From an uncultured Acidobacteriota bacterium (lineage in GTDB: Bacteria > Acidobacteriota > Blastocatellia > RBC074): a DNA stretch of 64,000 nucleotides. The notes under the pieces were generated by a model. It worked only from the letters and a program-made list of their open reading frames with translations, made no database searches and had not been told where the DNA came from. Below, piece after piece: positions 1 to 64,000 of this stretch. The translations under genes were made by a program, and so were the position numbers. Each line of letters begins with the position of its first letter. Positions within the stretch are counted from its first letter, which is position 1. The stretch spans positions 2,205,352-2,269,351 of the forward strand of contig OY969418.1 in assembly GCA_963699175.1 (NCBI GenBank), read 5' to 3'.

Positions 1-17
1 TTAAAAGGAGTAAGACG

Positions 18-2144
18 ATGCGCCTCCCCACTATGCAACTGACTCAACATCCATTTGAAGGCTACTTTTATTATCAATGGAACTCCGCGCGTCGTCGCGC
101 GCATATCGCTGTGGCCTTGCTCGCCACGTTAATGGCTCTGGCGGTCTATTCCGCATTTCCGTTCCGCCGTCTGGCTGCTGCGCCTGCCAAGCCCAACGTT
201 GCAGCTACGCTGCGGATGTTGCAAAGCGACTACAGCGTGTTGGCGATTGTGCCCAATGGAAATGATCTTTACGTGGGCGGAACTTTTACTTCCATCGGCG
301 GCCTGCAGGCGCGCGGGGTTGCGCGTTACAACCTGCAGACCGGCCAATGGTCAACGCTGGGCGCTAACAATGCGGTGAATGGCAACGGCGTCAACGGCTT
401 GGTGGCCGCCATTGCCGTGGTCGGCAGTGATCTTTACATCGGTGGCAGTTTCACACGCGGCTACAACAGCAGTAGCAGCAATGTCAGCGCCAACTGTATC
501 GCTAAATTCAATCTGACAACCAATACCTGGTCGTCGCTGGGTGGACAGAGCGGCACAACCGGAAATGGCGTTGATGGCGATGTGGGCACAATAGTCGCGC
601 TCAACGGTTCGGTTTATATCGGTGGCACGTTCAAAAACGCCCATATCAGCACCGGCAACAACGTTCTAACCAACGGTGTTGCGCGCTGGACTGGCAGCAC
701 CTGGGCGGCGTTGGGAAAAGGCACCAACACTGCCTCCAGTTCGGGTGTGGTGAACGATCTGACCGTGATCGGCAACGACCTTTATGCCGGTGGCACCTTC
801 ACCAGTGTAACCAACAGCAACGATACTAAAGTGGATGTAGGCTATGTTGCCCGCTGGAATACGCAGAACAGCACCTGGTCTGCCTTGGGTACGGGCGTTG
901 GCACTGCGAACAACGGGGTGGACGGGTTTGTCTACGCGCTGGCGACTAACGGGACGGAGCTATATGTCGGCGGCTCTTTCGCCACAGCCAGCAACAGCAG
1001 CAGCAGCAAACTGACAGCCAATAATCTTGCCAGATGGACTGGCTCTGCGTGGGGCGTGGTCGGCAGTGCGGCCACGGCGATGGGCAACGGTGTTGAAAGT
1101 ACAGTCTGGGAATTGATCTATAACGGCAGCAGTCTGTATGTCGGCGGTGAATTTGACGGAGCTTTTACCAACGGGGCTAAGACCAGCGTCAACGGCATTG
1201 CGCGTTGGAACGGCACGAGTTGGGCGGCCTTCGGCTCAGGCACAGGCACCAGCGGTAATGGCGTGGATGAGACGGTAAACGTGATTGCACTGGTGGGCGG
1301 CACCTTCTACGTCGGTGGCGACTTTTCAGAAGCCTACAACAGCGCCAGCAATAGTGTAGACGCCAACTCTATCGCGCGCTGGAACGGCAGCACTTGGTCA
1401 ACTCTATCTACTCCAACCGCGCCTAAAAGTCTGGCGGCGGTTTCTGCTGCCAGTTTCGCTGGCGCGGAATTGTCTGCCGAAGGCATCGTAGCCGCTTTTG
1501 GCACGGGCTTGGCGACCTCCACCCAAGTAGCCTCTACCACGCCTTTGCCGACGAGCTTGGCTGGCACGACCGTGTCAGTGAAAGACAGCGCCAATGCGAC
1601 GCGGCAGGCGTCACTCTTCTTTGTCTCCAGCGGACAAGTCAATTTCCTGATGCCGGCTGGCACGGTAGCCGGTGCGGCGATAGTAACGATCACTTCGGGT
1701 GACGGTTCTACTTCGGTCGGCAATGTGACGATCATCGGCGCCGCGCCGGGGTTGTTTGCAATGAATGCGAACGGCCAGGGCGTAGTAGCAGCGGTAGCGT
1801 TGCGCGTGCGCGGCACGGCGCAAACCTACGAAGCCATCGCCCGCTTCGACACGGCCACCAGCAAATTCGTGACGGTGCCGATTGATCTGGGGCCGGCCAC
1901 TGATCGAGTTTTCCTGATCGGCTATGGCACAGGCTTCCGCAATCGCTCTTCGCTCAGCAATGTCGTCGCCACCGTTGGCGGTACGAACGCCCCCGCCTCC
2001 TTCGCCGGGCCACAGGGCGTTTTAGTAGGTCTGGATCAGGTCAACCTGGAGTTGCCGCGCAGCCTGATCGGGCGCGGTGAAGTTGATCTGGTGCTGAGTG
2101 TAGACGGTAAAACCGCCAACAAGGTGAAGGTCAATATCAAGTAA
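18..2144 (+). CDS. secreted seven-blade beta-propeller repeat protein with Solibacter-type C-terminal domain
   Basis: AAGGAG RBS 8 nt before the ATG at 18. Hydrophobic N-terminus. Seven ~50-aa repeats, each ending L-Y-[VIA]-G-G-x-F. The C-terminal ~200 aa (SVKDSANATRQASLFFVSSGQVNFLMPAGT...) resembles, from memory, the TIGR03437-like module on Solibacter proteins. Confidence 0.6.
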   Translation: MRLPTMQLTQHPFEGYFYYQWNSARRRAHIAVALLATLMALAVYSAFPFRRLAAAPAKPNVAATLRMLQSDYSVLAIVPNGNDLYVGGTFTSIGGLQARGVARYNLQTGQWSTLGANNAVNGNGVNGLVAAIAVVGSDLYIGGSFTRGYNSSSSNVSANCIAKFNLTTNTWSSLGGQSGTTGNGVDGDVGTIVALNGSVYIGGTFKNAHISTGNNVLTNGVARWTGSTWAALGKGTNTASSSGVVNDLTVIGNDLYAGGTFTSVTNSNDTKVDVGYVARWNTQNSTWSALGTGVGTANNGVDGFVYALATNGTELYVGGSFATASNSSSSKLTANNLARWTGSAWGVVGSAATAMGNGVESTVWELIYNGSSLYVGGEFDGAFTNGAKTSVNGIARWNGTSWAAFGSGTGTSGNGVDETVNVIALVGGTFYVGGDFSEAYNSASNSVDANSIARWNGSTWSTLSTPTAPKSLAAVSAASFAGAELSAEGIVAAFGTGLATSTQVASTTPLPTSLAGTTVSVKDSANATRQASLFFVSSGQVNFLMPAGTVAGAAIVTITSGDGSTSVGNVTIIGAAPGLFAMNANGQGVVAAVALRVRGTAQTYEAIARFDTATSKFVTVPIDLGPATDRVFLIGYGTGFRNRSSLSNVVATVGGTNAPASFAGPQGVLVGLDQVNLELPRSLIGRGEVDLVLSVDGKTANKVKVNIK

Positions 2145-2319
2145 TTGGTGCGCGACGTGTGTCGGCCTCATCTTCAAGCCAGGCAGGGAATGATCTCCCT
2201 GTCTGGTTGATTGTTTATCTGGCTCTATGCAAGGAGCAGACAGGGTGTACAGAAATTGGATGGTGTTGCGAGAATCCGCCGCCTTATTTCTGGATCTAGC
2301 ACGCAGTAAAAGGAAAAAT

Positions 2320-4044
2320 ATGAAGCGATTACTGATGTATATCGTCGTTTTGATGTTCCTGACGTTCTGGCTGGTCTTGAGCGCGGGCAATCAAAGTAAA
2401 ACACAGGCGGCTCGGCGTAGTACCGAGGATGTTACCTTCTCGAATCAAATCGTGCGGCTGATGCAGAACCACTGTCAACGCTGTCATCACCCGGACGGGG
2501 CCGCGCCTTTCTCCTTGATGACCTACGAAGAGGCTTATCCATACGCTAGGGCCATTAGATCGGCTGTCCAAACGCGCCGCATGCCGCATGGCGTCTTCAA
2601 TGCGCGCCTCGAGAATGGTTGCGGAGATGTAAATACCTTCGAAGGCCCGCGCCGCCTGCTGGACAGCGAAATCGCCATGTTTGCGGCATGGGTGGAGGCA
2701 GACGCGCCTGAAGGGAACCCCGCCGATATGCCACCGCCCATGACCTTCGATAATGATCCTGGTCATGGCGGCCACGACGAATATTACGATACTTGGCAAG
2801 CCGGCGAGCCTGACATCGAGTTGAACAATGGCCCGGACGGTTTTAAGGTGCCGGGTTCGCTCTATAAAGATTTCTTCCGCCGCTTCCCCATCAAAACCAA
2901 CTACGAGTCGGATCGTTACTTTACCAGCTTCGAGGTGCTGCCTGGCACAGGCGACCTGGGCCGGCAGATCAATGTCGTGCACCACGTGACACTCTTCATT
3001 GATCCCACCTGCGGGTCGCTCGAACAGGAGAAAGCCTTTGCCGCCTCGAATCCGGAAATCAAGGGGGCGGGGTTCGAAGGTGAATTCCTCTACGAGACGA
3101 GTTTGGTCGGCATGTGGTTTCCGGGCACCAACGCGATAGTCTTACCGGCAGGCATCGGCATCAAGATTCCGCGCGGCGCTTGCTTGATAATGGAAATTCA
3201 CTATACCACCTGGCAGCCTGAAGAGGTCGTGGACAAAACCACGATGGGGCTGCGCTGGGCGCGCACGCCGGTCTACTATGAACGCCTCGCGAAGCGGGTC
3301 AGCAATGAAAACTTCGTCATTCCGGCGGGCGCAAAGCACTACATGATTAAGGCGAGCAAGACCATTGATGATCCTGTCACAATCTACTCGATGGCGCCGC
3401 ACATGCATCAGTTCGGGACTGACTTCGTGGCTGATGCGCTGCTTCCGGATGGCCAGAAGAAGTGTCTGATTGATGTCGAATATGATTTCAAGCATCAGGG
3501 CAACTACCTACTCAAAGAGCCGATCCATCTGCCAGCCGGAACGCAAATCACGATTCGTGGCTACTACGACAATACGGAGGATTTCCCGCGCCAGCTCAAT
3601 CATCCGCCGATTAACATTCCGTTTGGGCCGGTCTCCGATAAAGAGATGTGTCAGATCACCATCGGGCTGACTAACGACACTCAGTTGTTGCAGCCGTCGT
3701 CTCCCACCCTCTCGACGATTCGGGTGAACGGCGATAGCTTGATCGTCAACGGCAGCGACCTGCGCCCAGGAGCGTTTATAGAGGTCAACGGCAAGCTGCT
3801 TACCGATACGCAAATGGGCGATAAACAGTCTTCTGTTTTCTCGCTCTCCGATTGGCATGAATTTGCCGATGCGTCGAGTTGCTGCTGTGCGGCGAAGGGT
3901 GCCACCGTCTGCAACTGTGGCAAAGAGTGCAGCCTGGGTAAACCGGTGAAAATCGCTATCGTCAATCCTGATGGCGGACGGTCAGCAACCAGACGCTTTC
4001 TCCTGCGCGACTTGAGAAAAGAACCCAGCCGCATCCAGTATTAG
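2320..4044 (+). CDS. c-type haem (CXXCH) domain fused to a PHM/DBH-like copper type II monooxygenase domain; secreted
   Basis: Start moved to MKRLLMYIVVLMFLTFWLVLSA, a signal peptide preceded by the RBS AAAAGGAAAAAT. CQRCHH haem-binding motif at residues ~55-60. Ordered His/Met ligand set for two Cu sites: VHHVTLF, EIHYTTW, HMHQFG, EMCQIT. Cys-rich C-terminus. Confidence 0.6.
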   Translation: MKRLLMYIVVLMFLTFWLVLSAGNQSKTQAARRSTEDVTFSNQIVRLMQNHCQRCHHPDGAAPFSLMTYEEAYPYARAIRSAVQTRRMPHGVFNARLENGCGDVNTFEGPRRLLDSEIAMFAAWVEADAPEGNPADMPPPMTFDNDPGHGGHDEYYDTWQAGEPDIELNNGPDGFKVPGSLYKDFFRRFPIKTNYESDRYFTSFEVLPGTGDLGRQINVVHHVTLFIDPTCGSLEQEKAFAASNPEIKGAGFEGEFLYETSLVGMWFPGTNAIVLPAGIGIKIPRGACLIMEIHYTTWQPEEVVDKTTMGLRWARTPVYYERLAKRVSNENFVIPAGAKHYMIKASKTIDDPVTIYSMAPHMHQFGTDFVADALLPDGQKKCLIDVEYDFKHQGNYLLKEPIHLPAGTQITIRGYYDNTEDFPRQLNHPPINIPFGPVSDKEMCQITIGLTNDTQLLQPSSPTLSTIRVNGDSLIVNGSDLRPGAFIEVNGKLLTDTQMGDKQSSVFSLSDWHEFADASSCCCAAKGATVCNCGKECSLGKPVKIAIVNPDGGRSATRRFLLRDLRKEPSRIQY

Positions 4045-4054
4045 CGCAGCCCGT

Positions 4055-4188
4055 GCGTGACATGGCTGAGCGCAGCCGCTCTATGCTCAGCCATGTCACG
4101 GCCACAATGGAGTGAGTAGGGGCAGACCTATGTGTCTGCCCCAATTGGTTGCGCACGAACTGGGGCAGACACGTAGGTCTGCCCCTAC
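4055..4188. terminator. pair of GC-rich palindromes between convergent genes (likely bidirectional terminator)
   Basis: gtgacatggctgagc/gctcagccatgtcac (4058-4100). A 27-bp inverted repeat gtaggggcagacctatgtgtctgcccc / ggggcagacacgtaggtctgcccctac (4117-4188); each arm is itself palindromic. Confidence 0.4.
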
Positions 4189-4230
4189 GTTGGTGGTCGC
4201 ACCTCACCCAATTGATCCACTACCCCAGGC

Positions 4231-7200
4231 TTAAATGTACTTGGCCAAGACCGCCCGCACGGCCTCCGGGTCGTAAAACTCCTTCACCAACTCTTCCGCG
4301 CGGTAGCCGAGCAACTGGCCCGGCGCGGTGTAGCCGAGGTAGCGCATGCCTTCGGGGCTGCCATCGAAGCGCCCATCCGGCAACAGATCAAGCCACGCGC
4401 CGGGGCCGAAGCTGTAGCGATACAGGAAAGTCTCGCCCCGTTCATAATCCCAGAACTGCAAGCGTCCGGCAGCGCCCGCCGCGACCAGATATTTGCCGTT
4501 TGGCGCAAAAGCGACAGCTTCCACTGACCCCAGATTTCCTGCGAGCGTGCACAGCAGCTTCCCGTCGCACACCTGCCAGAGCCTGACCTTTGCATCAGCA
4601 CTGCCCGAGGCCAGCGTCAAGCCATCGGGCGCAAAGACGACCGAACTCACCTCGTGGGAGTGCCCGACGATTTCGCGCAGCAGCTTGCCGTCGCGCACCT
4701 GCCAGAGCCTGACCTTTTTGTCAGCACTGCCTGATGCCAGCGTCAAGCCATCGGGCGCAAAGGCGACCAACTTCACTGGTAAGGAGTGGCCGGTGAGTTC
4801 GCGCAGCAGCGAGCCATTGCGTACTTGCCAGAGTTTGACCGAGTTGTCATCACTGCTCGAAGCGAGTGTCGCACCATCGGGCGCAAAGGCGACCGCCCTT
4901 ACCCCAGAAGAGTGGCCGGTGAGTTCGCGCAGCAGCTTGCCGTCGCGTACTTGCCAGAGTTTGACCGAGTTGTCATCACTGCTCGAAGCGAGTGTCGCAC
5001 CATCGGGCGCAAAGGCGACCGCCCTTACCCCAGAAGAGTGGCCGGTGAGTTTGCGCAGCAGCTTGCCATCGCGCACCTGCCAGAGCTTGACCGAGCCGTC
5101 ACCACCGCCCGAAGCGAGCGTCGCGCCATCGGGCGCAAAGGCGACCGCATTCACCCTGCCGGAGTGGCTCGCGAGTTCGCGCAACAGCGTGCCATCGCGC
5201 ACCTGCCAGAGCTTGACCGAGCCGTCACCACCGCCCGAAGCGAGCGTCGCGCCATTGGGTGCAAAGGCGACCGCATTCACCCTCCCGGAGTGGCCCCCGA
5301 GTTCGCGCAACAGCGTGCCATCGCGCACCTGCCAGAGCTTGACCGAGCCGTCACCACCGCTCGAAGCGAGCGTCGCACCATCGGGCGCAAAGGCAACTAC
5401 AGTCACCCAATCTAAGTGACCCGCGAGTTCGCGCAGCATCGCGCCATCGCGCACCTGCCAGAGCTTGACCGAGCCGTCATCATCGCCCGAAGCGAGCGTC
5501 GCACCATCGGGCGCAAAGGCAACCGCCCTTACCCAATCTGAGTGGCCCGCAAGTTCGTGCAGCAGCGCGCCATTGCGTACTTGCCAGAGCTTGACCGAGT
5601 TGTCATCACTGCTCGAAGCGAGTGTCGCACCATCGGGCGCAAAGGCGACCGCCCTTACCCCAGAAGAGTGGCCGGTGAGTTTGCGCAGCAGCTTGCCATC
5701 GCGCACCTGCCAGAGCTTGACCGAGCCGTCACCACCGCCCGAAGCGAGCGTCGCGCCATTGGGTGCAAAGGCGACCGCATTCACCCTGCCGGAGTGGCCC
5801 CCGAGTTCGCGCAACAGCGTGCCATCGCGCACCTGCCAGAGCTTGACCGAGCCGTCACCACCGCCCGAAGCGAGCGTCGCGCCATCGGGCGCAAAGGCGA
5901 CCGCATTGGCTGCTTCACCGCCGCCCAACACTTGCAACAACATCCCATCGCTTGCGCGGTAAAGTCGAATCATTCCTTCTCTGTCACATTCGGCCAATAG
6001 TTTGCCATCGCTGCTGTAGGCTAAAGCGAGAATGGAACCTGTCGCACCCAGTTGGACAACCGGGCGCATTTCGCGAGTATCAATGGTGAAGAAGGGCCAA
6101 CCCGTCACCCCTATGAGCACAGCTTGGCGATAATCAGCCCCTGCCAGCCGGGCATTTTCCGTATTGGCTTCAGTTAGGTTGGCTGAGCGCAAATCAGCGC
6201 GGTCGAGCACGGCGTGGCCGAGCTTCGCTTTGGTCAAGTCCGCTCCGGCCAAGTTGGCTTCGGTCAAATCCACACTTTCCAGCACGGCTTCCTGCAATTG
6301 CGCGCCCGCCAATTGCGCACCCGGCGGAACGCGCCCAGCCAGGGCTTGCCGCAACTTTTCGACAGCGCCAATCTCTTCTTCCATCCCGGCGCGGATGCGG
6401 GCGCTCCAATACAGAATTTGCAGCGCGTTTTCCGACACGTTGGCTTGATAAGCTGCGCGCAAAATCTCTTGCAGCGGTTCGCGCAACGCATCCTGCTCAT
6501 CCAGCAGCGCCAGGAAATAGATGGTCTTCTGATCGTAGCGCCGCGTGTTCAGCATCTCGCGCAAGCCGACGGGATCGGCCAAACAATCCTGCAAACGGCG
6601 GGCGAGGAAAAATTCGCCGAACGAGCGGTGCATAAACGTGAAGTTGCCCGCATTGTCGCGTTTGAGGAAACTGGCGCTCTGCAATTCGACGGCGATGTCC
6701 GCCGCCTCTTCATCGCCAAGCTCAAGGCGTTGGTCGGCCACCAGCCGTTCGATAAAGGGGCAGAGTTCTTTGAAATGCGCCGCCTGCGTCGCATCGCGCC
6801 ACATCCGCCAGCCGAGTTCCAGCATCAAGGCCAGCCGCGTCTGTTTCCCCAAGCTGAGTTTGCGCCCCTTGCTGTCTTCACGGTCAATCCAGATGTTGGT
6901 GTAGACGTTGTAAAGATTGGCGGCATTGACCTGCTGCCCGGCTTTTAGACGCGGCAAGGATTTGACGATCATATCCAGCAACAGCGGGCGCGTGGCCAGG
7001 TCTTTCAGATTGTAGATGGCTTGAATCTTCTGCCAATCTTTTGCGTGGTCTTGCGGGCGGGCTTTCTTCAGATAATCCTTGATTTGATCGTCATTGAATT
7101 CCTGCAAATAGACGACCTCGGCGCTCGAACGCTGCCGCAAATCGCGGTAAAGCTCGGTCTCTGTTTCGGAAAGAGTCGGGCCTTCGCCGATGACTTTGAC

Positions 7201-8622
7201 CTGTTCGGTGCGATCTTTGAAATAATGCGTGCGACAGGTGATGACGATCTTGCCGCGCGCTTCGGCCAGGCGGCTCAACTGGCGGAAATTATCCTGCGTC
7301 ACATCCCAACGCACGCGGTCGGCCATCTCGTCAAAGGCATCGAAGAGCAACACGACCTTGCCCAGCCGCACCAGATGCTCGAAGCGCGGGAAGCTGATGT
7401 CGCGCAAGCCGCGCAATTGAAAGTGGCGGCTGACGACACTTTCCAGCGTCTCTTCCTTGCGCACATCCTTGAGCGGAATCAACACCGGCGCGGGATGGCG
7501 CAACGGGTCATCGTGAAAACTGCGCGCCAGTTGGTAAGCCAGAAAACTCGCCAGCGTCGTCTTGCCCGTGCCCAAATCGCCGAGGATGACCATCTGATTA
7601 CGACGCTCATCGCCCAACCATTTGCCGACGTGCGTCAAGGCGGGCAGCTTTTCGTAAACAATGTCGGTCACCAGATCAGGCCGAATAAACCAGTCGTCAC
7701 CCTGCCATTTGGTCTTGGCCTCTTCTTCATAGTCCGCGACCAGCCCGTCAACATAGCTGTCTAGCGGCACCAACTCGCGCAACAGTTCAGCGTAGGTGAT
7801 GCAATGCACGCCCGCCGCTTCCAACGCTGTGCGCGTCTCGGCGGCAAAGCCCTGCGCCGAGACGGCCACGGTGCGGAAGGCAGGCAGCTTCTGTTGCGTC
7901 ATCAACCGTTGCGCCAGAATCTGGTCGCGTTCCTTCGCTGTAATCTGCTTGTCTTTGCATTCGACGATGGCGCTGGTGGGCAGGCCGCCGACCTTCTGTT
8001 CAATCGTCAAATCAATCTGCATCCCGCTCAGATTGCTGTCCTGTTTGGCATCGAAGCCGAGCAGCCGGTAAAGCGTCGCCACTTCGTCTTCAAAGCGTTT
8101 GCCCGCCGCGTAATTCTGTCGGCCACGCGCCGCCGGATCGAGTTTGTGTTCGCGGAACTCGAACTCTTCGCGCTCGCGGAATTGGAAGCCGTGGCGCGGC
8201 AGGTCTAGGGCTTCGACCAGTTGGCGCAGGCGCAAGTCGAAATCATCGTCGTTGCGGAAATCAATATGCAGGATGCCGCGCAAGGTCGGCTCGACCGCGC
8301 AGTCTTCGAGCAGCAGCGGAATCAGCGGGCGTTCTTTCGAGAGAATGTCAGCGGAGTGTTGCGCGAAAGCTTCGGCGCGCGTCCATTCTTTCTTGACGCC
8401 GAAGTAGCTGCGGCTGAAGACGGCGACCAGCTTGCGCGCTTGTTTCAAACCTTCGTTGATGCGTTCCAGCAGATTGTCGCCGGGTCGCAATTCCCACCGG
8501 TCGAACCACACGCGCACGCCTTCGTCGCGCAAGCGCGTGGCCAGCCGCTCGCACCAATCCCCATCCTCGCGCGCGTGACTGAGGAACGCATCGTAGGGTT
8601 TGTCGTTCTCGTTCTGAGCCAT
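4231..8622 (-). CDS. NLR-like STAND protein: TIR, PD-(D/E)xK (Mrr-like) nuclease, NACHT P-loop NTPase, pentapeptide repeats, ~14 WD40 repeats
   Basis: AGGAGG RBS 7 nt upstream. N-terminal YDAFLSHAREDGDW...FSRSYFGVKKEWTRAE; the W-x3-E matches the TIR catalytic-glutamate motif. GMQIDLTIEQKV...IVECKDK has a D...E-x-K spacing. Walker A VILGDLGTGKTT and Walker B VVLLFDAFDEM. AQLAGAQLQEAVLESVDLTEANLAGADLTKAKL pentapeptide repeats. 42-aa WD40 units (SVKLWQVRDG...HSxxVxAVAFAPDGATLASGGGDG) repeated about 14 times. Confidence 0.85.
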   Translation of the reverse strand: MAQNENDKPYDAFLSHAREDGDWCERLATRLRDEGVRVWFDRWELRPGDNLLERINEGLKQARKLVAVFSRSYFGVKKEWTRAEAFAQHSADILSKERPLIPLLLEDCAVEPTLRGILHIDFRNDDDFDLRLRQLVEALDLPRHGFQFREREEFEFREHKLDPAARGRQNYAAGKRFEDEVATLYRLLGFDAKQDSNLSGMQIDLTIEQKVGGLPTSAIVECKDKQITAKERDQILAQRLMTQQKLPAFRTVAVSAQGFAAETRTALEAAGVHCITYAELLRELVPLDSYVDGLVADYEEEAKTKWQGDDWFIRPDLVTDIVYEKLPALTHVGKWLGDERRNQMVILGDLGTGKTTLASFLAYQLARSFHDDPLRHPAPVLIPLKDVRKEETLESVVSRHFQLRGLRDISFPRFEHLVRLGKVVLLFDAFDEMADRVRWDVTQDNFRQLSRLAEARGKIVITCRTHYFKDRTEQVKVIGEGPTLSETETELYRDLRQRSSAEVVYLQEFNDDQIKDYLKKARPQDHAKDWQKIQAIYNLKDLATRPLLLDMIVKSLPRLKAGQQVNAANLYNVYTNIWIDREDSKGRKLSLGKQTRLALMLELGWRMWRDATQAAHFKELCPFIERLVADQRLELGDEEAADIAVELQSASFLKRDNAGNFTFMHRSFGEFFLARRLQDCLADPVGLREMLNTRRYDQKTIYFLALLDEQDALREPLQEILRAAYQANVSENALQILYWSARIRAGMEEEIGAVEKLRQALAGRVPPGAQLAGAQLQEAVLESVDLTEANLAGADLTKAKLGHAVLDRADLRSANLTEANTENARLAGADYRQAVLIGVTGWPFFTIDTREMRPVVQLGATGSILALAYSSDGKLLAECDREGMIRLYRASDGMLLQVLGGGEAANAVAFAPDGATLASGGGDGSVKLWQVRDGTLLRELGGHSGRVNAVAFAPNGATLASGGGDGSVKLWQVRDGKLLRKLTGHSSGVRAVAFAPDGATLASSSDDNSVKLWQVRNGALLHELAGHSDWVRAVAFAPDGATLASGDDDGSVKLWQVRDGAMLRELAGHLDWVTVVAFAPDGATLASSGGDGSVKLWQVRDGTLLRELGGHSGRVNAVAFAPNGATLASGGGDGSVKLWQVRDGTLLRELASHSGRVNAVAFAPDGATLASGGGDGSVKLWQVRDGKLLRKLTGHSSGVRAVAFAPDGATLASSSDDNSVKLWQVRDGKLLRELTGHSSGVRAVAFAPDGATLASSSDDNSVKLWQVRNGSLLRELTGHSLPVKLVAFAPDGLTLASGSADKKVRLWQVRDGKLLREIVGHSHEVSSVVFAPDGLTLASGSADAKVRLWQVCDGKLLCTLAGNLGSVEAVAFAPNGKYLVAAGAAGRLQFWDYERGETFLYRYSFGPGAWLDLLPDGRFDGSPEGMRYLGYTAPGQLLGYRAEELVKEFYDPEAVRAVLAKYI
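4490..5900 (-). repeat. tandem 126-bp near-identical coding repeats (WD40 blades) inside the NLR-like gene
   Basis: Blocks such as 4862-4990, 4988-5116 and 5620-5750 are almost identical at the nucleotide level. Antisense and out-of-frame ORFs in the track (4493..5419, 4786..5415, 5465..5962, 5542..6000) are artefacts of this periodicity. Confidence 0.8.
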
Positions 8623-8703
8623 CGGCGCGCCTCCTGAGTCGGGTTAAAGCAGTACTGCCGAGGGCTGCAAATTATCATCAAGTGCGTGGGATGGGAAGCC
8701 CAA

Positions 8704-8880
8704 AGCCTGGGTACGCACGCTTCCAGCGTGCCAAGCTCTGGGTGAGACGGAAGGCAAGAGCAAGAACCACTCGGCTCGCTTGATTGATTGGCAGATCGAA
8801 GTGGGGGATAAGTTGATCGCGTTACCCTGATGCGCTCGCCTTCCCAAACGGGGCACGCTGGAAGCGTGCGTACCCAGGCT
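8704..8880. repeat. 29-bp perfect inverted repeat flanking a ~119-bp spacer (palindromic element, family Y)
   Basis: agcctgggtacgcacgcttccagcgtgcc (8704-8732) and its exact reverse complement (8852-8880). The right arm overlaps the stop of the upstream gene. The core AGCCTGGG..GCGCACGC recurs at 19366. Confidence 0.5.
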
Positions 8881-9316
8881 AAGGTTTACGTGGCACGCTC
8901 TTCGGTTTGTTAGTCTCTTCGGGTTTGGCGGGCGAAGTCTCTTTAGGCTTTTCAGCCTTTTGCACCGCCGCCAAGCGTTCCGTCAACCGGTCAACTTCTT
9001 TCTGCATGTCCAACATCTGCTTTTGCAAATGGACTATCTGTTGCCCGTGGTCGAATAGTTGGCGCTGCAATTCGAGCACTCGCTCTTGGCTGTAATTGCT
9101 TGTGCTGCCCGTGTTGAGCGACTGGTTCTGCTGCGAGCGCTCGACGTAATCAAGTCTCGTTTGCATCTGATCTACGCGGCGTTCCAGGTTCATCAAGCGA
9201 AAGCTTTGATCCTGGCCAAAGCGCGTGGCCGCACCCAACGATAGCAGACTCAAACACAACAAACCCGTGAGCGCCGTGCGCCAATTACGTTTGATGGGAA
9301 ATCTCATTGCTCTCAA
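8879..9316 (-). CDS. secreted coiled-coil protein, hypothetical
   Basis: Signal-peptide-like N-terminus MRAMRFPIKRNWRTALTGLLCLSLLSLGAA. Heptad-rich, Q/E/L-rich middle. Lys/Pro-rich tail. Confidence 0.45.
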   Translation of the reverse strand: MRAMRFPIKRNWRTALTGLLCLSLLSLGAATRFGQDQSFRLMNLERRVDQMQTRLDYVERSQQNQSLNTGSTSNYSQERVLELQRQLFDHGQQIVHLQKQMLDMQKEVDRLTERLAAVQKAEKPKETSPAKPEETNKPKSVPRKP

Positions 9317-9488
9317 CCTCCATTGCTGTCATCAGCGTGCTTTACTGAAACCAATTTGTTAGTCTTCTGCGTCTACTGAACGTGACAGTTCTGGCACAAC
9401 TGGTTTCCGAATTGCAAGCCCTAGCAATCTGCCGTTTGCGACGGGAGACATCAAAGCAGGAATGCACGCCTGCGACTAAATCGAATTG

Positions 9489-9575
9489 GTGCGGTACAGG
9501 GAGCGGTAGCGACCTGCTGGATTCGTGAGGTGCACGCTCCCGCAGTACCAGGTCGCTACCGCTCCCGTACCGCAC
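9489..9575. repeat. palindromic intergenic element, family X copy 1
   Basis: gtgcggtacagggagcggtagcgacctg ... caggtcgctaccgctcccgtaccgcac; ~28-bp arms with a 32-nt loop. Confidence 0.6.
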
Positions 9576-9597
9576 CTGCTTCCTACAGAGGACTTCG

Positions 9598-12466
9598 TTT
9601 GAAGAAATTAGCGGCTCGCTTTTGGAGCGTAATTTTACTCATAGTCTTTAGCTCCGCGGCAATTGCCGCACAATCAAGCGAGATTTTACGCGGGCAGATC
9701 GTTGATGAGCTGAGCGACGTTATTCCCGGTGCGCAGCTCACGCTGACGGCAACCGGCGGCAAGCAACTCACTGCCGTCAGCGATGCCAACGGCGAATTCA
9801 CGCTACTACACGTCGCGCCCGGCGTTTACACACTGACCGTCACCGCCGAAGGCTTTCAGCCCTACAATGAACGCGAACTGCGTTTACCGCCCAAACCGCC
9901 GCTGCTCAAACTCACGCTGAAAGTCGCCGCCGTCAACATCGAAACCGAAGTCAAAGCCGATGAACCGGGCGTTTCCGTCGAGCCGGATCAGAACATGGAT
10001 GCGATTGTGTTAGGCGAAGACTTCATCGAGACCCTGCCTGACAATGAAGATGATCTGCGCGAATACTTGCTGATGCTGGCTGGCCCCGGCGCGGCTGGCG
10101 CGGCGGGCGGACAGGGCGGCGCGCAGATTTACATCAACGGTTTTCGCGGCGGACGCTTGCCGCCGCGCGAAGCCATCCTGCAAGTACGCATCAACCAAAG
10201 CCCCTTCTCCGCCGAATTCGAGCGTCCCGGCGCGGGCCGCGTAGAAATCATCACCAAGCCGGGCAACAACGAATGGCACGGCGGCTTCGGCGCGAACTTC
10301 CGCAACTCGGCGCTCGACGCGCGCAACGCGTTTGCGGCGGTCAAACCTGAGTTGGAGCAGAAGCGTTATTCGTTCAACCTGAGCGGCCCGCTGATTCGCA
10401 AGCGCATGTCGTTCTTCGCCAACCTGGAACAACGCCACTTGATCGGCAGCGGGACGGTGCGCGCTGAAACGCTCAGCGGGCCGTTCGTCGCCAACGTGGC
10501 CGCGCCCAACGAGAGCGCCTATTTCAGCGCGCGCGCTGATTATCTGCTCAATCAGAAGAACACTATCAACCTGACCTACTCGCGCTCTTCGTCCGAAGCG
10601 CTAAACCGCGAATTCGCCGCGCGGCTCGCTAGCGGCGGGACGAGCAACTTCACCTTGCCCGAACGCGCTTCGAGTTCCGACGATGTGAATCACACGTTGC
10701 AACTGGCCGAGACCTGGCTCATCAGCGCGCGGCTGATTCACGAGTCGCGCTTGCGCTTGCAATACGACGAGCGTCATCTGCGCGCCAATACACAGGGCTA
10801 CGCGGTCAACGTACTCGATGCGTTTTACGGTGGCGGCGCAACCTGTTGTCCCAACAACTCGCGCCAATTCACAGCAGAGTGGCAGGACTATCTGACTTAC
10901 ACGCGCAAGCGGCAGACCCTGCGCGGCGGCGTGCAGGTCGAGTACAACCGGCAGAACGATTTCAGCGCGAGCAATTTCAACGGTACTTACACCTTCTCCA
11001 GTCTCGATCAATATCGCCGCGCATTGACTGACCCGCAAGCGCGCGCCACTCAGTTCACGCAGAGCCTGGGCAATCCGCGTTTGCGCTACGACCTTTATCA
11101 AGCCGCGTGGTTTGTGCAAGACGACGTGCGTTTGCGGCAAGGCCTGACGCTCTCGTTCGGCTTGCGCCACGAATTCCAGTCGCATTTGGAAGACAAGCTG
11201 AATTTCGCGCCGCGCTTCGGCGTGGCTTGGTCGCCCTTCAAAGATCGCAAGACGACTTTGCGCGTGGGCGCGGGGATTTTCTACGCGCGGCTGACGGGCG
11301 GAGTTTATAACACCACGCTGCGCTACAACGGCATAACGCAACAGAGCATCATCATTCCCACGCCGCTCTTCCCCGATCCCTTCGCTGGCAATCCGAACAT
11401 CCGGCAAAGCAGCGCCATCCGCTGGCTGCTTGCGCCGGAGTTGCAAGCGCCCTACGTCATCAATTTCAACGGAACGGTCGAGCGGCAATTGACGCGCTCA
11501 GTGGTCACGACCTTTGGCTACCACTTCACGCGCGGCGTACATCAATTTCGCGCGCGCAACATCAACGCGCCGCTGCTTGATGGCGTGCGCCCTGATCCAA
11601 CGCAAGGCAATCTCTTTCAGATCGAATCTTCCGCCGCCTCGCAATATCACGGCCTGCAATTCCGGCTGGATCGTCGCCTGGGGCGTAGCTTCACAGCTTT
11701 CGGTAGCTATGCGCTGGCGTGGACGCAGAGCGATGCCGACGGCCCAACGTTCTTTCCGGCGAACAGCTACAATCTGCGTGATGAATGGAGCCGCGCGTTG
11801 ATTGATCGGCGGCACAATCTCTACATCGGCGGCAGTCTGCGTTTGCCCTACGGCTGGCGTGTTGCGCCGACTGTTAATGCATATTCCGGCACGCCGTTCA
11901 ATATAACGACAGGGCGCGACGAGAACGGCGATTCGCGCCTCAACGACCGCTTTGTCGGCGTCGGGCGCAATGCTGATTTGCTGGCGAGCCTTTATCCGAG
12001 TTTGCCTGATCGCTGTCTGCTCAATTGCAGCGCGGGCAGTCAACCAATCAATCTCCGCGATTTTCTCATTGCCAATTTCCCGAACGGCGTGCGTGCCGAA
12101 GGGCCGGGTTACTTCAGCGCCAATCTGAGCGTCACTAAAACCATTGGCTTTGGCCACCGCAAAGCGAACACGACCGCAGCCAGGCCGGGCGCGACAAATG
12201 CCAAAAGCGCCGAGAAGCTCAACGCAAAGAGTGCAGGATTGAACGGTCAGAGCAAGCCCGGCAAAGTTGGTGGTCAGGCCAACGCGCCGAATAACAACAG
12301 CGAAGCACCGCGTTTCAACTTGCAACTCGGCGCACAGATCACCAATCTTTTCAACCGCGTCAACTTCGGACAATACAGCGGCGTGCTGACCTCGCCGTTT
12401 TTCGCGCGGGCGAACAGCGCCAGCACAGCGCGCCAGTTTGAGTTTACGTTGCGTTTCGGTTTTTGA
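9598..12466 (+). CDS. TonB-dependent outer-membrane receptor with N-terminal carboxypeptidase-regulatory-like domain
   Basis: The start probably lies downstream of the track start, at TTG 9598 (LKKLAARFWSVILLIVFSSAAIAAQ signal peptide, AGAGGA RBS). The track start at 9530 lies inside the palindromic element. CarboxypepD_reg-like ILRGQIVDELSDVIPGAQLTLTATGG...GEFTL. ~950-aa beta-barrel ending ...FEFTLRFGF. Confidence 0.8.
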
Positions 12467-12478
12467 GTGGCGCGTATA

Positions 12479-12617
12479 GTTCGACAAGCTGCCAGCTTGT
12501 CGGCAGTCTCGGCATAAGACCCAATGGTCTTCCGGCTGAGACTGCGATTCGACAGTCTTGACGTTGAATCAATCGAGCGCCAACCAAGTCTGCCGACAAG
12601 CTGGCAGCTTGTCGAAC
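12479..12617. repeat. 28-bp inverted repeat flanking an 83-bp spacer (palindromic element)
   Basis: gttcgacaagctgccagcttgtcggcag / ctgccgacaagctggcagcttgtcgaac. The arm core gacaagctgccagcttgtc is itself a palindrome. Confidence 0.5.
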
Positions 12618-12631
12618 AACTTCATCACAAT

Positions 12632-14089
12632 ATGAAAAAGACACTCGTCACCCTGCTAGCTTTGCTCTGCCTCAGCGCGTATCCGCAAGAGCGCGCCGCC
12701 ACGCGCCCCAACTTCATCCTCATCATCGCCGATGACATGGCCTGGGACGATTGTGGCGCTTATGGCCACTGCACTATTCGCACACCGAATCTTGACCGGC
12801 TGGCACAGAGCGGCTTGCGCTTTGACCGCGCGTTCGTTACATCCAGTTCGTGCAGCCCAAGCCGCGCTAGCCTCATCACCGCGCGCTACCCGCACAGCGC
12901 CGACGCAGAGCAGTTGCACTGGCCAGTGCCTGCCGAACAGACGACCTTTGTCGAATTGTTGAAAGCCGCGGGCTATTGGACGGCAGCGGCGGGCAAGTGG
13001 CATTTGGGCGATGCTATTCGTAACCGCTTCGATCTGGTGAAAGAGGCCGACCCGGCGGGCTTCATCCTGCCGCGTCCCCCAAACGTAGATCCGAAAACGC
13101 TGGACGTAAGCGGCACCGGCGAATGGCTCAACCTATTGCGGCAACGACCAAAGGATAAACCGTTCTTCTTGTGGCTGGCAGCATTCGATCCGCACCGCGA
13201 TTATGAAGAAGGGATCATAGCCAAACCACACACGCTGGCTGATGTAGTCGTTCCGCCTTACTTGCCCGACACGCCTGGAGTGCGCAAGGAACTGGCGCTC
13301 TATTACGACGAGATCACACGGCTGGATGAGAAGGTGGGCGAAGTGCTCGCCGAGTTGGACAGACAGCAAGCGGCGCGCGATACGCTGGTCATGTTTGTGA
13401 GCGACAACGGTCGCCCCTTCCCGCGCGCGAAGACGACGCTGTTTGACAGCGGCATTCGCACGCCACTGATCGCGCGCTGGCCGGGCAAAGTCAAAGCTGG
13501 CGGCGTAACGCGCAGCCTAGTCAGCACGGTTGACATTGGGCCGACGCTCTTGGAATTGGCGGGCGTCAAATTGTCGCCGGCATTTCAAGGCCGCAGCTTT
13601 GCAGCAGTCTTGCGCAACCCACAGCGCCAAATCCGCGACGCTATTTATGCCGAAAAGAACTGGCACGACTACGAAGACCGTTCGCGCGCCGTGCGCACGG
13701 CGCGCTTCAAATACATTCGTAACTATTACAATGATCTGCCGCTGACGCCCTCCGCCGATGCCTGGCGCAGCCCAACGGGGCAGGCATTTCGCCACTTGCG
13801 CGACGCGGGCAAACTCACGCCGCAACAAATGGTCGTCTTCCAGACTCGCGCTGCCGAAGAGCTTTACGACACCGTCGCCGACCCAAACGAGTTCCACAAT
13901 CTGGCCGGAGATGTGCGCTATGCCGCGACGTTGAAAGCAATGCGGGAGAAGTTGCAACGTTGGGAGACCGAGACTGCCGATCGTGCGCCGCTACGCCGCA
14001 CGCCGGATGAGTTCGACCGTGAGACAGGAGAACCGTTGCCTAATCGCCCAACACAGCGTCCCGGCAAGCAAGCGTTCTTCAGACCGTGA
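12632..14089 (+). CDS. sulfatase (formylglycine-dependent arylsulfatase family), secreted
   Basis: Start at MKKTLVTLLALLCLSA signal peptide. C-x-P-x-R signature SCSPSRASLITARYPHS. N-terminal IIADDMAWDD metal-binding region. Confidence 0.85.
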   Translation: MKKTLVTLLALLCLSAYPQERAATRPNFILIIADDMAWDDCGAYGHCTIRTPNLDRLAQSGLRFDRAFVTSSSCSPSRASLITARYPHSADAEQLHWPVPAEQTTFVELLKAAGYWTAAAGKWHLGDAIRNRFDLVKEADPAGFILPRPPNVDPKTLDVSGTGEWLNLLRQRPKDKPFFLWLAAFDPHRDYEEGIIAKPHTLADVVVPPYLPDTPGVRKELALYYDEITRLDEKVGEVLAELDRQQAARDTLVMFVSDNGRPFPRAKTTLFDSGIRTPLIARWPGKVKAGGVTRSLVSTVDIGPTLLELAGVKLSPAFQGRSFAAVLRNPQRQIRDAIYAEKNWHDYEDRSRAVRTARFKYIRNYYNDLPLTPSADAWRSPTGQAFRHLRDAGKLTPQQMVVFQTRAAEELYDTVADPNEFHNLAGDVRYAATLKAMREKLQRWETETADRAPLRRTPDEFDRETGEPLPNRPTQRPGKQAFFRP

Positions 14090-14092
14090 ATG

Positions 14093-14180
14093 GTGCGGTA
14101 CCGGGAGCGATAGCGACCGGGTAGGCTGGCGGTGATTGCCTCATGTGCGCAATATATCCGGTCGCTATCGCTCCCGGTAC
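14093..14180. repeat. palindromic intergenic element, family X copy 2
   Basis: gtgcggtaccgggagcgatagcgaccgg ... ccggtcgctatcgctcccggtac. The right arm supplies the last five codons and stop of the adjacent dgoK-like gene. Confidence 0.6.
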
Positions 14181-15142
14181 TGTATAGCTATTTGCCGCAG
14201 GCCGGTCAGGAAACCCCGTTCAACTGCCGCTTCATCAAGCAGCCTGACTTCAATGCCAGACGCAGCCAACACATCCCGCCAAGCTTCCGCAAGCGCGCCG
14301 CCACCCGTAATGAGGACTTGCCGCAACAACCCGCGCCGCAACCATGCATCCAAATCCGCCGCCAAATAAACGCCCAGCAAAAAAGCGAGCCGCTCTTCTG
14401 GCGTGCTCGCAGTGCGTTGTTCGAGCAAGCGCACACAGAATAACGCGCGCGGCAAACCGCTTTGCCGTTGCTCGTGCATCCCAGCTTCGAGCCAGTGCCG
14501 GTCAATCTTTTCCGGCCTGGTTTGCGGCACGGAGTCGGCCAGGATGGTTTGCGTTTGCGTCGTGTGAATCAACTCGCCGGTCAAGCTAGTCAGGCTGGCG
14601 GCGATGCGCGCCGTGTCGTCGAGTTGAATGAGCTTCCAATGCGAGCCGAGATTGAGCAGCGTAGCGCCCGGCGCGAGCAAACCGAGCGCATGCAATCCGA
14701 CGCAGAGCGTCTCTTCACCCCGCATCACATCCGCCGCGCCGATGGTTTCAGCATCGCATTGCGCAGGGCCGGAACGCACGCCGGGCACGAGCAGGACAGG
14801 CAAGTCAGTGATGTGTGGGAAGCGATGTGTTTGAGTAGCCGCGCTCAAATCGCTCAAAGCTGCGGGCGCAGCGACGTGCGGCACTTCGGCCAAGCCAAGC
14901 GGTGAAGTAATCATTCCGGCGGCCAACACGGTGCGCGGTGCTGAGCCTGGCGCTTCTGCTCGCACTTGCGCAATCAATTCGCGCAAAGCTTCGTGCAGAC
15001 GCGCGGGCGAGCCGTCACGCGCCGTATCGCGTACGCCGACGCTGGCGCGCACGTTGGCGACGCTCTCTTCACCAACCGTCAGCCAGACGCGCGTGTTGGT
15101 AGTGCCGGTGTCAATACAGATCAAACAATGAAGATCGTTCAT
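14165..15142 (-). CDS. dgoK: 2-dehydro-3-deoxygalactonokinase-like sugar kinase
   Basis: N-terminal [15 protein letters not shown] matches the DgoK I-D-W-G-T-[ST]-N-x-R-x-W-L motif. ~320 aa. 4-nt ATGA overlap with the downstream aldolase. Confidence 0.7.
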
Positions 15143-15780
15143 CGGCTTGCCAGCGCAGCTTCAATAAAGGCAGTCGCGCGCATGCGGAGCAATGCCAAGC
15201 CGCCCTCTTGCAAAACATCTTTGCCAACCAACTCTGAGCCGATGCCGACTGCCCAAGCGCCAGCGGCAAAGTATGCGCGCGCCGCGTCAGGCGTTACACC
15301 GCCAGTCGGCACCAACCGCACGTCATTGAGCGGCGCGCGCACGGCCTTGATGTAAGCAGGCCCTAGCGTATTAGCTGGAAAAATCTTGATGGCATCCGCG
15401 CCCGCATCCAAGGCTTCGACAATCTCTGAAGGCGTAAAGCAGCCGGGCAGTGAGAACAGGTTCAAGCGTTTTGTCGCAGCAATCACTTCGGCATTACGGT
15501 TGGGCGAGACGATAAAGCACGCGCCTGCGTCAGCGGCCTGCTTGACTTCATCAGCGCGTAGCACCGTGCCTGCGCCAATCGCCGCCGTTGCGCCGAAACG
15601 CCGCGCCAGCCGCCCGATTGTCGTCATTGCGTTTGGTGAGTTCAGCGTAACCTCGACCGCCGTGATTCCGGCTTCGAGCAGCACTGCCGCCAAATCTTCT
15701 TCACGTCCGCCAAAAGCGCCGCGCAAGATTGCCACGATGCGCCCGGCCTCGATCAACTTGCCAACTTGTTCGCTCATCAT
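15139..15780 (-). CDS. KDPG / KDPGal aldolase family (2-dehydro-3-deoxy-6-phosphogalactonate aldolase candidate)
   Basis: 213 aa. [14 protein letters not shown]...GAGTV...IVSP...VPTGGV class I aldolase pattern. Operonic with the dgoK-like gene. Confidence 0.75.
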
Positions 15781-18047
15781 TTTGCCAACGGAGAAAAACG
15801 ATAACTGCCTGCACTAATTTCGTAAGTTGCCAATCCATTCGCTTCATGCAAAAACTTTACGCCGGGTTGCTCTGCGCTGCGAAACGGCAGCTCGAGCTGC
15901 GCAGACATATTGGCCGGGAGCGTCAGATCAAATTGCTGCTGCGTTCCCGTCGCTTGCCATTCGCACAAGATCGTGCCGCGAATCGTCGGCAGCTTTAACT
16001 TTGCGTGCGCGAGCTTGCCAAACTGCGGCTTGATATGCGCGACTTTGAAGCTCGGCACAAGCGGCTCGATGCCAAACATTTTGCGCGCGATGATGTTCGC
16101 AGGCGCAGCGCCCCAGGCGTGATTCCAATCCAGGTTGGGTTTGTATTTGATGTCCCACGCCTCAGTGGTCATCGTCGAACCTACTTCGAGCATGTGCAGC
16201 CAACTGCGGTCGTGCTTGGCCGTCAGCAACTCCAATGCGTAATCGGCCTCGCCCGCTTCATACAAAGCTTCGAGCAGATACTGCGCGCCGTAAACGCTGC
16301 AAGCCATCCCACGCGATTTGATAAACTCGACGACTGATTTAACGCTGTCCGGCGCGACCATCCCGAACGCCAGCGGAAACATATTCGCGTGTAGCGAGCT
16401 GTGCCCAGTGCCTATGCCGTCAACGTAAACGCCGCGCGGTTGGTCGAAGAACGTGCGATTGAAAACCTCTTTGAACACAAAAGCTCGTTGGCGAATCAAT
16501 CCGGCTTCATCCGCCTTGCCCAACACAGCAGCGATCTCGCCCAGCAACACCAGCGCACGATAGTGAAATGCATTGACCACCGTATTGTAGTCGGTGAAGA
16601 CAAACCCATCGGTCTCGCCGCCAGGCGTTGGCGGCGTCCATTCGCCTGGCCGTTGGTTGCCGCGTGCGCCTTGCGGCCAATCCACGATGTCGCGAAATTG
16701 GTCGCCGCTGTAATGAAGCGTCTGCAAAAACTCCTTTGTGACACGGCCTGTGCGCGTGCTGATCAATCCGTCTTCGCGCGCCAGCGTCAGCAGCGTTTTT
16801 GCTTTCAAGTCGCTGTAAAACCGGCGCAGCGATTCAAGGTTGCTCGTCTGTTGATAATCGGCCCACGCCATCAGCACCGAGTGCAAGTGCCATTCGGTGG
16901 GCCAAGCCGGATTGAAGAGTAGAAACTCGTGCGTGTAACGCGCAATCGCATATTCGCGATCAACCGCGTAATGGCCGAGTTGTTGGATGTAGGCGTCTGC
17001 TTCATAAGGCATCCGTTCGCGCGTGCCATCGGCGTAAACGCCCAGGAACGGTGTGGCCTTTAACGTGTACTTGCATAAATCCCAGACAGCATTCAGTTCA
17101 GGGCTTGAACTAGTGAACTCAGCGGCTTGGTCATCAAATTGATAGAACAGCGCAAGCTGTTTGACTTGAAAAGCGGCCAACTCGCCGGGCACACCGATCA
17201 ATTCTGCGTAGCGAAATGGCGCGACCTCCGGCATATGTTCGGCTAGCACTTGGCTGTTTGGATATGACGAGCTTTGGCGCGGCAATTCGACGACGTAAGT
17301 GTGCGGGCCTTGTTGCAATGTCAACTCGGCTTTTTTGTAGACGATATTGCCACCGGGTTTGCGATCAACCGTGTTTTCGGCTTGCAGCTTCTCGCCCAAA
17401 TGCACCTCGACCTTATCGCCTTCGCGCGGGTTACTCAGTGTGACTTTGAGGGTGGCAAAAGCTGCTTTGCCAAAATCAATGAAGTAGTGCTGCGACGCAA
17501 TGCGCACAACTTTGACCGGCGCGACTTCGTGATAAGAGATCGGGTGACGATTCTCGAAGACCCATTCATCGCCCAGCTTCACCCAGCGGCTCTCGCTCGG
17601 CCAGCGGCGCTGCTTGAAATTCAAATCGCCGATGTTGAAGCGTTGCGGCTGGCTCCATGCGCTCGCCTTCCCTGCCACGTCCCAGGTTCGCACCTGCCAC
17701 CAGTAAGACGTGTTGGTTTGCAGCGGCTTGCCCGTGTACTCGACATCAATGGATTGATCGGAGTTGACCTTGCCAGAATCCCAGCCATCGCCCTGTTTAC
17801 GCGCGAGCAACTTGGCATCCGAAGCTACGAGGATTTGATAGGCTGTCTGGCGCGCACCCATCCGCGTGTCGTTGACGATCCAGCCAAACTCCGGGCGGGC
17901 GTCGGTAATCACGGCGCGTTCGGGGTGCGACAGCAATTCACACAGCAAACCGGAAGGGGCGCGTAACGCGGGTTGCGCGCGCGTCGTTGCAACAAAAGTC
18001 AGGACGAGCAAGAGGCCGGATAAACAAATGACAATCAGACTTTTCAT
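15777..18047 (-). CDS. GH78 alpha-L-rhamnosidase-like glycoside hydrolase, secreted
   Basis: Start at [24 protein letters not shown]. The N-terminal domain [10 protein letters not shown]...WDSGKV...YWWQVRTWD matches the bacterial rhamnosidase N-domain pattern. The rest is consistent with a six-hairpin catalytic domain. Family assignment is from memory. Confidence 0.6.
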
Positions 18048-18174
18048 AACGGATTGGGGGAGTGAAAGCACGCCGCACAATATAACAGAATTTGCAGTTG
18101 GGGAACCGGCATGATTGTCTGTTCACGCCCCTTGGTTGATACTGCTTGAAACTACAGACTTCAAGAAAATGAAA

Positions 18175-18272
18175 CCACGAAGAAACGAAGAAAACGAAGG
18201 GGGAATACGGAGAGCTAAGGCTGAAATGATTGCACTCCTACTGCTTCCTTCGCCTTTTTCGTTTCTTCGTGG
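18175..18272. repeat. 26-bp inverted repeat with 46-nt loop in a divergent intergenic region
   Basis: ccacgaagaaacgaagaaaacgaagg / ccttcgcctttttcgtttcttcgtgg. Confidence 0.5.
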
Positions 18273-18293
18273 TGAAATAGCAGGAGGAATTGT

Positions 18294-18461
18294 ATGCCGA
18301 ATCCGCTCTGGGTCTCGATTGTTTCCGCGACCGCGCAGAAGCTGACGAAGAAGTGTCCGCATTGTGGCAGGCAAGGCGTTTATCCGGCGAAACAAGCCGG
18401 ACATTTCTACACCTGCAAATTCTGTGGCCACCGGTTCAAAGAAAAAGGAACGGAGAAATAA
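18294..18461 (+). CDS. 55-aa zinc-ribbon small protein (not in ORF track, below length cutoff)
   Basis: Perfect AGGAGG 6 nt upstream of the ATG. MPNPLWVSIVSATAQKLTKKCPHCGRQGVYPAKQAGHFYTCKFCGHRFKEKGTEK, with two C-x-x-C pairs. Confidence 0.5.
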   Translation: MPNPLWVSIVSATAQKLTKKCPHCGRQGVYPAKQAGHFYTCKFCGHRFKEKGTEK

Positions 18462-18483
18462 TTGCTGAGCCAACGCGCCCTCA

Positions 18484-19305
18484 TCACAAGCGGCGCAGAT
18501 AGGCTTCGGGGTTATTCAGGAAACGCCGCGTCAAATCCACGTGTTCAACTTCGTCGTAAGCGACCTCGCGCACTGGATGCTGATCGAAGCTCAAGATCGC
18601 CGCGCCGGGAAAAGCCATCAACAACGGCGAATGCGTAGCAATGATGAACTGCGCGTCTTCTTCCACCATCTCTTTCAACATCGAGAGCAGCGCCAATTGC
18701 CGTTGCGGCGAAAGCGGCGCTTCCGGTTCGTCGAGCAGATACAAGCCGCCCGGCACGAAGCGCGATTGAAAGAGCTTCAGAAAGCTCTCGCCATGTGAAT
18801 TGGCGTCGAGGTCTTCGCCGTAGCGTTCGATCAAGGCTTGCCGCTGACTGAGAACTGCACCTTTGGCCAAGCCCAGCGCATAGCCGGTGTACTCTTGCTC
18901 AAAATTGTCGGCCATCTCCTGCAACTCTTCGGTCATGCGTTTCAAGCGCCGCGCAAAATTGAAGAAGTCTTCGGCGCGCAGAAAGAAGCCGCGCGTAGTT
19001 CTGTGTTGCCAGACGAATTGCATCAAGCGGGACAACGCCCGCGCGTGTTGCAACGTGTTATCGCGCGGCAGATCATCGCCGCCTACCGCCACGGAGCCGA
19101 CACCTACAGCCAACGCTTCGAGCAAGGTGGATTTGCCTGAACCGTTTTCACCGACCAGGAATGTAACGGACGAGTGAAACTCGATCGGTGCGAACTGCTG
19201 TACGAGCGGCAAGCTGAATGGAAAGTCCTGTCGCCGTTGCGCGGAAGGTTTGAGCCGGATAGCTTGCAAATGAATCATCGTCGTATCGGTGATTTGTCTT
19301 GTCAT
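18484..19305 (-). CDS. AAA/ABC-like P-loop ATPase (COG3910-like predicted ATPase)
   Basis: Walker [18 protein letters not shown]. Walker B/D-loop [20 protein letters not shown]. Confidence 0.7.
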
Positions 19306-19365
19306 AGCGAAGCTGTTACTCTTGCGCCTCCTTGTATCACTGAATCCAATAGAAAAGTAAAGCCT

Positions 19366-19471
19366 GGGAGCGCACGCGGCTCGCGTGCGGCGTCGAGAGG
19401 CGCGACATTTACTTCAATGTATCTCTTCCGCAATCCCCGCACGCGAGCCGCGTGCGCTCCCAGGTTTGCAC
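19366..19471. repeat. 25-bp perfect inverted repeat with 56-nt loop in a divergent promoter region (family Y-related)
   Basis: gggagcgcacgcggctcgcgtgcgg / ccgcacgcgagccgcgtgcgctccc. Shares AGCCTGGG.GCGCACGC with the 8704 element. Confidence 0.5.
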
Positions 19472-19476
19472 ACTCA

Positions 19477-20718
19477 ATGACCAAATCAGAAGCTCTTCCC
19501 CTCCCCCGTACCATCTCGTTCAGCGACTGGCTGGCTAACAAACTTTCACGCGTCACCTCGTCCGGCGAATTGATTCCCGAAATCGATGGCCTGCGCTTTC
19601 TGGCCATCGCGTCGGTGCTCTTTCATCACATGATGTCCATCTACCTGCACCGCAGCGGTAGGAGCGCCGTCGCAGTGCATTCGCAGGCGGACTGGATGGC
19701 TACCATCAATCAATCGTGGTTGGTGCAGTTGTGTTACGACGGTCATTTCGGCGTCAACCTCTTCTTTGCTATCAGCGGCTTCATCCTCGCTTTGCCATTT
19801 GCTAAACGCAGTTTCGCAAATCAGCCCGCGCCGAGTTTGAAAAACTATTATCTGCGCCGCGTGACGCGCATCGAACCACCCTACGCGATCTGCCTGATTC
19901 TCTTCTTTCTTTATCAATGGCTGGTCTTCCACAAGGAATTGGAGTTCCTGTTTCCGCACCTGCTGGCAAGCCTATTCTACGCGCATAACCTGGTCTATGG
20001 CACGCACAGCGTGATTAACAGCGTGGCTTGGTCTTTAGAGATAGAGATTCAGTTCTACCTGCTCGTGCCCGTGTTGGTGAAGCTCTTCAAGCTGAAAAAT
20101 GCAGCGATACGGCGCGGCTTGTTGCTGGTGTTAATTACTGCGGGCGGCTTGCTTTCAACCAGCGTAATTTATCCGTCAGGCTCAACACGCTTGATGCTAT
20201 CGCTCCCAAACTTCGCGCACTACTTCCTGGTCGGCTTTTTGCTAGCCGATTTGTATCTGCACGATTGGTTCAAACCGGAGCGGAAGTCATGGCGGGGCGA
20301 TTTGCTGACACTGCTGGGTGGGGGGGCGAGTGTCGCAGTGCTCAGCCGCTTCGGGCTGTTTTATTTCGCGCTGCCGCTGCTGGTATTGGTGCTCTATTTA
20401 GGCTGCTTGCTGGGCAAGCTGTCGAACGAGCTCATCAAAATGCGTTGGATCGTCATCATCGGTGGGATGTGCTACACGTTCTATCTTTATCACGTGCCGA
20501 TTGTGTCGGAGATGTTATCAAAGACGGCAGTGCTGGCGTCGGCGACGCGCCCGTTGGGTGTAGATTTTCTGCTGCAATGTCTGCTCGTCTGCCCGCTCGT
20601 CTTTTTGCTTTGCAGTTGGTGGTTTGTAGTAACTGAGAAGCCATTTATGCGCTGGAGTCTGTCAGCGAAGCCTAAACAGCGCGCGGTTGAATATGAAACT
20701 AATGTGCTGCTGTCGTAA
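19477..20718 (+). CDS. acyltransferase family 3 (OafA/OpgC-like) integral membrane protein
   Basis: Start at MTKSEALPL. IDGLRFLAIASVLFHH motif. Ten or more hydrophobic segments. Confidence 0.75.
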   Translation: MTKSEALPLPRTISFSDWLANKLSRVTSSGELIPEIDGLRFLAIASVLFHHMMSIYLHRSGRSAVAVHSQADWMATINQSWLVQLCYDGHFGVNLFFAISGFILALPFAKRSFANQPAPSLKNYYLRRVTRIEPPYAICLILFFLYQWLVFHKELEFLFPHLLASLFYAHNLVYGTHSVINSVAWSLEIEIQFYLLVPVLVKLFKLKNAAIRRGLLLVLITAGGLLSTSVIYPSGSTRLMLSLPNFAHYFLVGFLLADLYLHDWFKPERKSWRGDLLTLLGGGASVAVLSRFGLFYFALPLLVLVLYLGCLLGKLSNELIKMRWIVIIGGMCYTFYLYHVPIVSEMLSKTAVLASATRPLGVDFLLQCLLVCPLVFLLCSWWFVVTEKPFMRWSLSAKPKQRAVEYETNVLLS

Positions 20719-20787
20719 CGTTTCAGCAAGCTCATACACTTAAAATTGCCAAGCCAAACCCGCGTTGAAAGCGGGAGGATTAGGTGT

Positions 20788-21432
20788 ATGGGAATTAGTT
20801 TCAACTGGCCAACCTGGTACGGAATCATTGTCACTGTGATGGGCCTGCACTGGCTTTTCAGCCGCCGCGCTGGCTCTGCCAAACCGCTTCTTTCGTTAAT
20901 GCTGCTGATCGCACTGGTGAACTATGGGCAGTCTTATTATCAGAAATACGCCGGGACTCATCAGTACAAATCTCCACTCGCTGGCGCGTCTGCGCAAACC
21001 AGCCGCACATACCACAAAAGCAGCGGCGCAGTCAGCGTCTTCGATCAATCGTCCGGGGAGGAAATCTTCGCGCACTTCGTGGCCAAGCCAGCGGCGCAAC
21101 TGAAACAGTTGGATCAACAGAGCAACGGCGATTGGCTGGCGAGTTTCTGGATTCCTGAAGCCACCGCGCTGGAAGCAGCGCCGGAGATGCGCGGTTGGTG
21201 GGAGCGAGAGATCGAGGACGAAGCCATCACGGTGCCCTTCACCCGCTGTTACAAATCCTTCTTCGGCTCGATCAGGGTAGAAGACCCGCAAACGGGCTGC
21301 ACCTTGTTCGTCTACAAAGAGAGCGGCAAATATCACCCCATCGTCGTAGCCAAGTCAGCTAGCGAGAGCACAGGGACTTGGCGCGTGCTCTTCTCCACAC
21401 AGCCGGGGCTGCCTTCCGTGCCGACAGAGTAG
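20788..21432 (+). CDS. hypothetical membrane-anchored protein
   Basis: GGAGGA RBS 8 nt before the ATG at 20788. Two N-terminal hydrophobic helices. Overlaps the decayed SulP fragment on the other strand. Confidence 0.4.
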   Translation: MGISFNWPTWYGIIVTVMGLHWLFSRRAGSAKPLLSLMLLIALVNYGQSYYQKYAGTHQYKSPLAGASAQTSRTYHKSSGAVSVFDQSSGEEIFAHFVAKPAAQLKQLDQQSNGDWLASFWIPEATALEAAPEMRGWWEREIEDEAITVPFTRCYKSFFGSIRVEDPQTGCTLFVYKESGKYHPIVVAKSASESTGTWRVLFSTQPGLPSVPTE

Positions 21433-21780
21433 TTTCATGTGAGCAATGCTCGCGCGCGCCAACGCCACATCACTGTTCTCCATCACATTTTCGTGGCCCA
21501 GCTTTTCTAAGAAGCCCGGCTGCTCCATCACGCGCAACTGTTGTTCAGCCACGCCGGTCAGCAGCAGTGTGCCGCCGAGCACGCCGATCACCAAGCCCGC
21601 GATGACGGCGGTGTAAAGCTCCGGCTCCGGCTTCACGCCCGAAGCAATCGCAAAAGCAATCGCCAGCGGCAGCGCGACGATGCCGCCGATGAGACCCGCA
21701 ATCAGATCGCTGGTGAACTGTTTGCGCATGTATCCTTCGCGCAGGACGGTGACAAGTTTGGGTTCGAGGCGGGTTTGCAT
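21355..21780 (-). pseudogene. N-terminal ~140-codon fragment of a SulP-family sulfate/bicarbonate permease
   Basis: MQTRLEPKLVTVLREGYMRKQFTSDLIAGLIGGIVALPLAIAFAIASGVKPEPELYTAVIAGLVIGVLGG matches the SulP N-terminus. The sequence then diverges and stops. A full SulP is ~550 aa. Confidence 0.5.
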
Positions 21781-22164
21781 GGGCGGGAATGATAAGGGCG
21801 GCGTGGTTGTTCCGCCAATCAGTTGGCTAACCAGAATGGAGTTGGCTCGCCGGTCAGTTTTTTGTTGTGACAATTGTCTTCACAGCAGAATGGACATATA
21901 CTCCGGCGCGTTCCGCAGTCTCCGTTCAAGATCCGCGAAATGGCCAGGCAGTCGCGCTGGGGTCGGAAGACCGTATTGAACGACCAAAGATGTCTACACC
22001 TAAACGTCCGCGTATGTTTCGAGAGAAAATGCTGGAGCCACGGCGTAGAGGTGATTCTGGTTTTAGACGTCGGTTAACCAAATGACGCTCTAAGTAGGTA
22101 AGAGGGGAATCTACAGAAAGGCTGCGAATCTAAAAAGCGGTAAAAATACTATTGGGGAGAAAGA

Positions 22165-23034
22165 GTGTTAGCTATGTCTACATCAAGTAAAGGAAACCTT
22201 AAACGTACCTGGGTCGTCACCATCCTTTTCGTGGTAGCACTTGCACTCTATTTTTTGCTTCCTCTTCTCCCAACAATCCCCGAATCAATCAAACACCTTT
22301 CATTAACTCTCACTGCGGTAATGGCAGTTCATTTGTTGGATCGCCTCTGGTTATTCCGTGATTATTTTGAATACATGGTAGAGATTAAAAAAGGGGTTGA
22401 GCTTGAAATCAGAAATCAAACATCACCCTTACTCCAGCGAATTGATGAGATGAAAAGGGGGCTGGGAATCAAGGTTTCATACCTAGAGCGACAACATAAC
22501 AGCGCCAATCTTTTCAGCAGGGCCAGGGAGATTGTGAATATGGCGGAAGAAAGCATTTTGGTCTTAAACTCCCCTACATATGAAAGCGAGGAAGACGATG
22601 ACACAGGAGAAGCGGCGAAGGAACGCGCTCAATATTACGAATCGATATTAAATCGAGTAAGAACGGGAAGCGGGAAAATACGATACGAACGCCTGCTACA
22701 GATTCACAACGAGCAGGACTTAAAAAGCATTGCAATAAGAAAAGAATACAATAAACATTTGAATAGGATGCTTGACGAGCAACACAAGAGCCCCAACTTG
22801 CACATACACCTTCTTAAGGTACAGGCCAGGCGTTTAGCAACTTTCGTTCTTATAGATAACAAATACCTGATTTGGGAATCTAATGAGTTTGTAGACGCAC
22901 AAAAGATACGAATGCATGGGGTTTTCATTATTGAGGACCCTTCTCGAGAAATTACAAGACACTTTTATACATTTTTTGACGACTTGAGACTTCTGAATAA
23001 AGGGCCTGTTACTCGTGACGACCTGTCCAAGTAA
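22165..23034 (+). CDS. hypothetical protein with N-terminal TM helices; markedly low-GC gene
   Basis: 289-aa ORF in an AT-rich (~42% GC by eye) stretch, contrasting with neighbours. Two hydrophobic helices, then a charged helical domain. Confidence 0.5.
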   Translation: MLAMSTSSKGNLKRTWVVTILFVVALALYFLLPLLPTIPESIKHLSLTLTAVMAVHLLDRLWLFRDYFEYMVEIKKGVELEIRNQTSPLLQRIDEMKRGLGIKVSYLERQHNSANLFSRAREIVNMAEESILVLNSPTYESEEDDDTGEAAKERAQYYESILNRVRTGSGKIRYERLLQIHNEQDLKSIAIRKEYNKHLNRMLDEQHKSPNLHIHLLKVQARRLATFVLIDNKYLIWESNEFVDAQKIRMHGVFIIEDPSREITRHFYTFFDDLRLLNKGPVTRDDLSK

Positions 23035-23138
23035 TAAGGCAATCACAAGGTAAAGATGAATTTGAAGTGGAAACCTAACTCAGCCGTTAAGCAGCCCGAA
23101 AAAGTGACTGTTTCTTGGCGGGCCTGTAGTTAAGCGCA

Positions 23139-23996
23139 ATGGAAACAGAAAAAAGCTACTACATTGAAGTGGTCGAGCCAACTGATCTGGATGCGTTGAA
23201 GGCAATCCAGGAATTGCAGGTGGCTGCTTGGGAGGGTTTGCCAGACAGGGACATTGTCCCGGCGCACGTGTTAGAGGTAGTCGCGGAAACCGGCGGCCAA
23301 CTCCTCGCAGCGCGAGCAAATGACAACAACCAGATCATCGGTTTCGCCTTAGCCTTCCTTGCGAAGAATGATGGGTTGGAGAAGCATACAGGGATACCGG
23401 AAGACGAATTGTTCTTCGCATCACACATGGTCGCCGTCCTGCCCCAGCACCAGGGCGGCGTCGGTTATGAACTGAAGCAGGCACAGAAGGATCACGCGCT
23501 CCGCCGTGGGATCCGTTGGATGCAGTGGACCTACTATCCAATGCTGAGCAAGAATGGATCGTTAAACTTAAGGAAACTTGGCGCGCGCTGTTATAAGTTC
23601 GTGCGCAACAAGTATGGGAAGTTGACTGGTGGCTTATATCAAGGTTTGCCCTCAGACCGATTGATCGTGCTTTGGGATATGCAGCACCCTGGGGCCGCCC
23701 CGTTCCAACAAGATGCTGTGCTACTCACTCGACGAGATAGGGATTGGAGACCCGTCTTAGACAGATCGGTACTCGAAGCGGCGGCTAGCGGAAGCGGACC
23801 GCCATCAGTCATCTGCACTGTTCCGATTGAGTTTGTAGCACTCCGCCAGCGTGACTTAGATGCCGCTCGCGCTTGGCAAGAGAGCTTTGCACAAGTGGCC
23901 ACAACGCTTCTAACCTCAGAGGCACGTTGGGCAGTCGCCAATTTCAGGGTTAGTGAGGATAAAGAAGAGGGAGAGTACCTGTTCATTAGAGAATGA
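23139..23996 (+). CDS. GNAT-fold acetyltransferase-like protein with C-terminal extension
   Basis: Q-x-x-G-x-G motif (LPQHQGGVGYEL) with the surrounding beta-alpha pattern. 285 aa. Confidence 0.45.
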   Translation: METEKSYYIEVVEPTDLDALKAIQELQVAAWEGLPDRDIVPAHVLEVVAETGGQLLAARANDNNQIIGFALAFLAKNDGLEKHTGIPEDELFFASHMVAVLPQHQGGVGYELKQAQKDHALRRGIRWMQWTYYPMLSKNGSLNLRKLGARCYKFVRNKYGKLTGGLYQGLPSDRLIVLWDMQHPGAAPFQQDAVLLTRRDRDWRPVLDRSVLEAAASGSGPPSVICTVPIEFVALRQRDLDAARAWQESFAQVATTLLTSEARWAVANFRVSEDKEEGEYLFIRE

Positions 23997-24010
23997 GAGC
24001 TAAACCCCAG

Positions 24011-24085
24011 AACCCCGTAAATCATTTCCGAAATTGTTTGCGCCTGTAGCCTTCACGCAGAATTGTGACGAGTTTGGGTTCAAGC
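24011..24085 (-). pseudogene. second, 24-codon remnant of the SulP 5' end plus its upstream region (diverged duplicate of 21700-21960)
   Basis: The reverse complement reads MPTRLEPKLVTILREGYRRKQFRK-stop. The upstream 150 bp is ~75% identical to the region upstream of 21780, including the conserved ggacatatactcc. Confidence 0.35.
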
Positions 24086-24341
24086 CGGGTTGGCATGGAT
24101 AGGAATGCTAAGGGCAGCGTGATTGCTCTGCCACTCGGTTAGCAAAACCGAATGCGGTCGTTTGGTTGGTCAAATCTTCAGTGCCACGATTGTCTTCCCG
24201 ACGCGACGGACATATACTCCGTCGCGTTCCGCAATCTCAACTTAACACTAACAATATGACCAAGTAGTCGCGCTTTGACTGTTAGACTCGATTGAGCAGT
24301 CATACTTCTTCAAAGATTACGCTTTGAAAGTCGGATAAATC

Positions 24342-25112
24342 ATGGGCATACCAACACAAATAGACGTGCGAGTAGTCGCAAAGGATGGCAAATATCTGGG
24401 TGATGATATTGGCGGATCGCTCATAACCATTCACGATGTCCACACAGGTGAGTTGCTCGCGCGCGGCACAACCGGCGGAGGCTCAGGACAGCAGAATCTG
24501 ATGGAGATATGTCTGACTCGCTCGGAAGTTTTGCCGGTTGACGGAGCTTCGGTTTTCACCGTGTCGCTCGATTTAGCTGAGCCTCGTTTGATTAGGGTAA
24601 CTGCCTATGGGCCACTTGCCGCACAGAAATCTGCCAACACAGTCTCTCTTACACAATGGGTCTACCCAGGGAAGAATATAACTGGGGGAACGGAAGGTGG
24701 CGGCTTCTTATTGGAGATGCCCGGATTGATAGTTCAAATATTGAATCCCCCTACCCACTACTTGCCACAAACTGCTCCTCAACAGATAGAAATAAGAGCC
24801 AACGTGACGATGATGTGTGGCTGTCCTATTGGTAAAGGTCACCCGCCCTGGGACCCCAATCAATTTGAAGTTATGGCTGTAATCAAGCAAGGAGAATATA
24901 TCTCCCTTGAGCTTCCCCTCAAGTATGACGAAGCCGCCCCGTATGCAGCACCAAGCCAGTTCGCTAATAAGTGGCAAGTGCCGAAGAATGATGCCCGGCA
25001 GCCCCAGATATACGAGATAACAGTTTCAGCCTTTCAGCAGAAGACAGGCAACACAGGAGTTGACAAGGCAACGGTCATAATTCCGCCAGGAACTACAGCG
25101 TCCAAGAGTTAA
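24342..25112 (+). CDS. hypothetical protein
   Basis: 256-aa ORF with coding-like composition. No recognised motif. Confidence 0.45.
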   Translation: MGIPTQIDVRVVAKDGKYLGDDIGGSLITIHDVHTGELLARGTTGGGSGQQNLMEICLTRSEVLPVDGASVFTVSLDLAEPRLIRVTAYGPLAAQKSANTVSLTQWVYPGKNITGGTEGGGFLLEMPGLIVQILNPPTHYLPQTAPQQIEIRANVTMMCGCPIGKGHPPWDPNQFEVMAVIKQGEYISLELPLKYDEAAPYAAPSQFANKWQVPKNDARQPQIYEITVSAFQQKTGNTGVDKATVIIPPGTTASKS

Positions 25113-25144
25113 TCGCCAAGCTTATTTGAGAAGAGGAAACCATT

Positions 25145-25501
25145 ATGGATAAGCAAAACAGCCAGCGCGCGACGACGACGATCGCGTTGCTATTGGTCAT
25201 AGTATTGGTTTCCTGGTTGGCGGCGTGTGGCAACAATAAATCGTTCGACTCGGCTGCGTGGCTGAAGGGCGATCAGCGTGCGCGCGGCAGGATGTGCGAA
25301 GACCTGGTTAAACGCAAAATCCTCATCGGCCAACCCGCTGCAGAAACGCAACGCTTGCTCGGCCAACCCGACACGAATTATGTCAGCGTCCTCTCGTATA
25401 ACATTGATTTGGGCTGGCCCTTTAAGGATGCCAAGCACTGCGGACTTCAGGTGCACCTCGACGAAAACCGCAAGGTACGCGAAGTGAAGATTGTTGACTG
25501 A
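25145..25501 (+). CDS. lipoprotein, hypothetical
   Basis: Signal peptide ending in the lipobox LAAC. Confidence 0.5.
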   Translation: MDKQNSQRATTTIALLLVIVLVSWLAACGNNKSFDSAAWLKGDQRARGRMCEDLVKRKILIGQPAAETQRLLGQPDTNYVSVLSYNIDLGWPFKDAKHCGLQVHLDENRKVREVKIVD

Positions 25502-25592
25502 ACCCACCCTCCTGTAAAAAGAGGTAAAAGCCATAACCTCTTTGTAAAAGCACCAGCCGCCTGACTGTCTCTACGTCAGCCATTGATTTATC

Positions 25593-26738
25593 GTGGACGC
25601 ATTCTTGCTGAGAACATCCAGGAGGGAGATTTCTATCTTGCCAAGCAGATACGCAATCATTTTACTTTTCATCTTCGCCTTGATTGGGCAAGCTGCTTCT
25701 TCTCCACAGGACAAAGAAGCGCAAAGCCCGGCACGCAACTTTGAAGTCCAGAAACTTGCTGAAGGCGTCTACGCCGTGATCCGCAAGGACCTGCCAGGGT
25801 TGATGGTTGATGCGAACAACGTTTTCATCATCAACGATGATGATGTGATTGTCGTTGATGCCAACGGCGCGCCTTCGATAACGAAAGAGGTGTTGGCGGC
25901 GCTGCGGAAGCTGACGAACAAGCCGGTGAGGTATGTGGTCAACACGCACTGGCATGACGATCACATCATCGGCGATCCGGTCTATCGCGACGCCTTCCCT
26001 GCGGTCGAGTTCATCGCGCACGCGAAGATGCGTGAGTACCTGCCAAAGCAAGGCGGGGCCAATCGGAAAAACTTTCTGACGGAAGCTCCCAATTTTCTGG
26101 ATTATCTACGCGGACTGCTGGAGAAAAACCAGAGTCTCACTGGCGCAGAACTGACGGCGGAAGAGCGCGCGAGCCTCACGAATGACATCAAGCTGGCCGG
26201 TTGGGTATTGGCAGAGGGCGCTCAGACACAATTGACTTTGCCGACGCTCACCGTCGAAGATCGGCTGACGTTGCACCGGGGCAATAGCGTGATTGACATT
26301 CGGCATCTGGGGCGCGGCCACACCGCCGGAGACATCGTGGTTCATCTGCCTAAAGAAGGCATCGTAATCACCGGCGATCTGGTGGTCTGGCCTGTGCCGT
26401 TGGTTGGCAGCGAACAGTCGCACATCGGGGATTGGAGCGCGACGCTTGAGAGGCTGCGGGAGCTTAAACCGAGTATCATTGTCCCCGGCCACGGCCCAGT
26501 GATGCGCGATGATTCGTACTTGAAGCTGATGGCGAATTTGTTCGCATCGGTGAAGCAACAGACTGACGCAGCAGTGGCGCGCGGCGAAACGCTGGAACAA
26601 GTGCGAAAGAGTGTGAACCTCGACGAATTTCGGAAGCAATTTGCAGGCGACTCACCAGTCAGGCGAGTTCTATTCAGTAGCTATGTCACATCCCCTGCAG
26701 TAACTGCTGCATTCCGCGAGTCATCAGCGAAGCGTTGA
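25593..26738 (+). CDS. MBL-fold metallo-hydrolase, secreted
   Basis: H-x-H-x-D-H motif NTHWHDDHIIGD. Alternative TTG start at 25638 after an AGGAGGGA RBS gives a clean signal peptide LPSRYAIILLFIFALIGQAASS. Confidence 0.75.
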   Translation: MDAFLLRTSRREISILPSRYAIILLFIFALIGQAASSPQDKEAQSPARNFEVQKLAEGVYAVIRKDLPGLMVDANNVFIINDDDVIVVDANGAPSITKEVLAALRKLTNKPVRYVVNTHWHDDHIIGDPVYRDAFPAVEFIAHAKMREYLPKQGGANRKNFLTEAPNFLDYLRGLLEKNQSLTGAELTAEERASLTNDIKLAGWVLAEGAQTQLTLPTLTVEDRLTLHRGNSVIDIRHLGRGHTAGDIVVHLPKEGIVITGDLVVWPVPLVGSEQSHIGDWSATLERLRELKPSIIVPGHGPVMRDDSYLKLMANLFASVKQQTDAAVARGETLEQVRKSVNLDEFRKQFAGDSPVRRVLFSSYVTSPAVTAAFRESSAKR

Positions 26739-27247
26739 AGCTCAACACGTTGGGTGAAAATATGATTGCTTTACAGCCAATCGGGATCATCAGAAACTCG
26801 CGTCAAAGCATCGAGGATGATAACTGGGGCGGGATCGTGTCGGAGATTGAAATTGATGCGCCGCTGGGCGCAGAGAGCTTAGCGGGAATCGAAGAGTTTT
26901 CGCACGCCGAAGTGATCTTCTACTTTCATCAGGTCGAAGAACAAAAGATAGTGACCGGGGCCAGACATCCGCGCAACAATCCCGACTGGCCTAAAGTCGG
27001 CATCCTGGCTCAACGCGGAAAGAATCGTCCTAATCGCTTGGGTCTTGCGCTGGTCAAAATATTGAAGCGAGACGCTAACAAGCTCTACGTCGAGGGGCTG
27101 GATGCAATAGACGGCACGCCGGTCTTAGACATCAAGCCTGTGATGAAAGAGTTCCTGGCTGACGAAGACGTTCGCCAGCCGGAATGGGCGACGGAGTTGA
27201 TGAAGAATTATTGGAAGAATAGCTTGCCGGTTTCAGGGAACGCTTGA
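26735..27247 (+). CDS. TsaA/TrmO (YaeB, UPF0066) family tRNA methyltransferase-like protein
   Basis: IGIIRNSRQ..., LDAIDGTPVLDIKP and the RPNRLGLALVKI motif typical of the family. ATGA overlap with the MBL hydrolase stop. Confidence 0.65.
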   Translation: MKLNTLGENMIALQPIGIIRNSRQSIEDDNWGGIVSEIEIDAPLGAESLAGIEEFSHAEVIFYFHQVEEQKIVTGARHPRNNPDWPKVGILAQRGKNRPNRLGLALVKILKRDANKLYVEGLDAIDGTPVLDIKPVMKEFLADEDVRQPEWATELMKNYWKNSLPVSGNA

Positions 27248-27338
27248 CCCTCTTCCAGGCAGTTCGTACAGTATCTCTGTACAAAGATGTGTTATTGCCA
27301 AATCAGTAAAATAACACTGCAATTAAGAGGCCTAAACG

Positions 27339-27563
27339 ATGGTGACGATTACATTTCCTGACCGCGAAACTGAGAAACGGGCGCTGGCCTTTTTACTTGG
27401 CCGCTTTTCAGGGCGCGTGCTCCGCTCAGGTGAGCACTTAGTTCCAGAGGCAGCGCTGGAAGCCTTGGCAGACCAGAACATTCCGTTTACCGTCAAAGGC
27501 AAGACAACCTATGAGCAGCAAATGGCGGCGCTTCGAGATATTGCTCCCGCTTCAGTTCAATGA
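27339..27563 (+). CDS. hypothetical small protein (possibly 5' part of a frameshifted gene)
   Basis: 74-aa ORF overlapping the next ORF out of frame by 53 nt. Confidence 0.3.
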   Translation: MVTITFPDRETEKRALAFLLGRFSGRVLRSGEHLVPEAALEALADQNIPFTVKGKTTYEQQMAALRDIAPASVQ

Positions 27564-27831
27564 TGGACGCGATGTCCCAGCCGAGTGGCTCGCTGAGGCG
27601 GTCTTGGAGATCGTAGATCACTTTGGCGCCGCCAGTTATGAGACACAAAAAGTTGAAGGCCATTGGCGTTACAGTGGCGTCCTTTACCGGGATAATTTGG
27701 TCAGGGTAGTGATTGACGTAGCCGACTCAGCCAAGAATCGTCAATGGATGAAGCAGTTCAAAACCCGCTGGAAAACCCGTCTTGAACAAGTGGAACTTTG
27801 GATGGTGAGCTATCGCATTGATGTTGAGTAA
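27511..27831 (+). CDS. hypothetical small protein (possibly 3' part of a frameshifted gene)
   Basis: 106-aa ORF. No internal RBS at the ATG. Confidence 0.3.
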   Translation: MSSKWRRFEILLPLQFNDGRDVPAEWLAEAVLEIVDHFGAASYETQKVEGHWRYSGVLYRDNLVRVVIDVADSAKNRQWMKQFKTRWKTRLEQVELWMVSYRIDVE

Positions 27832-27839
27832 AGGTTACT

Positions 27840-29012
27840 TCAACAGCCGCAGCGCACCAGTAAGCGTTGCGCTGCGTCCCTGAAATCAGCCTCCGGCGTC
27901 AACAAACTCAACACCAGAAAAGACTCGCGCGCAAAGTCAAAGAAGTAGCCCGGATGCGCCAGCACATTATCTTCGGCGAGCAACTGTAGAACCAACTCTT
28001 CTTCCGACACGTGGCGCGGCACTTCGAGCGTGGCGTACCAACCGCCTTCAACTTTGAGCAGGCGGCACGGCGAGTGTTCAACCTGCTGCGCCAGCCAATG
28101 CAAATTCGCCCGCGTGCGCGTGCCGATCTGCGTCTGTAATTCGCGGCGCAGCGACAGCCAAGCAGCAGCCGCGTGCTGCACGGGCGCGCTGACGGAAAGG
28201 AAGGTGTCGGCGATCAATTCCAATCGCTCTTCGGCCTCGCGCCGCAATTCTGCTGGGCCATTCGTCACCAACCAACCAAGCTTCATCTGCGGCAGCGCGA
28301 GAATCTTGGAAAAGCCGCTCAGCACAAAGGTCAACGCCTGTTCATTCTCGACCAGCGAAGTCGCCAACCGCTCGTCAGCCTGCAAAACATAATCGCTGAA
28401 AACTTCATCAACAATCAGCGCCAGTTGGTGCGCCTGACAAAACTCGTTCAACGCTAAGACCTCATCACGCTTTACAAACGAGCCCGTGGGATTGTTCGGA
28501 TTGACCAGGATGATGGCGCGCGTGCGCGGTGTAACGGCGCGCGCCAGCGAATCGAAATCTATCTGCCAACCACGCGGATGCAGATAGCTCAGTTCGTAAG
28601 GGCGCAAGGCCACGCCTTCCAACGTCGCCAGGAAATCAAAGAGGGGGTAGCTTGGGTGTGGCACCAGCACTTCATCGCCGTGATCGCAAAGCAGCTTGAA
28701 CAGGTACGCGTATGCCTCGCTCGTGCTGGCAGTCAAAAAGATGTGTTCAGGCTCGATACGTAAGTTGCGCGTTGTGTAGTAGCCCGCGACCGCCTCACGC
28801 GCTTTGAGCAAGCCACGCGGTGTTGGTTCGTAAAGCAGCGCTGACTCCTGCGCCAGCGCGTTGAGGATCGGGGCTTTGGGATAAACAAAGCCCGCACGCG
28901 TTGGATTGGCCTCAGTCAAATCGAGCAGCTTTGCGCCAGCGCGTCGCTTCTCTTCAATCAACTGCGCTAGTTGATTGGTGGTTAAATCCCATTTGAAGCG
29001 TGCAGAAAACAT
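27840..29012 (-). CDS. class I/II pyridoxal-phosphate-dependent aminotransferase
   Basis: [16 protein letters not shown] lysine region. Overall aminotransferase fold length. Start moved to [10 protein letters not shown] at 29012, because the longer track start would translate the AT-rich hairpin arm. Confidence 0.7.
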
Positions 29013-29014
29013 GA

Positions 29015-29134
29015 AAAAGGCAAAAGGCAAAAGGCAAAAGCCAAATATCAAACGGCAAAAGGGTGGAACTTGTTTTTTCTGAAAAAGAAAGTGCCGACCT
29101 TTTGCCGTTTGATATTTGCCTTTTGCCTTTTGAT
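29015..29134. repeat. AT-rich inverted repeat with ~38-bp arms, immediately 5' of the aminotransferase start codon and 3' of the M16 peptidase stop
   Basis: aaaaggcaaaaggcaaaaggcaaaagccaaatatcaaacggcaaaagg / ccttttgccgtttgatatttgccttttgccttttga. (GGCAAAA)n-like periodicity. Confidence 0.55.
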
Positions 29135-29140
29135 TTGTTG

Positions 29141-31903
29141 TTACCGGGTTTCGCCCTTAGCCGCCTTCGCAAAATCGCCAGCCTTGATGATAGAGATTTT
29201 GGCCGGGTCAATGTGCTTGCGCAGCGCGACTACGATTTGTTCAGGCGCGAGCGCGGCGACTTTCTTCTCCAGCTCCGCGCTCCAAACCATCGTGCGTCCC
29301 AGGTAGGCATAATTCGCTAGCCTGCGCGCGAGCGATGGGTCTTGCGCGCGATCGGCTTCACGGGCTTGCAACAAGCCGGATTTGCCTGCCGCCACCTCTT
29401 CCGGCGTGAAGCCGTCTTTGAGCGCGCGCGCCATCTCTTCTTTGAGAGCAGCTTCGAGCTTCGCACCGTTCTGCGGCGCGTAGATCGCATAGGCCGTGAA
29501 GTTGCCAGCTTTGTCGAAGGTGCCTGCCGTGAGGTCAGAGCCGACGCCATAGCTCAAACCTTCCTTGCCGCGAATCCGTGCGGTCAGACGCGCGCTGAGG
29601 CCGCTGCCGCCGAGCATCCAGTTTGCCAGCATCAGTGCTGGATAATCCGGATCATCATCACGCAACGGCAGATTCACTCCGGCCAGCAAGATCGCATTGG
29701 TCTTGTCGGGCGTTTCGATGACTTTGTTGGCGGCGGCCACGTTATTGAATTTACTCACCAACCGTGCGTAAGGCAGCTTGCTCTGCCAGCCGTTGAACAA
29801 ATCGCCCGCGAGTTTGGCCACGGCTTTGTCGTCGAAGTCGCCGACGACTGCGAGTTCGCCCTGCTGTGCGCCGTAAAAATCGGCGTAGAACTTCTTCGCC
29901 TGATCGAGCGTGACGGCTTTGATCTCGGCCAGCGACTCTTCGAGCGTTGGCACATAGCGCGGATCGCCTTTCTGGTAGGGCGACAGGTGGCGCTGATAAG
30001 CATTGACGCCGAGCGCCTGTGGATCGCTCAGCCCTTGTTCAATCTCGGCGAGTTGCTCCTGTTTGAGTTGCTCAAACTCAGTCGCCGGGAACGCAGGCTC
30101 GCGCAGGATTTCCGCCACCAGCCTTAGAACGGCTGGCAGATTTTCGCGTGTCGTTTCAATCGAAGCTGTCGCCGCAGCGAACTCGCCAGCAACGCTGACG
30201 CGGGCTTTGAGCTTATCGAATTCGTCCTGAATCTGCTGGCGTGTATGTTTGGCCGTGCCGCGCATCAACAGCGCGCCCGCCATTGCGGCGGCGGTCGCTC
30301 TGTTTTGCAGCCCCTTCTCGTCGCCGAAGCGCAGCGTCAATTGCGCGACGACTGCGTTGCCGCGCGTCTTTTTCGGCAACAGAACGAGTTTCAACCCGCC
30401 AGTCGTGGTCGAACGCGTCGCCCGCGACTCGATGTTGGCAGGCGAGGGATCGAAGGCTTCGCCGACTGCAATCGCGGCATCGCCTTTGTAATCTTTGACC
30501 AGCGCCAACACGTCGGGCGTGGACGGGATTTCAGCGCGCTCGGGTTTCGGCGTCGGAACGAAAAGGCCGAGCGTGCGATTGGATTGTTTCAGATAGTTGG
30601 TGGCAACGCGCTGCACGTCTTCCGGCGTGAGCTTGCGCAGGCGGTCGCGGCTGATGAAGAGCAACCGCCAATCACCCTGCCCCATCCATTCGCTCAACTC
30701 AACGCCGACCTGATCGGACGAGTTGAGATTGAGTTCGATCTGTTTGAGCAGTTGCGCTCTGCCGCGCTCTACCTCTTCCTTCGTCACTGGATTTTTGGCG
30801 AGGTCTTCGACGATTTGCAGCATAGTGTCGCGCGCCGCGTCGAGCGAGTCTTCCTGGCGCACGGCAGCACCGACTAACAGCAGGCTGGGCTCGCCGAAGA
30901 TGAATGGGAAGTTGAAAACCTGACTGGCCTTCTTCGATTCGACCAGAGCTTTGTGCAGACGCCCAGAAGGTGTGTCGGCGAGGATTTGCATCAAGACGCG
31001 CGCGGCAGCGGCGTCAGGATGCGCGCCGCCAGGAATGTGATAACCGGCGGCGACAACTTGCACATCGCCAGTGCGCCGCAATGTGACGGCGCGCTCGCCA
31101 TCTTGTGCCGGCTCTTGGGTGTAAATCTTCGGCAACACGCGCGTGGGCTTGGGAATCCCGGCGAAGTTCTGATTGATGAGCGCGAGCGTCTTGGCTTCAT
31201 CAAAGCGACCTGCCACCAGCAACACGACGTTGTCGGGTTGATAGTAGCGACGGTAGAACGCTTGTAAGCGGTCAATCGGCACGTTCTCGATGTCTGCGCG
31301 CGCACCAATGGTGGATTTGCCGTAGTTGTGCCAGAGATAAGCAGTCGAGAAGATGCGTTCGAGCAGCACGTTGGGCGGGCTGTTTTCGCCCATCTCGAAT
31401 TCGTTGCGGACGACAGTCATCTCACTATCGAGGTCTTTCTTGGCAATGTCAGCGTTGACCAGCCGGTCGGCTTCCAGTTCAAGCGCCCACTTGAGATTGT
31501 CTTCGGTCGAAGTCAGGCTCTCGTAGTAGTTCGTGCGGTCATACCAGGTCGAGCCGTTGTAAGTCGCGCCACGCGATTCCATCTCTTTGGAGATCACCGC
31601 GTGGTTCTTCGAACCTTTGAACATCAGGTGTTCGAGTAAGTGGGCCATCCCGGTCTCGCCGTAATTCTCGTGCTTAGAGCCGACCAGAATGGTCATATTG
31701 ACCGTAACCGTTTGTTTGGATTGGTCAGGAAAGAGCAGCACGCGCAGGCCGTTGGGCAAGTGGTACTCAGTGATGCCTTCGACTGAGGCAATCCGCGTCA
31801 CGCCCGCGGGTAAAGCAGGCGCGTTTTGCGCAAGGGCATTCACCGCAGCAAGCAGCGCCAGTGAAAGCAGCGCAGTCATGCGCTTGAATTGTTGAGCTAA
31901 CAT
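29141..31903 (-). CDS. two-unit M16 family zinc peptidase (insulinase-like), secreted
   Basis: Signal peptide [26 protein letters not shown]. HxxEH motif [11 protein letters not shown]. 920 aa, consistent with a tandem M16 active plus inactive unit. Confidence 0.8.
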
Positions 31904-32033
31904 TGATTTGTCCTCCGAAAATGAAACTTGCTAGGAGTGCGTCAGGCAAAAACTTTATACGGCTGGAAATAAGAACGGGTTCCGAGCTACTTCAGCGCGG
32001 AACCCGTTTCAGCTTGAGTAAAGCTGCCTTCAT

Positions 32034-34277
32034 CTATTCGCCACGCACGTCCAGTTCACCTTCAATCAAATCTACTGAGAAGTTGTTGAAGGCTTTCCAC
32101 AGATTGGTAATCGGCAACTTGACCTTCTCGTCAATCGTGCGCTTCAGGAAGCGCGCGCCATAAGCCGGGCTGAAACCAAGCTCGACCACCTTGTCAATTG
32201 CCACCTCGCTGATGCGCAGCACCTTGCCCTGGCGCTCCATCTGTTGCCGTATGTTGCCCAGGTAAAGCAAGGCGATCTGTTTGACTTCGTCTTGCGTAAG
32301 CGGCGAGAAGACTACGATCTCGTCAATGCGGTTGCGGAACTCCGGCGAGAAGCGGTTTTCGGCAGCCTGGATGACGGCGCGTTTGATCTCTTCGACCTCG
32401 GCGGTCGTCTTGTTGCCGAAGCCGAGCGGTTTCATGTACTTCTTGAAATTATCGCTCCCCAGGTTGGAAGTCATGATGATGATCGCGTCGGACAAGTAGA
32501 CCTTCTTCCCGCGTCCGTCGGTCAGCCAGCCTTCATCGAAGGCTTGCAAAAACAGGTTGAGCAAGTAGGGCGAGGCTTTCTCGACTTCGTCCAGCAACAA
32601 GACGGTGTAGGGATTCTCGCGCAGCCGCTCGGTCAAAATGCCGCCGCGTTCGCTGCCGACGATACCGCGCGGCATGCCGATGAGCTTTTCGATGGCGACT
32701 GTGCCGTCGCTGTATTCGCTCATATCAATCCGCACCATCTTGTGCTCGTCGCCGAACATGGCTTCGGCCACGGCTTTGGCCAGTTCGGTCTTGCCGACAC
32801 CGGTCGGGCCTAAGAAGAGCAGCACGCCGTCAGGTTTGTAGAAGTTCTCTTTGAGCGGGCCTTTGTTCAAGCGCAGCCGTTGCGCGACGGCCCTAACCGC
32901 ATCTTTCTGGCCGATGACGCGGTGGCCTAATACATCTTCGAGACTTTTGAAACGATCCGAAGTGTCGCGGAAGATCAGGTCACGCGGGATGCGCGACTCT
33001 TGCGAGATCACATCAATGATGTGCTCCGGCTTGACCTGCATGATGCTCGGCTCGTTGATCTCGACTTTGACAGCAGCCGTGTCCAGCCAACCGATCACTT
33101 TGTCGGGCAGATGTAGGTTGCGGATGTAACGCGGCGCCATCTCCAACGCCGTGTCAATCGCGGCGTCGGTGATTTTGACCGAGTAGTTCTTTTCCAGCCG
33201 CGGGCGAACGCCATTCAAAATCTGGCGCGTTTCATTCAACGATGGTTCGTCTACTTTGACCAAGCGGAAGCGGCGCGCCAAGGCTTCGTCCTCAGCGATG
33301 TATTCTTTGTACTCGGTCATGGTGGTCGCGCCAATAATGCGCAGTTCGCCACGCGCGAGTGCGCCCTTGAACATGTTGGCCGCATCGCTCGAAGCGCCGA
33401 GCGCCGAACCAGCGCCAATAATCGTGTGCGCTTCGTCAACGAAGAGGATCAGGTCGGTGCGTTCTTTGACTTCGGCGATGATGCCTTGCAGCCGCTCTTC
33501 GAACATGCCGCGCAGCATTGTACCGGCAACGATGCCGGACATCTGCAACTGCACGATGTGGGAGTTACGTAACCGTGCGGGAACCTTCTCCGGTTCGAGT
33601 TCGATCAAGCGTGCGAGGCCTTCAACCACGGCGGTCTTGCCCACGCCCGGTTCACCGACGAGCATTGGTGAATTGGCGCGCTCGCGGTGGCAGAGGATTT
33701 CGATCATCTGCTGGATTTCGCCTTCGCGCCCGATGGTCGGCGGCAGCTTGTCCTGGCGCGCGAGTTTATTGAGTGACGTGCCGAAGTGTTTCAGGTAAGG
33801 CGGAAGCTCATACTTCTTCCGTTGTGATTCGCTCTGCTCTTCACGCGTGCGAATGCTGGACGAGATAGTGTCTACGGCCTCTTGCGGATTGACGCCGAGA
33901 CGCCGCAGGATTTCTGCTGGCACGCCTGCCGGATCGGAGAACAAGGAAACGAACAGATCGAAGGATTCGATCTGTTGCCGCCCCTGCTGGCGCGCGCGCC
34001 GGAGCGAACGATTGAAGAGATCGCGCGCCGTGTCAGTGATGTACATCTTCTTGCCGACATACTGGCGATTCTTCATCAATTCCTGTTCGAGCAGATGCAC
34101 AACGGCGCGTGGCTCGATGCCGACCGATTGCATGGCCTCGCCGAAGAGTTGACTCTCAATCTCGCCCAGCGCGGTGAAGATATGCTCGACCGAAAGATAG
34201 TTGTGATCTCGGCGACGCGATTCTTCGATGGCCCGGTAGATTACCTTCTGGCCTGTCTCAGAAAACTTGTCAGTCAT
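32034..34277 (-). CDS. Clp/Hsp100 AAA+ ATPase, ClpA/ClpC type (two AAA domains, short linker)
   Basis: Start at MTDKFSETGQKVIYRAIEESRRRDHNYLSVEHIFTAL (Clp_N). Walker [18 protein letters not shown] and [17 protein letters not shown]. No long ClpB-type middle domain. Confidence 0.8.
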   Translation of the reverse strand: MTDKFSETGQKVIYRAIEESRRRDHNYLSVEHIFTALGEIESQLFGEAMQSVGIEPRAVVHLLEQELMKNRQYVGKKMYITDTARDLFNRSLRRARQQGRQQIESFDLFVSLFSDPAGVPAEILRRLGVNPQEAVDTISSSIRTREEQSESQRKKYELPPYLKHFGTSLNKLARQDKLPPTIGREGEIQQMIEILCHRERANSPMLVGEPGVGKTAVVEGLARLIELEPEKVPARLRNSHIVQLQMSGIVAGTMLRGMFEERLQGIIAEVKERTDLILFVDEAHTIIGAGSALGASSDAANMFKGALARGELRIIGATTMTEYKEYIAEDEALARRFRLVKVDEPSLNETRQILNGVRPRLEKNYSVKITDAAIDTALEMAPRYIRNLHLPDKVIGWLDTAAVKVEINEPSIMQVKPEHIIDVISQESRIPRDLIFRDTSDRFKSLEDVLGHRVIGQKDAVRAVAQRLRLNKGPLKENFYKPDGVLLFLGPTGVGKTELAKAVAEAMFGDEHKMVRIDMSEYSDGTVAIEKLIGMPRGIVGSERGGILTERLRENPYTVLLLDEVEKASPYLLNLFLQAFDEGWLTDGRGKKVYLSDAIIIMTSNLGSDNFKKYMKPLGFGNKTTAEVEEIKRAVIQAAENRFSPEFRNRIDEIVVFSPLTQDEVKQIALLYLGNIRQQMERQGKVLRISEVAIDKVVELGFSPAYGARFLKRTIDEKVKLPITNLWKAFNNFSVDLIEGELDVRGE

Positions 34278-34489
34278 CGAACCTAAGTCAAACACAATGT
34301 TTTCCTCACTACGATAAGCCTGCATTCAGGCGTGTTGTCTACCATTCCTTCTCTTGCTCCTGCCTGTCACAGCCTGCAACTGGCAAAGTAGCGAAGTGGC
34401 TTATTAGTTGTCAACAGCCGCTGATTGGTTGCCGCTGGCTGGTGGTCGAAACTGCTTGCCGACAGCCAGCTAACAGCAACGAATTAAAG

Positions 34490-36112
<1,623 letters not shown>

Positions 36113-36222
36113 TCAATTGTATTTAGAAATCTGACGGGATGTTTTGCTGACCAACAAGAATCACTTTCTTCAGTCTGGCAATCCTGTCGAACTCAAAAAC
36201 TGCGTTGTTTGAAATGAACGGC

Positions 36223-36918
36223 TCAACCGGTTGACCGCCCGACACGCACACGCGCCGGACGCAACAGTTTGTCACCATACTTGTAGCCGGGCTGAAACTC
36301 TGCCACGACGTGATTGTCCTGCTCAGGTGGAACGGCCACGATTTCGACGGCTTCGTGAAATTCGGGATTGAACTCCTCTCCTTCGCTCGTCACCGGGGTC
36401 AGCCCGTGCTCGCGCATCTTGGCGTCAAACAAGCTAGCCGTTGCTTTGACGCCATCGAGCAAGGCGCGGAACTCAGGCTCTTTGGACTCAGCCCGTTCCG
36501 CCGCCCAGACGGCGCGCCGCAAGTTGTCTAGTGTATCGAGCAGGCTGGCGATGATGTCGCCCTTGGCGGTGTCCAACCGCTGATCGTAATTGCGTTGCAG
36601 CCGCTGGCGCATGCCGTCGGTTTCGGCCTGCATCTTTTTCTGCGCCTGATTGAATTTCTCGGATACTTCGCGCAGTGTACGCTCGGCCTCTTCGCGCTTG
36701 CGCTCAGCTTCGGCTACCCGTTCGAGTAGTTGCGCAACTTCTGGGGCCTCGGCTTTTGGTGTTTCAGCTTTCGCTTCCGGGCCGATTGGCTCACCTTCAG
36801 CCGTAAAGCGGCGCTTGTCAGTCACTCGCACTTCCGCACTCTCTTTATCTTCATCGGTATGATCTGCCGCCGCACTGCGCGCAGCCTGATTTTCTTTGCC
36901 ATTTGACATAGCTAACAA
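36223..36918 (-). CDS. grpE: nucleotide exchange factor GrpE
   Basis: Coiled-coil N-terminal half and a C-terminal GrpE core (...FNPEFHEAV...PGYKYGDKLLRPARVRV). Confidence 0.8.
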   Translation of the reverse strand: MLAMSNGKENQAARSAAADHTDEDKESAEVRVTDKRRFTAEGEPIGPEAKAETPKAEAPEVAQLLERVAEAERKREEAERTLREVSEKFNQAQKKMQAETDGMRQRLQRNYDQRLDTAKGDIIASLLDTLDNLRRAVWAAERAESKEPEFRALLDGVKATASLFDAKMREHGLTPVTSEGEEFNPEFHEAVEIVAVPPEQDNHVVAEFQPGYKYGDKLLRPARVRVGRSTG

Positions 36919-37072
36919 AAACCTTACCCCCCCATGTAAGATTGGTTGTTACTCCACTTCAATAACGAATAGGCAATCTATCATCGGCCACTATGGTTTG
37001 CAATAAGCCCCTTTGTCGCAAGAGGAGCGCAGTGCGCGCCGGTAATCACCGCCCTGCTCTTCCACTTTCGAC

Positions 37073-39676
37073 TCAACCGCGCGCCGCTACGCTTTGCTCC
37101 GGCACAAAGAGCATCTGCCCTTGCTCCAGATCACCTTTGACCACTAAGGTGTCGCCCGGCTTGATCTCACCACTTAGCAGCTTCATCGCCAGCGGGTTTT
37201 GGATCAGCCCTTGAATCGCCCGCTTCAAGGGACGTGCGCCAAAGACCGGGTCGTAACCCTCGTGTGCCAGCACTTCTTCCGCCGATGGGTCGAGCACCAG
37301 CGTAACCTTGCGGTCAGCCAACAATTTGCGCAACGCTTCGAGTTGAATCTTGATGATTTCCCGCAATTGCTCCAAACCCAACTGCCGGAAGATGATGACC
37401 TCGTCAACCCGGTTCAGGAACTCAGGCTTGAAGTGCCCGCGCAAACGTTCCATTACGCTCTCCTGCATCGCCTCCTCGTCGCCTTCCCACTCCTGAATCT
37501 CGCGCGAGCCGAGGTTCGAGGTCATAATAATGACGGTGTTTTTGAAATCCACCGTCCGCCCCTTGCCGTCGGTCAACCGCCCGTCGTCCAGGATTTGCAA
37601 CAGGATGTTGAAGACGTCCGTGTGCGCCTTCTCGATCTCATCAAAAAGCACCACTGAGTAAGGCCGTCGCCTGACCGCCTCCGTCAGATAGCCGCCCTCG
37701 TCATAGCCGATGTAGCCCGGCGGCGCGCCGATCAAACGCGCGACCGAATGTTTCTCCATAAACTCCGACATATCCAGCCGCACCATCGAGTGCTCATCAT
37801 CAAAGAGGAACTCGGCCAACGCCCGCGCCGTTTCGGTCTTACCGACACCCGTCGGCCCCAGGAAGATGAACGAGCCGACCGGTCGCTTCGGGTCTTGCAA
37901 GCCCGCGCGCGCACGGCGCACAGCATTCGCCACCGCGATCAAAGCATCCTCTTGCCCAACTACACGCATGCCCAGCCGCTCTTCCATCTTGACCAGCTTC
38001 TGCAACTCACCTTCGAGCATCTTCGAGACTGGCACACCCGTCCAGCGCGCCACAACCTCGGCCACGTCCTCTTCCGTGACTTCTTCTTTCAACGTGCGCC
38101 CCGCCTGTTGCAATTCGGCCAGTCGCGCTTGATCAGCCTCGAACTGTTTTTGCAACTCGGTCATCTGGCCGTAGCGAATCTCCGCCACCTTGCCGTAATC
38201 GCCTGCCCGCTCGAACTTCTCCGCTTCGACCTTCAGCGCCTCCATCTTCTCTTTCGCGCCCCGGATGCGCTCGATAACTTCTTTTTCAGATTGCCACTTG
38301 GCTTTCATAGCACCGGACTTCTCGCGCAGGTCAGCAATCTCTTTCTCGACCTTCGCCAGCCGTTCTTTCGAGACTACATCTTCCTCGCGCAATAGCGCCT
38401 GCCGTTCGATCTCGCGCTGGATGATCTCGCGCTCGACTTCATCAATCTCAGTTGGCAAAGAATCAATCTCAATGCGCAACTTCGACGCCGCCTCGTCAAT
38501 CAGGTCAATCGCCTTGTCCGGCAAAAACCTATCAGTGATGTAGCGCTGCGACAAAGTTGCCGCCGCCACAATCGCCGCGTCTTTGATGCGCACGCCGTGA
38601 TGCGTCTCGTACTTGTCTTTCAAGCCGCGCAAGATCGCAATCGTATCCTCCACGTTCGGCTCGCCAATGTAGACCTGCTGGAAGCGGCGCTCTAACGCTT
38701 TGTCCTTCTCGATGTACTTTTGATATTCGTTGAGCGTCGTCGCGCCCACACAGCGCAGTTCTCCGCGTGCCAGCGCAGGCTTCAACATATTCGACGCGTC
38801 CACTGCGCCTTCCGCAGCGCCCGCGCCCACCAGCGTGTGCAACTCGTCAATAAAGACGATGACCTGCCCCTGCGCCTTCTCGACTTCGCGCAAGAACGAT
38901 TTCAAGCGTTCCTCGAATTCGCCACGATACTTCGCGCCAGCGAGCATCGCACCCAAATCCATCGAAACTACCCGCTTGTTCTTCAAGGTTTCCGGCACGT
39001 CACCCGAGACGATGCGTTGGGCCAAGCCTTCGACAATCGCGGTCTTGCCCACGCCCGGCTCGCCGATCAGCACCGGATTGTTCTTCGTGCGCCGCGACAG
39101 GACTTGAATCGTGCGGCGAATCTCGTCATCGCGCCCGATCACCGGATCGAGCTTGCCCGCGCGCGCTAACTCGGTCAGGTCGCGCGAGTATTTCGCTATC
39201 GCTTGATACTGCTCTTCCGCGTTCTGCGACGTGACCCGCGCGCCCGCGCGCATCCCTTCGATTACCTTGAGCAAACCGTCGCGCGTCACGCCGTGCGCGC
39301 GCAGCAAGCGTCCCGCCTCCTGCTTGTCTTCGACCAGCGCCAGCAGCAGATGCTCAGTCGAGATAAACTCGTCCTTCAGCTTGTCGGCTTCCTTCTGCGC
39401 CTTGCCAAACACATCGGTCGTACGGTTGCTGTAATACCGCTGGCCGAAGCCGCTTACTTGTGGGAACTTCTTGATCGCCGCTTCGACTTCCGGCGCGAGC
39501 GTCTGCACGTTGACGCCGATCTTGCCCAACATCGGACGAGTCACGCCTTCTCCCTGTTCGATCAGCGCGGCCAACACGTGTTCCGGCTCGACCTGCTGGT
39601 GATTTTGCTTTTCGGCCAGGGCGACGGATGACTCAATCGCCTCCTGCGCTTTCAAGGTGAATTTATCTAACCTCAT
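37073..39676 (-). CDS. clpB: chaperone ClpB
   Basis: Start at [17 protein letters not shown] with GGAGGAG 5 nt upstream. Two AAA modules ([34 protein letters not shown]) separated by a long coiled-coil M-domain. Confidence 0.9.
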
Positions 39677-39895
39677 CTCACTCCTCCTCAAACAAATGTA
39701 CTGGCAAATTTACTAGCAACCTTACTGGGCAACCTTACTGGGCAACCAGCGTTCGACCGTAAAAAGAAGCGGCCACGAATTGAACTGCACAAACACGAAC
39801 GATCTGGAGGACTCCCTAATCTTACGCTTCGTGCTCGCGCGTGCCAATTCGTGGCCGGGCTGCAAGGCAATCAATTTTGCTTGGCCAGCCGCCGC

Positions 39896-40384
39896 TTACG
39901 CGACTGTCGCTTTCGCCTGGTTGCCTTCAGTCTTGACGTTCACCCGAATCTCGCGCGCCTTAACTTCCTCGCGCTTCGGCAAGCTAACGTACAAGACGCC
40001 ATCCTTAAATTCAGCCCGCACATCTTCTACGTTGACCGTCGAAGGCAGCGTAAAGGTGCGCGTGAAGCTGCCGTAGTTGCGCTCGACGCGATGCCAGTTG
40101 TCCTCGCGCGTATCTTTCTCGAACTTGCGCTCGCCGCTCAGGGTAAGCTTGTAGTTCTCAATCGAGAGCTTAAAGTCTTCCGGCTTCACGCCCGGCAAAT
40201 CAGCTTCGAGCTTGATGGCATTTTGGTCTTCATAAATGTCCACGCTCGGCGACCACTTGCCGCTCAACAAGCCGTCTTCGAACTTCCCGAAGAAGCCCGG
40301 AAAGGCGCTGTTAAAAGCGCGATTGAAGTCTGTCTGCAAGCCACGCATTTCATTGAACGGATCACGTTTGACTATCCACGACAT
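39896..40384 (-). CDS. Hsp20/alpha-crystallin small heat-shock protein
   Basis: VDIYEDQNAIKLEADLPGVKPEDFKLSIENYKLTLSGER...GSFTRTFTLP...GVLYVSLPK alpha-crystallin domain. GGAGGT RBS. Confidence 0.85.
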   Translation of the reverse strand: MSWIVKRDPFNEMRGLQTDFNRAFNSAFPGFFGKFEDGLLSGKWSPSVDIYEDQNAIKLEADLPGVKPEDFKLSIENYKLTLSGERKFEKDTREDNWHRVERNYGSFTRTFTLPSTVNVEDVRAEFKDGVLYVSLPKREEVKAREIRVNVKTEGNQAKATVA

Positions 40385-41216
40385 AGTTGTTTTACCTCCG
40401 AAAGTTGACCTTTAGTTCTTCCTGCTTATTCCGACCAGCAATTTGATCGTTTGGCCTGCGTCCCGGTCGGTGAGCCGCACAGCCTTGCTGTCCTCCCAGA
40501 GCCTTCGGCTGAAATCGCCTCCTTGACCTCTCTGAAAGTTCTCCTCCTACCAACTCCTGCTTGATCATACATCTTTGTGCTCTTTTTTATATTTAGCTTA
40601 TGTGAGCACGTGCGCACTATAAAACTTGAGTGTATATCTGTCAAGAAGCCTTATATAATTTCTTTTTCCTGAATGAGACAGCAGTTTGCCTCTCTTTCAA
40701 CACCCTCTCTCTTGTTTGCGGTGTTCCCAATCCATACCCTGCCTATGTGAAAAACCGTTTGGCTAGCAATTCTCAATTTGATCGGCAAAGATAAAACCCC
40801 GCGTATCCGCTGACGAGCAAAGCTACGGTCAGCCATTGCCAGCGGGATAAGCGGGGTGATGCAGGGTCTGCAACTGCGTGGGGTGTGGGCCAAGTAGTGA
40901 CGTGTCTACTCGTAGTCTTCTGTGTTCTCTTCTTCGTCATCACCTTCCGGTTCATCATCCGGGCCGGTTACTGAGAAGATGAAAGCATGGTTGAAACGTG
41001 TATCCAGCGTTTGCTCTGTGTTGCTTAGCATAACTTCTCCTATTGGCAGTTTGGGAAGATGGAATCCAGTTCAATCTGCGGATTGACTGCATCCTCTACT
41101 GCATGAAAAGCGAGAGCGGTCTGACTACAAGCAGCTTAAGCAGCAATCAGCTTTGCCTAAATTCGCCGTTAAGAGCAAAACGTAAGGCTGAATTTGCAGC
41201 CGCGTAGTGGCGACCT

Positions 41217-41359
41217 GAATTTAGCCCGGTGTTTCAACGCCGGGAAAGATCAGCAGCAAGTCCCGCGTCGCGTCAGCGACGCCTGATTCAAGCGTCGCTG
41301 ACGCGACGCGGGACTTGCTGCTTGCACATACCGTGGGTTGAAAACCCACGGCTAAATTC
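41217..41359. repeat. 143-bp nested imperfect palindrome with a 31-bp perfect core stem
   Basis: Outer arms gaatttagcc / ggctaaattc. Inner hairpins cccggtgtttcaacgccggg and ccgtgggttgaaaacccacgg. Core agcagcaagtcccgcgtcgcgtcagcgacgc (41252-41282), loop ctgattcaa, then an exact reverse complement (41292-41322). Confidence 0.6.
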
Positions 41360-41657
41360 AACTGCCGCGACGCGGCAAAACGATTGAGCCTTACATTTTT
41401 ACCACTTCCCGCTTTGAAATTGGGCGGGCAAAGGCGCGCCGATTTTCGCGCGCTGCCGTTCAGCTTTTACCGCACGCCGAAAACATAATCCGCCGCTAAC
41501 ACAGACCTGACTTGACTTGAACATGGCTGCGCTATGTTCCAACCGAATGATCCGGCTGGTGGGCTGCAAGGCTTGTTCGGATGTGCAGTGACAAGCGCTG
41601 ATGGTCAGACACGTAGCACTAGCCGGATCAGTTGCCAACTCACTCACGAGATTACTT

Positions 41658-42461
41658 ATGACGACCTGGCTCCAAGCATCAATTCAAGCACCTCACCGTT
41701 TCTCGCTGAGCACGGCGGCGCTCGAAGTCAAACTCGCCACCTCGTTCGCGGAGTTTGACGCGGCCTTGCGGCTGCGCTTCGAGGTTTTCAATTTGGAACT
41801 GCAAGAGGGGCTGAGCGCGTCTTACGCGCGCGGCTACGATACGGATGCCTACGACGCTTGGTGCGACCATTTGATCGTCAAGGATGTGCTGAGTGACGCG
41901 GTGGTCGGCACCTATCGCCTGTTGCGCGGGAGCGTAGCGGCGCGCCAACTCGGCTTCTATTCGGAGAACGAGTTCGACTTGGATCAGTTGAAGCGCTTGC
42001 CGGGTGAGGTGTTAGAACTTGGCCGCTCCTGTGTCGCTCGCTCGCACCGATCGTTCGCCACGATCAATCTGCTCTGGAGCGCGCTTATGCAATACGCCGA
42101 ACAGCGCGGCATCCGCTATCTGTTCGGTTGCGCGAGTCTGCACTCGGCGGCGGCGGCAGAAGTCGAGCCGCTCTACGCCTATTTGCGCAAACATCATTTC
42201 GCGCCGGAAGAATGCCGCGTCCATCCGCTCGAAGCCTGTCGCATGCCGTTGCGCGAAACACTGGACGAACAATTTGACGAGCGCCTGGTGCGGCGCAAGC
42301 TGCCGCCCTTGTTGAAAGGTTATTTGCGCGCGGGTGCGCTGGTCTGTGGCGCGCCGGCTTTTGACGCGGAGTTCGGCACAGCGGACGTGCTCGTGCTGAT
42401 GCAGATGGAGCAGATGGCGACTCGCTATCAACAACATTACAGTGCGGAGGAGCGGTGTTGA
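41658..42461 (+). CDS. GNAT-family N-acyltransferase (OlsB / N-acyl amino acid synthase-like)
   Basis: Length ~268 aa. LPPLLKGYLRAGALVCGAPAFDAEFGTADVLVLM is the C-terminal pattern typical of the OlsB-like lipid N-acyltransferase family. From memory. Confidence 0.55.
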   Translation: MTTWLQASIQAPHRFSLSTAALEVKLATSFAEFDAALRLRFEVFNLELQEGLSASYARGYDTDAYDAWCDHLIVKDVLSDAVVGTYRLLRGSVAARQLGFYSENEFDLDQLKRLPGEVLELGRSCVARSHRSFATINLLWSALMQYAEQRGIRYLFGCASLHSAAAAEVEPLYAYLRKHHFAPEECRVHPLEACRMPLRETLDEQFDERLVRRKLPPLLKGYLRAGALVCGAPAFDAEFGTADVLVLMQMEQMATRYQQHYSAEERC

Positions 42462-42608
42462 GGCTGCGGGTGAGGTTGCTTTACTTCCCACAGTTCAAAC
42501 TTTACCTCAATTTTAAGCCGGTTTATCGCTAGCTTAACTTCTGCCGTTTATCCTCAGATTTACTTTTCAAGCATTACCCCAACAGTTACGAACAAGCTCT
42601 GGTCGCGG

Positions 42609-43058
42609 GTGAGCGAGTTCACCCGCTTGCCACGAGCATTGCTGTGTGCAGGAACGCGCTCCCTCCGGTGCGAGGAGTACGCAATGCTGGGAGAAGGTCC
42701 GATTTTTAGCGAGTATCCACTCAACAACACTGCACCGCGCAGTGAAGTTTACGACGATGGACGATTGCACATCGAATACGGCGGCTATTACGTCGAATGT
42801 GCCGGGCATCCCATCTATGACCTGACGCGCAAAGAATTTCTGGTGTTGGCACGCTTGGCGCGCGATGCCGGACGCGTCGTGAGCCACGAACAGCTTTGGA
42901 CTTTCGTGTGGGGCGCAGACCAGGCGTTCAATCACCGCACCATGCGCGTCCACGTTGCCAATTTGCGGCGCAAGCTTGCGCCTTACGGTGTGGAGATCAC
43001 GGTCGTAGTTCACATCGGCTATCGCTTACTGCGTGCAGAGTCACGCGCGCCCGAGTAG
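42609..43058 (+). CDS. stand-alone OmpR/PhoB-type winged-helix DNA-binding protein (no receiver domain)
   Basis: LTRKEFLVLARLARDAGRVVSHEQLWTFVWG...NHRTMRVHVANLRRKLAPYGVEI...GYRL matches trans_reg_C. True start uncertain. Confidence 0.55.
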   Translation: MSEFTRLPRALLCAGTRSLRCEEYAMLGEGPIFSEYPLNNTAPRSEVYDDGRLHIEYGGYYVECAGHPIYDLTRKEFLVLARLARDAGRVVSHEQLWTFVWGADQAFNHRTMRVHVANLRRKLAPYGVEITVVVHIGYRLLRAESRAPE

Positions 43059-43120
43059 TTTTCAGCAGCTTCACTATAAGCATTTCCCAAATTCACTAAT
43101 TACCTAAGAGGAGAGGATGT

Positions 43121-46100
43121 ATGCCAAGAACAAGTTTTTCCCAGCGTTGCCTGACCGCGCTGACATTGGCCGTCGCCCTGATCGCGCTTTCGTTGACGGC
43201 CTTGGCGCAGACCAACGCGCGCATCGCCGGCACAGTCAAAGATCAGACCGGCGCGGTTGTGCCCAACGCCACCATTACCGTGAAGAATACACGCACTGGC
43301 GAAGAGCGCACCTCCACCAGCAATGGTGACGGCGTGTTTATCGTGCCCGCGCTCAAGCCCTCGGTTTATAACTTACAGGTAACCGCGGGCGGTTTCGCCA
43401 AGACTGAATACACCAACATTGAACTGGTCGTCGGCCAGGCGCTCGACCTGGATGCAGAGTTGAAACCTGTGGGCGCTAGCGAAACCATCAATATCGCCGC
43501 CGGTGAAGAGGCCGCACTCGATACGTCATCAGCGCGCATGGGCGCGAACGTGAATGAGACTGAAGTCAAAAGCCTGCCGCTCAATGGCCGCCAGTTGTCG
43601 CAGCTCTATCTGCAAGCGCCCGGCTCGCTCAACAGCGGTTCAGGCACCTTCGGCGACATTCGCTTCAGCGGGCGCGCAGTAGAACAGAATGCAGTTCGTT
43701 ACGATGGCGTCGAAGGCTCGGCCATCATTGACGCCAGCCCGGGCAATTTGAACGGTGAGATCGCTTCGCCCTTCCGGCTGCAAGCCTCTTTGGAAAACGT
43801 GCAAGAGTTCCGCGTGGATTCCAACAGCTATCCGGCGGAGTACGGCACGGGCACGGGCGGACAGGTCAACGTCGTCACCAAATCCGGTTCGAACAGGTTT
43901 CACGGTTCGGTCTTTGAGTATCTGCGCAACGACAAGCTCGATGCGCGCAACTTCTTTGACCGTGACTTCAAATCAAAACTGCGGCTCAATCAATTTGGCG
44001 CATCGCTGGGTGGGCCAATCGTCAAAGACAAGTTCTTCTTCTTTGGCAGCTACGAAGGCTATCGCGTGCGTTCGGGCATCAACATCGTGGAAGGCGTGCC
44101 GAAATTGTCGCGCTGCGCCACGGCTGTCGCGGCGGTGCGCCCGTTGTGTGAAGGCGCGTTTCTGGCTACGGGTGGAATTCGCATCGTGACCGACCCTAAC
44201 ACCAGCCCGGATTTCGACATCGGCCAGTTGCTGGCCAGCAATCCGGTCAATGAAAACTCCGGCGCTGTGCGCTTTGATTTCAAGCCTAATGCCAACAATT
44301 CATTCTACGTGCGCTTCTTCCGCGACCAGGGCGACAATGATCAGCCGCAGAACGTTTCCGGCGCGCGTGCGGTTTACAAATATGTGCCGCAAAATGGCGT
44401 CGCCGCCTGGCAAACCACTATCGGCAGCACCAAGATCAACGAGGTCAAGCTGGGCTACAACTCGGCTTACACGCGTGTGGCTGGCTTCGCGCCAACCATT
44501 GGCGGGATTGACCTCTCAGCGGTGACGCTCAACCTTTCTGGCAGTGTCGCGCTCGCGAATATTCCCGGCCAGGGCAATTCAGCCGGTCTCTCGATTCCGG
44601 GCGGGCTGTTCCGCCTCAATTCGGCGACCAACGGACGCGGCGCGCCGTACACGCCCTACACCATCGGCTTGTTTGATAACTTTAGCTGGTTGCGCGGCAA
44701 TCATTCGCTCAAGTTCGGCGGCGAGTTGCGTTTCATCCGGCTCTATACGGATCGGCTCGGTGGTACGACTTACTCTTACTCGAATCTAGCCAGCTTCCTG
44801 ACCAACACTGCGGCCACTGTGCAATATGCCGGGGACGTAAGCGCTCCCAGCGCATTCAACAACGGCGCAACCGGCCAGCGTTTTGCCAAGCAGGAGTACT
44901 ACATCGCCTACGCGCAGGACGAGTGGAAGATCAAATCGAATCTGACCTTCAACTACGGACTGCGTTATGAGTTCTACTCGCCGTTGCGCGAGGATCAGGA
45001 TCGGCAAGTGGTCTTTGACATTGATAAAGGCGTGATCTTGCCGTCGGACACGACTGTCTATAAAGCCTTGAAGACCAACTTTGCGCCGCGCTTGGCGCTG
45101 ACCTGGTCGCCCAATGAAAAAGGCACGGGCTTTTTCGGCGGCGGCAGGACGGTCATTCGCGGTGGCTTCGGCCTCAACTACGGCCCCGGTCAGACTGAAG
45201 ACCAGATTCAGCCGATTGAATCCGACCGCGTCAGCTCAACGCTGAGCAACGTGACCAATGCGTTCCCGGCCAATATCGCAACGATCGTGGCCAACTTCAA
45301 CGCCAATCCCAACAATCGTTCTTACCAGCCGCGCGCTTACGACCGCGCCAATTACGAAGTGCCGGAGCGCGTCTTCTCCTACTCGGTTTCGCTCCAACAG
45401 GAACTGCCCTATAAATTGGCGCTCACGCTTGCTTATGTGGGCAGCCAAGGGCGCAACCTCTTCCTGCGCAGCGTGGCCAATCAGATCACGCAGGTCTTGA
45501 CCAACGTCAACCCGGCCAACGCGGCCATCGTCATCCGCGAATTCTCCATCGTTACGCCGGGCGCAGCAGGCCAGAATCCGACTGTGCTCAATCCGTTTGC
45601 CGAAGTTGACTACAAACGCAGCGGCGGGCACGACAGCTACAACGCCTTACAGATGACGCTGGCGCGCCGCTTCAACAGCGGTGTGACGCTTAACGCGCAA
45701 TACACTTTCGGGCGCAGCTACGGCAACACTGCCGGCTCGAACGAAGCTTTGACGGCGGGCAACATCGCGCGCAAGACGGCGGACTTCGATTACGACGATG
45801 GCTACAACAACTTCGACGTGCGCCATACATTCAACGTCAGCGCCATCTACGCGCTGCCCTGGGGCAAGTCTCTGACAGGCATCCACAAGACGCTGCTCGG
45901 CGGTTGGGAGGTCGGCACGATCATGAACTCGCGCAGCGGCATCCCCATCCCGGTGCAGGTCACGCGCCCGGACATCATTTATGTGGATGCGGCAGGTCTC
46001 TACTACGGCAACCCGGCGGCTGGTCGCACGGCGGTAATCAACACGCCGGGCGGCGGCAATTCACGCAATGTGCGCCGTCCTGATCTGCTTCCCGGCGTTA

Positions 46101-46492
46101 GTCCGTTCCTCAATCAGGATCGTACGATCCTCAATCCAGCGGCCTTTGCGATTCCGAAGCCTGGCACGTACGGCAATCTCGAGCGCAACTCGATACACGG
46201 GCCGAGTTTCTTCCAACAAGACTTGATCGTGGCCAAGAAGTTCGCCATCACCGAGTCGGTCAACCTCGAATTCCGCTCGGAGTTCTTCAACATCTTCAAC
46301 GTGACGAACTTTGCCAATCCACCCGCGCAGTTGCCCAACACTTACGGCGCTGGGGCGACATTGCAACCCGGGCAGCCTTTCACGACGGCACTGGCAGGCA
46401 GCGCCTTCGGCGTGGTCAATCGCACCGTAGAGCGTGTGGTCGGCTTGGGCACGAACCGGCAGATTCAGTTCGCACTGCGGCTCAATTTCTAA
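43121..46492 (+). CDS. TonB-dependent outer-membrane receptor with N-terminal carboxypeptidase-regulatory-like domain
   Basis: GGAGAGGA RBS. Signal peptide. NARIAGTVKDQTGAVVPNATITVKNTRTGEERTSTSNGDGVFIVPALKPSVYNLQVTAGGF (CarboxypepD_reg). 1123 aa ending ...QFALRLNF. Confidence 0.85.
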   Translation: MPRTSFSQRCLTALTLAVALIALSLTALAQTNARIAGTVKDQTGAVVPNATITVKNTRTGEERTSTSNGDGVFIVPALKPSVYNLQVTAGGFAKTEYTNIELVVGQALDLDAELKPVGASETINIAAGEEAALDTSSARMGANVNETEVKSLPLNGRQLSQLYLQAPGSLNSGSGTFGDIRFSGRAVEQNAVRYDGVEGSAIIDASPGNLNGEIASPFRLQASLENVQEFRVDSNSYPAEYGTGTGGQVNVVTKSGSNRFHGSVFEYLRNDKLDARNFFDRDFKSKLRLNQFGASLGGPIVKDKFFFFGSYEGYRVRSGINIVEGVPKLSRCATAVAAVRPLCEGAFLATGGIRIVTDPNTSPDFDIGQLLASNPVNENSGAVRFDFKPNANNSFYVRFFRDQGDNDQPQNVSGARAVYKYVPQNGVAAWQTTIGSTKINEVKLGYNSAYTRVAGFAPTIGGIDLSAVTLNLSGSVALANIPGQGNSAGLSIPGGLFRLNSATNGRGAPYTPYTIGLFDNFSWLRGNHSLKFGGELRFIRLYTDRLGGTTYSYSNLASFLTNTAATVQYAGDVSAPSAFNNGATGQRFAKQEYYIAYAQDEWKIKSNLTFNYGLRYEFYSPLREDQDRQVVFDIDKGVILPSDTTVYKALKTNFAPRLALTWSPNEKGTGFFGGGRTVIRGGFGLNYGPGQTEDQIQPIESDRVSSTLSNVTNAFPANIATIVANFNANPNNRSYQPRAYDRANYEVPERVFSYSVSLQQELPYKLALTLAYVGSQGRNLFLRSVANQITQVLTNVNPANAAIVIREFSIVTPGAAGQNPTVLNPFAEVDYKRSGGHDSYNALQMTLARRFNSGVTLNAQYTFGRSYGNTAGSNEALTAGNIARKTADFDYDDGYNNFDVRHTFNVSAIYALPWGKSLTGIHKTLLGGWEVGTIMNSRSGIPIPVQVTRPDIIYVDAAGLYYGNPAAGRTAVINTPGGGNSRNVRRPDLLPGVSPFLNQDRTILNPAAFAIPKPGTYGNLERNSIHGPSFFQQDLIVAKKFAITESVNLEFRSEFFNIFNVTNFANPPAQLPNTYGAGATLQPGQPFTTALAGSAFGVVNRTVERVVGLGTNRQIQFALRLNF

Positions 46493-46530
46493 CCCACCTA
46501 CAAGGACACAATCCCGTTAAAGACTCCAAC

Positions 46531-46569
46531 GGGCTGCTGAAGTTCTCCCTTCGGCAGCCCGCTTTTTAT
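46531..46569 (+). terminator. rho-independent terminator after the TonB receptor gene
   Basis: gggctgc...gcagccc stem followed by TTTTTATTT. Confidence 0.6.
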
Positions 46570-46808
46570 TTCGATCAATAACGACAGCCGTTCCAGCCGC
46601 TCACCTTAAATATTTAACCTCGCCCTCTGTTTCCACATTTTTCTCTTACTCGACCGCAAAAAAGGCTTGCGCTGGCTGACTTCGGTGCTATTATCTGCGC
46701 CGCCTTACGTGGCTTTACGTTGATCTAACATCAAATTTACACCGTGTGTTAAGCGACCGCTCAAGAGCATCCTCCCGCCGCAGCACCAATTGAAAAGGAG
46801 GTCGTAGT

Positions 46809-47663
46809 ATGACCGGCAAGCAGTATCGTTTCCTTTTCCTCACCATCCTTTGGTTGAGTGGCCTGTGCCTCACAGGTTATGCGCAAAGCTCGCGCACGGA
46901 GTCTGCCGCTTCGTACCGTGCGCGCGGTAATCAATACTTACAACAAGGTGAATGGGAACGCGCGGTAGCGGATTACAGCCTAGCCATCGTGTTTGACCCG
47001 CAAGATGCTCTGAGTTATCTCAATCGCGGCATGGCGAAGTTTGAAATGCACGATCTGCCGGGCGCGATCAACGATTACAGTCGTGCGCTGACGTTGCAAC
47101 CACAGTTGGCGCAAGCTCCCTACAATCGCGGGCTGGCGCGCAAGGCGCAGGGTGATTTGGACGGCGCGTTGGCCGATTTCGATTTGGCATTACAACTGCA
47201 ACCACATTTGGCCGAAGCCTACAACAATCGCGGCAACGTGCGGCGGAGCAAAGGCGATCTAGCGGGTGCATTGAGCGATTACGCAGAGGCGCTCAAACTC
47301 AATCCGAAGCTCGCCGAAGTCTACAACAATCGCGCCAACATTCGGTTCGCTACGCGCGACTTGCACGGTGCGTTGAGCGATTACGAACAGGCGCTCAAAC
47401 TCAACCCGCAGTACGCAACGGCTTATCACAATCGCAGTCTGGTGCGGAAAGCGTTGGGAGATATTCAGGGCGCACTCAATGACCTCAATCAAGCTCTCGC
47501 ACTCGACCCGCAATTGCCGGATGCTTATCTGCAACGTGGCTTGCTCTACTGGCAGCAAGGCCAGCGCGAAGTGGCACAAAACGATTTTGACGAATGCGTG
47601 CGGCTCGCTCCGAATTTGCAAACGACGATTGAACGCCGTATGGCACAGAGCAACACACGCTGA
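46809..47663 (+). CDS. secreted tetratricopeptide-repeat protein
   Basis: Signal peptide. Seven tandem 34-aa TPR units (A..Y..RG....GDL.GAL.DY..AL.L.P). Confidence 0.75.
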   Translation: MTGKQYRFLFLTILWLSGLCLTGYAQSSRTESAASYRARGNQYLQQGEWERAVADYSLAIVFDPQDALSYLNRGMAKFEMHDLPGAINDYSRALTLQPQLAQAPYNRGLARKAQGDLDGALADFDLALQLQPHLAEAYNNRGNVRRSKGDLAGALSDYAEALKLNPKLAEVYNNRANIRFATRDLHGALSDYEQALKLNPQYATAYHNRSLVRKALGDIQGALNDLNQALALDPQLPDAYLQRGLLYWQQGQREVAQNDFDECVRLAPNLQTTIERRMAQSNTR

Positions 47664-47730
47664 GCACATCCATTGAGTAATTCCTTACGCTGACTTAACA
47701 CCAACCAAACCATGTCTGAGGTAGATTGAG

Positions 47731-47763
47731 GCCGAGAGTAGCTGATTGCTCTCGGCTTTTTTA
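47731..47763 (+). terminator. rho-independent terminator
   Basis: gccgagag..ctctcggc stem plus a T6 run. Confidence 0.55.
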
Positions 47764-47798
47764 TTCACCCAGAACTTTTCTAAAAGAGGAACAGCCCG

Positions 47799-48236
47799 AT
47801 GAATGGCTCTAGCGATAAAAAGCTCCGCGTCCTGATTCTCTGCACCGGCAATTCCGCGCGCAGCCAGATGGCTGAAGGCCTGTTGCGCCATGACGGCGGC
47901 GAACGATTTGAAGTTTACAGCGCGGGCACAAAGGCGAGTATTGTGCGGCCTGAAGCGATTCAAGCGATGCGCGAGATCGGCATTGACATCTCGCAGCACC
48001 GCTCAAAACAGCTCGATGAATTTTGGGGGCAGGAGTTCGATTACGTCATCACTGTCTGCGACCACGCGAACGAAGTCTGCCCCGTCTTCCCCGGCAAGAC
48101 ACGGCGCATTCATCAGAGCTTTGAAGACCCGCCTGCGCCCGGCGTCGGTACTGACGAATATCGGCTGAGCATCTTTCGGCGCGTGCGCGATGAGATACGA
48201 ACGTGGTTGCGGAGCTTCACCGCCGCTACCGAATGA
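47799..48236 (+). CDS. ArsC-type arsenate reductase / low-molecular-weight phosphotyrosine phosphatase family (thioredoxin-coupled type)
   Basis: P-loop CTGNSARSQMAEG. Second cysteine pair TVCDHANEVCPVF. Confidence 0.75.
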   Translation: MNGSSDKKLRVLILCTGNSARSQMAEGLLRHDGGERFEVYSAGTKASIVRPEAIQAMREIGIDISQHRSKQLDEFWGQEFDYVITVCDHANEVCPVFPGKTRRIHQSFEDPPAPGVGTDEYRLSIFRRVRDEIRTWLRSFTAATE

Positions 48237-48255
48237 AAATTGGCTGGAGACGCCA

Positions 48256-48285
48256 AGGGCGCACCATCGAGTGCGCCCTTTTTGA
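48256..48285 (+). terminator. rho-independent terminator
   Basis: agggcgcac..gtgcgccct stem plus a T5 run. Confidence 0.55.
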
Positions 48286-48333
48286 TTAGCGGTACTCTAA
48301 ATCAAAACATACAAGATTGGGACACACACTGGG

Positions 48334-48420
48334 TGCGGTATAAGTAGCGGTAGTGATCTGGTGTTGCGGGAGCGTACGCCTTGTGAGTTCACCAGGTCGC
48401 TACCGCTACCTGTACCGCAC
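48334..48420. repeat. palindromic intergenic element, family X copy 3 (inverted orientation, diverged arms)
   Basis: gtgcggtataagtagcggtagtgatctggtg ... caccaggtcgctaccgctacctgtaccgcac. The loop resembles the reverse complement of the copy-1 loop. Confidence 0.55.
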
Positions 48421-48464
48421 CAATGTTTACAGAAATCCTGGTGTCATCTCACCGCTATTCACTG

Positions 48465-51400
48465 CTATCTCACTGTGAAAGCGTTAGCTTTAGTGCTTGA
48501 GCCACCGTCAGGATTAGTGACCGTGACATCGCGCACCGACCTGATGGCATTGGTGGAAACTCTGATGGTGGCCGTCAATCTTGTGCTTGATTCGTACCTG
48601 GTAAAGATCGTTAGCCCAAAACCTTCAATGCTGATCTTAGCTTGCGGCACGAAGCCATCGCCGATAATGGTTAGCGTAATCCGCTCTCCTGGATCGGCAA
48701 AGCCTGGATAGATCTGATCAATCTTGATAGGAATACGAACTTGATGCGGTTCGTCAGATGAAGAACTGGCATTGAAGTTCGTGTCGCTTGCATAGCTCGC
48801 TCGCAACGTTCTAGCGCCAGCCGTGCTTAGCGTTAGCACACAACTCCCCGCAGTCACAGTGCCGGTGCAGGAATCTACCCCATCAGTTATGGTGACATTG
48901 CCTGTCAGTGTACCGCTGCCCGAAGCGTTAGCAGCAACCTGATAATTGACTGTCACCTGCTGGCCAACCAGAGATGGATCAGGCGTATCGGCGATGATCG
49001 TAGTCGTCGTGTTTGCTCGCGCTATCGAGAAAGTCCGCGCGACGTCCGGGGCCGGGCTGAAGTTCGCGTCGCCCGCTTGTGAAGCGGTGATAATGCAGCT
49101 TCCGGCTCCGGTGAGTGTGACAACGGCTCCATTCACCGTGCAATTGCCGCTCGCCGCAAATGACACAGGAAGCCCTGAGCTGGCAGTAGCCGACACCGCG
49201 AAAGGAGCATCGCCAAAAGTCTTGTTCGCTAACTGAGCGAAACTGATCGTCTGGGTTGGAGTATCAATGATGGTGACGGTCGCGGTGCCATTCGCGCCGA
49301 CATCATAGCTACCCGTGTCTCCCAGGATCAGAGTTAAAGTTTCATTGCCTTCCACCAGGTTATCTTTGACCGGTGTGATCGTGATTTCGACAAATGATTG
49401 GCCGGCAGGGATCGTTGCCGCGCCCGTGAGCGTTGGCGTGTAATCAGCGCTCGTGGCCTGTCCTGGCCCAGTGGCGATGGTGTAGCTGGCAGTCAACGGC
49501 CCAAGCAAGCTGCCAGTGCGAGTAATGCGGAAAGTACCGGTGTTGTTTCCAGTTTCCGCCGCGTTGGCGTCTGTGGCCGTGATGTTGATGATCGGTGTTG
49601 ACGAAGCGCCGATGGTTCCGGGAGAGCCGATTTCAGTGCTGTCATTTGCTGCGGCGAACGCGCCATTGCCCCCAACCGCACTCAAAAGCGAAATAGTAGT
49701 GTTGTTCAGTCCAGCCGCATTATCAAAGGTCGGGAATGGGCCGGTGGGAGAAGCGCCAAAGGTCACGCTTGCCTGCACCGCACCTGCGCTGTCGAACAGA
49801 TTGACCTGATCGCCTCCGGTGCTTAGGCCGATGCCTGCGCCGCTGTAGCTGCCGATTCGCAGGCTGGTCGGCGGATTGGCGCCGAACCAAAGAGTCTTGA
49901 AGGCGGCGCTCTTGCCGGCGAGATCGGTGGTTTCCAGGAAAATTACCGATTCGCCAGGGGCAATGCTGGTGATGCCATTCAACTCTACCGCGGTATTGAA
50001 TGAGCGCGAGTCATCGTCCACCCTCCAGCCGACGATGGTCGCAGTGGCGGTGCCTACGTTCGTTACCTCGAACCAATCAACGGCAAGACTGGGAACGCTA
50101 TTGCCGCTTGACCAGGGTGCCACCTCGGAAATGATGAGCGAGGCGCTTCCACCCACAGAGGGTGTAACCATCAGGATATAGTTAGTGGTTGCATCCGGTG
50201 TGCTGCCGACTGCGGGGTCATCTACATTGACGGCGACGTTGTAGGCGGGCTTGACCGTAGAGTTTAGAGCGACTCCCGCTTTCAGATACAACGCCGTACC
50301 GATAATCTGGAAAGCATTAGCGTCTGTTCCGGTAACAGTCAGGTTGTTGCGCCCAAGTCCGTCGTCAGTAACGATAATGTCCGCCAATTTAACTGGTGCC
50401 GCGGTGCTGGTATTTGCCGGAATCGAAGTGACAGTATTGTTCAGCCTGATTGCAGTTGGCGCTAGGTTCGGAGCGGTGGACGGCGCATAAACCCAAAGCT
50501 GCGGATGATCCATGTCACCGCCGCCATTCTCGCTCACCACGTAAAGGTTGCCATCGCGATCCATCGTCAAGCCTTCATGAGTCTGGTCAGCAACAGACAA
50601 AGGATTGCCGGGATCGGCGACGATCGTCATCCTACTGAAGACGGTTCCGGATCGGTCAGTGTTAATGATCTGACCTGATTCCTGGCTCAACACTAGCAGA
50701 TGGCTGAAATCGGGTTGTCCAGTCAGGGACGGCAGATTCGACAGCGCGAACACGTCAGAAAAGTCCGCCAGGTTGGCCAAAGCCGGATTGAACAGATTGG
50801 TCGAACCCGTTGCTGTCGGCGAACCGTTGGTCGCGGTTTTAGCGACAAAATCAATACCGGTCTGGAAAATTGATTGTGGGTCCGCCTCTTTGACGAAAAT
50901 AAATCCGCTGGTCAGCGGATCATAGGAGAGGCCTTCAAGCCCAATGTTTCCGATTGTCGTGCCGAGTTTGACGGTTTGCACGTCAGTTCTACGCAGAATG
51001 CCGCCGCCTACATACGTGAACAAATTGACTTGCCGGTCTCTCTCCTCTACCAACACGAACTTGCCGCCGCCCACATAAGTGATGCCTTCCGGATCGAAAA
51101 ATTCCGTGCCCTGTGCGCTTGAACCAGGAGCCAGCGTCATGGTGTCAATCAGTTGCCCGGTTTTCGTGACCTGAGTCACGGAGGTGCCGCCATCGCCTGT
51201 GATAAACAAGGTATCGGTGTCCCAGTTGTAGGTCACCCCCGAGGCTTCTTGCGCCAGCACATTGTTGGGTGGATGGGCAGTCCGCGTAGGTTCAGGCAGA
51301 TCGAAGCGGCCGATCCTGACATACGTGGATAGATCAACTGAGGTAACTGGTGCTGCGGCCCTGGTAACATGTCCGCCTAGCCCTGCCTGGACACGTTGAA

Positions 51401-51479
51401 TTGAAAGGCCCGCGACCGTGCCGAGCACGAGGGCAATCATAAGTAGGAAGGCAAATAGTTTGGAAAATCCTTTGTTCAC
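48465..51479 (-). CDS. large secreted multidomain surface protein (beta-propeller/phytase-like N-domain, lamin-tail-like domain, Calx-beta, Ig-like repeats, C-terminal IPT/TIG)
   Basis: Signal peptide MNKGFSKLFAFLLMIALVLGTVAG. LTD-like LIISEVAPWSSGNS...DWFEVTNVG...GWRVDDD. Calx-beta-like TFRITRTGSLLGPLTASYTI...ADYTP...VEGNETLTLIL. Terminal IPT-like ...VTVTNPDGGSS...FTV. Domain names are from memory. Confidence 0.7.
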   Translation of the reverse strand: MNKGFSKLFAFLLMIALVLGTVAGLSIQRVQAGLGGHVTRAAAPVTSVDLSTYVRIGRFDLPEPTRTAHPPNNVLAQEASGVTYNWDTDTLFITGDGGTSVTQVTKTGQLIDTMTLAPGSSAQGTEFFDPEGITYVGGGKFVLVEERDRQVNLFTYVGGGILRRTDVQTVKLGTTIGNIGLEGLSYDPLTSGFIFVKEADPQSIFQTGIDFVAKTATNGSPTATGSTNLFNPALANLADFSDVFALSNLPSLTGQPDFSHLLVLSQESGQIINTDRSGTVFSRMTIVADPGNPLSVADQTHEGLTMDRDGNLYVVSENGGGDMDHPQLWVYAPSTAPNLAPTAIRLNNTVTSIPANTSTAAPVKLADIIVTDDGLGRNNLTVTGTDANAFQIIGTALYLKAGVALNSTVKPAYNVAVNVDDPAVGSTPDATTNYILMVTPSVGGSASLIISEVAPWSSGNSVPSLAVDWFEVTNVGTATATIVGWRVDDDSRSFNTAVELNGITSIAPGESVIFLETTDLAGKSAAFKTLWFGANPPTSLRIGSYSGAGIGLSTGGDQVNLFDSAGAVQASVTFGASPTGPFPTFDNAAGLNNTTISLLSAVGGNGAFAAANDSTEIGSPGTIGASSTPIINITATDANAAETGNNTGTFRITRTGSLLGPLTASYTIATGPGQATSADYTPTLTGAATIPAGQSFVEITITPVKDNLVEGNETLTLILGDTGSYDVGANGTATVTIIDTPTQTISFAQLANKTFGDAPFAVSATASSGLPVSFAASGNCTVNGAVVTLTGAGSCIITASQAGDANFSPAPDVARTFSIARANTTTTIIADTPDPSLVGQQVTVNYQVAANASGSGTLTGNVTITDGVDSCTGTVTAGSCVLTLSTAGARTLRASYASDTNFNASSSSDEPHQVRIPIKIDQIYPGFADPGERITLTIIGDGFVPQAKISIEGFGLTIFTRYESSTRLTATIRVSTNAIRSVRDVTVTNPDGGSSTKANAFTVR

Positions 51480-51594
51480 GGTTTATCTCCTAGATAAAAA
51501 GTCGTGCGATCAGAATTGAAGTTCGTTTGTGAGAGATGGAAATGCGTCAAGGTAACCGGTCTGTAGCAAATCCGCTAGCTTTGACTTCGATCAG

Positions 51595-51879
51595 CTACAG
51601 ACCGATGGGCATAATATTGGCGATGAACTGCCCGCGTTCATTAGTTGTCAGCGTGTGCGTGTAGCCGGTCTCGCTATTGCGCACGATCACCGGCGCGTCG
51701 GCAACAACTTTTGCGTCGAGCGCAGTGACGATGTCTTCAACAGTGGCGCTGTCCGAATCGGACTGCGCGCGCACGGTGGTGAAGAGCGCAGAGACGCCGA
51801 ACAACGTAGCGGCAAGCAGGAAATAGAATTTCGCCTTATCGCAACACGACGGTTGTGCCCGAGTGGGTACTGGACGCAT
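51595..51879 (-). CDS. small secreted protein with carboxypeptidase-regulatory-like fragment (doubtful)
   Basis: 94 aa. VIVRNSETGYTHTLTTNERGQF resembles a CarboxypepD_reg strand pair. Could be a receptor remnant. Confidence 0.25.
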   Translation of the reverse strand: MRPVPTRAQPSCCDKAKFYFLLAATLFGVSALFTTVRAQSDSDSATVEDIVTALDAKVVADAPVIVRNSETGYTHTLTTNERGQFIANIMPIGL

Positions 51880-52429
51880 CGGTAACCTCCCTGGTAATAG
51901 CTTAATGGTAGCCCGGTTGTGGTTCGAAGCTTGTGAATAGACATTACTGCTGGAATACAGTCAAGCAAGTTAGCAGGCGCGGGTAAAATCGGCGTTAATC
52001 ACGGCTCAAATCCTGCTTAAGCTTGCCGGGGGGTAGCCAACGGAATTGGATAGTGGCTCAAGCGGGTGAGGCGACGAGAGATTTTAGCGCTGTAGAAAGA
52101 GTCGCAAGCAAATGTAGCAATCACCCGTTGTAGCGTTGTTTTTGTTAAGCAGTTTTGCCATTCTTGACGGTGTTCAGCGCTGAACAAGCCGGACAAGAGA
52201 TTTCTTCATAGCACATAACAACAGAAGCATACCTTGTCTGGACTGTTTAATCCGCTCATCATCATTCTCAAACCACGACCGAACCTTTGACGGCGCGCGC
52301 CGATCATTCGTTTTCGTTTCAGTGGTGGAATCTATTGCTGAAGGCAATATAACCGGCGGCGACAGCACGTGGCTTCACCGCGAATGGGCGAGCCAAGCAA
52401 GTCTGAGGACGTTCTCTGGAGGTTCATTG

Positions 52430-53419
52430 ATGAGAGTTCTGATCACCGGCGGCGCCGGTTTCATTGGCTCACACTTGGCAGATCAGCATCATAAGCGCGG
52501 CGACGAGGTCTACATTATTGATGACCTTTCGACCGGAGCTATGGAGAATATCGAACAACTGAAAGGCTTGCCCCGTTTTCACTACCATCTGGATACGGTC
52601 ACTAATCAACGCTTGACGGCTGAGTTAGTGGATACCTGTGACGTGATCTATCACTTGGCGGCGGCGGTCGGTGTACGCTTAATAGTGGAAAGCCCGGTAC
52701 GCACCATCGAGACGAATATTCGCGGCACTGAAGTCGTACTTGAGCTTGCCGCCAAGAAACGCAAGCGCGTGCTGGTCGCTTCAACTTCTGAGGTTTATGG
52801 CAAACGCAACACTACGCCTTTCAGCGAAGACGATGACTTGATCCTGGGACCGACCAACAAGGGGCGTTGGAGCTACGCCTGCTCGAAGGCGATTGATGAA
52901 TTTCTGGCGATTGCCTACTGGAAAGAGAAACGTGTCCCGACCGTAATTGCGCGACTCTTCAATACGGTCGGGCCACGCCAAACAGGACAGTATGGAATGG
53001 TGATTCCGAGCCTAGTGCGTCAAGCGCTCAAGGGCGAAGCCATCACCGTTTACGGCGACGGCTCACAAACGCGCTGCTTCACCCACGTCACGGACGTCGT
53101 CGGCGGGTTGATGAAATTGTGCGAACACCCGCAGGCGGTCGGCGAGGTTTACAATATCGGCGGCAATCAGGAAGTGTCTATTCTGGAGTTAGCCGAACGC
53201 ATCAAATCATTGACCGGCTCCGCTTCACCTATCGTTTTCATACCATATCACGAAGCATACGAGACTGGCTTTGAAGATATGCTGCGGCGCGTGCCCGATC
53301 TCACCAAGCTCCAACGTCTGATTGGCTACGAGCCGCAGCACACGCTGGATGACATTCTGCGCAGCGTGATTGATTATCAACGAACCAAAATGGACATTCT
53401 CCCTTCGACCTATTCCTAG
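52430..53419 (+). CDS. NAD-dependent epimerase/dehydratase (extended SDR) nucleotide-sugar enzyme
   Basis: GGAGGT RBS. Start MRVLITGGAGFIGSHL (Rossmann GxxGxxG). Catalytic YACSKAIDE (YxxxK). Confidence 0.85.
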   Translation: MRVLITGGAGFIGSHLADQHHKRGDEVYIIDDLSTGAMENIEQLKGLPRFHYHLDTVTNQRLTAELVDTCDVIYHLAAAVGVRLIVESPVRTIETNIRGTEVVLELAAKKRKRVLVASTSEVYGKRNTTPFSEDDDLILGPTNKGRWSYACSKAIDEFLAIAYWKEKRVPTVIARLFNTVGPRQTGQYGMVIPSLVRQALKGEAITVYGDGSQTRCFTHVTDVVGGLMKLCEHPQAVGEVYNIGGNQEVSILELAERIKSLTGSASPIVFIPYHEAYETGFEDMLRRVPDLTKLQRLIGYEPQHTLDDILRSVIDYQRTKMDILPSTYS

Positions 53420-53697
53420 CCCTGGCTGACGCAGGAACACCTATGCTTCTTATCCCTGGTTTTGTATTCTGCTCCCAGGCTTAGCCCTTAGGCACTGTCT
53501 TCGCAGCTCGCCACCGCTGCCCGCTTCATCAGGAAAAAACTGCGAAGATAGAGGTCGTCAGATACCCACAACTTTGTCGCTGCCCTTCTTTCTTTGGGCT
53601 TTTACCGATTGAGTTACACGACTTGGAAAGTTATCCCCTTGCGTAGAGTGTCCGTCAAAGTTTTGCACACGGGGAAACGGACTGTTCGGCACGCGTA

Positions 53698-54137
53698 GCG
53701 CAATCTGCCGAGCATTCGTTTCTACACAAGTCCGCGCTCCTCTAGCTCCGTAGGAGCGCAATGTTTATAGCATCGTAAGCCAGCGCAGCGTTTAGCTCCG
53801 TAGGAGCGGCATCTGCTAGCCTCAGATGCCGCTCCTACGGAGCTAGGAGGCTATTGACGCAACCCCCTAAAAACATTGCGCTCCTACGGAGCGGGGAAAA
53901 TTTGTGTAGAAACGAATGCTGCCGAGGTTGCGCCGCTGCGTTGCCGAAGTGATGGGGGAAACGGATATATGTGATGTGAAGCCGCGCAACCTCGGCAGCT
54001 AAAGTTTCTACACAAGTCTGGTGCTGGCTCGTAAGTCCTTTGCTTTGAGAAATGGCATTTTCGACGCGAGCGCCATAAGTCCCTTAGAATTGGCACAACT
54101 CAAACTTGTGTAGAAACTTTAGCTCGGCAGGTTGCGC
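53698..54137. repeat. complex of four ~32-bp repeats in alternating orientation, forming two large hairpins with nested inner palindromes
   Basis: Four copies of gcgcaa(t/c)ctgccgagc(a/t)...gtttctacacaagtc: 53698-53732 (+), 53902-53933 (-), 53984-54018 (+), 54104-54137 (-). The first loop holds further inverted repeats built on ctccgtaggagc, and gcggcatctg ctagcctca gatgccgc. Confidence 0.6.
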
Positions 54138-54227
54138 TACGCAGGTTCAGCCATCTGATCACGGAGTGGTAACTTTCCAAAGTCGTGAACTGGACCGCTT
54201 TGCGCTACGATTGCCGAATGTTCAGTC

Positions 54228-54722
54228 CTACAATTGCGCCAGAAAATATGCCAGATCAAAGAACTCTCTCTCCGATTGAATTTTCCCCTGCTGGTTGAAC
54301 TTGAAGAAGCCGATGCCTTCCAGGAAGAAGACATTTCCGGTCTTGGTCTTAAAACGCAACCTCCAATTGACGGCGGCTTCCTGACCGCACACCTTGACGT
54401 CCAGGGAGTAGAGTTTGATTTGACTGAAGAGAGTGGGGAACGATGCCAAATAAGCGGCGATGGCTTGTGTTCCCTGGATCGGCGGAATTCCGACCGGGTC
54501 TTCAACCACGGCGTCAGCGGCGAAATGGCTTACGACCCCTTGGGCGTCGAACGCAGCCAATTTGGTAAAAACTTCCTCAATCACCGCCTCGATCTGCTCC
54601 GAGGTCAGATCGTAGGTTGCAGCCGCCTCAACGCGCGTGACGCTCGAAGCGCTCAATAACATGAGCGCCAGCGCCAGCGCCGTCATCTTTTTCAAAAACA
54701 GACTTTGGTTTCTCATTCTCAT
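54228..54722 (-). CDS. SnoaL/NTF2-like fold protein, secreted
   Basis: Start at MRMRNQSLFLKKMTALALALMLLSASSVTRVEA (AAGGA RBS). ~130-aa mature domain with the hydrophobic-cone pattern of NTF2-like proteins. Weak call. Confidence 0.5.
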   Translation of the reverse strand: MRMRNQSLFLKKMTALALALMLLSASSVTRVEAAATYDLTSEQIEAVIEEVFTKLAAFDAQGVVSHFAADAVVEDPVGIPPIQGTQAIAAYLASFPTLFSQIKLYSLDVKVCGQEAAVNWRLRFKTKTGNVFFLEGIGFFKFNQQGKIQSEREFFDLAYFLAQL

Positions 54723-55277
54723 TTCCTTATAGATATTAGGTTGATCCGAGGCGAACATCGCTATGTCATCGGCGTCGATGGCTGCGATTTTCCTCTTCAC
54801 CAAGACAGGCGAAAAACAAAGGTCAAATTGCTGGTGCTGGCGCAAATTTTTTCAATTGACTCAAGGCAGGATGAGTTTATCGAGCGGGTTGTCGGGATTG
54901 CCGACGAACATCCGGAGCACGGCGAAATGAGCGGGATTCGCGCTGAGAATTTCCTGGTTGAAGATCAACAGCGATTGGTCATGCTGTCGAATGCGATGGC
55001 AGGGGCGCTGCAACTCGCGCAAGGGCTGTTTGCTCAAGGGCGCACTTGCGCTCAGGTTCTAGAAATGTTGATGCCCTCCTGACTACAGCTTCGGGCTGCC
55101 AATCGGCAATTGGATGCGCTCGCGCTCAGCACCACCACGGAGGCGATTTTGAGTCAGCGTCAGATTCCGGTGCTGGTGCATCAGTGAAGAGATCTGACGC
55201 TATTGATTGGTCACTGTGCTTCAATTTGAAGAACGCTTCGGCAAGCTTTTGCCAGCCCTCATTGATTTATCAAAGGT

Positions 55278-56189
55278 TTATTTTCCCTCTTTCACCCATT
55301 CCTGCTTCAGCTTTACGTTTAGGCGCAGGCTATTGAGAGAAATCTGGTATTCGAAAAACTGAAGCTGTGTTCTCCCCAAGGTCGTCGTTGCTGGTTCGGT
55401 GGAAGAAGGCGCGCCGATGATTCTAAGGCCGTTGACGCGGCGGTCTTCAGCGTAATGGAGATGGCCGTGAATGATTAGGCGTACCCCATGAGTTATGGCC
55501 AGCAAGCGAAGCGCCCTTCGCTCTGCCTCGGGAACTTGGTGCGCGAGTACTTCCCATTTAGACAGGGCTTTTTGAAAGCGTTTCTGAGCGGTTTCTTTGG
55601 ATGGAATGTTTGGACTGTGATGCAGCGCGATGATTTTGATCGGCACAGCTTGATAACGGCGCAAAACTCTGGCCAGTGCTTCTAGTTGGTAAAAGCTGAT
55701 GTTCCCTACCGCATTGGTTGCGCCATTCAAATTACCTGCATTATTCGAATCAATTCCGATGACGACGATACTTGGATGAGGCTGATGTGCCCAGGGAAAG
55801 CGTGTCTCCAAGCCGCAGTGCAATAGTCCTTGCCTGGCCTTTTCACGGTCTGCCAGCGCGAGCGCTGCACCCGCTGGCAGCCGGGCGATTCCCAATGAAC
55901 AGATGTCGTGATTGCCAGGCAAGGCTTTGACCTTGTTCGCCAACCCTGCGGCGTGGATGGCTTGGCGAAACACTTGCCAGGAAGCGAGGTCTCCACGATC
56001 CGAAATGTCGCCTGTAATCAAAATCAGGCCAGCTTGTTGCAGAGAAGGGGTCAGCAATAACTTCCGAAACCGTTCATTCATTCCCTTCAAGCGACCAAAG
56101 AGGCGTGCCTCTGACCGCGCGTCGTTATCGTGGCTGGTAAGATGTAAATCCGAAAGATGAATGATGCGATAGTGACTAGGGGCTGTCAT
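55278..56189 (-). CDS. calcineurin-like metallophosphoesterase
   Basis: Start MTAPSHYRIIHLSDLHL (GGAAAAATG). Motifs ILITGDISDRGD, LPGNHDI, ALHHSPN, IIHGHLHYAE. Confidence 0.75.
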   Translation of the reverse strand: MTAPSHYRIIHLSDLHLTSHDNDARSEARLFGRLKGMNERFRKLLLTPSLQQAGLILITGDISDRGDLASWQVFRQAIHAAGLANKVKALPGNHDICSLGIARLPAGAALALADREKARQGLLHCGLETRFPWAHQPHPSIVVIGIDSNNAGNLNGATNAVGNISFYQLEALARVLRRYQAVPIKIIALHHSPNIPSKETAQKRFQKALSKWEVLAHQVPEAERRALRLLAITHGVRLIIHGHLHYAEDRRVNGLRIIGAPSSTEPATTTLGRTQLQFFEYQISLNSLRLNVKLKQEWVKEGK

Positions 56190-56425
56190 TTTTCCTGTTC
56201 CTTTCTGCCTGTTTTTGAGTGTTGCCGTTCCTCTTCTTCTGTGGGAAGCCAATAGCAATCCTCGAAGGTTTGCCGATACGCCGGATCAGTGCTTTCGACC
56301 ATTGCCTTGCGATCGTTGGCACGGGCTTCATCGCCATAGGCCAGATCGCGGATGCAATGCGCAATGCATAACGGGGCATCGTCATAGGGGCGAGTCAGCG
56401 CCGCAAGCTCGGCAAAAGGCTTCAA
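56186..56425 (-). CDS. hypothetical 79-aa protein, TTG start, translationally coupled (ATGA) to the metallophosphoesterase; possibly a remnant of a longer decayed gene
   Basis: Stop overlaps the downstream start codon. An upstream region (56430-56700) has protein-like reading in a different frame. Confidence 0.3.
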   Translation of the reverse strand: MKPFAELAALTRPYDDAPLCIAHCIRDLAYGDEARANDRKAMVESTDPAYRQTFEDCYWLPTEEEERQHSKTGRKEQEK

Positions 56426-56980
56426 TCGTAGTCGTCAACGATTGCTCGACCTCGGCTCTATGGTTATCACTGACTGGCGAAGGGTAGAGCTTATGCCGAT
56501 AACCGACCGTGATGGTATTGCCGTTTTTCTCAAAGGCATCCATCCCATGATAATCCCCATAATAATCGCCTGCCCAAGCATCGAATACCCCAATCGTCCG
56601 CCCGTTGCGGCGTCCATCGTGAAAAAGCAGTAGATTGACGATGCGGGCAAACTCACACCACTGGCTGAACTTTTCTGTGGCAGTATTTCAAGTAGTGATT
56701 TTGTCTCGTGAATGCGTCTCGGCGTTTTCCCAGCCAGCTTGCCTCCTTTTTTGTAGCACGGGCTGGCAGTCCACTCTTCATTGGCTTACTTTTTCGGTGT
56801 CGTTAATTTTGAAAACAAAGGTGTGATGCGCAGGCGCTTGAGCTGGCCCTCATTCGGCGTCGTGATCGTAAGCCTATCTTTGACGAGCGAAGTCTCCAGC
56901 ACGGCCGATGCGTACACGTATGTGTGCATAAGGAGAAACGGGCACCCTAAAGATGCCCGTAAGTGAGTGATTATAAAAGT

Positions 56981-57025
56981 CGGGACGCCCGGATTTGAAC
57001 CGGGGGCCTCTTGCACCCCAAGAAA
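56981..57025 (-). other. tRNA 3'-end fragment (T-arm GGTTCAAATCC plus 3' acceptor strand) = candidate attachment-site repeat of an integrative element
   Basis: The reverse complement reads ...cccggttcaaatccgggcgtcccgac. The T-stem/loop and acceptor 3' strand are canonical. No complementary 5' acceptor strand (cgggacg), D-arm or anticodon arm is present upstream. Confidence 0.6.
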
Positions 57026-57140
57026 CAGCCCTATAATTTCCTGAGCCTGCCCAATCTTTCAAATCGTTTCAAACCCTCATATTTACTGGCTTTTTTCATT
57101 TCCCCTGGTGTCATCGAATTTCCTCAAATCGCAATTCAGT

Positions 57141-57161
57141 GTGTCCGCAAATGTGTCCGCA
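57141..57161 (+). promoter_or_regulatory. direct repeat gtgtccgca x2 just upstream of the integrase gene (possible arm-type recombinase binding sites)
   Basis: gtgtccgcaaatgtgtccgcag, 20 nt before the int RBS. Confidence 0.2.
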
Positions 57162-57181
57162 GATTTTTGTGAGGAAGAACG

Positions 57182-58453
57182 ATGAAAGAAATAACCGGGT
57201 ATGTGAGCTACGATAAGAGGCGCAACAGTTGGTGCGGCCGAGTCTCCTTGACTGACCCCGACACCGGCAAAAGGAAGTGGTTCAAGCGCTACGGCAGCAC
57301 CAAGACTGAAGCCCGGCAGCGGGTCAGAGATCTGATCACAAGGTTTGAAAAGGGCGGCGTGCAATCCGTTACCGCTGACCGCCACTCCTTCGCTTACCTG
57401 GCTCAGAAGTTCAAAAAGGAAAAGCTGATCCCTGCCGTTTACCTGGGCGAAAGAAAGATCGCCGGTCGGCGCACCCTCTCCCCGCCCCTAGCCTGGCTGA
57501 ACCAGTTGAGGCTCTTCTTTGACGAGTACAAGCTGACGGAGATTACCGCAGGCGAGGTGCGTAAGTTCAAAGTCTGGCTCTCGAAGATCCCCTCGCGCAG
57601 CCAGATCAAAGAGGAGGACGGCGTGCTGAAACTAATCGTCAAAGAAGACGGCGAGCAGCGTGGCATTGACTCGGTCAACCGGCCCATCGAATTGCTGCGC
57701 ACCATGCTGAATTACGCAGTGGAGGAAAATCTGCTGCGGCCAGAGAACAATCTATTCCTGGCGATGCGCGGCCGTAAGCTGATCGATAGGGCTGCTGAGG
57801 GGAAACGGGAGCGCTTTCCAACCTTCGGCGAGGAACTGGCCCTACTCAAGTTTTGCAACATTGAGGGGCAACTCGGCAACGCTCACCTGCGCCCGATCTT
57901 GATAGTCGCAGCGGATACTGGATTGCGTCGCAATGAGCTACTTACACTCATAGATACTGACCTGGATTTTGGCCGCGAGATTATTCGCCTGCGCGCGTTC
58001 AACGCGAAGACCAACCGGCCGCGCCAAATACCGATGACGCCGCGCGTGAAGCTGGAACTGCAGAAGATGGTGGAAAAGAATAGGGCAGGTCTCGTCTTCG
58101 GCGGGATCAAAAACGTAAAGCGCTCTTATGCTACGGCCTGCCGCAAGTGCGGGATTGAAGACCTGAACCGTCATGACTTCCGGCATGGTTTTGTTAGCCG
58201 GGCGATCCTCGCTGGCATCCCGCCCGCTGTGGCGCTCTCGGCCAGCGGTCACGCCAGCGACGAATGGAAACGCTATCTGAATATGACACCGGATCAGTTG
58301 CAGTACCTGCTTGAGCCGCTGGACGGGCAGGACGCGCAGGAAGTCCAGGTTTATGCGGAAGAGGTTATGCGCGGCCTGCGGGAGGCGCTTAAGTACGATC
58401 AAGTGGAGAGACTCTTTGTGACGCCGCAAACTGGACGCGAGCGGCATGGGTAA
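57182..58453 (+). CDS. tyrosine-type site-specific recombinase / phage integrase
   Basis: GAGGAAG RBS. C-terminal catalytic region with LRRNELLTL..., HDFRHGFVSRAI and the terminal tyrosine region GHASDEWKRYLNM (R-H-R-Y set). Confidence 0.85.
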   Translation: MKEITGYVSYDKRRNSWCGRVSLTDPDTGKRKWFKRYGSTKTEARQRVRDLITRFEKGGVQSVTADRHSFAYLAQKFKKEKLIPAVYLGERKIAGRRTLSPPLAWLNQLRLFFDEYKLTEITAGEVRKFKVWLSKIPSRSQIKEEDGVLKLIVKEDGEQRGIDSVNRPIELLRTMLNYAVEENLLRPENNLFLAMRGRKLIDRAAEGKRERFPTFGEELALLKFCNIEGQLGNAHLRPILIVAADTGLRRNELLTLIDTDLDFGREIIRLRAFNAKTNRPRQIPMTPRVKLELQKMVEKNRAGLVFGGIKNVKRSYATACRKCGIEDLNRHDFRHGFVSRAILAGIPPAVALSASGHASDEWKRYLNMTPDQLQYLLEPLDGQDAQEVQVYAEEVMRGLREALKYDQVERLFVTPQTGRERHG

Positions 58454-58599
58454 AGTCTGGCTAGCCAAAACTGGCAGCTTAAGGCGGAGTACAGCCCTAG
58501 TGTTATAATCTGCGCCAGCCGCGGGCAATACGAGCCGAACGCACTCGATTGATAAAGCACGTTCGGTGCATCCACTTGTTTGTGAAGAGAGGTGAAGTG

Positions 58600-58854
58600 A
58601 TGACGACTGTTTCCGTAGAATTGCCGGAGAGTGTTTTTTCAGCCCTGCGACGTGCACCAGAAGATTTCGTGCGCGAAATGCGGATTGCCGCCGCAGTCAA
58701 ATGGTATGAGCTAGGGCAACTGTCGCAAGGCAAAGCGGCTGAAGTGGCTGGCTTAACGCGCGCCGAGTTTATCAACACACTCTCGCGTTATCAGGTTTCC
58801 CCATTCCAATATACGGCAGAAGAATTAGCGGAGGATTTAGCACGTGCCGAGTGA
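58600..58854 (+). CDS. UPF0175-family antitoxin
   Basis: Start MTTVSVELPESVF... (AGAGGTGA RBS). ...KWYELGQLSQGKAAEVAGLTRAEFINTLSRYQVSPFQYTAEELAEDL matches the UPF0175 consensus. Confidence 0.65.
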   Translation: MTTVSVELPESVFSALRRAPEDFVREMRIAAAVKWYELGQLSQGKAAEVAGLTRAEFINTLSRYQVSPFQYTAEELAEDLARAE

Positions 58855-59047
58855 CCGGGCCGTCCTCAACACCTCACCCCTAATCACCCTCTGCAAAAGC
58901 GGGCAGGAGTATCTGCTTCCGCGATTGTTCGCTGAAATCGTCGTACCCGACGCAGTCTGGGATGAAGTGCTGGCGGGTAGTGAGGTGCGTATTCGCACGC
59001 AACGTGAACACCGATTCGCAGCCAACGTGAACACCAATTCGCATTGA
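58844..59047 (+). pseudogene. PIN-like (DUF3368-type) toxin gene truncated after ~47 codons by an IS21 insertion
   Basis: 4-nt overlap with the antitoxin stop. N-terminus VLNTSPLITLCKSGQEYLLPRLFAEIVVPDAVWDEVLAGSE matches the partner family. The reading then runs into the IS21 terminal repeats. Confidence 0.55.
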
Positions 59048-59220
59048 TCGTGAACGCCGATTCGCACGTCGTGAACACCGATTGGCAAGCCAGTGAACAC
59101 GGATTCGCACGATCGTGAACGCGGGTGTCGGGCGTGCGCCGCCCGCGCGGAGTGTGCTGGAAATCATTTAGACAGTGCTGGACGCTGTCCTCCTATTTTC
59201 TTCAAGGAGGACTCGCTGCA

Positions 59221-60762
59221 ATGCCAGCACCAAAGATTTCCATGCCACGACTCACTGAACTTTTACGTCTCCACGCCGCCGGGCTTTCACAACGTCAGAT
59301 CGCCCAAAGCCTCGACCTCTCGGTCGGCGTCGTCAACAAATATCTCCAACTCGCCCAAGCGCGCGGCCTCGGCTGGCCACTGCCGGCCGAACTGACTGAA
59401 GCGGCCTTGTGGCAACTGCTGGAAGGCGCGACTACGGCGGCCACCAGCACGCCACTCGCCGCACCTGATTTCTCCCTCATCCATCGCGAACTGCAACGCA
59501 AGGGCGTCACGCGCCTCTTACTCTGGGAAGAGTATGTGGCGGTCTATCCCGACCGGCATTACAGCTATGCACAGTTCTGCCGCCTCTACCGCGAATGGCG
59601 CGCTGGGGTCAAGCCCACCTTACGTCAGACGCAGCACGCCGGCGAAAAGCTCTTTGTGGATTACGCCGGGCAGACCGTGCCGATCGTAGACACGCTGACG
59701 GGCGCAGTCTGGCAAGCCCAAATCTTTGTGGCCGTCTTGGGCGCCTCCAATTACACCTACGCCGAAGCGACCGCCACGCAACGGCTGCACGATTGGGTCG
59801 GCGCACACGCGCGGGCCTTCGCCTTCTTCGGCGGCGTGCCGCAATTAGTCGTGCCGGACAATCTCAAGAGCGCCGTGCGCAAAGCCTGCCGTTACGAGCC
59901 GTTGCTCAATCGCACCTATCAAGAGTTGCTGGCCCACTACAACACCGCCGCTTTGCCAGCTCGCCCCTACAAACCGCGCGATAAGGCTAAAGCCGAAGTC
60001 GGCGTGCAGGTCGTCGAGCGTTGGCTCTTGGCACGATTGCGCCAGCAGACTTTCTTCTCGCTCGCCGAACTCAATCAAGCGTTGCGGCACCTGCTCACCC
60101 GACTCAATGACCGGCCTTTCAAAAAGCTGCCGGGCTCGCGCCGCTTTCAGTACGAAGCCCTTGATCGTCCCGCCTTGCGCCCCTTGCCAGCGCAGCCTTT
60201 CGTCTACGCCGAGTGGAAGAAGGCGCGCGTGCACATTGACTATCACGTGGAAGTCGAAGGCCCTTACTACAGCGTGCCGCACGCGCTGATCCGGCGCGAA
60301 ATCGAGCTGCGCCTCACGGCCACCACGGTCGAATGCTTGTATCAAGGTGAGCGCGTCGCCGCGCATCCACGCTCCGACCGCAAAGGCGCGCACACCACTA
60401 ACCCGGAACACATGCCCAAGTCACATCGCGCCCATCTGGAATGGACGCCAGGCCGCTTCCTCAATTGGGCACTGGAGATCGGTCCGCAAACGCGCGATCT
60501 GGTGCAGCACTTACTGACCAATCGCCCACACCCCGAGATGGGGTTTCGCTCCTGTTTGGGCTTGCTCTCGTTGGCCAAAAACTATGGCAAGCGGCGGCTG
60601 GAAGCGGCTTGTACGCGCGCCCTTGCGCTCGGCTCACCGACGCGCCGTAGCGTCGTCTCGATCCTGGAGAAGGGGCTGGAAAACCAACCGCTGCCGGAAA
60701 GCACGCTCGAATTGCCCGCGCCGCGTCACGCCAATTTACGCGGCGCGGACTACTACTATTAA
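59221..60762 (+). CDS. istA: IS21 family transposase IstA
   Basis: Start [31 protein letters not shown] (HTH) after an AAGGAGGA RBS. DDE integrase-core-like centre (...LFVDYAG...). Confidence 0.85.
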
Positions 60763-60786
60763 CCCATCACACGAAGGAGACCTTGG

Positions 60787-61539
60787 ATGCTCAATCAACA
60801 AACACTCACGCGCCTGCGCGCACTCAAACTCTTCGGGCTGGCTGAGGCCTTGGCCCAACAACTGGAACAACCGCCCACGCAAGCGCTCGCCTTTGAAGAG
60901 CGTCTGGCGCTGTTGGTCGAACGCGAAGTCAGCTATCGTGATAACCGCCGGCTACAATGCCTCTTGCGAGCCGCTAAGCTCAGACAGCCCGCTTGCGTAG
61001 AAGACATTGACTATCGCCACCAGCGCGGGCTTGAACGTACGCTGGTAGCCACGCTCACGAGTTGCGACTGGATTCGCGCCCACCACAATCTGCACATTAC
61101 GGGTCCAACGGGGACGGGCAAGAGTTGGCTAGCTTGCGCCTTCGGTAATCAAGCTTGCCGCCAAGGCTTGAGCGTCCGCTATGAACGCACAGGCCGTCTA
61201 CTCGACCAATTACGCGTGGCACGTGGCGACGGCAGTTACCCAAAACTTTTGCGCCAACTGGCGCGGGTAGAGTTACTGATCCTGGATGACTTCGGGCTCA
61301 AACCGCTCACGCAGACTGAGCGCCACGACTTATTGGAAGTGATTGAAGACCGGCACGGTGTGCACTCGACCCTGCTGACGAGTCAATTACCGATCCGTGC
61401 TTGGCACGAATATCTGAACGAACCGACCGTCGCCGACGCCCTGCTGGATCGGCTGCTCAATGGCGCGCATCGGCTCGAATTAACTGGCGATTCAATGCGC
61501 CAGAAAGAAGCCTTGACCAAAGTGAAGGCAAAGCAGTAG
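60787..61539 (+). CDS. istB: IS21 family helper ATPase IstB
   Basis: Walker [23 protein letters not shown]. Walker B LLILDDFG. 250 aa. Confidence 0.9.
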
Positions 61540-61726
61540 AACTTAAGCGCCAGCGCGCTCCGCGCGCGTTCACGATCGTGCCAATCGGCGTTCATGATGC
61601 TTGCCATTCAGCGTTCATCTTCGTGCGAATACCCACCTGAAGCCATAGAAAAGCATTAGTGGTTTAATCTTAGCAGTTGTATAATCCCTGTCCAATTATC
61701 GAGCCTGTCCATAAAAGGAGTAATTT

Positions 61727-61930
61727 ATGAATGATGACAATGGAAAACAATATAGATGCATAGATTGCGGCTACATCTGGACTATTCTTCCTAAGAGTTG
61801 CGCCATGTGTCAATCACACAAGCTTGAGGTGTTCGCTGAGCTTGACAATATAAAGCCGGATAAATTTGATAGACATTTCGTTAATGAATTGTCTCAGCGC
61901 GATCTGCCTTTACGACGCGGCGAGCGGTGA
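61727..61930 (+). CDS. zinc-ribbon small protein, possibly the N-terminal part of a frameshifted Zn-ribbon/WD40 gene
   Basis: AAAAGGAG RBS. YRCIDCGYIW...CAMCQSH. AT-rich. Overlaps the WD40 ORF by 65 nt in another frame. Confidence 0.4.
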   Translation: MNDDNGKQYRCIDCGYIWTILPKSCAMCQSHKLEVFAELDNIKPDKFDRHFVNELSQRDLPLRRGER

Positions 61931-62843
61931 ATGGTTGCGCACCATCGGCGGGCCGGGCGTGTGGAGAGTGGCCTGGTCGCCGGACGGGAAGCTGCTGGCC
62001 AGCCAGTTGGCGGATGACGCCGTACAGGTTTGGGACGCGGCGACGGCAAAGTTGTGGCATACGCTCGGCGGGAATACAGCGTACGGGCGCTTGGCGTGGG
62101 CACCCGACGGAGGGCGGTTGGCCACGAGCGGGAATGACAATAACATTCGCTTGTGGGACGTGACGAGCGATACGTTGTTGCACCGCCTGAGCGCCCACAC
62201 TGAGCACGTGCAATGCCTCGCCTGGTCGGCCGACGGACAAACGCTGGCGAGCGGCGGCAATGATTGTACGGTGCGGCTTTGGAGTGCGGAAGAGGGGAAA
62301 CTGTTGCGCACGCTGCTTACGCCGGAGAGCCACTTGAACTGGCTGAAGGGGGTGAAGTGGTCAGCGGATGGAAAGCGGCTGCTGAGCATAACGTTACACA
62401 GTAGGTTGCATGTTTGGGACGCGGCGACGGGAGAATTGCTGCACACCCTAAACGAGGACGAAGATTTTGGGCTGCGCGAGCTGTCTTGGTCAGCGAGTGG
62501 TGACTTGGTAGCGGGCAGCAACGGGGGCAACACAATCAGACTCTGGGACTCGGCCAGTGGAAAGCTGTTGCAGCAACTGGGTTGTCACGACGGCGACATC
62601 GACAGTATAGCTTTCTCGCCCGATCAGACGTTGCTTGCCAGCGGTAGCAAAAACGGCAACGTCACCGTCTGGGCCATCGAGACTGGGGCAGAACTGCAAT
62701 CCTTTGCCACCAATTTGCCTGCGCACGAACTAAAGGAAGTCGCGTTTGTAGCATCAGGTCCCTTTTCAACATCAACAGTTTTCGGGCAGACGCCGTACGG
62801 CACACCCACGATTGCGGTAACTGTCTTCGAGTCAGGCAAATAA
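61866..62843 (+). CDS. WD40 repeat protein (start uncertain; begins mid-repeat)
   Basis: Seven or more WD40 units (...SPDGKLLAS...VQVWDAATAKL...). No own RBS. Confidence 0.55.
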   Translation: MIDISLMNCLSAICLYDAASGEWLRTIGGPGVWRVAWSPDGKLLASQLADDAVQVWDAATAKLWHTLGGNTAYGRLAWAPDGGRLATSGNDNNIRLWDVTSDTLLHRLSAHTEHVQCLAWSADGQTLASGGNDCTVRLWSAEEGKLLRTLLTPESHLNWLKGVKWSADGKRLLSITLHSRLHVWDAATGELLHTLNEDEDFGLRELSWSASGDLVAGSNGGNTIRLWDSASGKLLQQLGCHDGDIDSIAFSPDQTLLASGSKNGNVTVWAIETGAELQSFATNLPAHELKEVAFVASGPFSTSTVFGQTPYGTPTIAVTVFESGK

Positions 62844-62865
62844 ATGTGGTTGGCTGCTGAACGCC

Positions 62866-63048
62866 ATGCTAATTCGAGAAGCAACAACGAATGACGCTGT
62901 ACAAATAGCATTGGTACAAGTTTCTTCTTCTCAAGAAGCATACAAAGGCATTCTTCCAGCCAAAGAGATTACAGATGAATTTATAGAAAGCCGGGCTCGC
63001 GTATGGGAAGAATTTATTCGGTCAGGGGAAACCAGAATATATGTCTAT
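62866..63048 (+). pseudogene. GNAT acetyltransferase gene interrupted by the IS982 insertion (5' part)
   Basis: MLIREATTNDAVQIALVQVSSSQEAYKGILP...RIYVY, then the IS. Downstream of the IS the frame continues EHEHTVLGFIHFGP, the classic GNAT beta-strand. Confidence 0.55.
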
Positions 63049-63946
63049 CTTGATTGCTAGTTGGCGTTCATAAATTGCCTGTCTGAAAATGAAAGTGACT
63101 AAACCCACTTTCAGGAGGAGCTTATGAACGCCACGTGGATTATAACGGTCTTTGTCATCATTGATGAATTGTTGCAAAAAGGCGGTCATCGTGACCACCC
63201 CTTGGCCCACGTCAGCGACGCCGAAGTGCTCACCGTCGCCATCGTGGCCGCTAAATATTTCCACAACAATCACGAACGCGCGTTGTTGCTTTTGCAAGAG
63301 ACCCCTTACTTGTCAGGTCACTTGAGTGTCTCGCGCTTCAACCGTCGCCTGCACCAGCAGGCTGACTGGTTTGAACTGGCGCTTGCCGTACTCGGTGAAG
63401 TTGCCGCGCGGGGCGCCGTCTTTATCATTGACAGTCTGCCCGTACCGGTTTGCAAGCGTGTGCGTGCCCGACGTTGTCGCAAAGTGCGGGGGCTGGATTA
63501 CTGCGGCAAATGCGCGGCGAAGAAAGAGAAGTTCTTCGGTTGGCGCTTGCATCTGATCTGCACGCCGGAGGGCGTGCCGGTGAGTTTCGCACTCTGGCCC
63601 GCGCGTTATCACGACCTCTCGCCCTTGCACGAATTAGCTTTCGTCCTGCCGCCGCAAGCGAGTCTTTATGGTGACAAGGGCTATATCGCAGGGGCTGACG
63701 CCGCTACCATCCTCGCAGAAACTGACGTACGCTTGATTACTGTGCGGCGTAAGAATATGAAACCCAACACCTGGGGTGATGACATGGACTTGCGGCGCTA
63801 CCGCAAAACGATTGAAACACGTAACAGCCAGTTGGAGAAGATGGGCCTTGAGCATTTGCACGCACGCACCAATGCAGGCTTCGAAATTAAGGTTCATGCT
63901 TCCTTACTGGCGCTGTTTTGGACTAACTTCAACTAGCAATCAAAGT
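63049..63946 (+). mobile_element. IS982-family insertion sequence (~0.9 kb) with 8-bp target-site duplication
   Basis: Terminal inverted repeats cttgattgctagttg / caactagcaatcaaag. Direct repeat ATGTCTAT at 63041-63048 and 63947-63954. Confidence 0.75.
63124..63936 (+). CDS. IS982 family DDE transposase
   Basis: IIDSLPVPVCKRVRARRCRKV..GLDYCGKCAAKKEKFFGWRLHLICTPEGVPVSFALWPARYHD...GDKGY matches the IS982 transposase pattern. From memory. Confidence 0.75.
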   Translation: MNATWIITVFVIIDELLQKGGHRDHPLAHVSDAEVLTVAIVAAKYFHNNHERALLLLQETPYLSGHLSVSRFNRRLHQQADWFELALAVLGEVAARGAVFIIDSLPVPVCKRVRARRCRKVRGLDYCGKCAAKKEKFFGWRLHLICTPEGVPVSFALWPARYHDLSPLHELAFVLPPQASLYGDKGYIAGADAATILAETDVRLITVRRKNMKPNTWGDDMDLRRYRKTIETRNSQLEKMGLEHLHARTNAGFEIKVHASLLALFWTNFN

Positions 63947-64000
63947 ATGTCTATGAGCATGAGCATACAGTTTTAGGCTTCATCCATTTTGGCCCGTGTA

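Follow-up and report, generated by a model that had tools for sequence, protein, structure and literature searches.

What is known of copper monooxygenases of the PHM/DBH type comes almost entirely from work on ascorbate-dependent enzymes of animals, in which enzymes of this type take part in making hormones. These enzymes contain two 3-coordinate copper sites, CuH and CuM, which lie ~11 Å apart, and the way in which electrons cross this gap is still debated. Cytochromes that serve copper enzymes have been described in bacteria: c-type cytochrome domains reduce the copper centres of bacterial LPMOs (PMC8981238, PMC10916295), and the copper nitrite reductase RpNiR of Ralstonia pickettii works with a cytochrome c that is tethered to it (PMC6038957, PMC13324648). 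A search of the openly accessible literature found no characterised bacterial cytochrome-PHM enzyme. This agrees with the preliminary description of the locus reported here, which had called bacterial enzymes of this kind essentially uncharacterised.

The locus lies in a 64,000-nucleotide stretch of DNA (the window) and consists of a complete gene at 2320..4044, coding for 574 aa plus stop, in which a cytochrome c is fused to a PHM-like protein; this gene and all features given below are on the forward strand. Its modules follow each other in the order signal peptide, CxxCH domain of ~105 aa, two-domain PHM/DBH-like core and C-terminal beta-sandwich of ~110 aa, and every motif quoted in the preliminary description was located in the translated CDS. 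An open reading frame at 2227..4044 is also present in the window. The start at 2227 was dropped in favor of 2320 because all close homologues begin at the position corresponding to 2320 (MKRLL in this protein), a ribosome-binding AAGGA is found at 2310–2314, five nucleotides 5' of the ATG, and a terminator-like hairpin is located at 2177..2208, 3' of the upstream gene. The 13-bp stem of this hairpin contains 7 GC pairs and is followed by a T-rich tail, and the hairpin was recognized by consensus match only; its position behind the upstream gene implies that the 2320–4044 gene is probably transcribed alone, as a monocistronic unit.

The first 31 residues (2320..2412), MKR followed by a hydrophobic stretch of ~20 residues, were assigned as a signal peptide or membrane anchor, and residues 2–33 formed a helix in the AF2 model. 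Among the 271 homologues used for conservation counts (down to ~26% identity), ~47 had a Cys at a lipobox-like position, consistent with export, and some family members were fused to ResA/DsbE-like periplasmic thioredoxins. The protein is thus predicted to be exported and to face the periplasm.

The copper core

The central part of the protein contains a PHM N-domain-like beta-sandwich with the predicted CuH site (residues 161–315, 2800..3264) and a PHM C-domain-like beta-sandwich with the predicted CuM site (residues 316–452, 3265..3675), which were identified by Pfam (PF01082 at residues 217–297 and PF03712 at residues 346–446, respectively), hhalign and Foldseek. The ordered two-copper ligand set proposed in the preliminary description was borne out, all six ligands being near-invariant in homologues and aligned one-to-one with those of PHM. 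For CuH, the predicted ligands are H221-H222 (2980..2985) in the VHHVTLF motif (residues 220–226, 2977–2997), aligned with PHM H107/H108 (vVHHvtLf versus tvHHmlLf in hhalign) and kept in 270 of 271 homologues, and H294 (3199..3201) in the EIHYTTW motif (residues 292–298, 3193–3213), aligned with H172 and present in all 271. For CuM, they are H361 and H363 of the HMHQFG motif (residues 361–366, 3400–3417; H361-M-H363 at 3400..3408), aligned with H242/H244 and kept in 270 and 269 homologues, respectively, together with M443 (3646..3648) of the EMCQIT motif (residues 442–447, 3643–3660), aligned with M314 and kept in 267; all four motifs were read from the translation. In a 92-sequence alignment with a mean column identity of 23%, only 15 columns were invariant, and eight of these corresponded to H221, H222, H294, H361, H363, M443, M88 and P89. 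The chance that six columns named in advance would all be found among 15 of 574 is ~1e-10 (hypergeometric). In addition, C382 co-occurred with C444, which is adjacent to M443, in 59 of the 66 sequences having C382, and these two residues likely form a disulfide analogous to C293-C315 of PHM.

The match to the Pfam copper type II monooxygenase families, which the preliminary description had anticipated, lay below the gathering thresholds for the protein alone and was stronger at the level of its family. The 574-aa protein matched Cu2_monooxygen (PF01082) at E 0.0043 (17.7 bits versus a gathering threshold of 30) and Cu2_monoox_C (PF03712) at E 0.01 (15.8 bits versus 23), and a single-sequence phmmer search of it against PDB returned nothing relevant. 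At the family level, Cu2_monooxygen was matched by 13 of 28 members (best 1.8e-5) and Cu2_monoox_C by 18 of 28 (best 5.7e-9). The 92-sequence profile was swamped in PDB by TPR matches from fused domains, and the alignment was rebuilt TPR-free; the resulting family profile detected rat PHM at E 1.6e-11. Similarly, hhalign of the family against rat PHM (1SDW_A) gave a probability of 98.2 and E 3.5e-14, with the six predicted copper ligands all paired with H107, H108, H172, H242, H244 and M314. The AF2 model (pLDDT 89, pTM 0.85) had PHM as its best Foldseek match (E 1.9e-14, TM 0.67–0.69 over ~307 columns, the whole PHM chain), followed by DBH (E 6e-13). Homology and the predicted model together support a PHM/DBH-type two-domain fold for the copper core.

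The predicted haem-c domain and the proposed electron supply

A monohaem c-type cytochrome-like domain with three main helices occupies residues 36–140 (2425..2739). Its CQRCH attachment motif (C52/C55/H56, residues 52–56, 2473..2487) was invariant among close homologues, and CxxCH was kept in 265–266 of the 271 homologues down to ~26% identity, the remainder being gaps or truncations. A Met-Pro pair 32 residues after CxxCH, a class-I-like spacing, provides a candidate distal (sixth) haem ligand; this M88-P89 (2581..2586) was kept in 270 of 271 homologues and was invariant in four alignments, including the 92-sequence and TPR-free ones. In a model of the isolated domain, a helix spanned domain residues 7–18 and CxxCH followed directly at 19–23. 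When the domain profile was searched against PDB, the matches were weak (E 0.017–1) and mostly to c-type cytochromes, including a c-550-like protein (E 0.017), 4rlr (E 0.019), the haem domain of hydrazine synthase alpha and many c6 proteins. Besides, Pfam Cytochrome_CBB3 was matched by 14 of 28 family members (best 3.6e-5). These observations support the N-terminal module as a small monohaem c-type cytochrome with predicted haem attachment at C52/C55, H56 as predicted axial ligand and M88 as probably the other.

Structural comparisons were less informative. No significant neighbour of the isolated N-domain model was detected by Foldseek, with nothing below E 2.6, and hhalign of the domain against Pseudomonas aeruginosa cytochrome c551 was weak (probability 14%), with M88 not aligned with c551 Met61. 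No cytochrome family exceeded its Pfam gathering score for the 574-aa protein alone, for which the match to Cytochrome_CBB3 was sub-threshold (E 0.062). The lack of a cytochrome neighbour in Foldseek and the sub-threshold Pfam matches would fit a structural or metal-binding CxxCH that carries no haem, in a protein acting as an ordinary reductant-dependent PHM homologue or as a non-catalytic binding protein. We consider this very unlikely, since ~270 sequences invariably keep CxxCH and, at a class-I-like distance from it, a Met-Pro, the helix-CxxCH topology fits a cytochrome, and both the PDB matches and the Cytochrome_CBB3 hits point to the same class. An export signal is also present, as required for haem-c attachment, which needs export to the periplasm. 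The c-type haem domain that had been noted earlier is supported by sequence and not by fold.

Taken with the copper core, the favored reading is that of an exported three-module redox enzyme, in which a haem-c cytochrome, a PHM/DBH-type binuclear copper oxygenase and a C-terminal beta-sandwich are joined; we regard it as reasonably probable. Respiratory carriers in the periplasm would supply the tethered haem with single electrons, which it would hand on to CuH, a role that ascorbate has in animal PHM and DBH. In such a non-coupled binuclear center, CuH (H221, H222, H294) would be the electron-accepting site and CuM (H361, H363, M443) the O2-activating site; CuH would reduce CuM, and CuM would bind O2 and hydroxylate a C-H bond of a substrate. 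The "cytochrome-fed" copper site suggested in the preliminary description is a reasonable inference for the step from haem to CuH. The cytochrome module was found in every full-length homologue, C-terminal modules being variable, and the coupling of haem-c domain and copper core thus appears obligate in the family, which suggests a reductant other than ascorbate.

The direction of flow is not fixed by the fusion alone, and many periplasmic quinohaemoprotein and cytochrome-fused dehydrogenases run the opposite way. Under such a scheme, the copper domain would oxidize its substrate and the haem would feed the respiratory chain, so that the enzyme would resemble a dehydrogenase and conserve energy. 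This scheme appears highly unlikely: CuM, with its His2Met ligands, is a site tuned to activate O2, the protein has no additional cofactor domain, and we know of no PHM/DBH-family enzyme that acts as a dehydrogenase.

Family breadth, accessory modules and possible substrates

The cytochrome-PHM fusion is not peculiar to the 2320–4044 locus, whose gene is one ordinary member of a huge family built on this core architecture. We found at least 6,449 clusters at 50% identity (E <= 1e-30), distributed among Acidobacteriota, Planctomycetota, Verrucomicrobiota and other phyla; a cultured carrier, Tundrisphaera sp. TA3, has two copies. In the 2320–4044 protein, the core is followed by a subfamily-specific accessory beta-sandwich (residues 455–565, 3682..4014), delineated by the alignment and by AF2 strands with pLDDT 92–95 outside an insertion. 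This domain had no Pfam match, and sequence searches of NCBIfam and PDB gave nothing meaningful, the strongest results being a weak match to NCBIfam CoaZ_rpt_PGGG and PDB matches at E 0.22 or worse. Other family members carry TPR, lamin-tail, TolB-like propeller or Soli_cterm modules in its place, and the C-terminal module most likely serves to bring the enzyme, or its substrate, into position. The Cys-rich tail that had been left unexplained could be placed as a clade-specific insertion within this domain, CCCAAKGATVCNCGKEC (residues 521–537, 3880..3930), seen in the alignment and modeled at pLDDT 61–66. It was found only in the closest clade (P0001–P0010 and P0015) and was otherwise absent from P0011–P0025; within the clade, CCCA...CxC was conserved with a spacer of ~5 to ~70 residues.

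Gene neighbourhoods offered few clues. Clustering of the neighbourhoods of 80 genomic loci revealed no universal partner gene, and the 2320–4044 gene yielded neither a conserved partner nor a pointer to a substrate, nor were data on its expression found. A CarboxypepD_reg outer-membrane receptor was rejected as a partner, as its occurrence at 11 of 80 loci is about that expected by chance, by rough estimate, for receptor-rich Acidobacteria. Such a receptor gene is also located 5.5 kb downstream in the window. A Soli_cterm neighbour and the names of the best matches point to Acidobacteriota as the source of the locus. Among the 80 loci, an amidohydrolase/ABC cluster recurred only in Thermoanaerobaculia, and the vanadium-haloperoxidase-like neighbour of the closest relatives had no homologue in the window.

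With regard to substrate, PHM residues R240, N316 and Y318, which bind the peptide C-terminal carboxylate, correspond in hhalign to A359, Q445 and T447, and the 271 homologues vary at these columns (Y/T/A, Q/D/H and W/T/F, respectively). Because these carboxylate-binding residues are missing, the substrate is predicted not to be a glycine-extended peptide, and the protein not to be a peptidylglycine hydroxylase. The chemistry of the copper core could even depart from hydroxylation. For example, the same haem-fed architecture might serve an oxidase, peroxygenase or reductase, with O2, H2O2 or nitrite reduced at CuM and a detoxifying or terminal redox role in the periplasm. The strictly retained HxH...M / HH...H pattern with its Met ligand, the signature of substrate-hydroxylating PHM/DBH, argues against this possibility, and family members often occur as arrays of 2–5 divergent tandem paralogues with varied appended domains, many of them modules for binding substrate or protein (TPR, LTD or propeller), which better fit diversified organic substrates. 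On the other hand, the variable positions equivalent to the PHM substrate-binding residues and the lack of substrate-related partner genes at the 80 loci are what a non-hydroxylating enzyme might show; nitrite, azide and CO were bound at CuM in PHM crystal structures (3mib, 3mlk, 3mlj), and tethered cytochrome-copper nitrite reductases exist (PMC6038957). On balance, we regard an enzyme without organic hydroxylation as unlikely and retain the haem-fed monooxygenase as the preferred reading.

A broader proposal, which we put forward tentatively and with some doubt, is that the family comprises widespread, previously uncharacterised self-sufficient haem-c/Cu2 monooxygenases. These would use respiratory electrons and not ascorbate to hydroxylate extracytoplasmic substrates (peptides, cell-envelope or environmental polymers). 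Their substrate range would depend on the arrays of paralogues and on the exchange of C-terminal binding modules, and the CCC...CxC...C loop of the closest clade might store Cu(I) or deliver it to both copper centres. The 2320–4044 locus itself is a modest result, with no informative gene neighbourhood. The family, which spans dominant soil and freshwater phyla and is often present in several copies per genome, may have wider significance, as an unrecognised oxygenase chemistry such as the one proposed could matter for organic-matter or cell-envelope turnover in its carriers. A bacterial version with a tethered haem would also allow triggered, optically followed electron injection, and bacterial expression might be possible.

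Comparison with known systems

The closest counterpart is PHM, the catalytic core of PAM (1PHM/1SDW/3MIH), with which the bacterial protein shares the two-beta-sandwich fold, six aligned ligands, the EMC motif and a probable disulfide by the Met ligand, although sequence identity is only ~14–20%. In contrast to PHM, it is bacterial and predicted to be periplasmic, has an N-terminal haem-c domain and an extra C-terminal beta-sandwich, and belongs to a family without evident ascorbate supply. DBH, tyramine beta-hydroxylase and MOXD (4ZEL) have the same catalytic core, and DBH is also multidomain, with an extra N-terminal domain before the core. However, this DBH domain is a beta-sandwich DOMON without covalent haem, whereas that of the bacterial protein is an alpha-helical CxxCH module, and the C-terminal dimerisation domain of DBH differs from the C-terminal beta-sandwich found here.

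Two bacterial arrangements resemble the proposed electron supply. In the X183 modules of Cellvibrio Cbp2D/E and in Teredinibacter TtX183A (8Q1V), an extracytoplasmic c-type cytochrome module likewise feeds a copper oxygenase, but the copper enzyme is a mononuclear histidine-brace LPMO of another fold and the cytochrome is on a separate multidomain protein; in Foldseek, the match of 8q1v to the N-domain model was not significant (E 7.3, TM 0.27–0.34). RpNiR is a natural fusion in which a class-I-like cytochrome c and a two-copper periplasmic enzyme make up a self-contained electron-transfer chain, an arrangement that the 2320–4044 protein is predicted to share; it differs in its cupredoxin-fold T1/T2 copper sites, C-terminal cytochrome, trimeric state and reduction of nitrite instead of O2 activation.

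Gene, start and surroundings

At this locus the + strand holds a single long ORF (2227..4044), within which the CDS 2320..4044 encodes a 574-aa product starting MKRLLMYIVV. Judged by sequence context, the ATG at 2320, rather than the 5' limit at 2227, is the right start, because close homologues all open with MKR(L/F)L, AAGGA (2310-2314) stands 5 bases before the ATG, and a terminator-like hairpin (2177-2208; 13-bp stem and T-rich tail) follows the upstream gene's stop. The start proposed in the preliminary description was therefore kept, and all motifs quoted there were found in the product: CQRCH (residues 52-56), VHHVTLF (220-226), EIHYTTW (292-298), HMHQFG (361-366), EMCQIT (442-447) and the Cys-rich stretch CCCAAKGATVCNCGKEC (521-537). 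Given the upstream hairpin and a convergent downstream gene, the target gene is most likely transcribed alone.

No partner gene conserved across the family was found among 80 fetched loci. The upstream gene (18-2144, +) codes for a Kelch/Rax2-like beta-propeller with a C-terminal TIGR03437 Soli_cterm module (E 5e-39); this module suggests that the source is acidobacterial, and two family proteins, P0021 and P0024, carry it as a C-terminal appendage. The downstream gene (4231-8622, -) encodes a TIR-NACHT-WD40 protein of 1463 aa, in which the TIR-like region is N-terminal and the P-loop NACHT/STAND-like region central, and which also has a stretch of pentapeptide repeats and ~12 near-identical WD40 repeats. 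It may be a protein of the STAND type, acting in immunity or signalling. Several long + strand ORFs at 4400-6000 (e.g. 4493-5419 and 4786-5415), antisense to the WD40 repeat region, are most likely spurious, a product of the repeats and GC richness of the coding sequence opposite. Further on lies an outer-membrane receptor gene (9530-12466, +; CarboxypepD_reg and OMP_b-brl_4); the sulfatase, 2-keto-3-deoxy-galactonokinase and rhamnosidase genes after it give a context of polysaccharide utilisation. By eye, this receptor closely resembles a cluster of receptor proteins (C1) encoded directly upstream of family members in loci L002, L046, L048 and L061; C1-type receptors occurred in 11 of the 80 loci, about the chance frequency estimated for Acidobacteria, and were rejected as partners. 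Three of the closest relatives (P0006, P0009 and P0015) adjoin a protein of 584 aa that has a Tat signal and a domain resembling vanadium chloroperoxidase (VCPO_2nd/PAP2) (L081 5532-7286, and two JGI contigs), and the two proteins may form a functional pair of extracytoplasmic oxidative enzymes; no such gene was found in the window.

A copper core related to PHM and DBH

The copper core is a homologue of PHM and DBH, and the signal is clear at the family level. With the target alone, the Pfam models Cu2_monooxygen (E 0.0043) and Cu2_monoox_C (E 0.01) matched in the correct order but below threshold, and phmmer found no match among PDB sequences, whereas family members matched both models (Cu2_monoox_C 18/28, best 5.7e-9; Cu2_monooxygen 13/28, best 1.8e-5). 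A TPR-free family profile retrieved rat PHM from the PDB at E 1.6e-11, and hhalign aligned it with the PHM catalytic core (sequence identical to 1SDW_A) at 98.2% probability (E 3.5e-14, 238 columns), pairing VVHHvtLF with tVHHmlLF (H107/H108), EVHY with qVHY (H172), PHMHQlG with vHtHhlG (H242/H244) and EMCq with EMCn (M314). The AlphaFold2 model, built on a 92-sequence alignment, had a mean pLDDT of 89 and a whole-chain pTM of 0.85, the latter suggesting that the predicted domains are packed in a defined arrangement. Its best PDB structure matches were 31 PHM entries (E 1.9e-14 to 3e-10, target TM 0.61-0.69) spanning ~307 aligned columns, the entire PHM chain, with human DBH chains interspersed (E about 6e-13 to 7e-13) and the first unrelated match at 8e-6. 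The PHM/DBH-like core read from the sequence in the preliminary description was thus borne out.

A word-indexed search returned 297 homologues, and a profile run exhaustively against 1.84 billion cluster representatives matched 6,449 at E <= 1e-30 and 17,305 at E <= 1e-10. The 92-sequence alignment had a mean column identity of 23% and 15 invariant columns, eight of which were H221, H222, H294, H361, H363, M443, M88 and P89. All six pre-named copper-ligand columns fell within these 15 of 574 columns (chance ~1e-10 by our own hypergeometric arithmetic); the motif set is more than chance. When all 271 retrieved proteins were aligned to the family HMM, the six ligands were kept in 267-271. C444, adjacent to the Met ligand, was present in 59 of the 66 sequences having C382, a co-occurrence that suggests a disulfide comparable to PHM C293-C315.

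More than 586 family loci were found by genome scan, in Acidobacteriota, Planctomycetota, Verrucomicrobiota, Latescibacterota, Armatimonadota, Methylomirabilota, Bacteroidota and other phyla. Two to five family ORFs, usually neighbouring and on the same strand, were present in 25 of the 80 fetched loci; L029, L030, L036, L047, L074 and L080 each hold a tandem array of four to five divergent paralogues, and P0121 and P0122 have two complete cores within a single chain. No NCBIfam model covers the family core, and members are named “hypothetical protein”, “mono/diheme cytochrome c family protein”, “TPR repeat protein” or “ascorbate-dependent monooxygenase”. Such enzymes had been called essentially uncharacterised; in agreement, our searches of literature accessible without subscription yielded no study of a PHM/DBH homologue from bacteria with a fused cytochrome. 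The target locus is an ordinary member of this abundant, essentially unnamed and uncharacterised family; it gives no clue to substrate or physiology, but its architecture offers enzymologists a real starting point.

Terminal modules

In AlphaFold2 models, residues 36-140 fold into a small helical domain: CxxCH stands where the first helix ends, the middle helix is long and precedes the invariant R-x-M-P, and a C-terminal helix completes the domain. C52, C55 and H56 were >=90% conserved in the 92-sequence alignment, short of invariance because of fragments, and were kept in 265-266 of the 271 homologues (the remainder being gaps), with M88-P89 kept in 270. This conservation, together with an export signal, strongly suggests that the module binds haem c with His/Met ligation. 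Two comparisons did not bear out a cytochrome fold: the isolated domain model had no significant Foldseek match, and the hhalign alignment with Pseudomonas c551 was weak and left the Met unaligned. That the module binds no haem at all is unlikely, given the near-universal CxxCH and Met-Pro and the export signal. The haem-c domain of the preliminary description gained support from conservation but not from fold, and structure prediction upheld the core rather than the haem domain. PDB matches of a 25-sequence domain profile were weak; c-type cytochromes or subunits of cytochromes made up most of the 26 (cytochrome c-550-like, E 0.017; monohaem cytochrome c 4rlr, 0.019; haem domain of hydrazine synthase alpha, 0.038; many c6 at 0.1-1, covering the full domain), and Pfam Cytochrome_CBB3 matched half of the members tested (best 3.6e-5).

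The N-terminus (MKR, then ~20 hydrophobic residues) resembles a Sec signal or an anchor. Along with a Cys at a lipobox-like position in ~47 of the 271 homologues and fusions of some members to ResA/DsbE-like periplasmic thioredoxins, this fits a protein that lies outside the cytoplasm. In P0050-P0053 and ~27 representatives, a ResA/DsbE/TlpA-like thiol-disulfide oxidoreductase domain forms a ~200-aa N-terminal extension preceding the cytochrome module; such thioredoxins normally maintain apocytochrome CxxCH motifs reduced.

At the other end, residues 455-565 are predicted as a seven-stranded beta-sandwich (pLDDT 92-95), for which Pfam gave no match and nothing meaningful came from NCBIfam or PDB sequences. 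It is common only to the closest relatives (down to roughly 40-55% identity); some other members stop directly after the copper core, and others have lamin-tail, Soli_cterm, TPR or TolB-like propeller modules in its place. Only in the nearest clade (P0001-P0010 and P0015) is the Cys-rich stretch inserted between DWxE(F/L) and GKxVxIAxVNPDGG; it keeps CCCA...CxC, and its spacer varies from ~5 to ~70 residues; sister sequences have one Cys at this site. The insertion is poorly modelled (pLDDT 61-66), and its cysteines could form either three disulfides or a Cu(I)-thiolate site.

Proposed electron path and comparison with known enzymes

Behind the signal peptide, the protein carries a module with CxxCH and Met-Pro, then a core of two domains with the PHM fold that holds both ligand sets, and last a C-terminal module that varies across the family. 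No full-length member lacked the cytochrome module; therefore, it and the copper core co-evolved as a unit. In PHM, R240, N316 and Y318 hold the substrate's C-terminal carboxylate, whereas hhalign places A359, Q445 and T447 of the target there, and these columns vary across the 271-protein alignment. By these residues the target is not a peptidylglycine hydroxylase, and the replacement and variability of these positions imply that the substrate probably differs between subfamilies.

Animal PHM and DBH are supplied by ascorbate (and cytochrome b561). Here the haem would replace that supply, taking single electrons from periplasmic carriers and reducing CuH, which would in turn reduce CuM; CuM would then activate O2 and hydroxylate a substrate held in the cleft between the domains; the C-terminal module perhaps recruits this substrate. 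Less probably, the copper core may do non-hydroxylating redox chemistry, or electron flow may be reversed. Electron transfer from cytochrome c to a copper enzyme, as in the proposed haem-to-CuH path, has precedents in X183 cytochrome domains and LPMOs (PMC8981238, PMC10916295) and in the tethered cytochrome c of nitrite reductase RpNiR (PMC6038957, PMC13324648).

Follow-up and report, generated by a model that had tools for sequence, protein, structure and literature searches.

A single-chain NLR-related protein of an acidobacterium that combines TIR, restriction-type nuclease, NACHT, pentapeptide and WD40 modules

A 64,000-nt stretch of contig OY969418.1 from an uncultured Acidobacteriota bacterium (the window) encodes a 1463-residue protein of the bacterial NLR type, in which a TIR domain, a restriction-type nuclease domain, a NACHT switch, a pentapeptide repeat and a WD40 array follow one another in one chain (Table 1). 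Judging from the sequence, we consider it probable (roughly 0.6) that this is a single-chain, NACHT-clade NLR-related protein with the clade 11 layout, whose two N-terminal enzymes would be fired by sensor-driven oligomerisation. An earlier note on this DNA had assigned these domains and named their key motifs, and independent sequence and fold evidence bears out both. The domain searches that it proposed as a check recovered TIR (Pfam TIR_2 scores 107.8 bits over aa 13-136, where 28 is the cut-off) as well as NACHT (PF05729, 29.5 bits against 26.7, a small margin), and the sensor, switch and effector logic that it put forward would be the natural reading of the verified domains.

Table 1. Features of the gene and its product, in window coordinates
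Feature	Residues (aa)	Position	Strand	Basis or remark
Complete CDS	1463 aa + stop	4231..8622	-	starts at first ATG
Shine-Dalgarno AGGAGG		8630..8635	-	7 nt before ATG at 8622; read from sequence
TIR domain	10-140	8203..8595	-	Pfam TIR_2, PDB alignment, Foldseek
Catalytic Glu codon	Glu84	8371-8373	-	aligned with WxxxE Glu of AbTir/PdTIR
Flexible charged linker, TIR/REase	~141-171	8110..8202	-	AF2 pLDDT 45-62
Mrr-type PD-(D/E)xK restriction-endonuclease-fold (REase) domain	172-285	7768..8109	-
REase catalytic codons	D204; E221; K223	8011-8013; 7960-7962; 7954-7956	-
NACHT module NBD-HD1-WHD-HD2	315-762	6337..7680	-	Pfam, Foldseek
Walker A GDLGTGKT	348-356 (GDLGTGKTT)	7558-7581	-
Walker B VVLLFDAFDE	423-433 (VVLLFDAFDEM)	7327-7353	-
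WHD motif FMHRSFGEFF	His665	6607-6636	-
Pentapeptide-repeat beta-helix	763-842	6097..6336	-	spacer between NACHT and propellers
13 WD40 units x 42 aa	858-1403	4414..6051	-	Pfam, TRF, unit table
Degenerate 14th blade + conserved C-terminal cap	1404-1463	4234..4413	-

The NACHT switch and the gene that encodes it

The exact protein is present in a public collection as a singleton at 90% clustering, encoded on a 9.54-Mb contig, and its family is unnamed in the databases, carrying just the label 'TIR domain-containing protein'. Residues 1-860 were modelled with AF2 at a pLDDT of 87.9. The palindrome-rich DNA and the secreted coiled-coil gene described earlier as flanks are both there, the former as nested hairpins at 4056-4188 and the latter as a small ORF with a signal peptide at 8879-9316. 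In an Rfam search of the flanks the palindromes gave sub-threshold miRNA-hairpin matches only, and a scan for promoters and terminators returned nothing above shuffled expectation.

Relatives score 27-49 bits for NACHT, and nSTAND3, at 26.0 bits, falls just under its own cut-off in the window protein. The Walker A and B residues are invariant among 65-72 relatives, R464 is essentially so, and His665, which by motif resemblance we take to be the counterpart of NLRC4 H443, is retained in 44 of 47. Foldseek places NLRC4 (2e-13), NOD2, NAIP and the NLRPs as the best PDB matches, with Avs4, Avs3 and Dark ranking lower. An Apaf-1/NB-ARC (AP-ATPase) identity, as in the WD40 proteins of that class, was rejected: the protein has no NB-ARC match in Pfam, and Dark (8y6q) reaches 9e-5 vs 2e-13 for NLRC4. 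The Pfam score, the Walker motifs, the NLR-like fold and the winged-helix histidine are together those of a NACHT-clade STAND NTPase, the class to which the protein had been assigned.

Two candidate effector domains

The TIR domain is most similar to AbTir and PdTIR (phmmer against PDB, 1e-11 and 1e-13). Its KKEWTRAE segment pairs with KKDWTNYE of AbTir and KKEWPQKE of PdTIR, and Glu84 falls on the WxxxE glutamate, where a W-x3-E catalytic residue had been claimed. Foldseek also matches the TIR domains of MyD88 and TLR1 with a TMt of ~0.8. Glu84 is kept in 49 of 57 relatives. Fold and conserved glutamate are those of the catalytic type, and we therefore predict an NADase. A ~30-residue, low-confidence linker in the AF2 model tethers this domain to the rest of the chain.

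A catalytic TIR may act in more than one way. AbTir, which with PdTIR makes up the closest group, produces a cADPR isomer, and such a messenger might activate a separately encoded effector, as in Thoeris, instead of NAD+ being depleted. We give this a very slim prospect, because neither the window nor the related loci L001-L003 hold a conserved partner gene, ThsA-like or other, and a second enzyme already lies within the same protein.

That second enzyme would be the REase domain. Mrr_cat is matched at 24.7 bits, a small margin over the threshold, the best fold matches are active nucleases, and D204, E221 and K223 are all present, so that the PD-(D/E)xK nuclease module proposed earlier is found in fold and in motif. 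The domain does not belong to Pfam NA-iREase1 (PF22722), a family marked by the absence of the catalytic residues; here the triad is intact and PF22722 gives no match even at E <= 10. In the cyanobacterial NA-iREase1 proteins the triad is lost, with RLK or ALG replacing D..ExK in two of them (L083 and L084). Intact motifs are not proof of activity.

Conservation of the triad differs between groups of relatives. The closest (identity >=55%) keep all three catalytic residues together with the helix-1 Glu, and TIR-less relatives have an intact triad in 38 of 45 cases (84%), though they are only 32-36% identical. Among TIR-bearing relatives the triad is intact in 55% and partly lost in 36 of 80, which means that nuclease activity is dispensable in the lineage.

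These figures bear on a reading in which the TIR NADase alone fires and the REase fold is a NACHT-associated structural module, serving for packing, as an oligomer interface or in DNA tethering, as is assumed for the NA-iREase of clade 11. The D..ExK motif would then be a relic, or would bind just metal or DNA. The NA-iREase1/iREase modules found at this same position are inactive by definition, in Pfam as well as in Kibby et al., and among TIR-bearing relatives the triad is degenerate in 45%, while 81% keep the TIR glutamate. The REase-NACHT junction is moreover predicted by AF2 to be a rigid unit (pLDDT >90), and in the model it resembles an integral part of the switch. Against a purely structural role, however, the window protein and its nearest kin retain the full catalytic set, the TIR-less relatives mostly do so with the REase as their only nuclease-type domain, Mrr_cat rather than NA-iREase1 is the family matched, and the top folds are those of working nucleases. 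We regard a single effector as unlikely, if still a serious contender, and prefer two. The earlier proposal of a dual effector calls for correction: conserved residues make both domains candidate enzymes, and in the described relatives this REase module is viewed as inactive.

Sensor, relatives and genomic setting

C-terminal to the switch, the pentapeptide repeat scores 50.8 bits in Pfam, is modelled by AF2 as a regular ladder of 5-residue strands (aa 770-840) and is matched to NP275 by Foldseek. The WD40 array that follows scores 445 bits, and TRF detects it as a 126-nt period in 10.7 copies. Units 2-10 are 77-98% identical in nucleotides (identity matrix), and where the units vary they do so mainly in the d-a and b-c loops, which by textbook WD40 topology lie on the top face. 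Of the pentapeptide and 14-blade sensor described before, the pentapeptide part and 13 blades are clear, and the last blade, which is degenerate, is a probable one. A conserved C-terminal stretch begins at ~aa 1386; the last 78 residues are 44-81% identical in ~40 relatives and always form the extreme C-terminus. By analogy with fungal het-e, near-identical units with loop-restricted variation could amount to a recombination-driven recognition repertoire in Acidobacteria.

Relatives occur in ~200 species-level genomes, mostly Acidobacteriota MAGs, the best at 73-77% identity; the family extends to Ca. Magnetoglobus multicellularis, Thiomargarita and Parabeggiatoa, and several MAGs carry at least two paralogues. 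Their outer N-terminus may instead be a ParA/MinD-like P-loop, a trypsin or an HTH+TIR module, and other C-terminal domains include ECF-sigma and HEAT. Such swapping of terminal modules is typical of conflict systems (PMC7159879, PMC8195603).

The gene stands alone on the chromosome amid housekeeping and polysaccharide-use genes, and its relatives likewise are solo genes, with no conserved partner in the loci surveyed (L001-L003). No defence genes are found among its neighbours in the window or in the called-gene tables of L001-L003, and in this range the earlier statement that it lies outside a defence island holds. As an operon partner the upstream coiled-coil ORF was rejected: 82 related loci were compared and none has a homologue of it nearby, and the neighbours in L001-L003 are unrelated. 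In L004, L032 and L045 the gene is preceded by a divergent sulfatase gene, as it is at a distance of two genes in the window, a weak microsynteny that probably reflects lineage rather than function. Carriage on mobile elements was rejected as well, plasmid matches reaching 23-30% identity at best and phage matches being confined to the TIR.

A solitary chromosomal setting would also suit an NLR switch outside immunity, one that would tell self from non-self or recognise kin, or would serve cell death during development or the signalling of stress, in a soil acidobacterium with a large genome; fungal HET-E/NWD allorecognition is the analogy. The paralogues, the presence of the family in the three further lineages named above, and a WD40 array with internal conservation and loop-restricted variation like that of het-e/het-d (PMC12222747) point the same way. 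TIR and REase domains, however, are typical suicide or defence effectors, the bacterial NACHT proteins that have been tested experimentally defend against phage (Kibby preprint), and a partner 'allele' locus is not evident; we hold a non-immune role to be quite improbable. It differs from our preferred explanation in its trigger, the mechanism being the same.

Known systems and the proposed mechanism

The closest described architecture is NACHT clade 11 in Table S1 of Kibby et al., given there as [variable effector(s)]+(NA-)iREase+NACHT+Pentapeptide+BetaPropeller with the REase annotated as inactive. The window protein has this architecture, and we place it there by architecture, not by tree: a REase fold comes directly before NACHT and is followed by pentapeptide and WD40, and the variable outer effectors of the clade include TIR_2. 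Two members from cyanobacterial plasmids, L083 and L084 (Acaryochloris, Calothrix), are homologues with 28-30% identity over NACHT. Unlike in clade 11, the REase here is Mrr_cat rather than NA-iREase1 and keeps D..ExK, and the TIR joins it directly, without a calcineurin-like or NNH module. Table S1 of Kibby et al. has no entry 'TIR+REase/Mrr_cat+NACHT+Pentapeptide'. The suggestion that the domain order may be undescribed thus largely fails, the core layout being already catalogued, and survives, with respect to that table, for the direct combination of TIR with a catalytically intact REase.

Other systems share parts of this design. In bNACHT25-type REase+NACHT or Mrr_cat+NACHT proteins (Kibby clade 2) an Mrr-like nuclease likewise lies immediately N-terminal to NACHT and is a demonstrated toxic effector: an H443-type mutation of bNACHT25 is toxic, and a nuclease-dead mutation abolishes the toxicity (Kibby preprint). 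These proteins lack TIR, pentapeptide repeat and WD40 sensor, however, and are only 23-26% identical. Distant REase-NACHT homologues on Rhizobium, Bosea and Azospirillum plasmids align from aa ~164-174 onward. Avs3 and Avs4 (Gao et al. 2022) also unite nuclease, STAND NTPase and repeat sensor in one chain and tetramerise upon binding a phage protein, and Avs4 is a structural match (8dgf, E 3.5e-9, Foldseek); their sensors, in contrast, are TPR-like and their STAND clade is a different one, the window protein being closer to animal NACHT NLRs. PADLOC gave no Avs match at E <= 0.1 and no bNACHT model match, and the Avs-type membership suggested earlier has to be dropped, the sensor here being WD40.

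Fungal HET-E/HET-D/NWD proteins combine NACHT with 42-aa WD40 units of high internal identity and few variable loop positions (PMC12222747, PMC4986451). They differ in having a HET-domain effector instead of TIR and REase, no pentapeptide spacer and another kingdom of origin; their role in allorecognition is established, whereas a phage role here is presumed. TIR and Mrr-type REase also share one effector polypeptide in the short-pAgo partner (PADLOC Aga_REase-TIR-PNTD1-PNTD2), in the reversed order REase-TIR and under an Argonaute/APAZ sensor rather than NACHT-WD40; the weak matches to it are confined to the TIR region. Membership in a PADLOC/NCBIfam system was rejected, the matches being TIR-only (PDC-S66, ThsB, Aga_TIR, Retron_TIR) or WD40 to HEAT-ARM_XIII, as was DS8_antiphage (20.9 bits vs a cut-off of 790). 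The tested bNACHT proteins are not known to include a member of the present subfamily.

We infer all functional steps of the following scheme, including the activity of both enzymes and a phage trigger. At rest, an ADP-bound NACHT would be kept closed, with His665 in contact with the bound nucleotide, the part that H443 plays in NLRC4. Two WD40 propellers, spaced from the switch by the pentapeptide beta-helix, would bind a protein ligand, which might come from a phage or be a host protein in a perturbed state, and nucleotide exchange would then open NACHT and drive oligomerisation. Among the clustered N-termini, flexibly tethered TIRs could pair into composite NADase sites and deplete NAD+, while the NACHT-proximal Mrr-type domains could dimerise and cleave DNA; the infected cell would arrest growth or die. 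Against this mechanism stand the non-island setting, the lack of a PADLOC system model match and the inactive annotation in clade 11, along with the bare Mrr_cat margin and the partial triad loss in TIR-bearing relatives.

Tentatively, and somewhat short of an even bet, we propose that the family has kept an ancestral, still catalytic version of the 'inactive REase' module that precedes NACHT throughout a clade of bacterial NLRs, and that the protein is a two-weapon NLR with a WD40 repertoire, triad loss elsewhere marking a passage from effector to scaffold. If so, a single round of oligomerisation would start NAD+ depletion by TIR and DNA cleavage by REase together, and the difference between 55% intact triads with TIR and 84% without would reflect replacement of the effector after TIR was acquired. 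Were both enzymes active, this would be a compact natural NLR in which one sensor leads to two chemically different death effectors, and the widespread NACHT 'inactive REase' would be explained as an effector demoted to scaffold after a new one arrived. Since His665 is conserved and offers a handle for synthetic activation, the two-effector question is directly testable. What is distinctive is the intact REase triad beside the switch and the near-identical WD40 units with loop-concentrated variation; otherwise the protein is another combination in a space that Kaur/Aravind and Kibby et al. had mapped before. With it the range of NLR-type immunity genes reaches Blastocatellia-like Acidobacteriota, part of a major soil phylum that is experimentally neglected, and among them the family is common and occurs as paralogues.

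Domain organisation and proposed mechanism

The identity and architecture of the window protein are secure. The earlier note had described a 1463-aa protein with TIR, nuclease, NACHT, pentapeptide and WD40 elements; its coordinates and length stand, its strand needs correcting to minus, and every motif it quoted is present in the translation. Because WD40 models swamped the Pfam output for the whole protein, domains were scanned segment by segment, and both TIR and NACHT were recovered above their cut-offs. Of the 14 WD40 blades proposed, 13 are clear units in a 42-aa register (aa 858-1403) and the 14th is degenerate; TRF reported a 126-nt period with 10.7 copies in the gene.

Features of the NLR gene, its protein and the surrounding window
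Feature	Position	Strand	Details
NLR ORF	4231-8622	minus	1463 aa, ATG start (ORF listing)
AGGAGG	7 nt upstream of NLR ATG		read from sequence
TIR_2	aa 13-136		Pfam 107.8 bits, cut-off 28
Mrr_cat	about aa 174-282		Pfam 24.2 bits, cut-off 21
NACHT			Pfam 29.5 bits, cut-off 26.7
Pentapeptide			Pfam 50.8 bits
WD40			Pfam 445 bits, 12 stretches
Nested palindromes	4056-4100, 4116-4188		convergent intergenic region downstream of NLR
177-bp element	8704-8880		between stop of small ORF and NLR start
Small coiled-coil ORF	8879-9316		signal peptide; neighbour
Kelch-type propeller protein; unknown membrane protein			neighbours
TonB-type OMP, sulfatase, DGOK, KDPG aldolase, rhamnosidase			neighbours
ClpB, GroEL, M16 peptidases			farther off
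AAA_21/AAA_15 ORF	18484-19305	minus	273 aa, AbiEii/OLD-type ABC ATPase-like
Tyrosine integrase	57182-58453		adjoins IS21-type transposase
IS21-type transposase	59125-60762		rve + Mu-transpos_C_2
250-aa ORF	60787-61539		after IS21-type transposase

In a phmmer search of PDB sequences, the TIR matched PdTIR (3h16, 1e-13), a bacterial TIR (7uxr) and AbTir (7uwg/8g83, 1e-11). The alignment pairs KKEWTRAE of the window protein with KKDWTNYE of AbTir and KKEWPQKE of PdTIR, bearing out the proposed catalytic glutamate; we take the Glu of this motif to be the catalytic residue (AbTir E208). The NACHT carries a Walker A (GDLGTGKTT) and a NACHT-type Walker B (LLFDAFDEM) which, together with R464, are essentially invariant across relatives. 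A winged-helix motif, FMHRSFGEFF, is also present, with His665 kept in 44 of 47 relatives, and resembles the FxHxSFQEF motif bearing NLRC4 H443 and its NLRP3 and NOD2 equivalents.

An AF2 model of aa 1-860 (74 sequences, pLDDT 87.9, pTM 0.85) gave NLRC4 (2e-13), NOD2, NAIP5 and NLRP2/3/7/9 as its best Foldseek PDB matches, with Avs4 (3.5e-9), Avs3, RPP1 and Dark ranking behind. The model contains a regular pentapeptide beta-helix (aa about 765-842), a ~30-residue low-confidence linker between TIR and REase, and a REase-NACHT junction modelled with confidence. The Avs-type class suggested earlier was dropped after the protein failed the Avs tests (PADLOC); tests for NB-ARC/Apaf-1 membership (Pfam, Foldseek) failed as well.

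The best-supported reading is a single-chain NLR that fires both TIR and REase on ligand binding. We infer its function, trigger and dual activity as follows: ligand binding by the WD40 propellers would release an ADP-locked NACHT, which would then oligomerise, clustering and activating the tethered TIR and REase. The clustered TIR would deplete NAD+ and the clustered REase would cleave DNA, ending in abortive infection or in regulated death of another kind.

Relatives, catalytic residues and a constant core

A search with aa 1-766 returned 86 proteins, of which ~73 share the Pfam set of the window protein and count as true relatives, the top ones at 72-73% identity; all are metagenome- or MAG-derived, and the most specific name that any of them bears is 'TIR domain-containing protein'. 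When one genome per species was scanned by pattern, 204 relatives emerged, closest in Blastocatellia MAGs (73-77%) and otherwise in Anaerolineae, Planctomycetota, Nitrospinia, Calditrichaceae, Verrucomicrobiota, Thiomargarita and Parabeggiatoa, with two copies in several MAGs. In 90% clustering the exact window protein stands alone, on a 9.54-Mb contig. When aa 1-300 were scanned with HMMER against 1.84 billion representatives, there were 26,021 TIR-level matches, and ~37 of the best 150 of these spanned TIR and REase in a single collinear match. Proteins in which TIR is fused directly to REase make up a small family.

In non-redundant counts, TIR-bearing proteins that keep the TIR Glu have the REase D/E/K triad intact in 41 cases and degenerate in 24; those that have lost the Glu have 3 and 12, and TIR-less relatives 38 and 7. 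That makes 84% of TIR-less proteins triad-intact versus 55% of TIR-bearing ones (Fisher p = 8e-4, a value no more than indicative, since phylogeny links the sequences). An REase that works as an effector, and can be dispensed with after a TIR has been gained, would be expected to leave this pattern; the main rival reading treats the REase as a scaffold only. Both the TIR Glu and the triad are retained in the window protein and its nearest relatives.

Second-tier relatives (32-36% identity) align only past aa ~165, being REase-NACHT proteins that lack the TIR, and begin with ParA/MinD-like P-loop domains (~300 aa) or Trypsin_2. Some TIR-bearing members have an extra ~200-aa domain or an XRE HTH ahead of the TIR (the latter in P0022), and some have HEAT repeats or an ECF-sigma-like domain instead of WD40 (in P0008 and P0010, Sigma70_r2 + Sigma70_r4_2 after the pentapeptide repeat). 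Both ends are thus exchanged around a constant REase-NACHT-(pentapeptide) core. In ~40 relatives the final 78 residues are conserved as a terminal cap.

Two gene arrangements were seen among relatives. In the subclade with the extra ~200-aa N-terminal domain (P0024 and its like), locus L003 has a 434-aa gene (8697-10001 of that locus; AAA_16 match faint) whose end coincides exactly with the NLR gene start, which points to a two-gene operon confined to that subclade. At L037, L039 and L040 (MAG loci from Blastocatellia and elsewhere), members of a divergent subclade of long proteins (1570-1580 aa), TIR-REase(degenerate)-NACHT-Pp-WD40, are immediately followed by a sensorless REase(degenerate)-NACHT paralogue of 620-670 aa, a pairing reminiscent of sensor/helper NLRs; at L039 and L040 the paralogue's reading frame starts right behind the stop codon of the first ORF, in the same frame.

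Comparison with catalogued NACHT proteins and the WD40 array

All components of the window protein are included among the bacterial NACHT architectures of Kibby et al. Their clade 11 (Table S1) is NA-iREase1/iREase+NACHT+Pentapeptide+BetaPropeller with variable outer effectors, for example CASPASE+iREase+NACHT+Pentapeptide+WD40, SIR2_2+iREase+... and TIR+NACHT+Pentapeptide_4+BetaPropeller. By its architecture the window protein belongs with clade 11 and would work like its members, although its REase, unlike that of the clade, looks catalytically competent. The suggestion that the domain order may be undescribed is largely mistaken: the clade 11 layout is catalogued, but Table S1 has no TIR+REase/Mrr_cat+NACHT+Pentapeptide entry. 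The unannotated TIR-NACHT gap in its two TIR+NACHT entries is big enough to hide a REase.

Cyanobacterial plasmid homologues from Acaryochloris (L083) and Calothrix (L084) are NNH5+NA-iREase1+NACHT in Pfam (119 and 158 bits) and, on alignment, lack the D204 and E221 equivalents, with RLK or ALG where the window protein has ECK. The window REase segment has no NA-iREase1 match in Pfam even at E <= 10, and membership of that family was rejected. The window protein is of an already catalogued kind, its intact REase and HET-E-like repeats being modestly novel.

WD40 units 2-10 are 77-98% identical at the nucleotide level (pairs 3/8, 98%; 9/10, 97%; 3/7 and 4/10, 95%), and amino-acid differences cluster at unit positions 4, 5, 7, 8, 21-23, 25, 36, 40 and 42. 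In the WD40 topology, positions 4-8 (after GH) form the d-a loop and 21-25 (the SxxDxS turn) the b-c loop, on the top face; the variable positions within these two stretches would therefore lie on top-face loops. Repeats of 'high internal conservation' that contain hypervariable sites are likewise described for the fungal het-e/het-d genes (PMC12222747; PMC4986451). Short-read assemblies of such arrays are unreliable (PMC12222747), and the window repeat count is for that reason taken with caution; the 9.5-Mb contig suggests a high-quality assembly. Homologue lengths span 1070 to 1625 aa, a spread that either genuine differences in repeat number or collapsed assembly may explain. G+C is 0.64-0.65 over the array (4500-6000) versus 0.57-0.59 in the rest of the gene and flanks, consistent with Gly/Ala-rich repeat composition, not foreign origin.

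Genomic setting

As first noted, the gene lies outside any obvious defence island: its neighbours are non-defence genes, including acidobacterial-type TonB/CarboxypepD_reg outer-membrane proteins, and in three relatives, also on long contigs, the gene again stands by itself amid unrelated housekeeping genes. With those outer-membrane proteins, its sulfatase and rhamnosidase, and the closest relatives of its NLR in Blastocatellia MAGs, the window probably comes from a Blastocatellia-like acidobacterium. No defence island or conserved partner was found at these four loci, the coiled-coil ORF was found beside none of the relatives' loci, and a search for a close homologue on a plasmid or phage found none. 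The only defence-flavoured neighbour, the AAA_21/AAA_15 ORF, is 10 kb from the NLR with sugar-catabolism genes between. The integrase/IS21-type mobile element (57182-61539) lies ~50 kb from the NLR gene; by position, its 250-aa ORF could be the IS21 helper ATPase.

At its ends the 177-bp element carries AGCCTGGGTACGCACGCTTCCAGCGTGCC and the reverse complement of this sequence, a perfect 29-nt inverted repeat with 119 nt between the arms, each of which also holds a hairpin of its own. The element looks MITE-like; no second copy was found in the window, and no Rfam family matched. One of the downstream palindromes has a 16-bp stem and a 13-nt loop; in the other, an inverted repeat of 34 nt with 91% complementarity, each arm holds a GGGGCAGAC...GTCTGCCCC hairpin. 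Both may act as bidirectional terminators or be REP-like elements.

Follow-up and report, generated by a model that had tools for sequence, protein, structure and literature searches.

Concerted evolution of a tandem WD40 repeat array in a predicted bacterial NLR-like protein

Eleven of the 14 WD40 blades encoded by a large gene in the 64-kb window (the whole stretch of DNA analysed here) are tandem copies of a 126-bp unit that have been kept alike at the nucleotide level by concerted evolution. The same homogenisation acted independently in each orthologous lineage, and the three cap blades (first, penultimate and last) escaped it. We give a probability of roughly 0.75 to the broader reading, in which DNA exchange homogenises the central 11 of 14 blades of a TIR-Mrr-NACHT-pentapeptide-WD40 sensor protein whose variable residues lie on the top face of the propellers and which takes part in an immune-type response.

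The gene (4231–8622, minus strand, as are all features below unless stated otherwise) is a complete ORF of 1463 aa. The ORF list, translation and Pfam scans place in it, in this order, a TIR domain, an Mrr-like nuclease, a NACHT module, pentapeptide repeats and 14 WD40 blades. The TIR domain, a putative NADase effector (aa 13–136, 8215–8586; PF13676, TIR_2, E 3.8e-30), keeps the glutamate of its W-x-x-x-E motif in the orthologue alignment. The nuclease domain is of the Mrr_cat-like PD-(D/E)xK type (aa 174–282, 7777–8103); its PF04471 score of 20.8 bits falls just under the cutoff of 21, and its motifs FEDEV, QIDL and VECK are kept in most of the aligned orthologues. The NACHT/nSTAND3 P-loop NTPase core (aa 340–503, 7114–7605) scores 28.1 bits with PF05729 against a cutoff of 26.7, and its Walker A (GDLGTGKT) and Walker B (LLFDAFDEM) motifs are invariant in 17 orthologues. 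Between this NOD module and the propellers sits a pentapeptide-repeat linker (aa 768–830, 6133–6321; PF00805, E 2.4e-13), conserved in orthologues; there is a 15-bp tandem repeat at 6295–6323. The WD40 region matches PF00400 in 12 stretches (E 1.8e-138). With an N-terminal effector, a NACHT domain with both Walker motifs intact and C-terminal repeats, the predicted protein has the make-up of an NLR-like STAND NTPase, and the TIR_2, NACHT, Walker A/B, pentapeptide and WD40 matches thus bear out the NLR assignment made in the initial annotation.

Units u1 to u11 occupy 4549–5934, from u1 at 5809–5934 to u11 at 4549–4674 in the minus-strand codon register, as delimited by Tandem Repeats Finder, a repeat search, identity matrices and a codon table. 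Tandem Repeats Finder called 4552–5905 with a period of 126, 10.7 copies, 86% matches and 0% indels, and the separate repeat search found 11 copies at a spacing of exactly 126 bp, so that the previously described tandem array of 126-bp (42-aa) units encoding WD40 blades is real. On one side of it lies the first WD40 blade (aa 855–896, 5935–6060), which stands outside the homogenised array and can be recognised from one orthologue to the next. On the other side are the penultimate blade (aa 1359–1400, 4423–4548), which contains GRLQFWD and shares only 40–50% nucleotide identity with the repeat units, and the last blade with the C-terminal helices (aa 1401–1463, 4234–4422), which contains LLPDGRF and is the blade most conserved among orthologues. 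A direct count (the first blade, the 11 repeat units, and the penultimate and last blades) gives the same total of 14 as proposed before. Three plus-strand ORFs (4493–5419, 4786–5415 and 5465–5962) were dismissed as antisense shadows of the repeat.

Within the array, a 295-nt tract that runs from within u8 through the whole of u7 into u6 (4961–5255) recurs with 98.6% identity in a stretch from within u3 through the whole of u2 into u1 (5591–5885), at an offset of 630 bp or five units, so that the pair spans two unit boundaries. This tract includes the longest exact repeat, of 169 nt (4961–5129 = 5591–5759); other exact matches in the array measure 107 and 94 nt. A BLASTN search found no further copy of the 126-bp unit elsewhere in the 64-kb window.

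Identity between units is not uniform. Only 6 of the 55 unit pairs exceed 90% at the nucleotide level, and these belong to two subfamilies, u2/u6/u7 (94–98%) and u3/u8/u9 (95–97%); the mean over all 11 units is 81%. The initial annotation had put identity above 90%, which is true of the two subfamilies but not of the whole 1.4 kb. Its examples stand: 4862–4990 and 4988–5116 are 92.2% identical, and 4988–5116 and 5618–5746 are 100% identical (it had started the latter segment at 5620, 2 nt off register). The edge units u1, u10 and u11, with average identities of 74–78%, are the most diverged of the array, as expected if homogenisation comes from unequal exchange. At synonymous sites, pS is 0.03–0.09 within subfamilies, 0.2–0.35 between them and 0.22 overall among u2–u9. 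Tracts of differing age can be seen side by side, with 98.6% identity over 295 nt, unit pairs at 94–98% and others at 83–89%.

The likeness of the units is a property of the DNA and not just of the protein, as had been claimed. Nucleotide identity among units is higher than amino acid identity, and where two units have the same residue they use the same codon in 79.5% of pairs, whereas the codon usage of the gene itself predicts 43.5%. In the control comparison, with the penultimate blade, the value sits at expectation (43.8% vs 44.4%), and same-codon use between the first blade and the repeat units is 0.09. Unit similarity is thus far beyond both chance and protein-level constraint.

Orthologues in Acidobacteriota and other phyla, of which the nearest are bins of Blastocatellia and other Acidobacteriota, have homogenised arrays of their own, in the same position and 42-aa register, between conserved cap blades. 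Middle units share 64–87% of their amino acids within one protein and 38–67% between orthologues, and identity at third codon positions is 0.78–0.87 within arrays vs 0.25–0.56 between loci (genes of 40–61% GC; the unit statistics of L002, where an indel shifts the register, were left out of the comparison). At the same time, mean amino acid identity between orthologues is 65% for the penultimate blade and 73% for the last. Units are therefore closer to one another within a genome than to their counterparts in orthologues, synonymous sites included, and since these lineage-specific arrays are flanked by conserved cap blades, the recombination or concerted evolution put forward in the initial annotation is well backed; exchange within this species may still be ongoing, as it also proposed. 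The gene neighbourhoods of the orthologues show no conserved synteny. No second genome of the source species was found, the identical protein (P0001) forming a singleton cluster, and a metagenome scan with a 36-nt repeat core gave no matches and hence no alleles. A database search with four tandem units, aimed at paralogues with this type of repeat and run with a word prefilter that did not recover P0001 itself, gave nothing but short fragments, none above 58% identity.

Amino acid variation among the units is concentrated at positions 7, 8, 10, 26 and 28 of the 42, which flank a conserved Val9 and Asp27. These hot positions were defined from seven orthologues alone, and all five fall among the top 7 of 42 positional entropies in the window's own array (P = 2.5e-5). 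They carry 38% of the nonsynonymous differences vs 13% of the synonymous ones, with pN/pS, by simple counting on recombining paralogous units, of 2.35 at hot positions vs 0.34 elsewhere. Allowing for a register shifted by one, positions 8, 10, 26 and 28 are codons 7, 9, 25 and 27 of fungal HET-D/E, hypervariable codons that flank conserved codons 8 and 26 (PMC1805685). The suggestion of HET-E-like sensor hypervariability therefore agrees with the data in that four of the five hot positions match the positively selected HET-D/E sites. By homology (Paoletti 2007, PMC1805685; WD40 hotspot rules cited in Hu 2017, PMC5587647), the hot positions are predicted to map to loops on the top face of the propeller, where ligands bind. 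The variable residues here are often Gly, Ser or Asp, which would make for an unusually featureless surface and counts against the sensor reading.

An AlphaFold2 model built with a 22-sequence alignment (the single-sequence model, with a pLDDT of 44, was unusable) shows continuous, regular four-stranded blades and, for most of the array, pLDDT values above 90. The best PDB match is 2YMU, with 1035 bits by sequence and E 3.9e-47 at 44% identity by fold. Considering that the Pfam threshold for PF00400 is passed, that the model has four-strand periodicity and that the top PDB matches are propellers, the region can be classed as a WD40 beta-propeller. Foldseek TMt values are 0.59–0.61 for seven-bladed designs and 0.65–0.70 for eight-bladed ones; a 7+7 split of the 14 blades is one candidate arrangement.

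Three other explanations of the array were weighed. If selection for the WD40 fold and codon bias had brought the units together at the protein level, with no DNA exchange, the GC-rich genome and biased codon usage (gene GC 0.61) might have contributed; this explanation is refuted by same-codon use of 0.795 vs 0.435, with the penultimate blade matching expectation, by exact matches of 169, 107 and 94 nt and by nucleotide identity in excess of amino acid identity, and we leave it next to no weight. The units could instead stem from a one-off recent amplification in each lineage, without continuing exchange, their variable positions reflecting relaxed loop constraint. In Hu et al. 2017, prokaryotic WD40 proteins of the highly repetitive type are taken to have arisen by recent repeat duplication (PMC5587647); the pS of 0.2–0.35 between subfamilies was also listed on this side, and it implies that few of the units can be very recent copies. 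Against such an amplification, every orthologue examined, across several phyla, has its own homogenised array in the same position and register, so that many independent bursts would be needed, which in effect amounts to ongoing turnover. Moreover, tracts of different ages coexist in the array, units at its edges have diverged further than those in its centre and pN is above pS at the hot sites, and we regard a one-off origin as unlikely.

The number or order of units could also be wrong through collapse or expansion of near-identical 126-bp repeats during assembly, the worry raised in the initial annotation. It is a reasonable one in general: NLR genes of this kind have been shown to be assembled unreliably from short reads (PMC12222747), the 169-nt exact repeat is longer than a typical short read, and blade counts in distant orthologues from metagenome bins are 4, 5, 6, 11, 12, 13 or 14, a range confounded by short-read assembly and including values, such as 4, that are implausible for a propeller. 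Here, on the other hand, the identical protein P0001 is encoded on a single 9,536,885-bp contig, probably a finished genome, the units keep the reading frame with 0% indels, the modelled blades are continuous, and 14 blades are also found in orthologues P0017, P0024 and P0028 and in the solved 2YMU. We conclude that 14 is probably the correct number, and that an assembly artefact in the number or order of units is improbable.

Homogenisation by DNA exchange, the reading we prefer, has worked through repeated duplication, loss and conversion of units, by unequal recombination or replication slippage, which has kept the units alike. The propellers would act as the sensor, and reshuffled units with different surface residues could create new binding surfaces. 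Binding of a ligand would release NACHT-driven oligomerisation, which in turn would switch on the TIR NADase and/or the nuclease, and the outcome would be an abortive-infection or conflict response.

An immune function for the protein is inferred, and neither gene context nor curated models lend it support. The gene could, alternatively, encode a signalling or scaffolding STAND protein whose repeats are uniform because idealised blades stabilise the propeller; many WD40 proteins in complex bacteria have been suggested to play such a role. Consistent with this, highly repetitive WD40 proteins have higher predicted stability and more hydrogen-bond tetrads (Hu et al., PMC5587647), and in some orthologues sigma-70 region 4 or XRE HTH domains stand in place of WD40. 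The gene also lies outside the validated defence families and in no defence island: its neighbours in the window are ordinary chromosomal genes, PADLOC gave only partial TIR- or WD40-level matches and no full-length defence model, and NCBIfam matches were at the domain level (DS8_antiphage reached 20.9 bits against a cutoff of 790), so that none of the curated antiphage STAND models in PADLOC and NCBIfam, those for bNACHT and Avs among them, claims the protein. Stability of the protein cannot, however, explain the identity at synonymous sites, and a fixed scaffold needs the very reverse of a hypervariable putative binding face. The N-terminal TIR and PD-(D/E)xK nuclease domains, with conserved catalytic motifs, are typical death or abortive effectors, and a lack of conserved synteny among orthologues is usual for mobile conflict genes. 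A non-immune role therefore seems doubtful, if still worth some weight.

Homogenised WD40 repeats with a few variable surface residues are a real pattern, and one with precedents in NLR-like proteins of fungi and bacteria, in keeping with the comparison to fungal HET-E/NWD and some bacterial NLRs drawn in the initial annotation (the HET-D/E sites match, and bacterial cases are documented in PMC5587647 and bioRxiv 10.1101/2020.01.06.895854). [quoted passage not shown] They share with this gene the 126-bp (42-aa) unit, homogeneity at the nucleotide level with units that cluster according to genome and not to position, four hypervariable codons flanking a conserved Val and Asp, and the tripartite death effector, NACHT and WD40 layout. 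The present gene differs in being bacterial, in having TIR and Mrr-like nuclease domains at its N-terminus with no HET match in the Pfam scan, in its pentapeptide-repeat linker and in its conserved, non-homogenised cap blades; Dyrka 2014 (PMC4986451) raises a possible relationship between the HET and TIR domains. HNWD repeats are exchanged among paralogues, whereas no sign of such exchange, of repeat-number polymorphism within the species or of RIP came from the present data, in which the window holds a single set of units and the species is represented by one sequence. The gene therefore falls outside the fungal HNWD family as marked by the HET domain and paralogue exchange, and the allorecognition function of HNWD proteins in fungi is not assigned to it. 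In the terms of the HIC repeats described in Dyrka 2014 (PMC4986451), defined by identity above 85% across a total of 100 aa or more, the two subfamilies qualify, with amino acid identities of 90–98% for u2/u6/u7 and 93% for u3/u8/u9 over 126 aa each.

Among bacterial proteins, 2YMU is Nostoc punctiforme Npun_R6612, a 14-repeat 'Highly-Repetitive' WD40 double propeller (Hu 2017, PMC5587647). Both proteins have 14 near-identical blades and variable sites that coincide with predicted interaction hotspots; the 2YMU repeats are 41 aa long and more uniform. Internal identity here is 0.73 among the 11 units of the array and falls to 0.52 once all 14 blades are counted, to be compared with a Highly-Repetitive cutoff of at least 0.7 in Hu 2017 (PMC5587647), whose averaging method may differ from ours. 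The emphasis of Hu et al. is on stability and a recent origin (PMC5587647), and ours is on concerted evolution of a putative sensor. Bacterial NLRs with WD and TPR units 80–90% identical have been described (Dyrka et al. 2020, bioRxiv 10.1101/2020.01.06.895854), with stress on cyanobacteria and actinobacteria where the host here is Acidobacteriota-like, and sensors built as WD40 propellers are known among STANDs linked to defence (bNACHT, Avs; PMC13581612). The gene has the effector, NACHT/STAND and repeat sensor layout of such antiviral proteins, unlike which it lacks a full-length PADLOC or NCBIfam defence match. An NLR-like architecture and a hypervariable sensor are also common to the DGR-diversified STAND conflict systems of multicellular bacteria, in which retroelement-driven mutagenesis acts on a C-type lectin-like target (PMC10907252). 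DGR-type diversification was ruled out here, there being no reverse transcriptase or template repeat nearby; diversity would come instead from shuffling of units.

Conserved WD40 repeats with hypervariable surfaces are the best-studied case of a receptor generator based on repeat shuffling, with experiments confined to fungi. The present locus and its orthologues bring a fungal-like unit size, four hypervariable sites and concerted evolution together in a compact bacterial protein encoded by one gene, with recognisable TIR and nuclease effectors, which makes it a tractable candidate for studying how blade combinations set specificity and for asking whether repeat shuffling is ancestral to NLR-type immunity or convergent. 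Copy numbers of this gene class in short-read bacterial assemblies or metagenome bins should not be trusted. Tentatively, and as a possibility we hold short of even odds, the TIR-Mrr-NACHT-pentapeptide-WD40 family of several phyla might gain new specificities quickly by shuffling a cassette of near-identical blades between fixed caps, as a prokaryotic counterpart of HET-D/E. The family may also switch between short forms, of about 6 blades, and long forms of 14 blades in two propellers.

The whole repeat array lies within a single long ORF at 4231-8622 (-), which encodes a protein of 1463 aa. A Pfam scan of this protein found a TIR domain at aa 13-136 (E 3.8e-30), pentapeptide repeats at aa 768-830 and a very strong WD40 signal (PF00400, E 1.8e-138), together with a weak match to an Mrr_cat-type PD-(D/E)xK nuclease at aa 174-282 (20.8 bits, cutoff 21) and a NACHT/nSTAND3 P-loop at aa 340-503 (NACHT 28.1 bits, cutoff 26.7). 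The protein has the glutamate of the TIR W-x-x-x-E motif, the nuclease E...D...ExK and both Walker motifs (A and B), and alignment shows the same motifs kept in most orthologues. The initial annotation was thus right to call this an NLR gene; judged by its domains and motifs, the product is an NLR-like STAND protein that combines two putative death effectors with a predicted propeller sensor. Three + strand ORFs (4493-5419, 4786-5415 and 5465-5962) were rejected as genes, being antisense shadows of the array; they are long and have a 42-aa periodicity of their own, and automatic callers could mis-annotate them.

Tandem Repeats Finder placed the array at 4552-5905 (period 126, 10.7 copies, 86% matches, no indels), and a second repeat search gave 11 in-register copies. 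Read in codon register, the propeller region comprises 14 blades. It opens with the first blade (aa 855-896), continues with the 11 array units, u1 (5809-5934) through u11 (4549-4674), and ends with a penultimate blade that has diverged (4423-4548) and, C-terminal to it, a last blade followed by helices. The unit pairs originally cited as examples measured 92% and 100% identical, and the array of near-identical 126-bp units is real, but the identity of >90% claimed across the whole 1.4 kb is not: only 6 of the 55 unit pairs reach at least 90% (94-98% among u2/u6/u7, 95-97% among u3/u8/u9), the average over all pairs is 81%, and the edge units u1, u10 and u11, the most diverged, average 74-78%. 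Unit u1 is without the GH dipeptide (GGGEAANAV). The longest exact repeat in the array (169 nt) sits inside a 295-nt tract, 4961-5255 matching 5591-5885 with four mismatches. The copies of this tract lie five units apart and run across two unit boundaries, the mark of a recent multi-unit duplication or conversion.

Similarity at the protein level only had been named beforehand as evidence against such homogenisation; what we saw instead was clear homogeneity of the units at the DNA level, so the claim of the initial annotation stands. Nucleotide identity between units exceeds amino-acid identity, and synonymous divergence inside the unit subfamilies is 0.03-0.09. A residue common to two units is encoded by the same codon in 79.5% of cases, where codon usage elsewhere in the gene predicts 43.5%; the penultimate blade, serving as an internal control, gives 43.8% for an expected 44.4%.

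With the N-terminal 862 aa as query, so that the repeats were left out, 97 relatives sharing this architecture were found; their bins carry the labels Blastocatellia or Acidobacteriota, Anaerolineae, Chthonomonadaceae, Phycisphaerae, Deltaproteobacteria and Verrucomicrobia. Middle units from 10 of these are 64-87% identical within a protein and just 38-67% between proteins; third-codon-position identity is 0.78-0.87 within arrays (the window and the orthologue loci L003, L005, L007 and L008) and 0.25-0.56 between loci, the genes spanning 40-61% GC. Since identity within arrays exceeds that between loci, units group by genome and not by position. This pattern is what defined concerted evolution operationally in the fungal nwd genes (PMC1805685), and by this measure the arrays have evolved in concert in the lineages compared. 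Framework residues are lineage-specific (AVAFAPDGATLAS in the window, SVAFSPDGESLAS in orthologue P0017, SVSLSGDGRLLAS in P0028), whereas the penultimate and last blades are conserved between orthologues, at 65% and 73%. Three family members with TIR, NACHT and pentapeptide regions (P0009, P0012, P0025) have sigma-70 region 4 or XRE HTH Pfam matches where WD40 blades would be expected, which suggests that the C-terminal module has been swapped within the family; P0027 and P0031 carry ~200 additional residues of no assigned function N-terminal to the TIR domain.

When entropy was computed position by position inside the arrays of seven orthologues, leaving the window aside, positions 7, 8, 10, 26 and 28 of the 42-aa unit stood out; all five are among the window's own seven most variable (P = 2.5e-5). 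In the window these codons hold 38% of nonsynonymous but 13% of synonymous differences, and pN/pS, as a counting estimate uncorrected for recombination, is 2.35 there versus 0.34 at the remaining 37. An invariant Val9 lies between positions 8 and 10, and an invariant Asp27 between 26 and 28. After a register shift of one, 8, 10, 26 and 28 are codons 7, 9, 25 and 27 of the Podospora anserina NLRs HET-D/E, the codons that Paoletti et al. found to be under positive selection (PMC1805685); in a similar way, the interaction hotspots predicted for highly repetitive WD40 proteins are their variable sites (Hu et al., PMC5587647).

The blade number of 14 is probably correct, because an identical protein is encoded on a 9.54-Mb contig and the array is in frame with no indels; PMC12222747 gives reason for caution over repeat number. 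A count of 14 is shared by P0017, P0024 and P0028, other orthologues having 13, 12, 11, 6, 5 or 4. Low counts, mostly from short-read bins, may reflect collapse in assembly. At the same time, L003 (a nanopore-derived 1.14-Mb contig) and L005 (a hybrid contig) each have three array units, with a mean nucleotide identity of 87-89%, and thus six blades, so this short form is probably real. The L003 orthologue (Acidobacteriota) is split into two ORFs, 5962-7386 and 7907-9442, by frameshift, pseudogenisation or homopolymer error, and ahead of it (5313-5864) lies a 116/233-bp tandem repeat that has GC-rich hairpins and is 95% identical at the 233-bp period. By both sequence and fold the closest solved protein is the highly repetitive Nostoc WD40 protein 2YMU, which has 14 repeats, built into two propellers (PMC5587647). 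AlphaFold2 with an alignment gave regular four-stranded blades with pLDDT >90 over most of the array and low confidence in the first ~100 residues of the modelled fragment; u1 and the first blade (aa 840-940) are the sole propeller part with low confidence.

We infer a single-gene conflict or immune sensor, in which ligand-induced oligomerisation would cause NAD+ depletion and/or DNA cleavage, and hence cell death or arrest. This reading fits the effector-NOD-repeat sensor layout, catalytic motifs that are intact, a putative binding face that is hypervariable, and synteny that is not conserved among the orthologue loci compared. Counting against an immune role, the gene sits among ordinary chromosomal genes, those for a Kelch-like secreted protein, TonB-type outer-membrane proteins, a sulfatase and sugar-acid enzymes, and no curated defence model in PADLOC or NCBIfam gave a full-length match. 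The parallel drawn by the initial annotation with fungal and bacterial NLRs is well founded: near-identical repeats are known for fungal NLRs (PMC1805685, PMC4986451) and prokaryotic WD40 proteins (PMC5587647), and are explicitly described for bacterial NLRs (Dyrka et al. 2020, bioRxiv 10.1101/2020.01.06.895854). The locus is therefore a clean further example of an already described phenomenon; what may be new, at family level, are two particulars: a homogenised cassette enclosed by fixed cap blades, and hypervariable sites coinciding exactly with the fungal ones.

Elsewhere in the window, a TPR protein gene (46809-47663) with a 102-bp (34-aa) unit at 80% nucleotide identity (TRF 47211-47408) is a second, milder instance of internally similar repeats. 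A phage-type integrase gene and then a Mu/IS21-like transposase (rve + Mu-transpos_C_2) are found among features at 57182-58453, 58991-59120, 59125-60762 and 61566-61630, with 23/44-bp tandem-repeat arrays on both sides of the transposase that may be multiple terminal transposase-binding repeats of a mobile element. Two large outer-membrane proteins (9530-12466 and 43121-46492) are of the CarboxypepD_reg plus OMP_b-brl_4 type common in Acidobacteriota, in agreement with the taxonomy of the nearest orthologues, and at 32034-39691 (-) a Cpn60-family chaperonin gene lies between two ClpB/ClpA-like AAA+ genes.

Follow-up and report, generated by a model that had tools for sequence, protein, structure and literature searches.

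Palindromic REP doublets of a REPIN-type family in an uncultured Acidobacteriota bacterium and their likely class 3 TnpA-Y1 transposase partner

A 64-kb stretch of an Acidobacteriota genome (hereinafter the window, i.e., all 64,000 nucleotides that were analysed) contains three near-perfect palindromes of ~90 nt (Table 1). This raises the question of whether they are host hairpins conserved in place or copies of a small mobile element and, in the latter case, which enzyme would move it. A preliminary description of this DNA had already recorded three copies, all of which are indeed present, with boundaries that shift by only 1-6 nt.

Table 1. Palindromic copies, their arms and neighbouring features in the window (positions count from its first nucleotide)
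Feature	Position	Strand	Description
Copy 1	9488-9576 (89 nt)		Full REP doublet 5' of the OMP-receptor gene; REPIN-like hairpin
Copy 1, left-arm REP hairpin	9497-9516	+	CAGG-GA-GC-[GGTA]-GC-GA-CCTG; foot GGTGCGGTA at 9488-9496; intra-arm covariation
Copy 1, right-arm REP hairpin	9549-9567	-	Inverted; one stem base fewer than the consensus
Copy 2	14092-14185 (94 nt)		Full REP doublet wedged between convergent genes
End of the dgoK-like gene	14165-14185	-	ATA CAG TAC CGG GAG CGA = IQYRER, plus TAG stop, in the right arm of copy 2
Copy 3	48332-48421 (90 nt)		Full REP doublet, opposite in orientation to copy 1
ORF upstream of copy 1	8879-9316	-	Divergent
Receptor start codon	9599		TTG
Sulfatase stop codon	14087-14089		
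LMW phosphatase gene	47799-48236	+	Convergent with the SdiA-regulated/Big_3_5 gene
Terminator-like hairpin	48255-48280		Followed by a T-run
SdiA-regulated/Big_3_5 gene	48465-51479	-	1004 aa
IS21-family element	about 58990-61620		

Each copy is built of two inverted arms of ~32 nt with a spacer of ~25 nt between them. Five of the six arms fit the pattern GTGCGGTAY-N2-4-KAGCGRTAG, which has no other match in the 64 kb and is found in none of 100 shuffles, and the 13-mer core AGCGRTAGYGAYC, searched with at most one mismatch, hits exactly the six arms, with 0.56 matches expected in the 64-kb window. The arm core of the family can also be written as GAGCGRTAGCGA (plus its complement), and the arms are of the GGTGCGGTAC type. 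Folded as a single long hairpin, the copies have energies of -52 to -68 kcal/mol depending on the strand (-67 on the plus strand), and each of them has a z-score of -8 to -10 relative to dinucleotide shuffles; by chance, no such palindromes are expected at these sites. Copies 1 and 3, together with their spacers, are inverted versions of each other (84% complementary over 79 nt), as had been claimed. Copy 2 has a spacer different from that of copies 1 and 3, paired changes in the arms (GCGATAGC / GCTATCGC) and a CAGTAC-type tip in its right arm (GGTACTGTAT). Short-read contigs of run ERR11571147 terminate at copies 1 and 2, which is only suggestive, a hint of repeats. A blastn comparison of the element unit with the PLSDB plasmids produced no match.

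Each arm is itself a small hairpin, consisting of a 4-bp stem, a tandem G·A, a GC clamp and a GGTA loop, and is preceded by a foot, CGGTAC or CAGTAC. The unit follows the formula C-N-R-G / GA / GC / GGTA / GC / GA / C-Y-N-G, with the 5' foot conserved as GGTGCGGTA or CAGTA, and the consensus arm derived from 40 catalogued full elements is GGTGCGGTACAGGGAGCGGTAGCGACCTGGTG. Pairing in both types of hairpin was counted in a MAFFT alignment of 31 family members. For the long hairpin (arm against arm), 92.8% of the cells are paired and 12 pairs are changed on both sides; none of 500 shuffles reaches the observed value, and slid registers are 30-45% paired. For the small hairpins of the arms, 94.1% of the cells are paired and the covariation score is 0.255 versus 0.118 in shuffles (reached in 0 of 500). 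The exchanges are visible in individual pairs of the small hairpin: alignment pair 13:30 is AU in 14 cases, GU in 10 and CG in 6, and pair 14:29 is GC in 22, AU in 7 and GU in 2, with the corresponding pairs in 106 arms being CG 36, AT 31 and GT 29 for the first and GC 74, AT 16 and GT 9 for the second. Covariation, observed directly in these alignments, supports the long hairpin and the small hairpins alike.

Given that the arm combines a foot with a small hairpin, i.e., is a REP-like unit, the element is a REP doublet and falls within the definition of a REPIN: two inverted REP copies are separated by a short spacer and are able to form a long hairpin, and each of the copies is in turn a small imperfect palindrome whose conserved 5' foot stays unpaired. 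As a single strand, the doublet can adopt either one ~90-nt hairpin or two small hairpins. The GT[AG]G foot of the canonical RAYT-associated (class 2 TnpA-REP) REPs is absent from these arms: the foot is C(G/A)GTAC, without GTAG or GTGG at that place, and the GTAG within GCGGTAGC covers the loop and the 3' clamp, not the foot. Judged on anatomy alone, integron attC sites were rejected on the basis of the missing GTTRRRY/RYYYAAC ends, and CRISPR was rejected given that the copies are single doublets rather than arrays of repeats in the same orientation. A known structured RNA was dropped as well, a scan of the whole window against Rfam at the gathering threshold having matched no family.

The family extends well beyond the window. 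A pattern with 18 specified positions and a variable gap was scanned across a collection of 596 Gb, for which hundreds of chance matches are estimated; among the 116 matches listed, ~45 are true family loci, and the numbers of copies given for individual genomes are minimum values. MAGs of Acidobacteriota, Blastocatellia and Pyrinomonadaceae yielded at least 40 full doublets; next to the three copies in the 64-kb window, one related MAG (GFS_6987) has at least 12 family loci. In the 40 full elements, the spacers between the 13-nt cores are mostly 31-40 nt long (range 12-43), with some homology among them and some self-complementarity.

Members of the family also occur in several MAGs that bear the label 'uncultured Heliomicrobium'. 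A monoderm heliobacterium should have no outer-membrane barrel protein, and one of these MAGs encodes such a protein of the Acidobacteria type, so we distrust this label.

As judged by a rough ORF call, the majority of copies lie in short intergenic spaces, 1-30 nt past a stop codon or between convergent genes. This location is what makes host structural or regulatory hairpins worth considering, i.e., terminators, mRNA-stabilising stem-loops or protein-binding sites that are conserved in place, owe their repetition to convergence or duplication and do not move; the palindromes are also extremely stable as RNA, G:U pairs are tolerated, and the REPs of E. coli are summarised in PMC6006769 as stabilising mRNA and attenuating transcription. 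Near-identical arms, however, occur at unrelated loci in several genomes, and the Rfam result also speaks against this reading.

Copy 2 starts 2 nt past the sulfatase stop codon, and its other neighbour is a convergent dgoK-like gene (PF05035; product name 2-keto-3-deoxygalactonokinase). Three cluster-mates of the dgoK product (at least 90% identity) end in NDRLRN, DDLLRN and DACLKG, compared with IQYRER in the window. The contigs of these cluster-mates (L117, L119 and L120) have the same convergent dgoK/sulfatase junction without copy 2; homology with the window ceases exactly at both ends of the copy, and the window lacks the 33 nt of the empty site, which comprise six codons, a stop codon and a spacer of 14 nt. 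Copy 2 has replaced the 3' end of the dgoK gene, giving it a new six-residue tail and a new stop codon. The comparison of dgoK C-termini proposed in the preliminary description thus comes out in its favour, with the three orthologues diverging exactly at the element boundary. It had also credited the copy with the last five codons and the stop; the gene end and the stop are indeed those of the element, and the codons number six, not five.

Copy 1 lies 171 nt past the divergent upstream ORF and ends 22 nt ahead of the TTG start codon of a CarboxypepD_reg/OMP-barrel receptor gene, for which the NCBI annotation of the source contig gives the same start. The copy had been placed immediately before the TTG, which is right in that it adjoins the receptor gene but slightly overstated, the 22-nt gap being occupied by a GAGGA ribosome-binding site. 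The suggestion that the use of TTG itself reflects the insertion does not hold: both the start codon and the ribosome-binding site are outside the element, and an element-free orthologue (L121, 90% aa identity) starts with GTG at the same codon. This GTG, too, is preceded by the CTAC-GAGG motif, so the receptor's non-ATG start is older than the insertion and independent of it. The upstream region of the orthologue is highly conserved, with copy 1 absent and about 17 nt replaced, and in a second relative (contig P0131) the intergenic space is 189 nt long, too short to accommodate copy 1. The conserved upstream block suggests that copy 1 may belong to the 5' UTR of the receptor transcript; a sigma-70 promoter scan around the copy found no promoter.

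Copy 3 is located between the convergent genes for an LMW phosphatase and a SdiA-regulated/Big_3_5 protein, the latter also described as a surface protein. Here synteny breaks in the related contigs (L202 and L203), and the best homologues of the 1004-aa protein, P0249 (80% identity) and P0258 (73%), are found in non-syntenic contexts.

Copies 1 and 2 are absent from the orthologous loci of relatives with about 90% or higher aa identity, which identifies them as recent insertions; these sequence comparisons indicate that at least two of the three copies arrived recently, in very short intergenic spaces. The case that would have spoken against mobility, namely that relatives share the same sequences as conserved gene ends or terminators, is contradicted by the empty orthologous sites, seen directly for both copies, and these sites also count against host hairpins conserved in place. 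Furthermore, no T-run follows the elements and the terminator scan called none of them, and copy 3 itself lies ~50 nt downstream of a separate, proper terminator-like hairpin; what is found is not an intrinsic terminator in the sense of a GC-rich hairpin with a T-run that is kept at orthologous gene ends. We consider host hairpins a very improbable explanation of the family. As RNA, the hairpin may secondarily have been exapted to act on transcripts of adjoining genes, which would be compatible with mobility.

The comparison of empty and filled sites also shows how the target differs after insertion. No target-site duplication, for which the preliminary description had suggested looking, is present at copy 1 or copy 2; instead, 17-33 nt of the target are gone from the filled sites relative to the empty ones. 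To our knowledge, no target replacement of this kind has been described for IS200/IS605 or RAYT systems. The lack of a duplication at both sites with a known empty state bears on another origin of the palindromes, as MITEs of a DDE-type cut-and-paste transposon whose terminal inverted repeats would be the arms. Long terminal inverted repeats, small size and dispersal would all suit such an element, and the window has an IS21-family element that could serve as the source. However, the ends of the latter (23-nt CGTGAACACCGATTCGCA repeats) are unrelated to the arms, and the arms contain a covarying internal hairpin that DDE terminal inverted repeats do not need. Both the DDE-type MITE and the terminator or regulatory hairpin fail because no target is duplicated, the orthologous sites are empty and a T-run is missing, and we regard the former as the least probable of all, hardly to be entertained.

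In the relatives, doublets of a sister subfamily (GAGTCAGTACCGCGAGCGGTAGCGAGCG...) occupy other spacers, including the one between the receptor and the sulfatase genes, and in the window this same spacer contains yet another palindromic doublet. The short spacers of this lineage appear to have been colonised repeatedly, with fast turnover.

The candidate partner enzyme comes from related genomes. In a Pyrinomonadaceae MAG (L079), an ORF of 171 aa is located between inverted tandem arrays of the arm, and in Acidobacteria SZAS-15 (L017), a homologue of 178 aa, 52% identical to the former protein, has four doublets upstream and two downstream. Among 80 metagenomic loci that encode homologues, 33 carry the exact arm core no more than 500 nt from the gene, and the density of arms is 1.52 per kb within this distance versus 0.05 per kb further out. 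This ~30-fold enrichment beside Y1 transposase genes, a directly observed association, is a further argument against the DDE-type MITE. The usual layout, with a plus arm upstream, a minus arm downstream and the feet pointing outward, is that of the 90-nt element. Flanking hairpins are present at nearly all of the metagenomic homologue loci: most of those without the exact core lie between inverted repeats built on the same plan, (G)TCAG(T/A)AC - stem - GC-GGTA-GC - stem' - GGGT, in which the stems differ, mostly in a compensating manner, in what looks like co-evolution of enzyme and hairpin. Over 192 unique arms, the foot is C (127) - A/G (106/72) - G (133) - A/T (101/77), with CAGA in about half of the arms and CAGT or CGGT in the rest, the copies of the window belonging to the latter.

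The transposase family is large (more than 5,000 homologues), and many members are named 'REP element-mobilizing transposase RayT' by JGI or carry PF01797. All 27 sampled members match Pfam Y1_Tnp (best E-value 1.8e-7), and the two MAG proteins score below the curated cut-offs (20.5 versus 23 bits for Pfam Y1_Tnp and 18 versus 80 bits for NCBIfam REP_Tyr_transpos). An alignment of the 27 members displays the motifs NH[VAL]H (the N and both H invariant), KANATR, YLW[TN] and Y-V-I-N-G-Q (Y and Q in at least 90%), and the proteins are 165-190 aa long. A profile search of PDB sequences yielded no relative, so a comparison of folds was needed. An AlphaFold (AF2) model with a pLDDT of 81.5 retrieved, as its 30 top PDB matches in Foldseek, only TnpA of ISDra2, IS608 or IS200 together with the E. 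coli RAYT 4er8 at rank 6 (E 6e-5 to 4e-3, TM about 0.55-0.68 on the target). The transposase is thus predicted to have a fold like that of IS608/ISDra2 TnpA and the E. coli RAYT, and the predicted model, taken with the HUH and Y motifs, points to an HUH Y1 transposase.

A homologue of the REP-associated tyrosine transposases, another item on the list of suggested checks, turns up in related genomes, where the gene is flanked by the same arms (the REPtron arrangement, in L017, L079 and the 33 loci), and none is present in the window. A tblastn search of the 64-kb window found no homologue, and none of the best 120 of the more than 5,000 homologues is on the source contig of 9,536,885 bp; given these two results, the partner gene may be absent, degraded or more divergent in the source genome. 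The view of the palindromes as a REP/MITE-like, non-autonomous and recently mobile element, put forward from the letters of the window, is upheld by the Y1 transposase homologue with the same arms and by the empty sites in close relatives.

Taking these observations together, we consider it likely that the palindromes are a REPIN-type family, the non-autonomous partner of a divergent HUH/Y1 single-stranded DNA transposase, the RAYT-like 'class 3 TnpA-Y1', whose gene is bracketed by the arms in related Acidobacteriota. By analogy with the structurally solved IS608/ISDra2 TnpA and E. coli TnpA-REP, the transposase would recognise the small arm hairpin with its 5' foot on single-stranded DNA, its catalytic tyrosine would cut and rejoin the DNA, and the doublet would thereby be excised and reinserted without a target-site duplication. 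Catalysis by the transposase, a single-stranded intermediate and current activity in the source genome are all inferred. Points that weigh against this reading are the replacement of 17-33 nt of target, the missing GTAG foot, the protein scores below the curated cut-offs and the lack of a transposase homologue in the window and, among the best 120 homologues, on the source contig.

The chemistry would be the same if the doublets had instead arisen by internal deletion, as miniature MITE- or PATE-like versions, from an autonomous IS of the form [arm - class 3 Y1 gene - inverted arm] that is still mobile or moves horizontally; the two readings differ in the evolutionary status of the partner, which in this case would not be a domesticated single-copy RAYT. 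Many loci do have exactly one plus arm 44-87 nt upstream and one minus arm 9-25 nt downstream of the gene, with the feet outward. Moreover, in four pairs of loci (L122/L123, L130/L141, L194/L198 and L137/L148), homology (80-89% nt identity) is confined to the gene and its arms despite kilobases of flanking sequence, and the text of Quentin et al. (PMC6006769) on class 3 likens it to both IS and REPtrons and reports three close copies in Solibacter usitatus. Conversely, three loci (L171, L192 and L176) are syntenic over 2-4 kb at 79-97% identity, as expected for a single vertically inherited locus, and many genes lie beside several doublets or arrays (L017, L079, L125 and L173) rather than between one clean pair of ends. 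On balance, we treat the autonomous IS as a possible but not a favoured source of the doublets.

The REPIN-type reading, in which the transposase is RAYT-like, invites comparison with the REPIN-RAYT systems that have reportedly been described in Pseudomonas fluorescens SBW25 and E. coli (Nunvar 2010; Bertels & Rainey 2011; Ton-Hoang 2012). In both cases, two inverted REPs with a short spacer form a hairpin of ~90 nt, each REP is a small imperfect hairpin with a 5' foot, the elements are non-autonomous, make no target duplication and, in the window and related MAGs, lie dispersed and mostly outside genes, and a gene for a Y1 HUH transposase is flanked by the same REPs (REPtron), here in related genomes. 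The differences concern the foot, C(G/A)GTAC instead of GT(A/G)G; the Y motif, Y----Q instead of YxxxNP, in a transposase of a different class; and the enzyme and host, the transposase being without a sequence-detectable PDB relative and below the NCBIfam REP_Tyr_transpos cut-off, in the phylum Acidobacteriota. With MITEs and PATEs the doublets share the small size, the lack of genes and the retention of only those ends that are recognised by a transposase acting in trans; unlike DDE MITEs, they produce no target-site duplication, and unlike the PATEs of IS200/IS605, which have distinct left and right ends, their ends are inverted copies of each other.

A further close match is class 3 of the TnpA-Y1 proteins, which in the account of Quentin et al. 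(2018; PMC6006769) is found in Planctomycetes and Acidobacteria, with the motifs NHVH, W[TA] and Y----Q (the Y motif given as YV[VI][AENY]EQ) and a length of ~178 aa, each gene lying among several atypical hairpins whose foot is CnGA and of which ~600 dispersed copies occur in S. usitatus Ellin6076. The present family agrees with that account in protein length, in the NHVH, W[TA]-type and Y----Q motifs, in the acidobacterial host and, in the related genomes, in the location of the gene beside several non-GTAG hairpins that are also dispersed. In the wider arm set, the foot C-[AG]-G-[AT], with CAGA in about half of the cases, overlaps with the reported CnGA, in a comparison made by description; the copies of the window have CGGT or CAGT, not CnGA. 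The Y motif is YVINGQ, different from the published one, and the doublet organisation, the GGTA-loop hairpin with its tandem G·A and the insertion polymorphisms are not part of the published account in those sections of PMC6006769 on which this comparison draws. Another published group is that of the TIRYTs, tyrosine transposases whose genes lie between long terminal inverted repeats (TIRtrons) and which, in the portion of Di Nocera et al. (2013; PMC3733652) that concerns them, include a sharply defined Acidobacteria group. Common to both are a Y1 gene between one long inverted-repeat pair unrelated to GTAG REPs, repeats that are moderately abundant, dispersed and often dimers, and Acidobacteria among the hosts; the acidobacterial examples given in that portion are Terriglobus, Koribacter, Acidobacterium and Granulicella, and the likeness is one of description, not of repeat sequence.

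The partnership described here is of a known kind, that of a REP/REPIN with a Y1 transposase, in the poorly described class 3 branch and in a little-studied host lineage; it is of moderate interest to specialists and not a surprise. Among long-lived intragenomic replicators that are inherited vertically, REPIN-RAYT systems have been studied best, and nearly all work on them has dealt with Proteobacteria and GTAG-type REPs. For the barely characterised class 3 Y1 transposases, the REP unit is now described, with its foot, a stem of eight positions with a tandem G·A and an invariant GC-GGTA-GC cap; the stem covaries within the family and differs, mostly compensatingly, across about 80 transposase loci. 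Two insertion events have known empty sites, and one of them altered a protein C-terminus, a gene-end replacement that is directly observed. Defined substrates and candidate enzymes, among them the L122/P0005 type with flanking arms that match those of the window, are thereby on offer for studying whether class 3 transposases cut and move these hairpins, and, for annotation, the family would account for contig breaks and odd gene ends in MAGs of the Blastocatellia type.

A bolder proposal, which we put forward as speculative and rather unlikely, is that the unit [arm - class 3 gene - inverted arm] is a still-mobile autonomous element and that the 90-nt doublets, as miniature derivatives of it, are at present transposing in Blastocatellia-like Acidobacteria, replacing 17-33 nt beside stop codons and rewriting gene termini. 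If this were true, class 3 would be a functioning transitional form that links insertion sequences with domesticated REP systems.

In the locus L121, whose receptor orthologue is 90% identical, the receptor/sulfatase spacer holds a sister-subfamily doublet of the element studied; the same spacer of the window holds another doublet with arm sequence GTTCGACAAGCTGCCAGCTTGTCGGCAG..., distinct from the element studied, in which each single arm forms a 9-bp hairpin. The sulfatase probably starts at ATG 12634 (MKKTLVTLLALL) rather than at 12524.

Repeats, insertion sequence and related features (window positions unless a locus is named)
Feature	Coordinates	Description
Inverted pair	4116-4188	GTAGGGGCAGAC...GTCTGCCCCTAC; 43 nt past stop of 1463-aa WD40 gene
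Palindromic elements (n=2)	8704-8880 and 19360-19467	common arms of AGCCTGGG.A.GCACGC type
Other palindromic doublet	12479-12617	fills receptor/sulfatase spacer
Sister-subfamily doublet	L121:3451-3540	arms GAGTCAGTACCGCGAGCGGTAGCGAGCG...
Palindrome	41252-41322	arms 35 nt, 97% complementary
Repeat cluster	53693-54142	four ~37-nt copies, GCGCAACCTCGGCAGCTAAAGTTTCTACACAAGT-like; alternating orientation; span 450 nt
IS21-family insertion sequence	58990-61620	
23-nt terminal repeats, multiple	58991-59134, inverted at 61554-61617	
IstA-like transposase	59125-60762	rve, Mu-transpos_C_2
IstB	60787-61539	PF01695, E 2e-75
Called 256-aa gene	L203:4565-5335	GFO_IDH_MocA N-terminal part, IS200-like Y1_Tnp C-terminal part (…HIHVLV…)

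Several other repeats share the window. The inverted pair beyond the WD40 gene resembles a REP doublet of the canonical type with a GTAG foot, which suggests that a second REP family, of the classical kind, is present in this genome. The two palindromic elements with common arms (29-31 nt, 97-100% complementary) appear to be one more dispersed hairpin family, and the single palindrome represents a further shared repeat family because the 150 nt around it match a locus of another MAG (77.6% identity to L041:6796-6945). The four-copy cluster is BIME-like; a CRISPR array is excluded here by the mixed orientation of the repeats. In the IS21-family element, the 23-nt repeats enclose the IstA-like and IstB genes. 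The 256-aa gene called in L203, a non-syntenic locus from the homologue comparison for the gene beside copy 3, is probably either a frameshift/fusion artefact of long-read assembly or a classical IS200 inserted into an oxidoreductase gene.

Logan short-read contigs of run ERR11571147, apparently from the same organism, start at copy 1 (about window position 9487) and end 31 nt past the sulfatase and 72 nt past dgoK, i.e., within or adjoining copy 2, which is consistent with repeat-induced assembly breaks.

This REP family of Acidobacteria is also present in MAGs that were submitted under Bacillota names: "uncultured Heliomicrobium" for those with loci L007, L014, L038, L041, L043, L046, L052, L058, L067, L071, L082, L094 and L112, and uncultured Heliobacteriaceae for L025. 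In L071 there is, in addition, a CarboxypepD_reg/outer-membrane-barrel gene (E 6e-154). The Heliomicrobium/Heliobacteriaceae label of these MAGs is probably wrong; were it correct, the presence of the REP family would amount to cross-phylum transfer.
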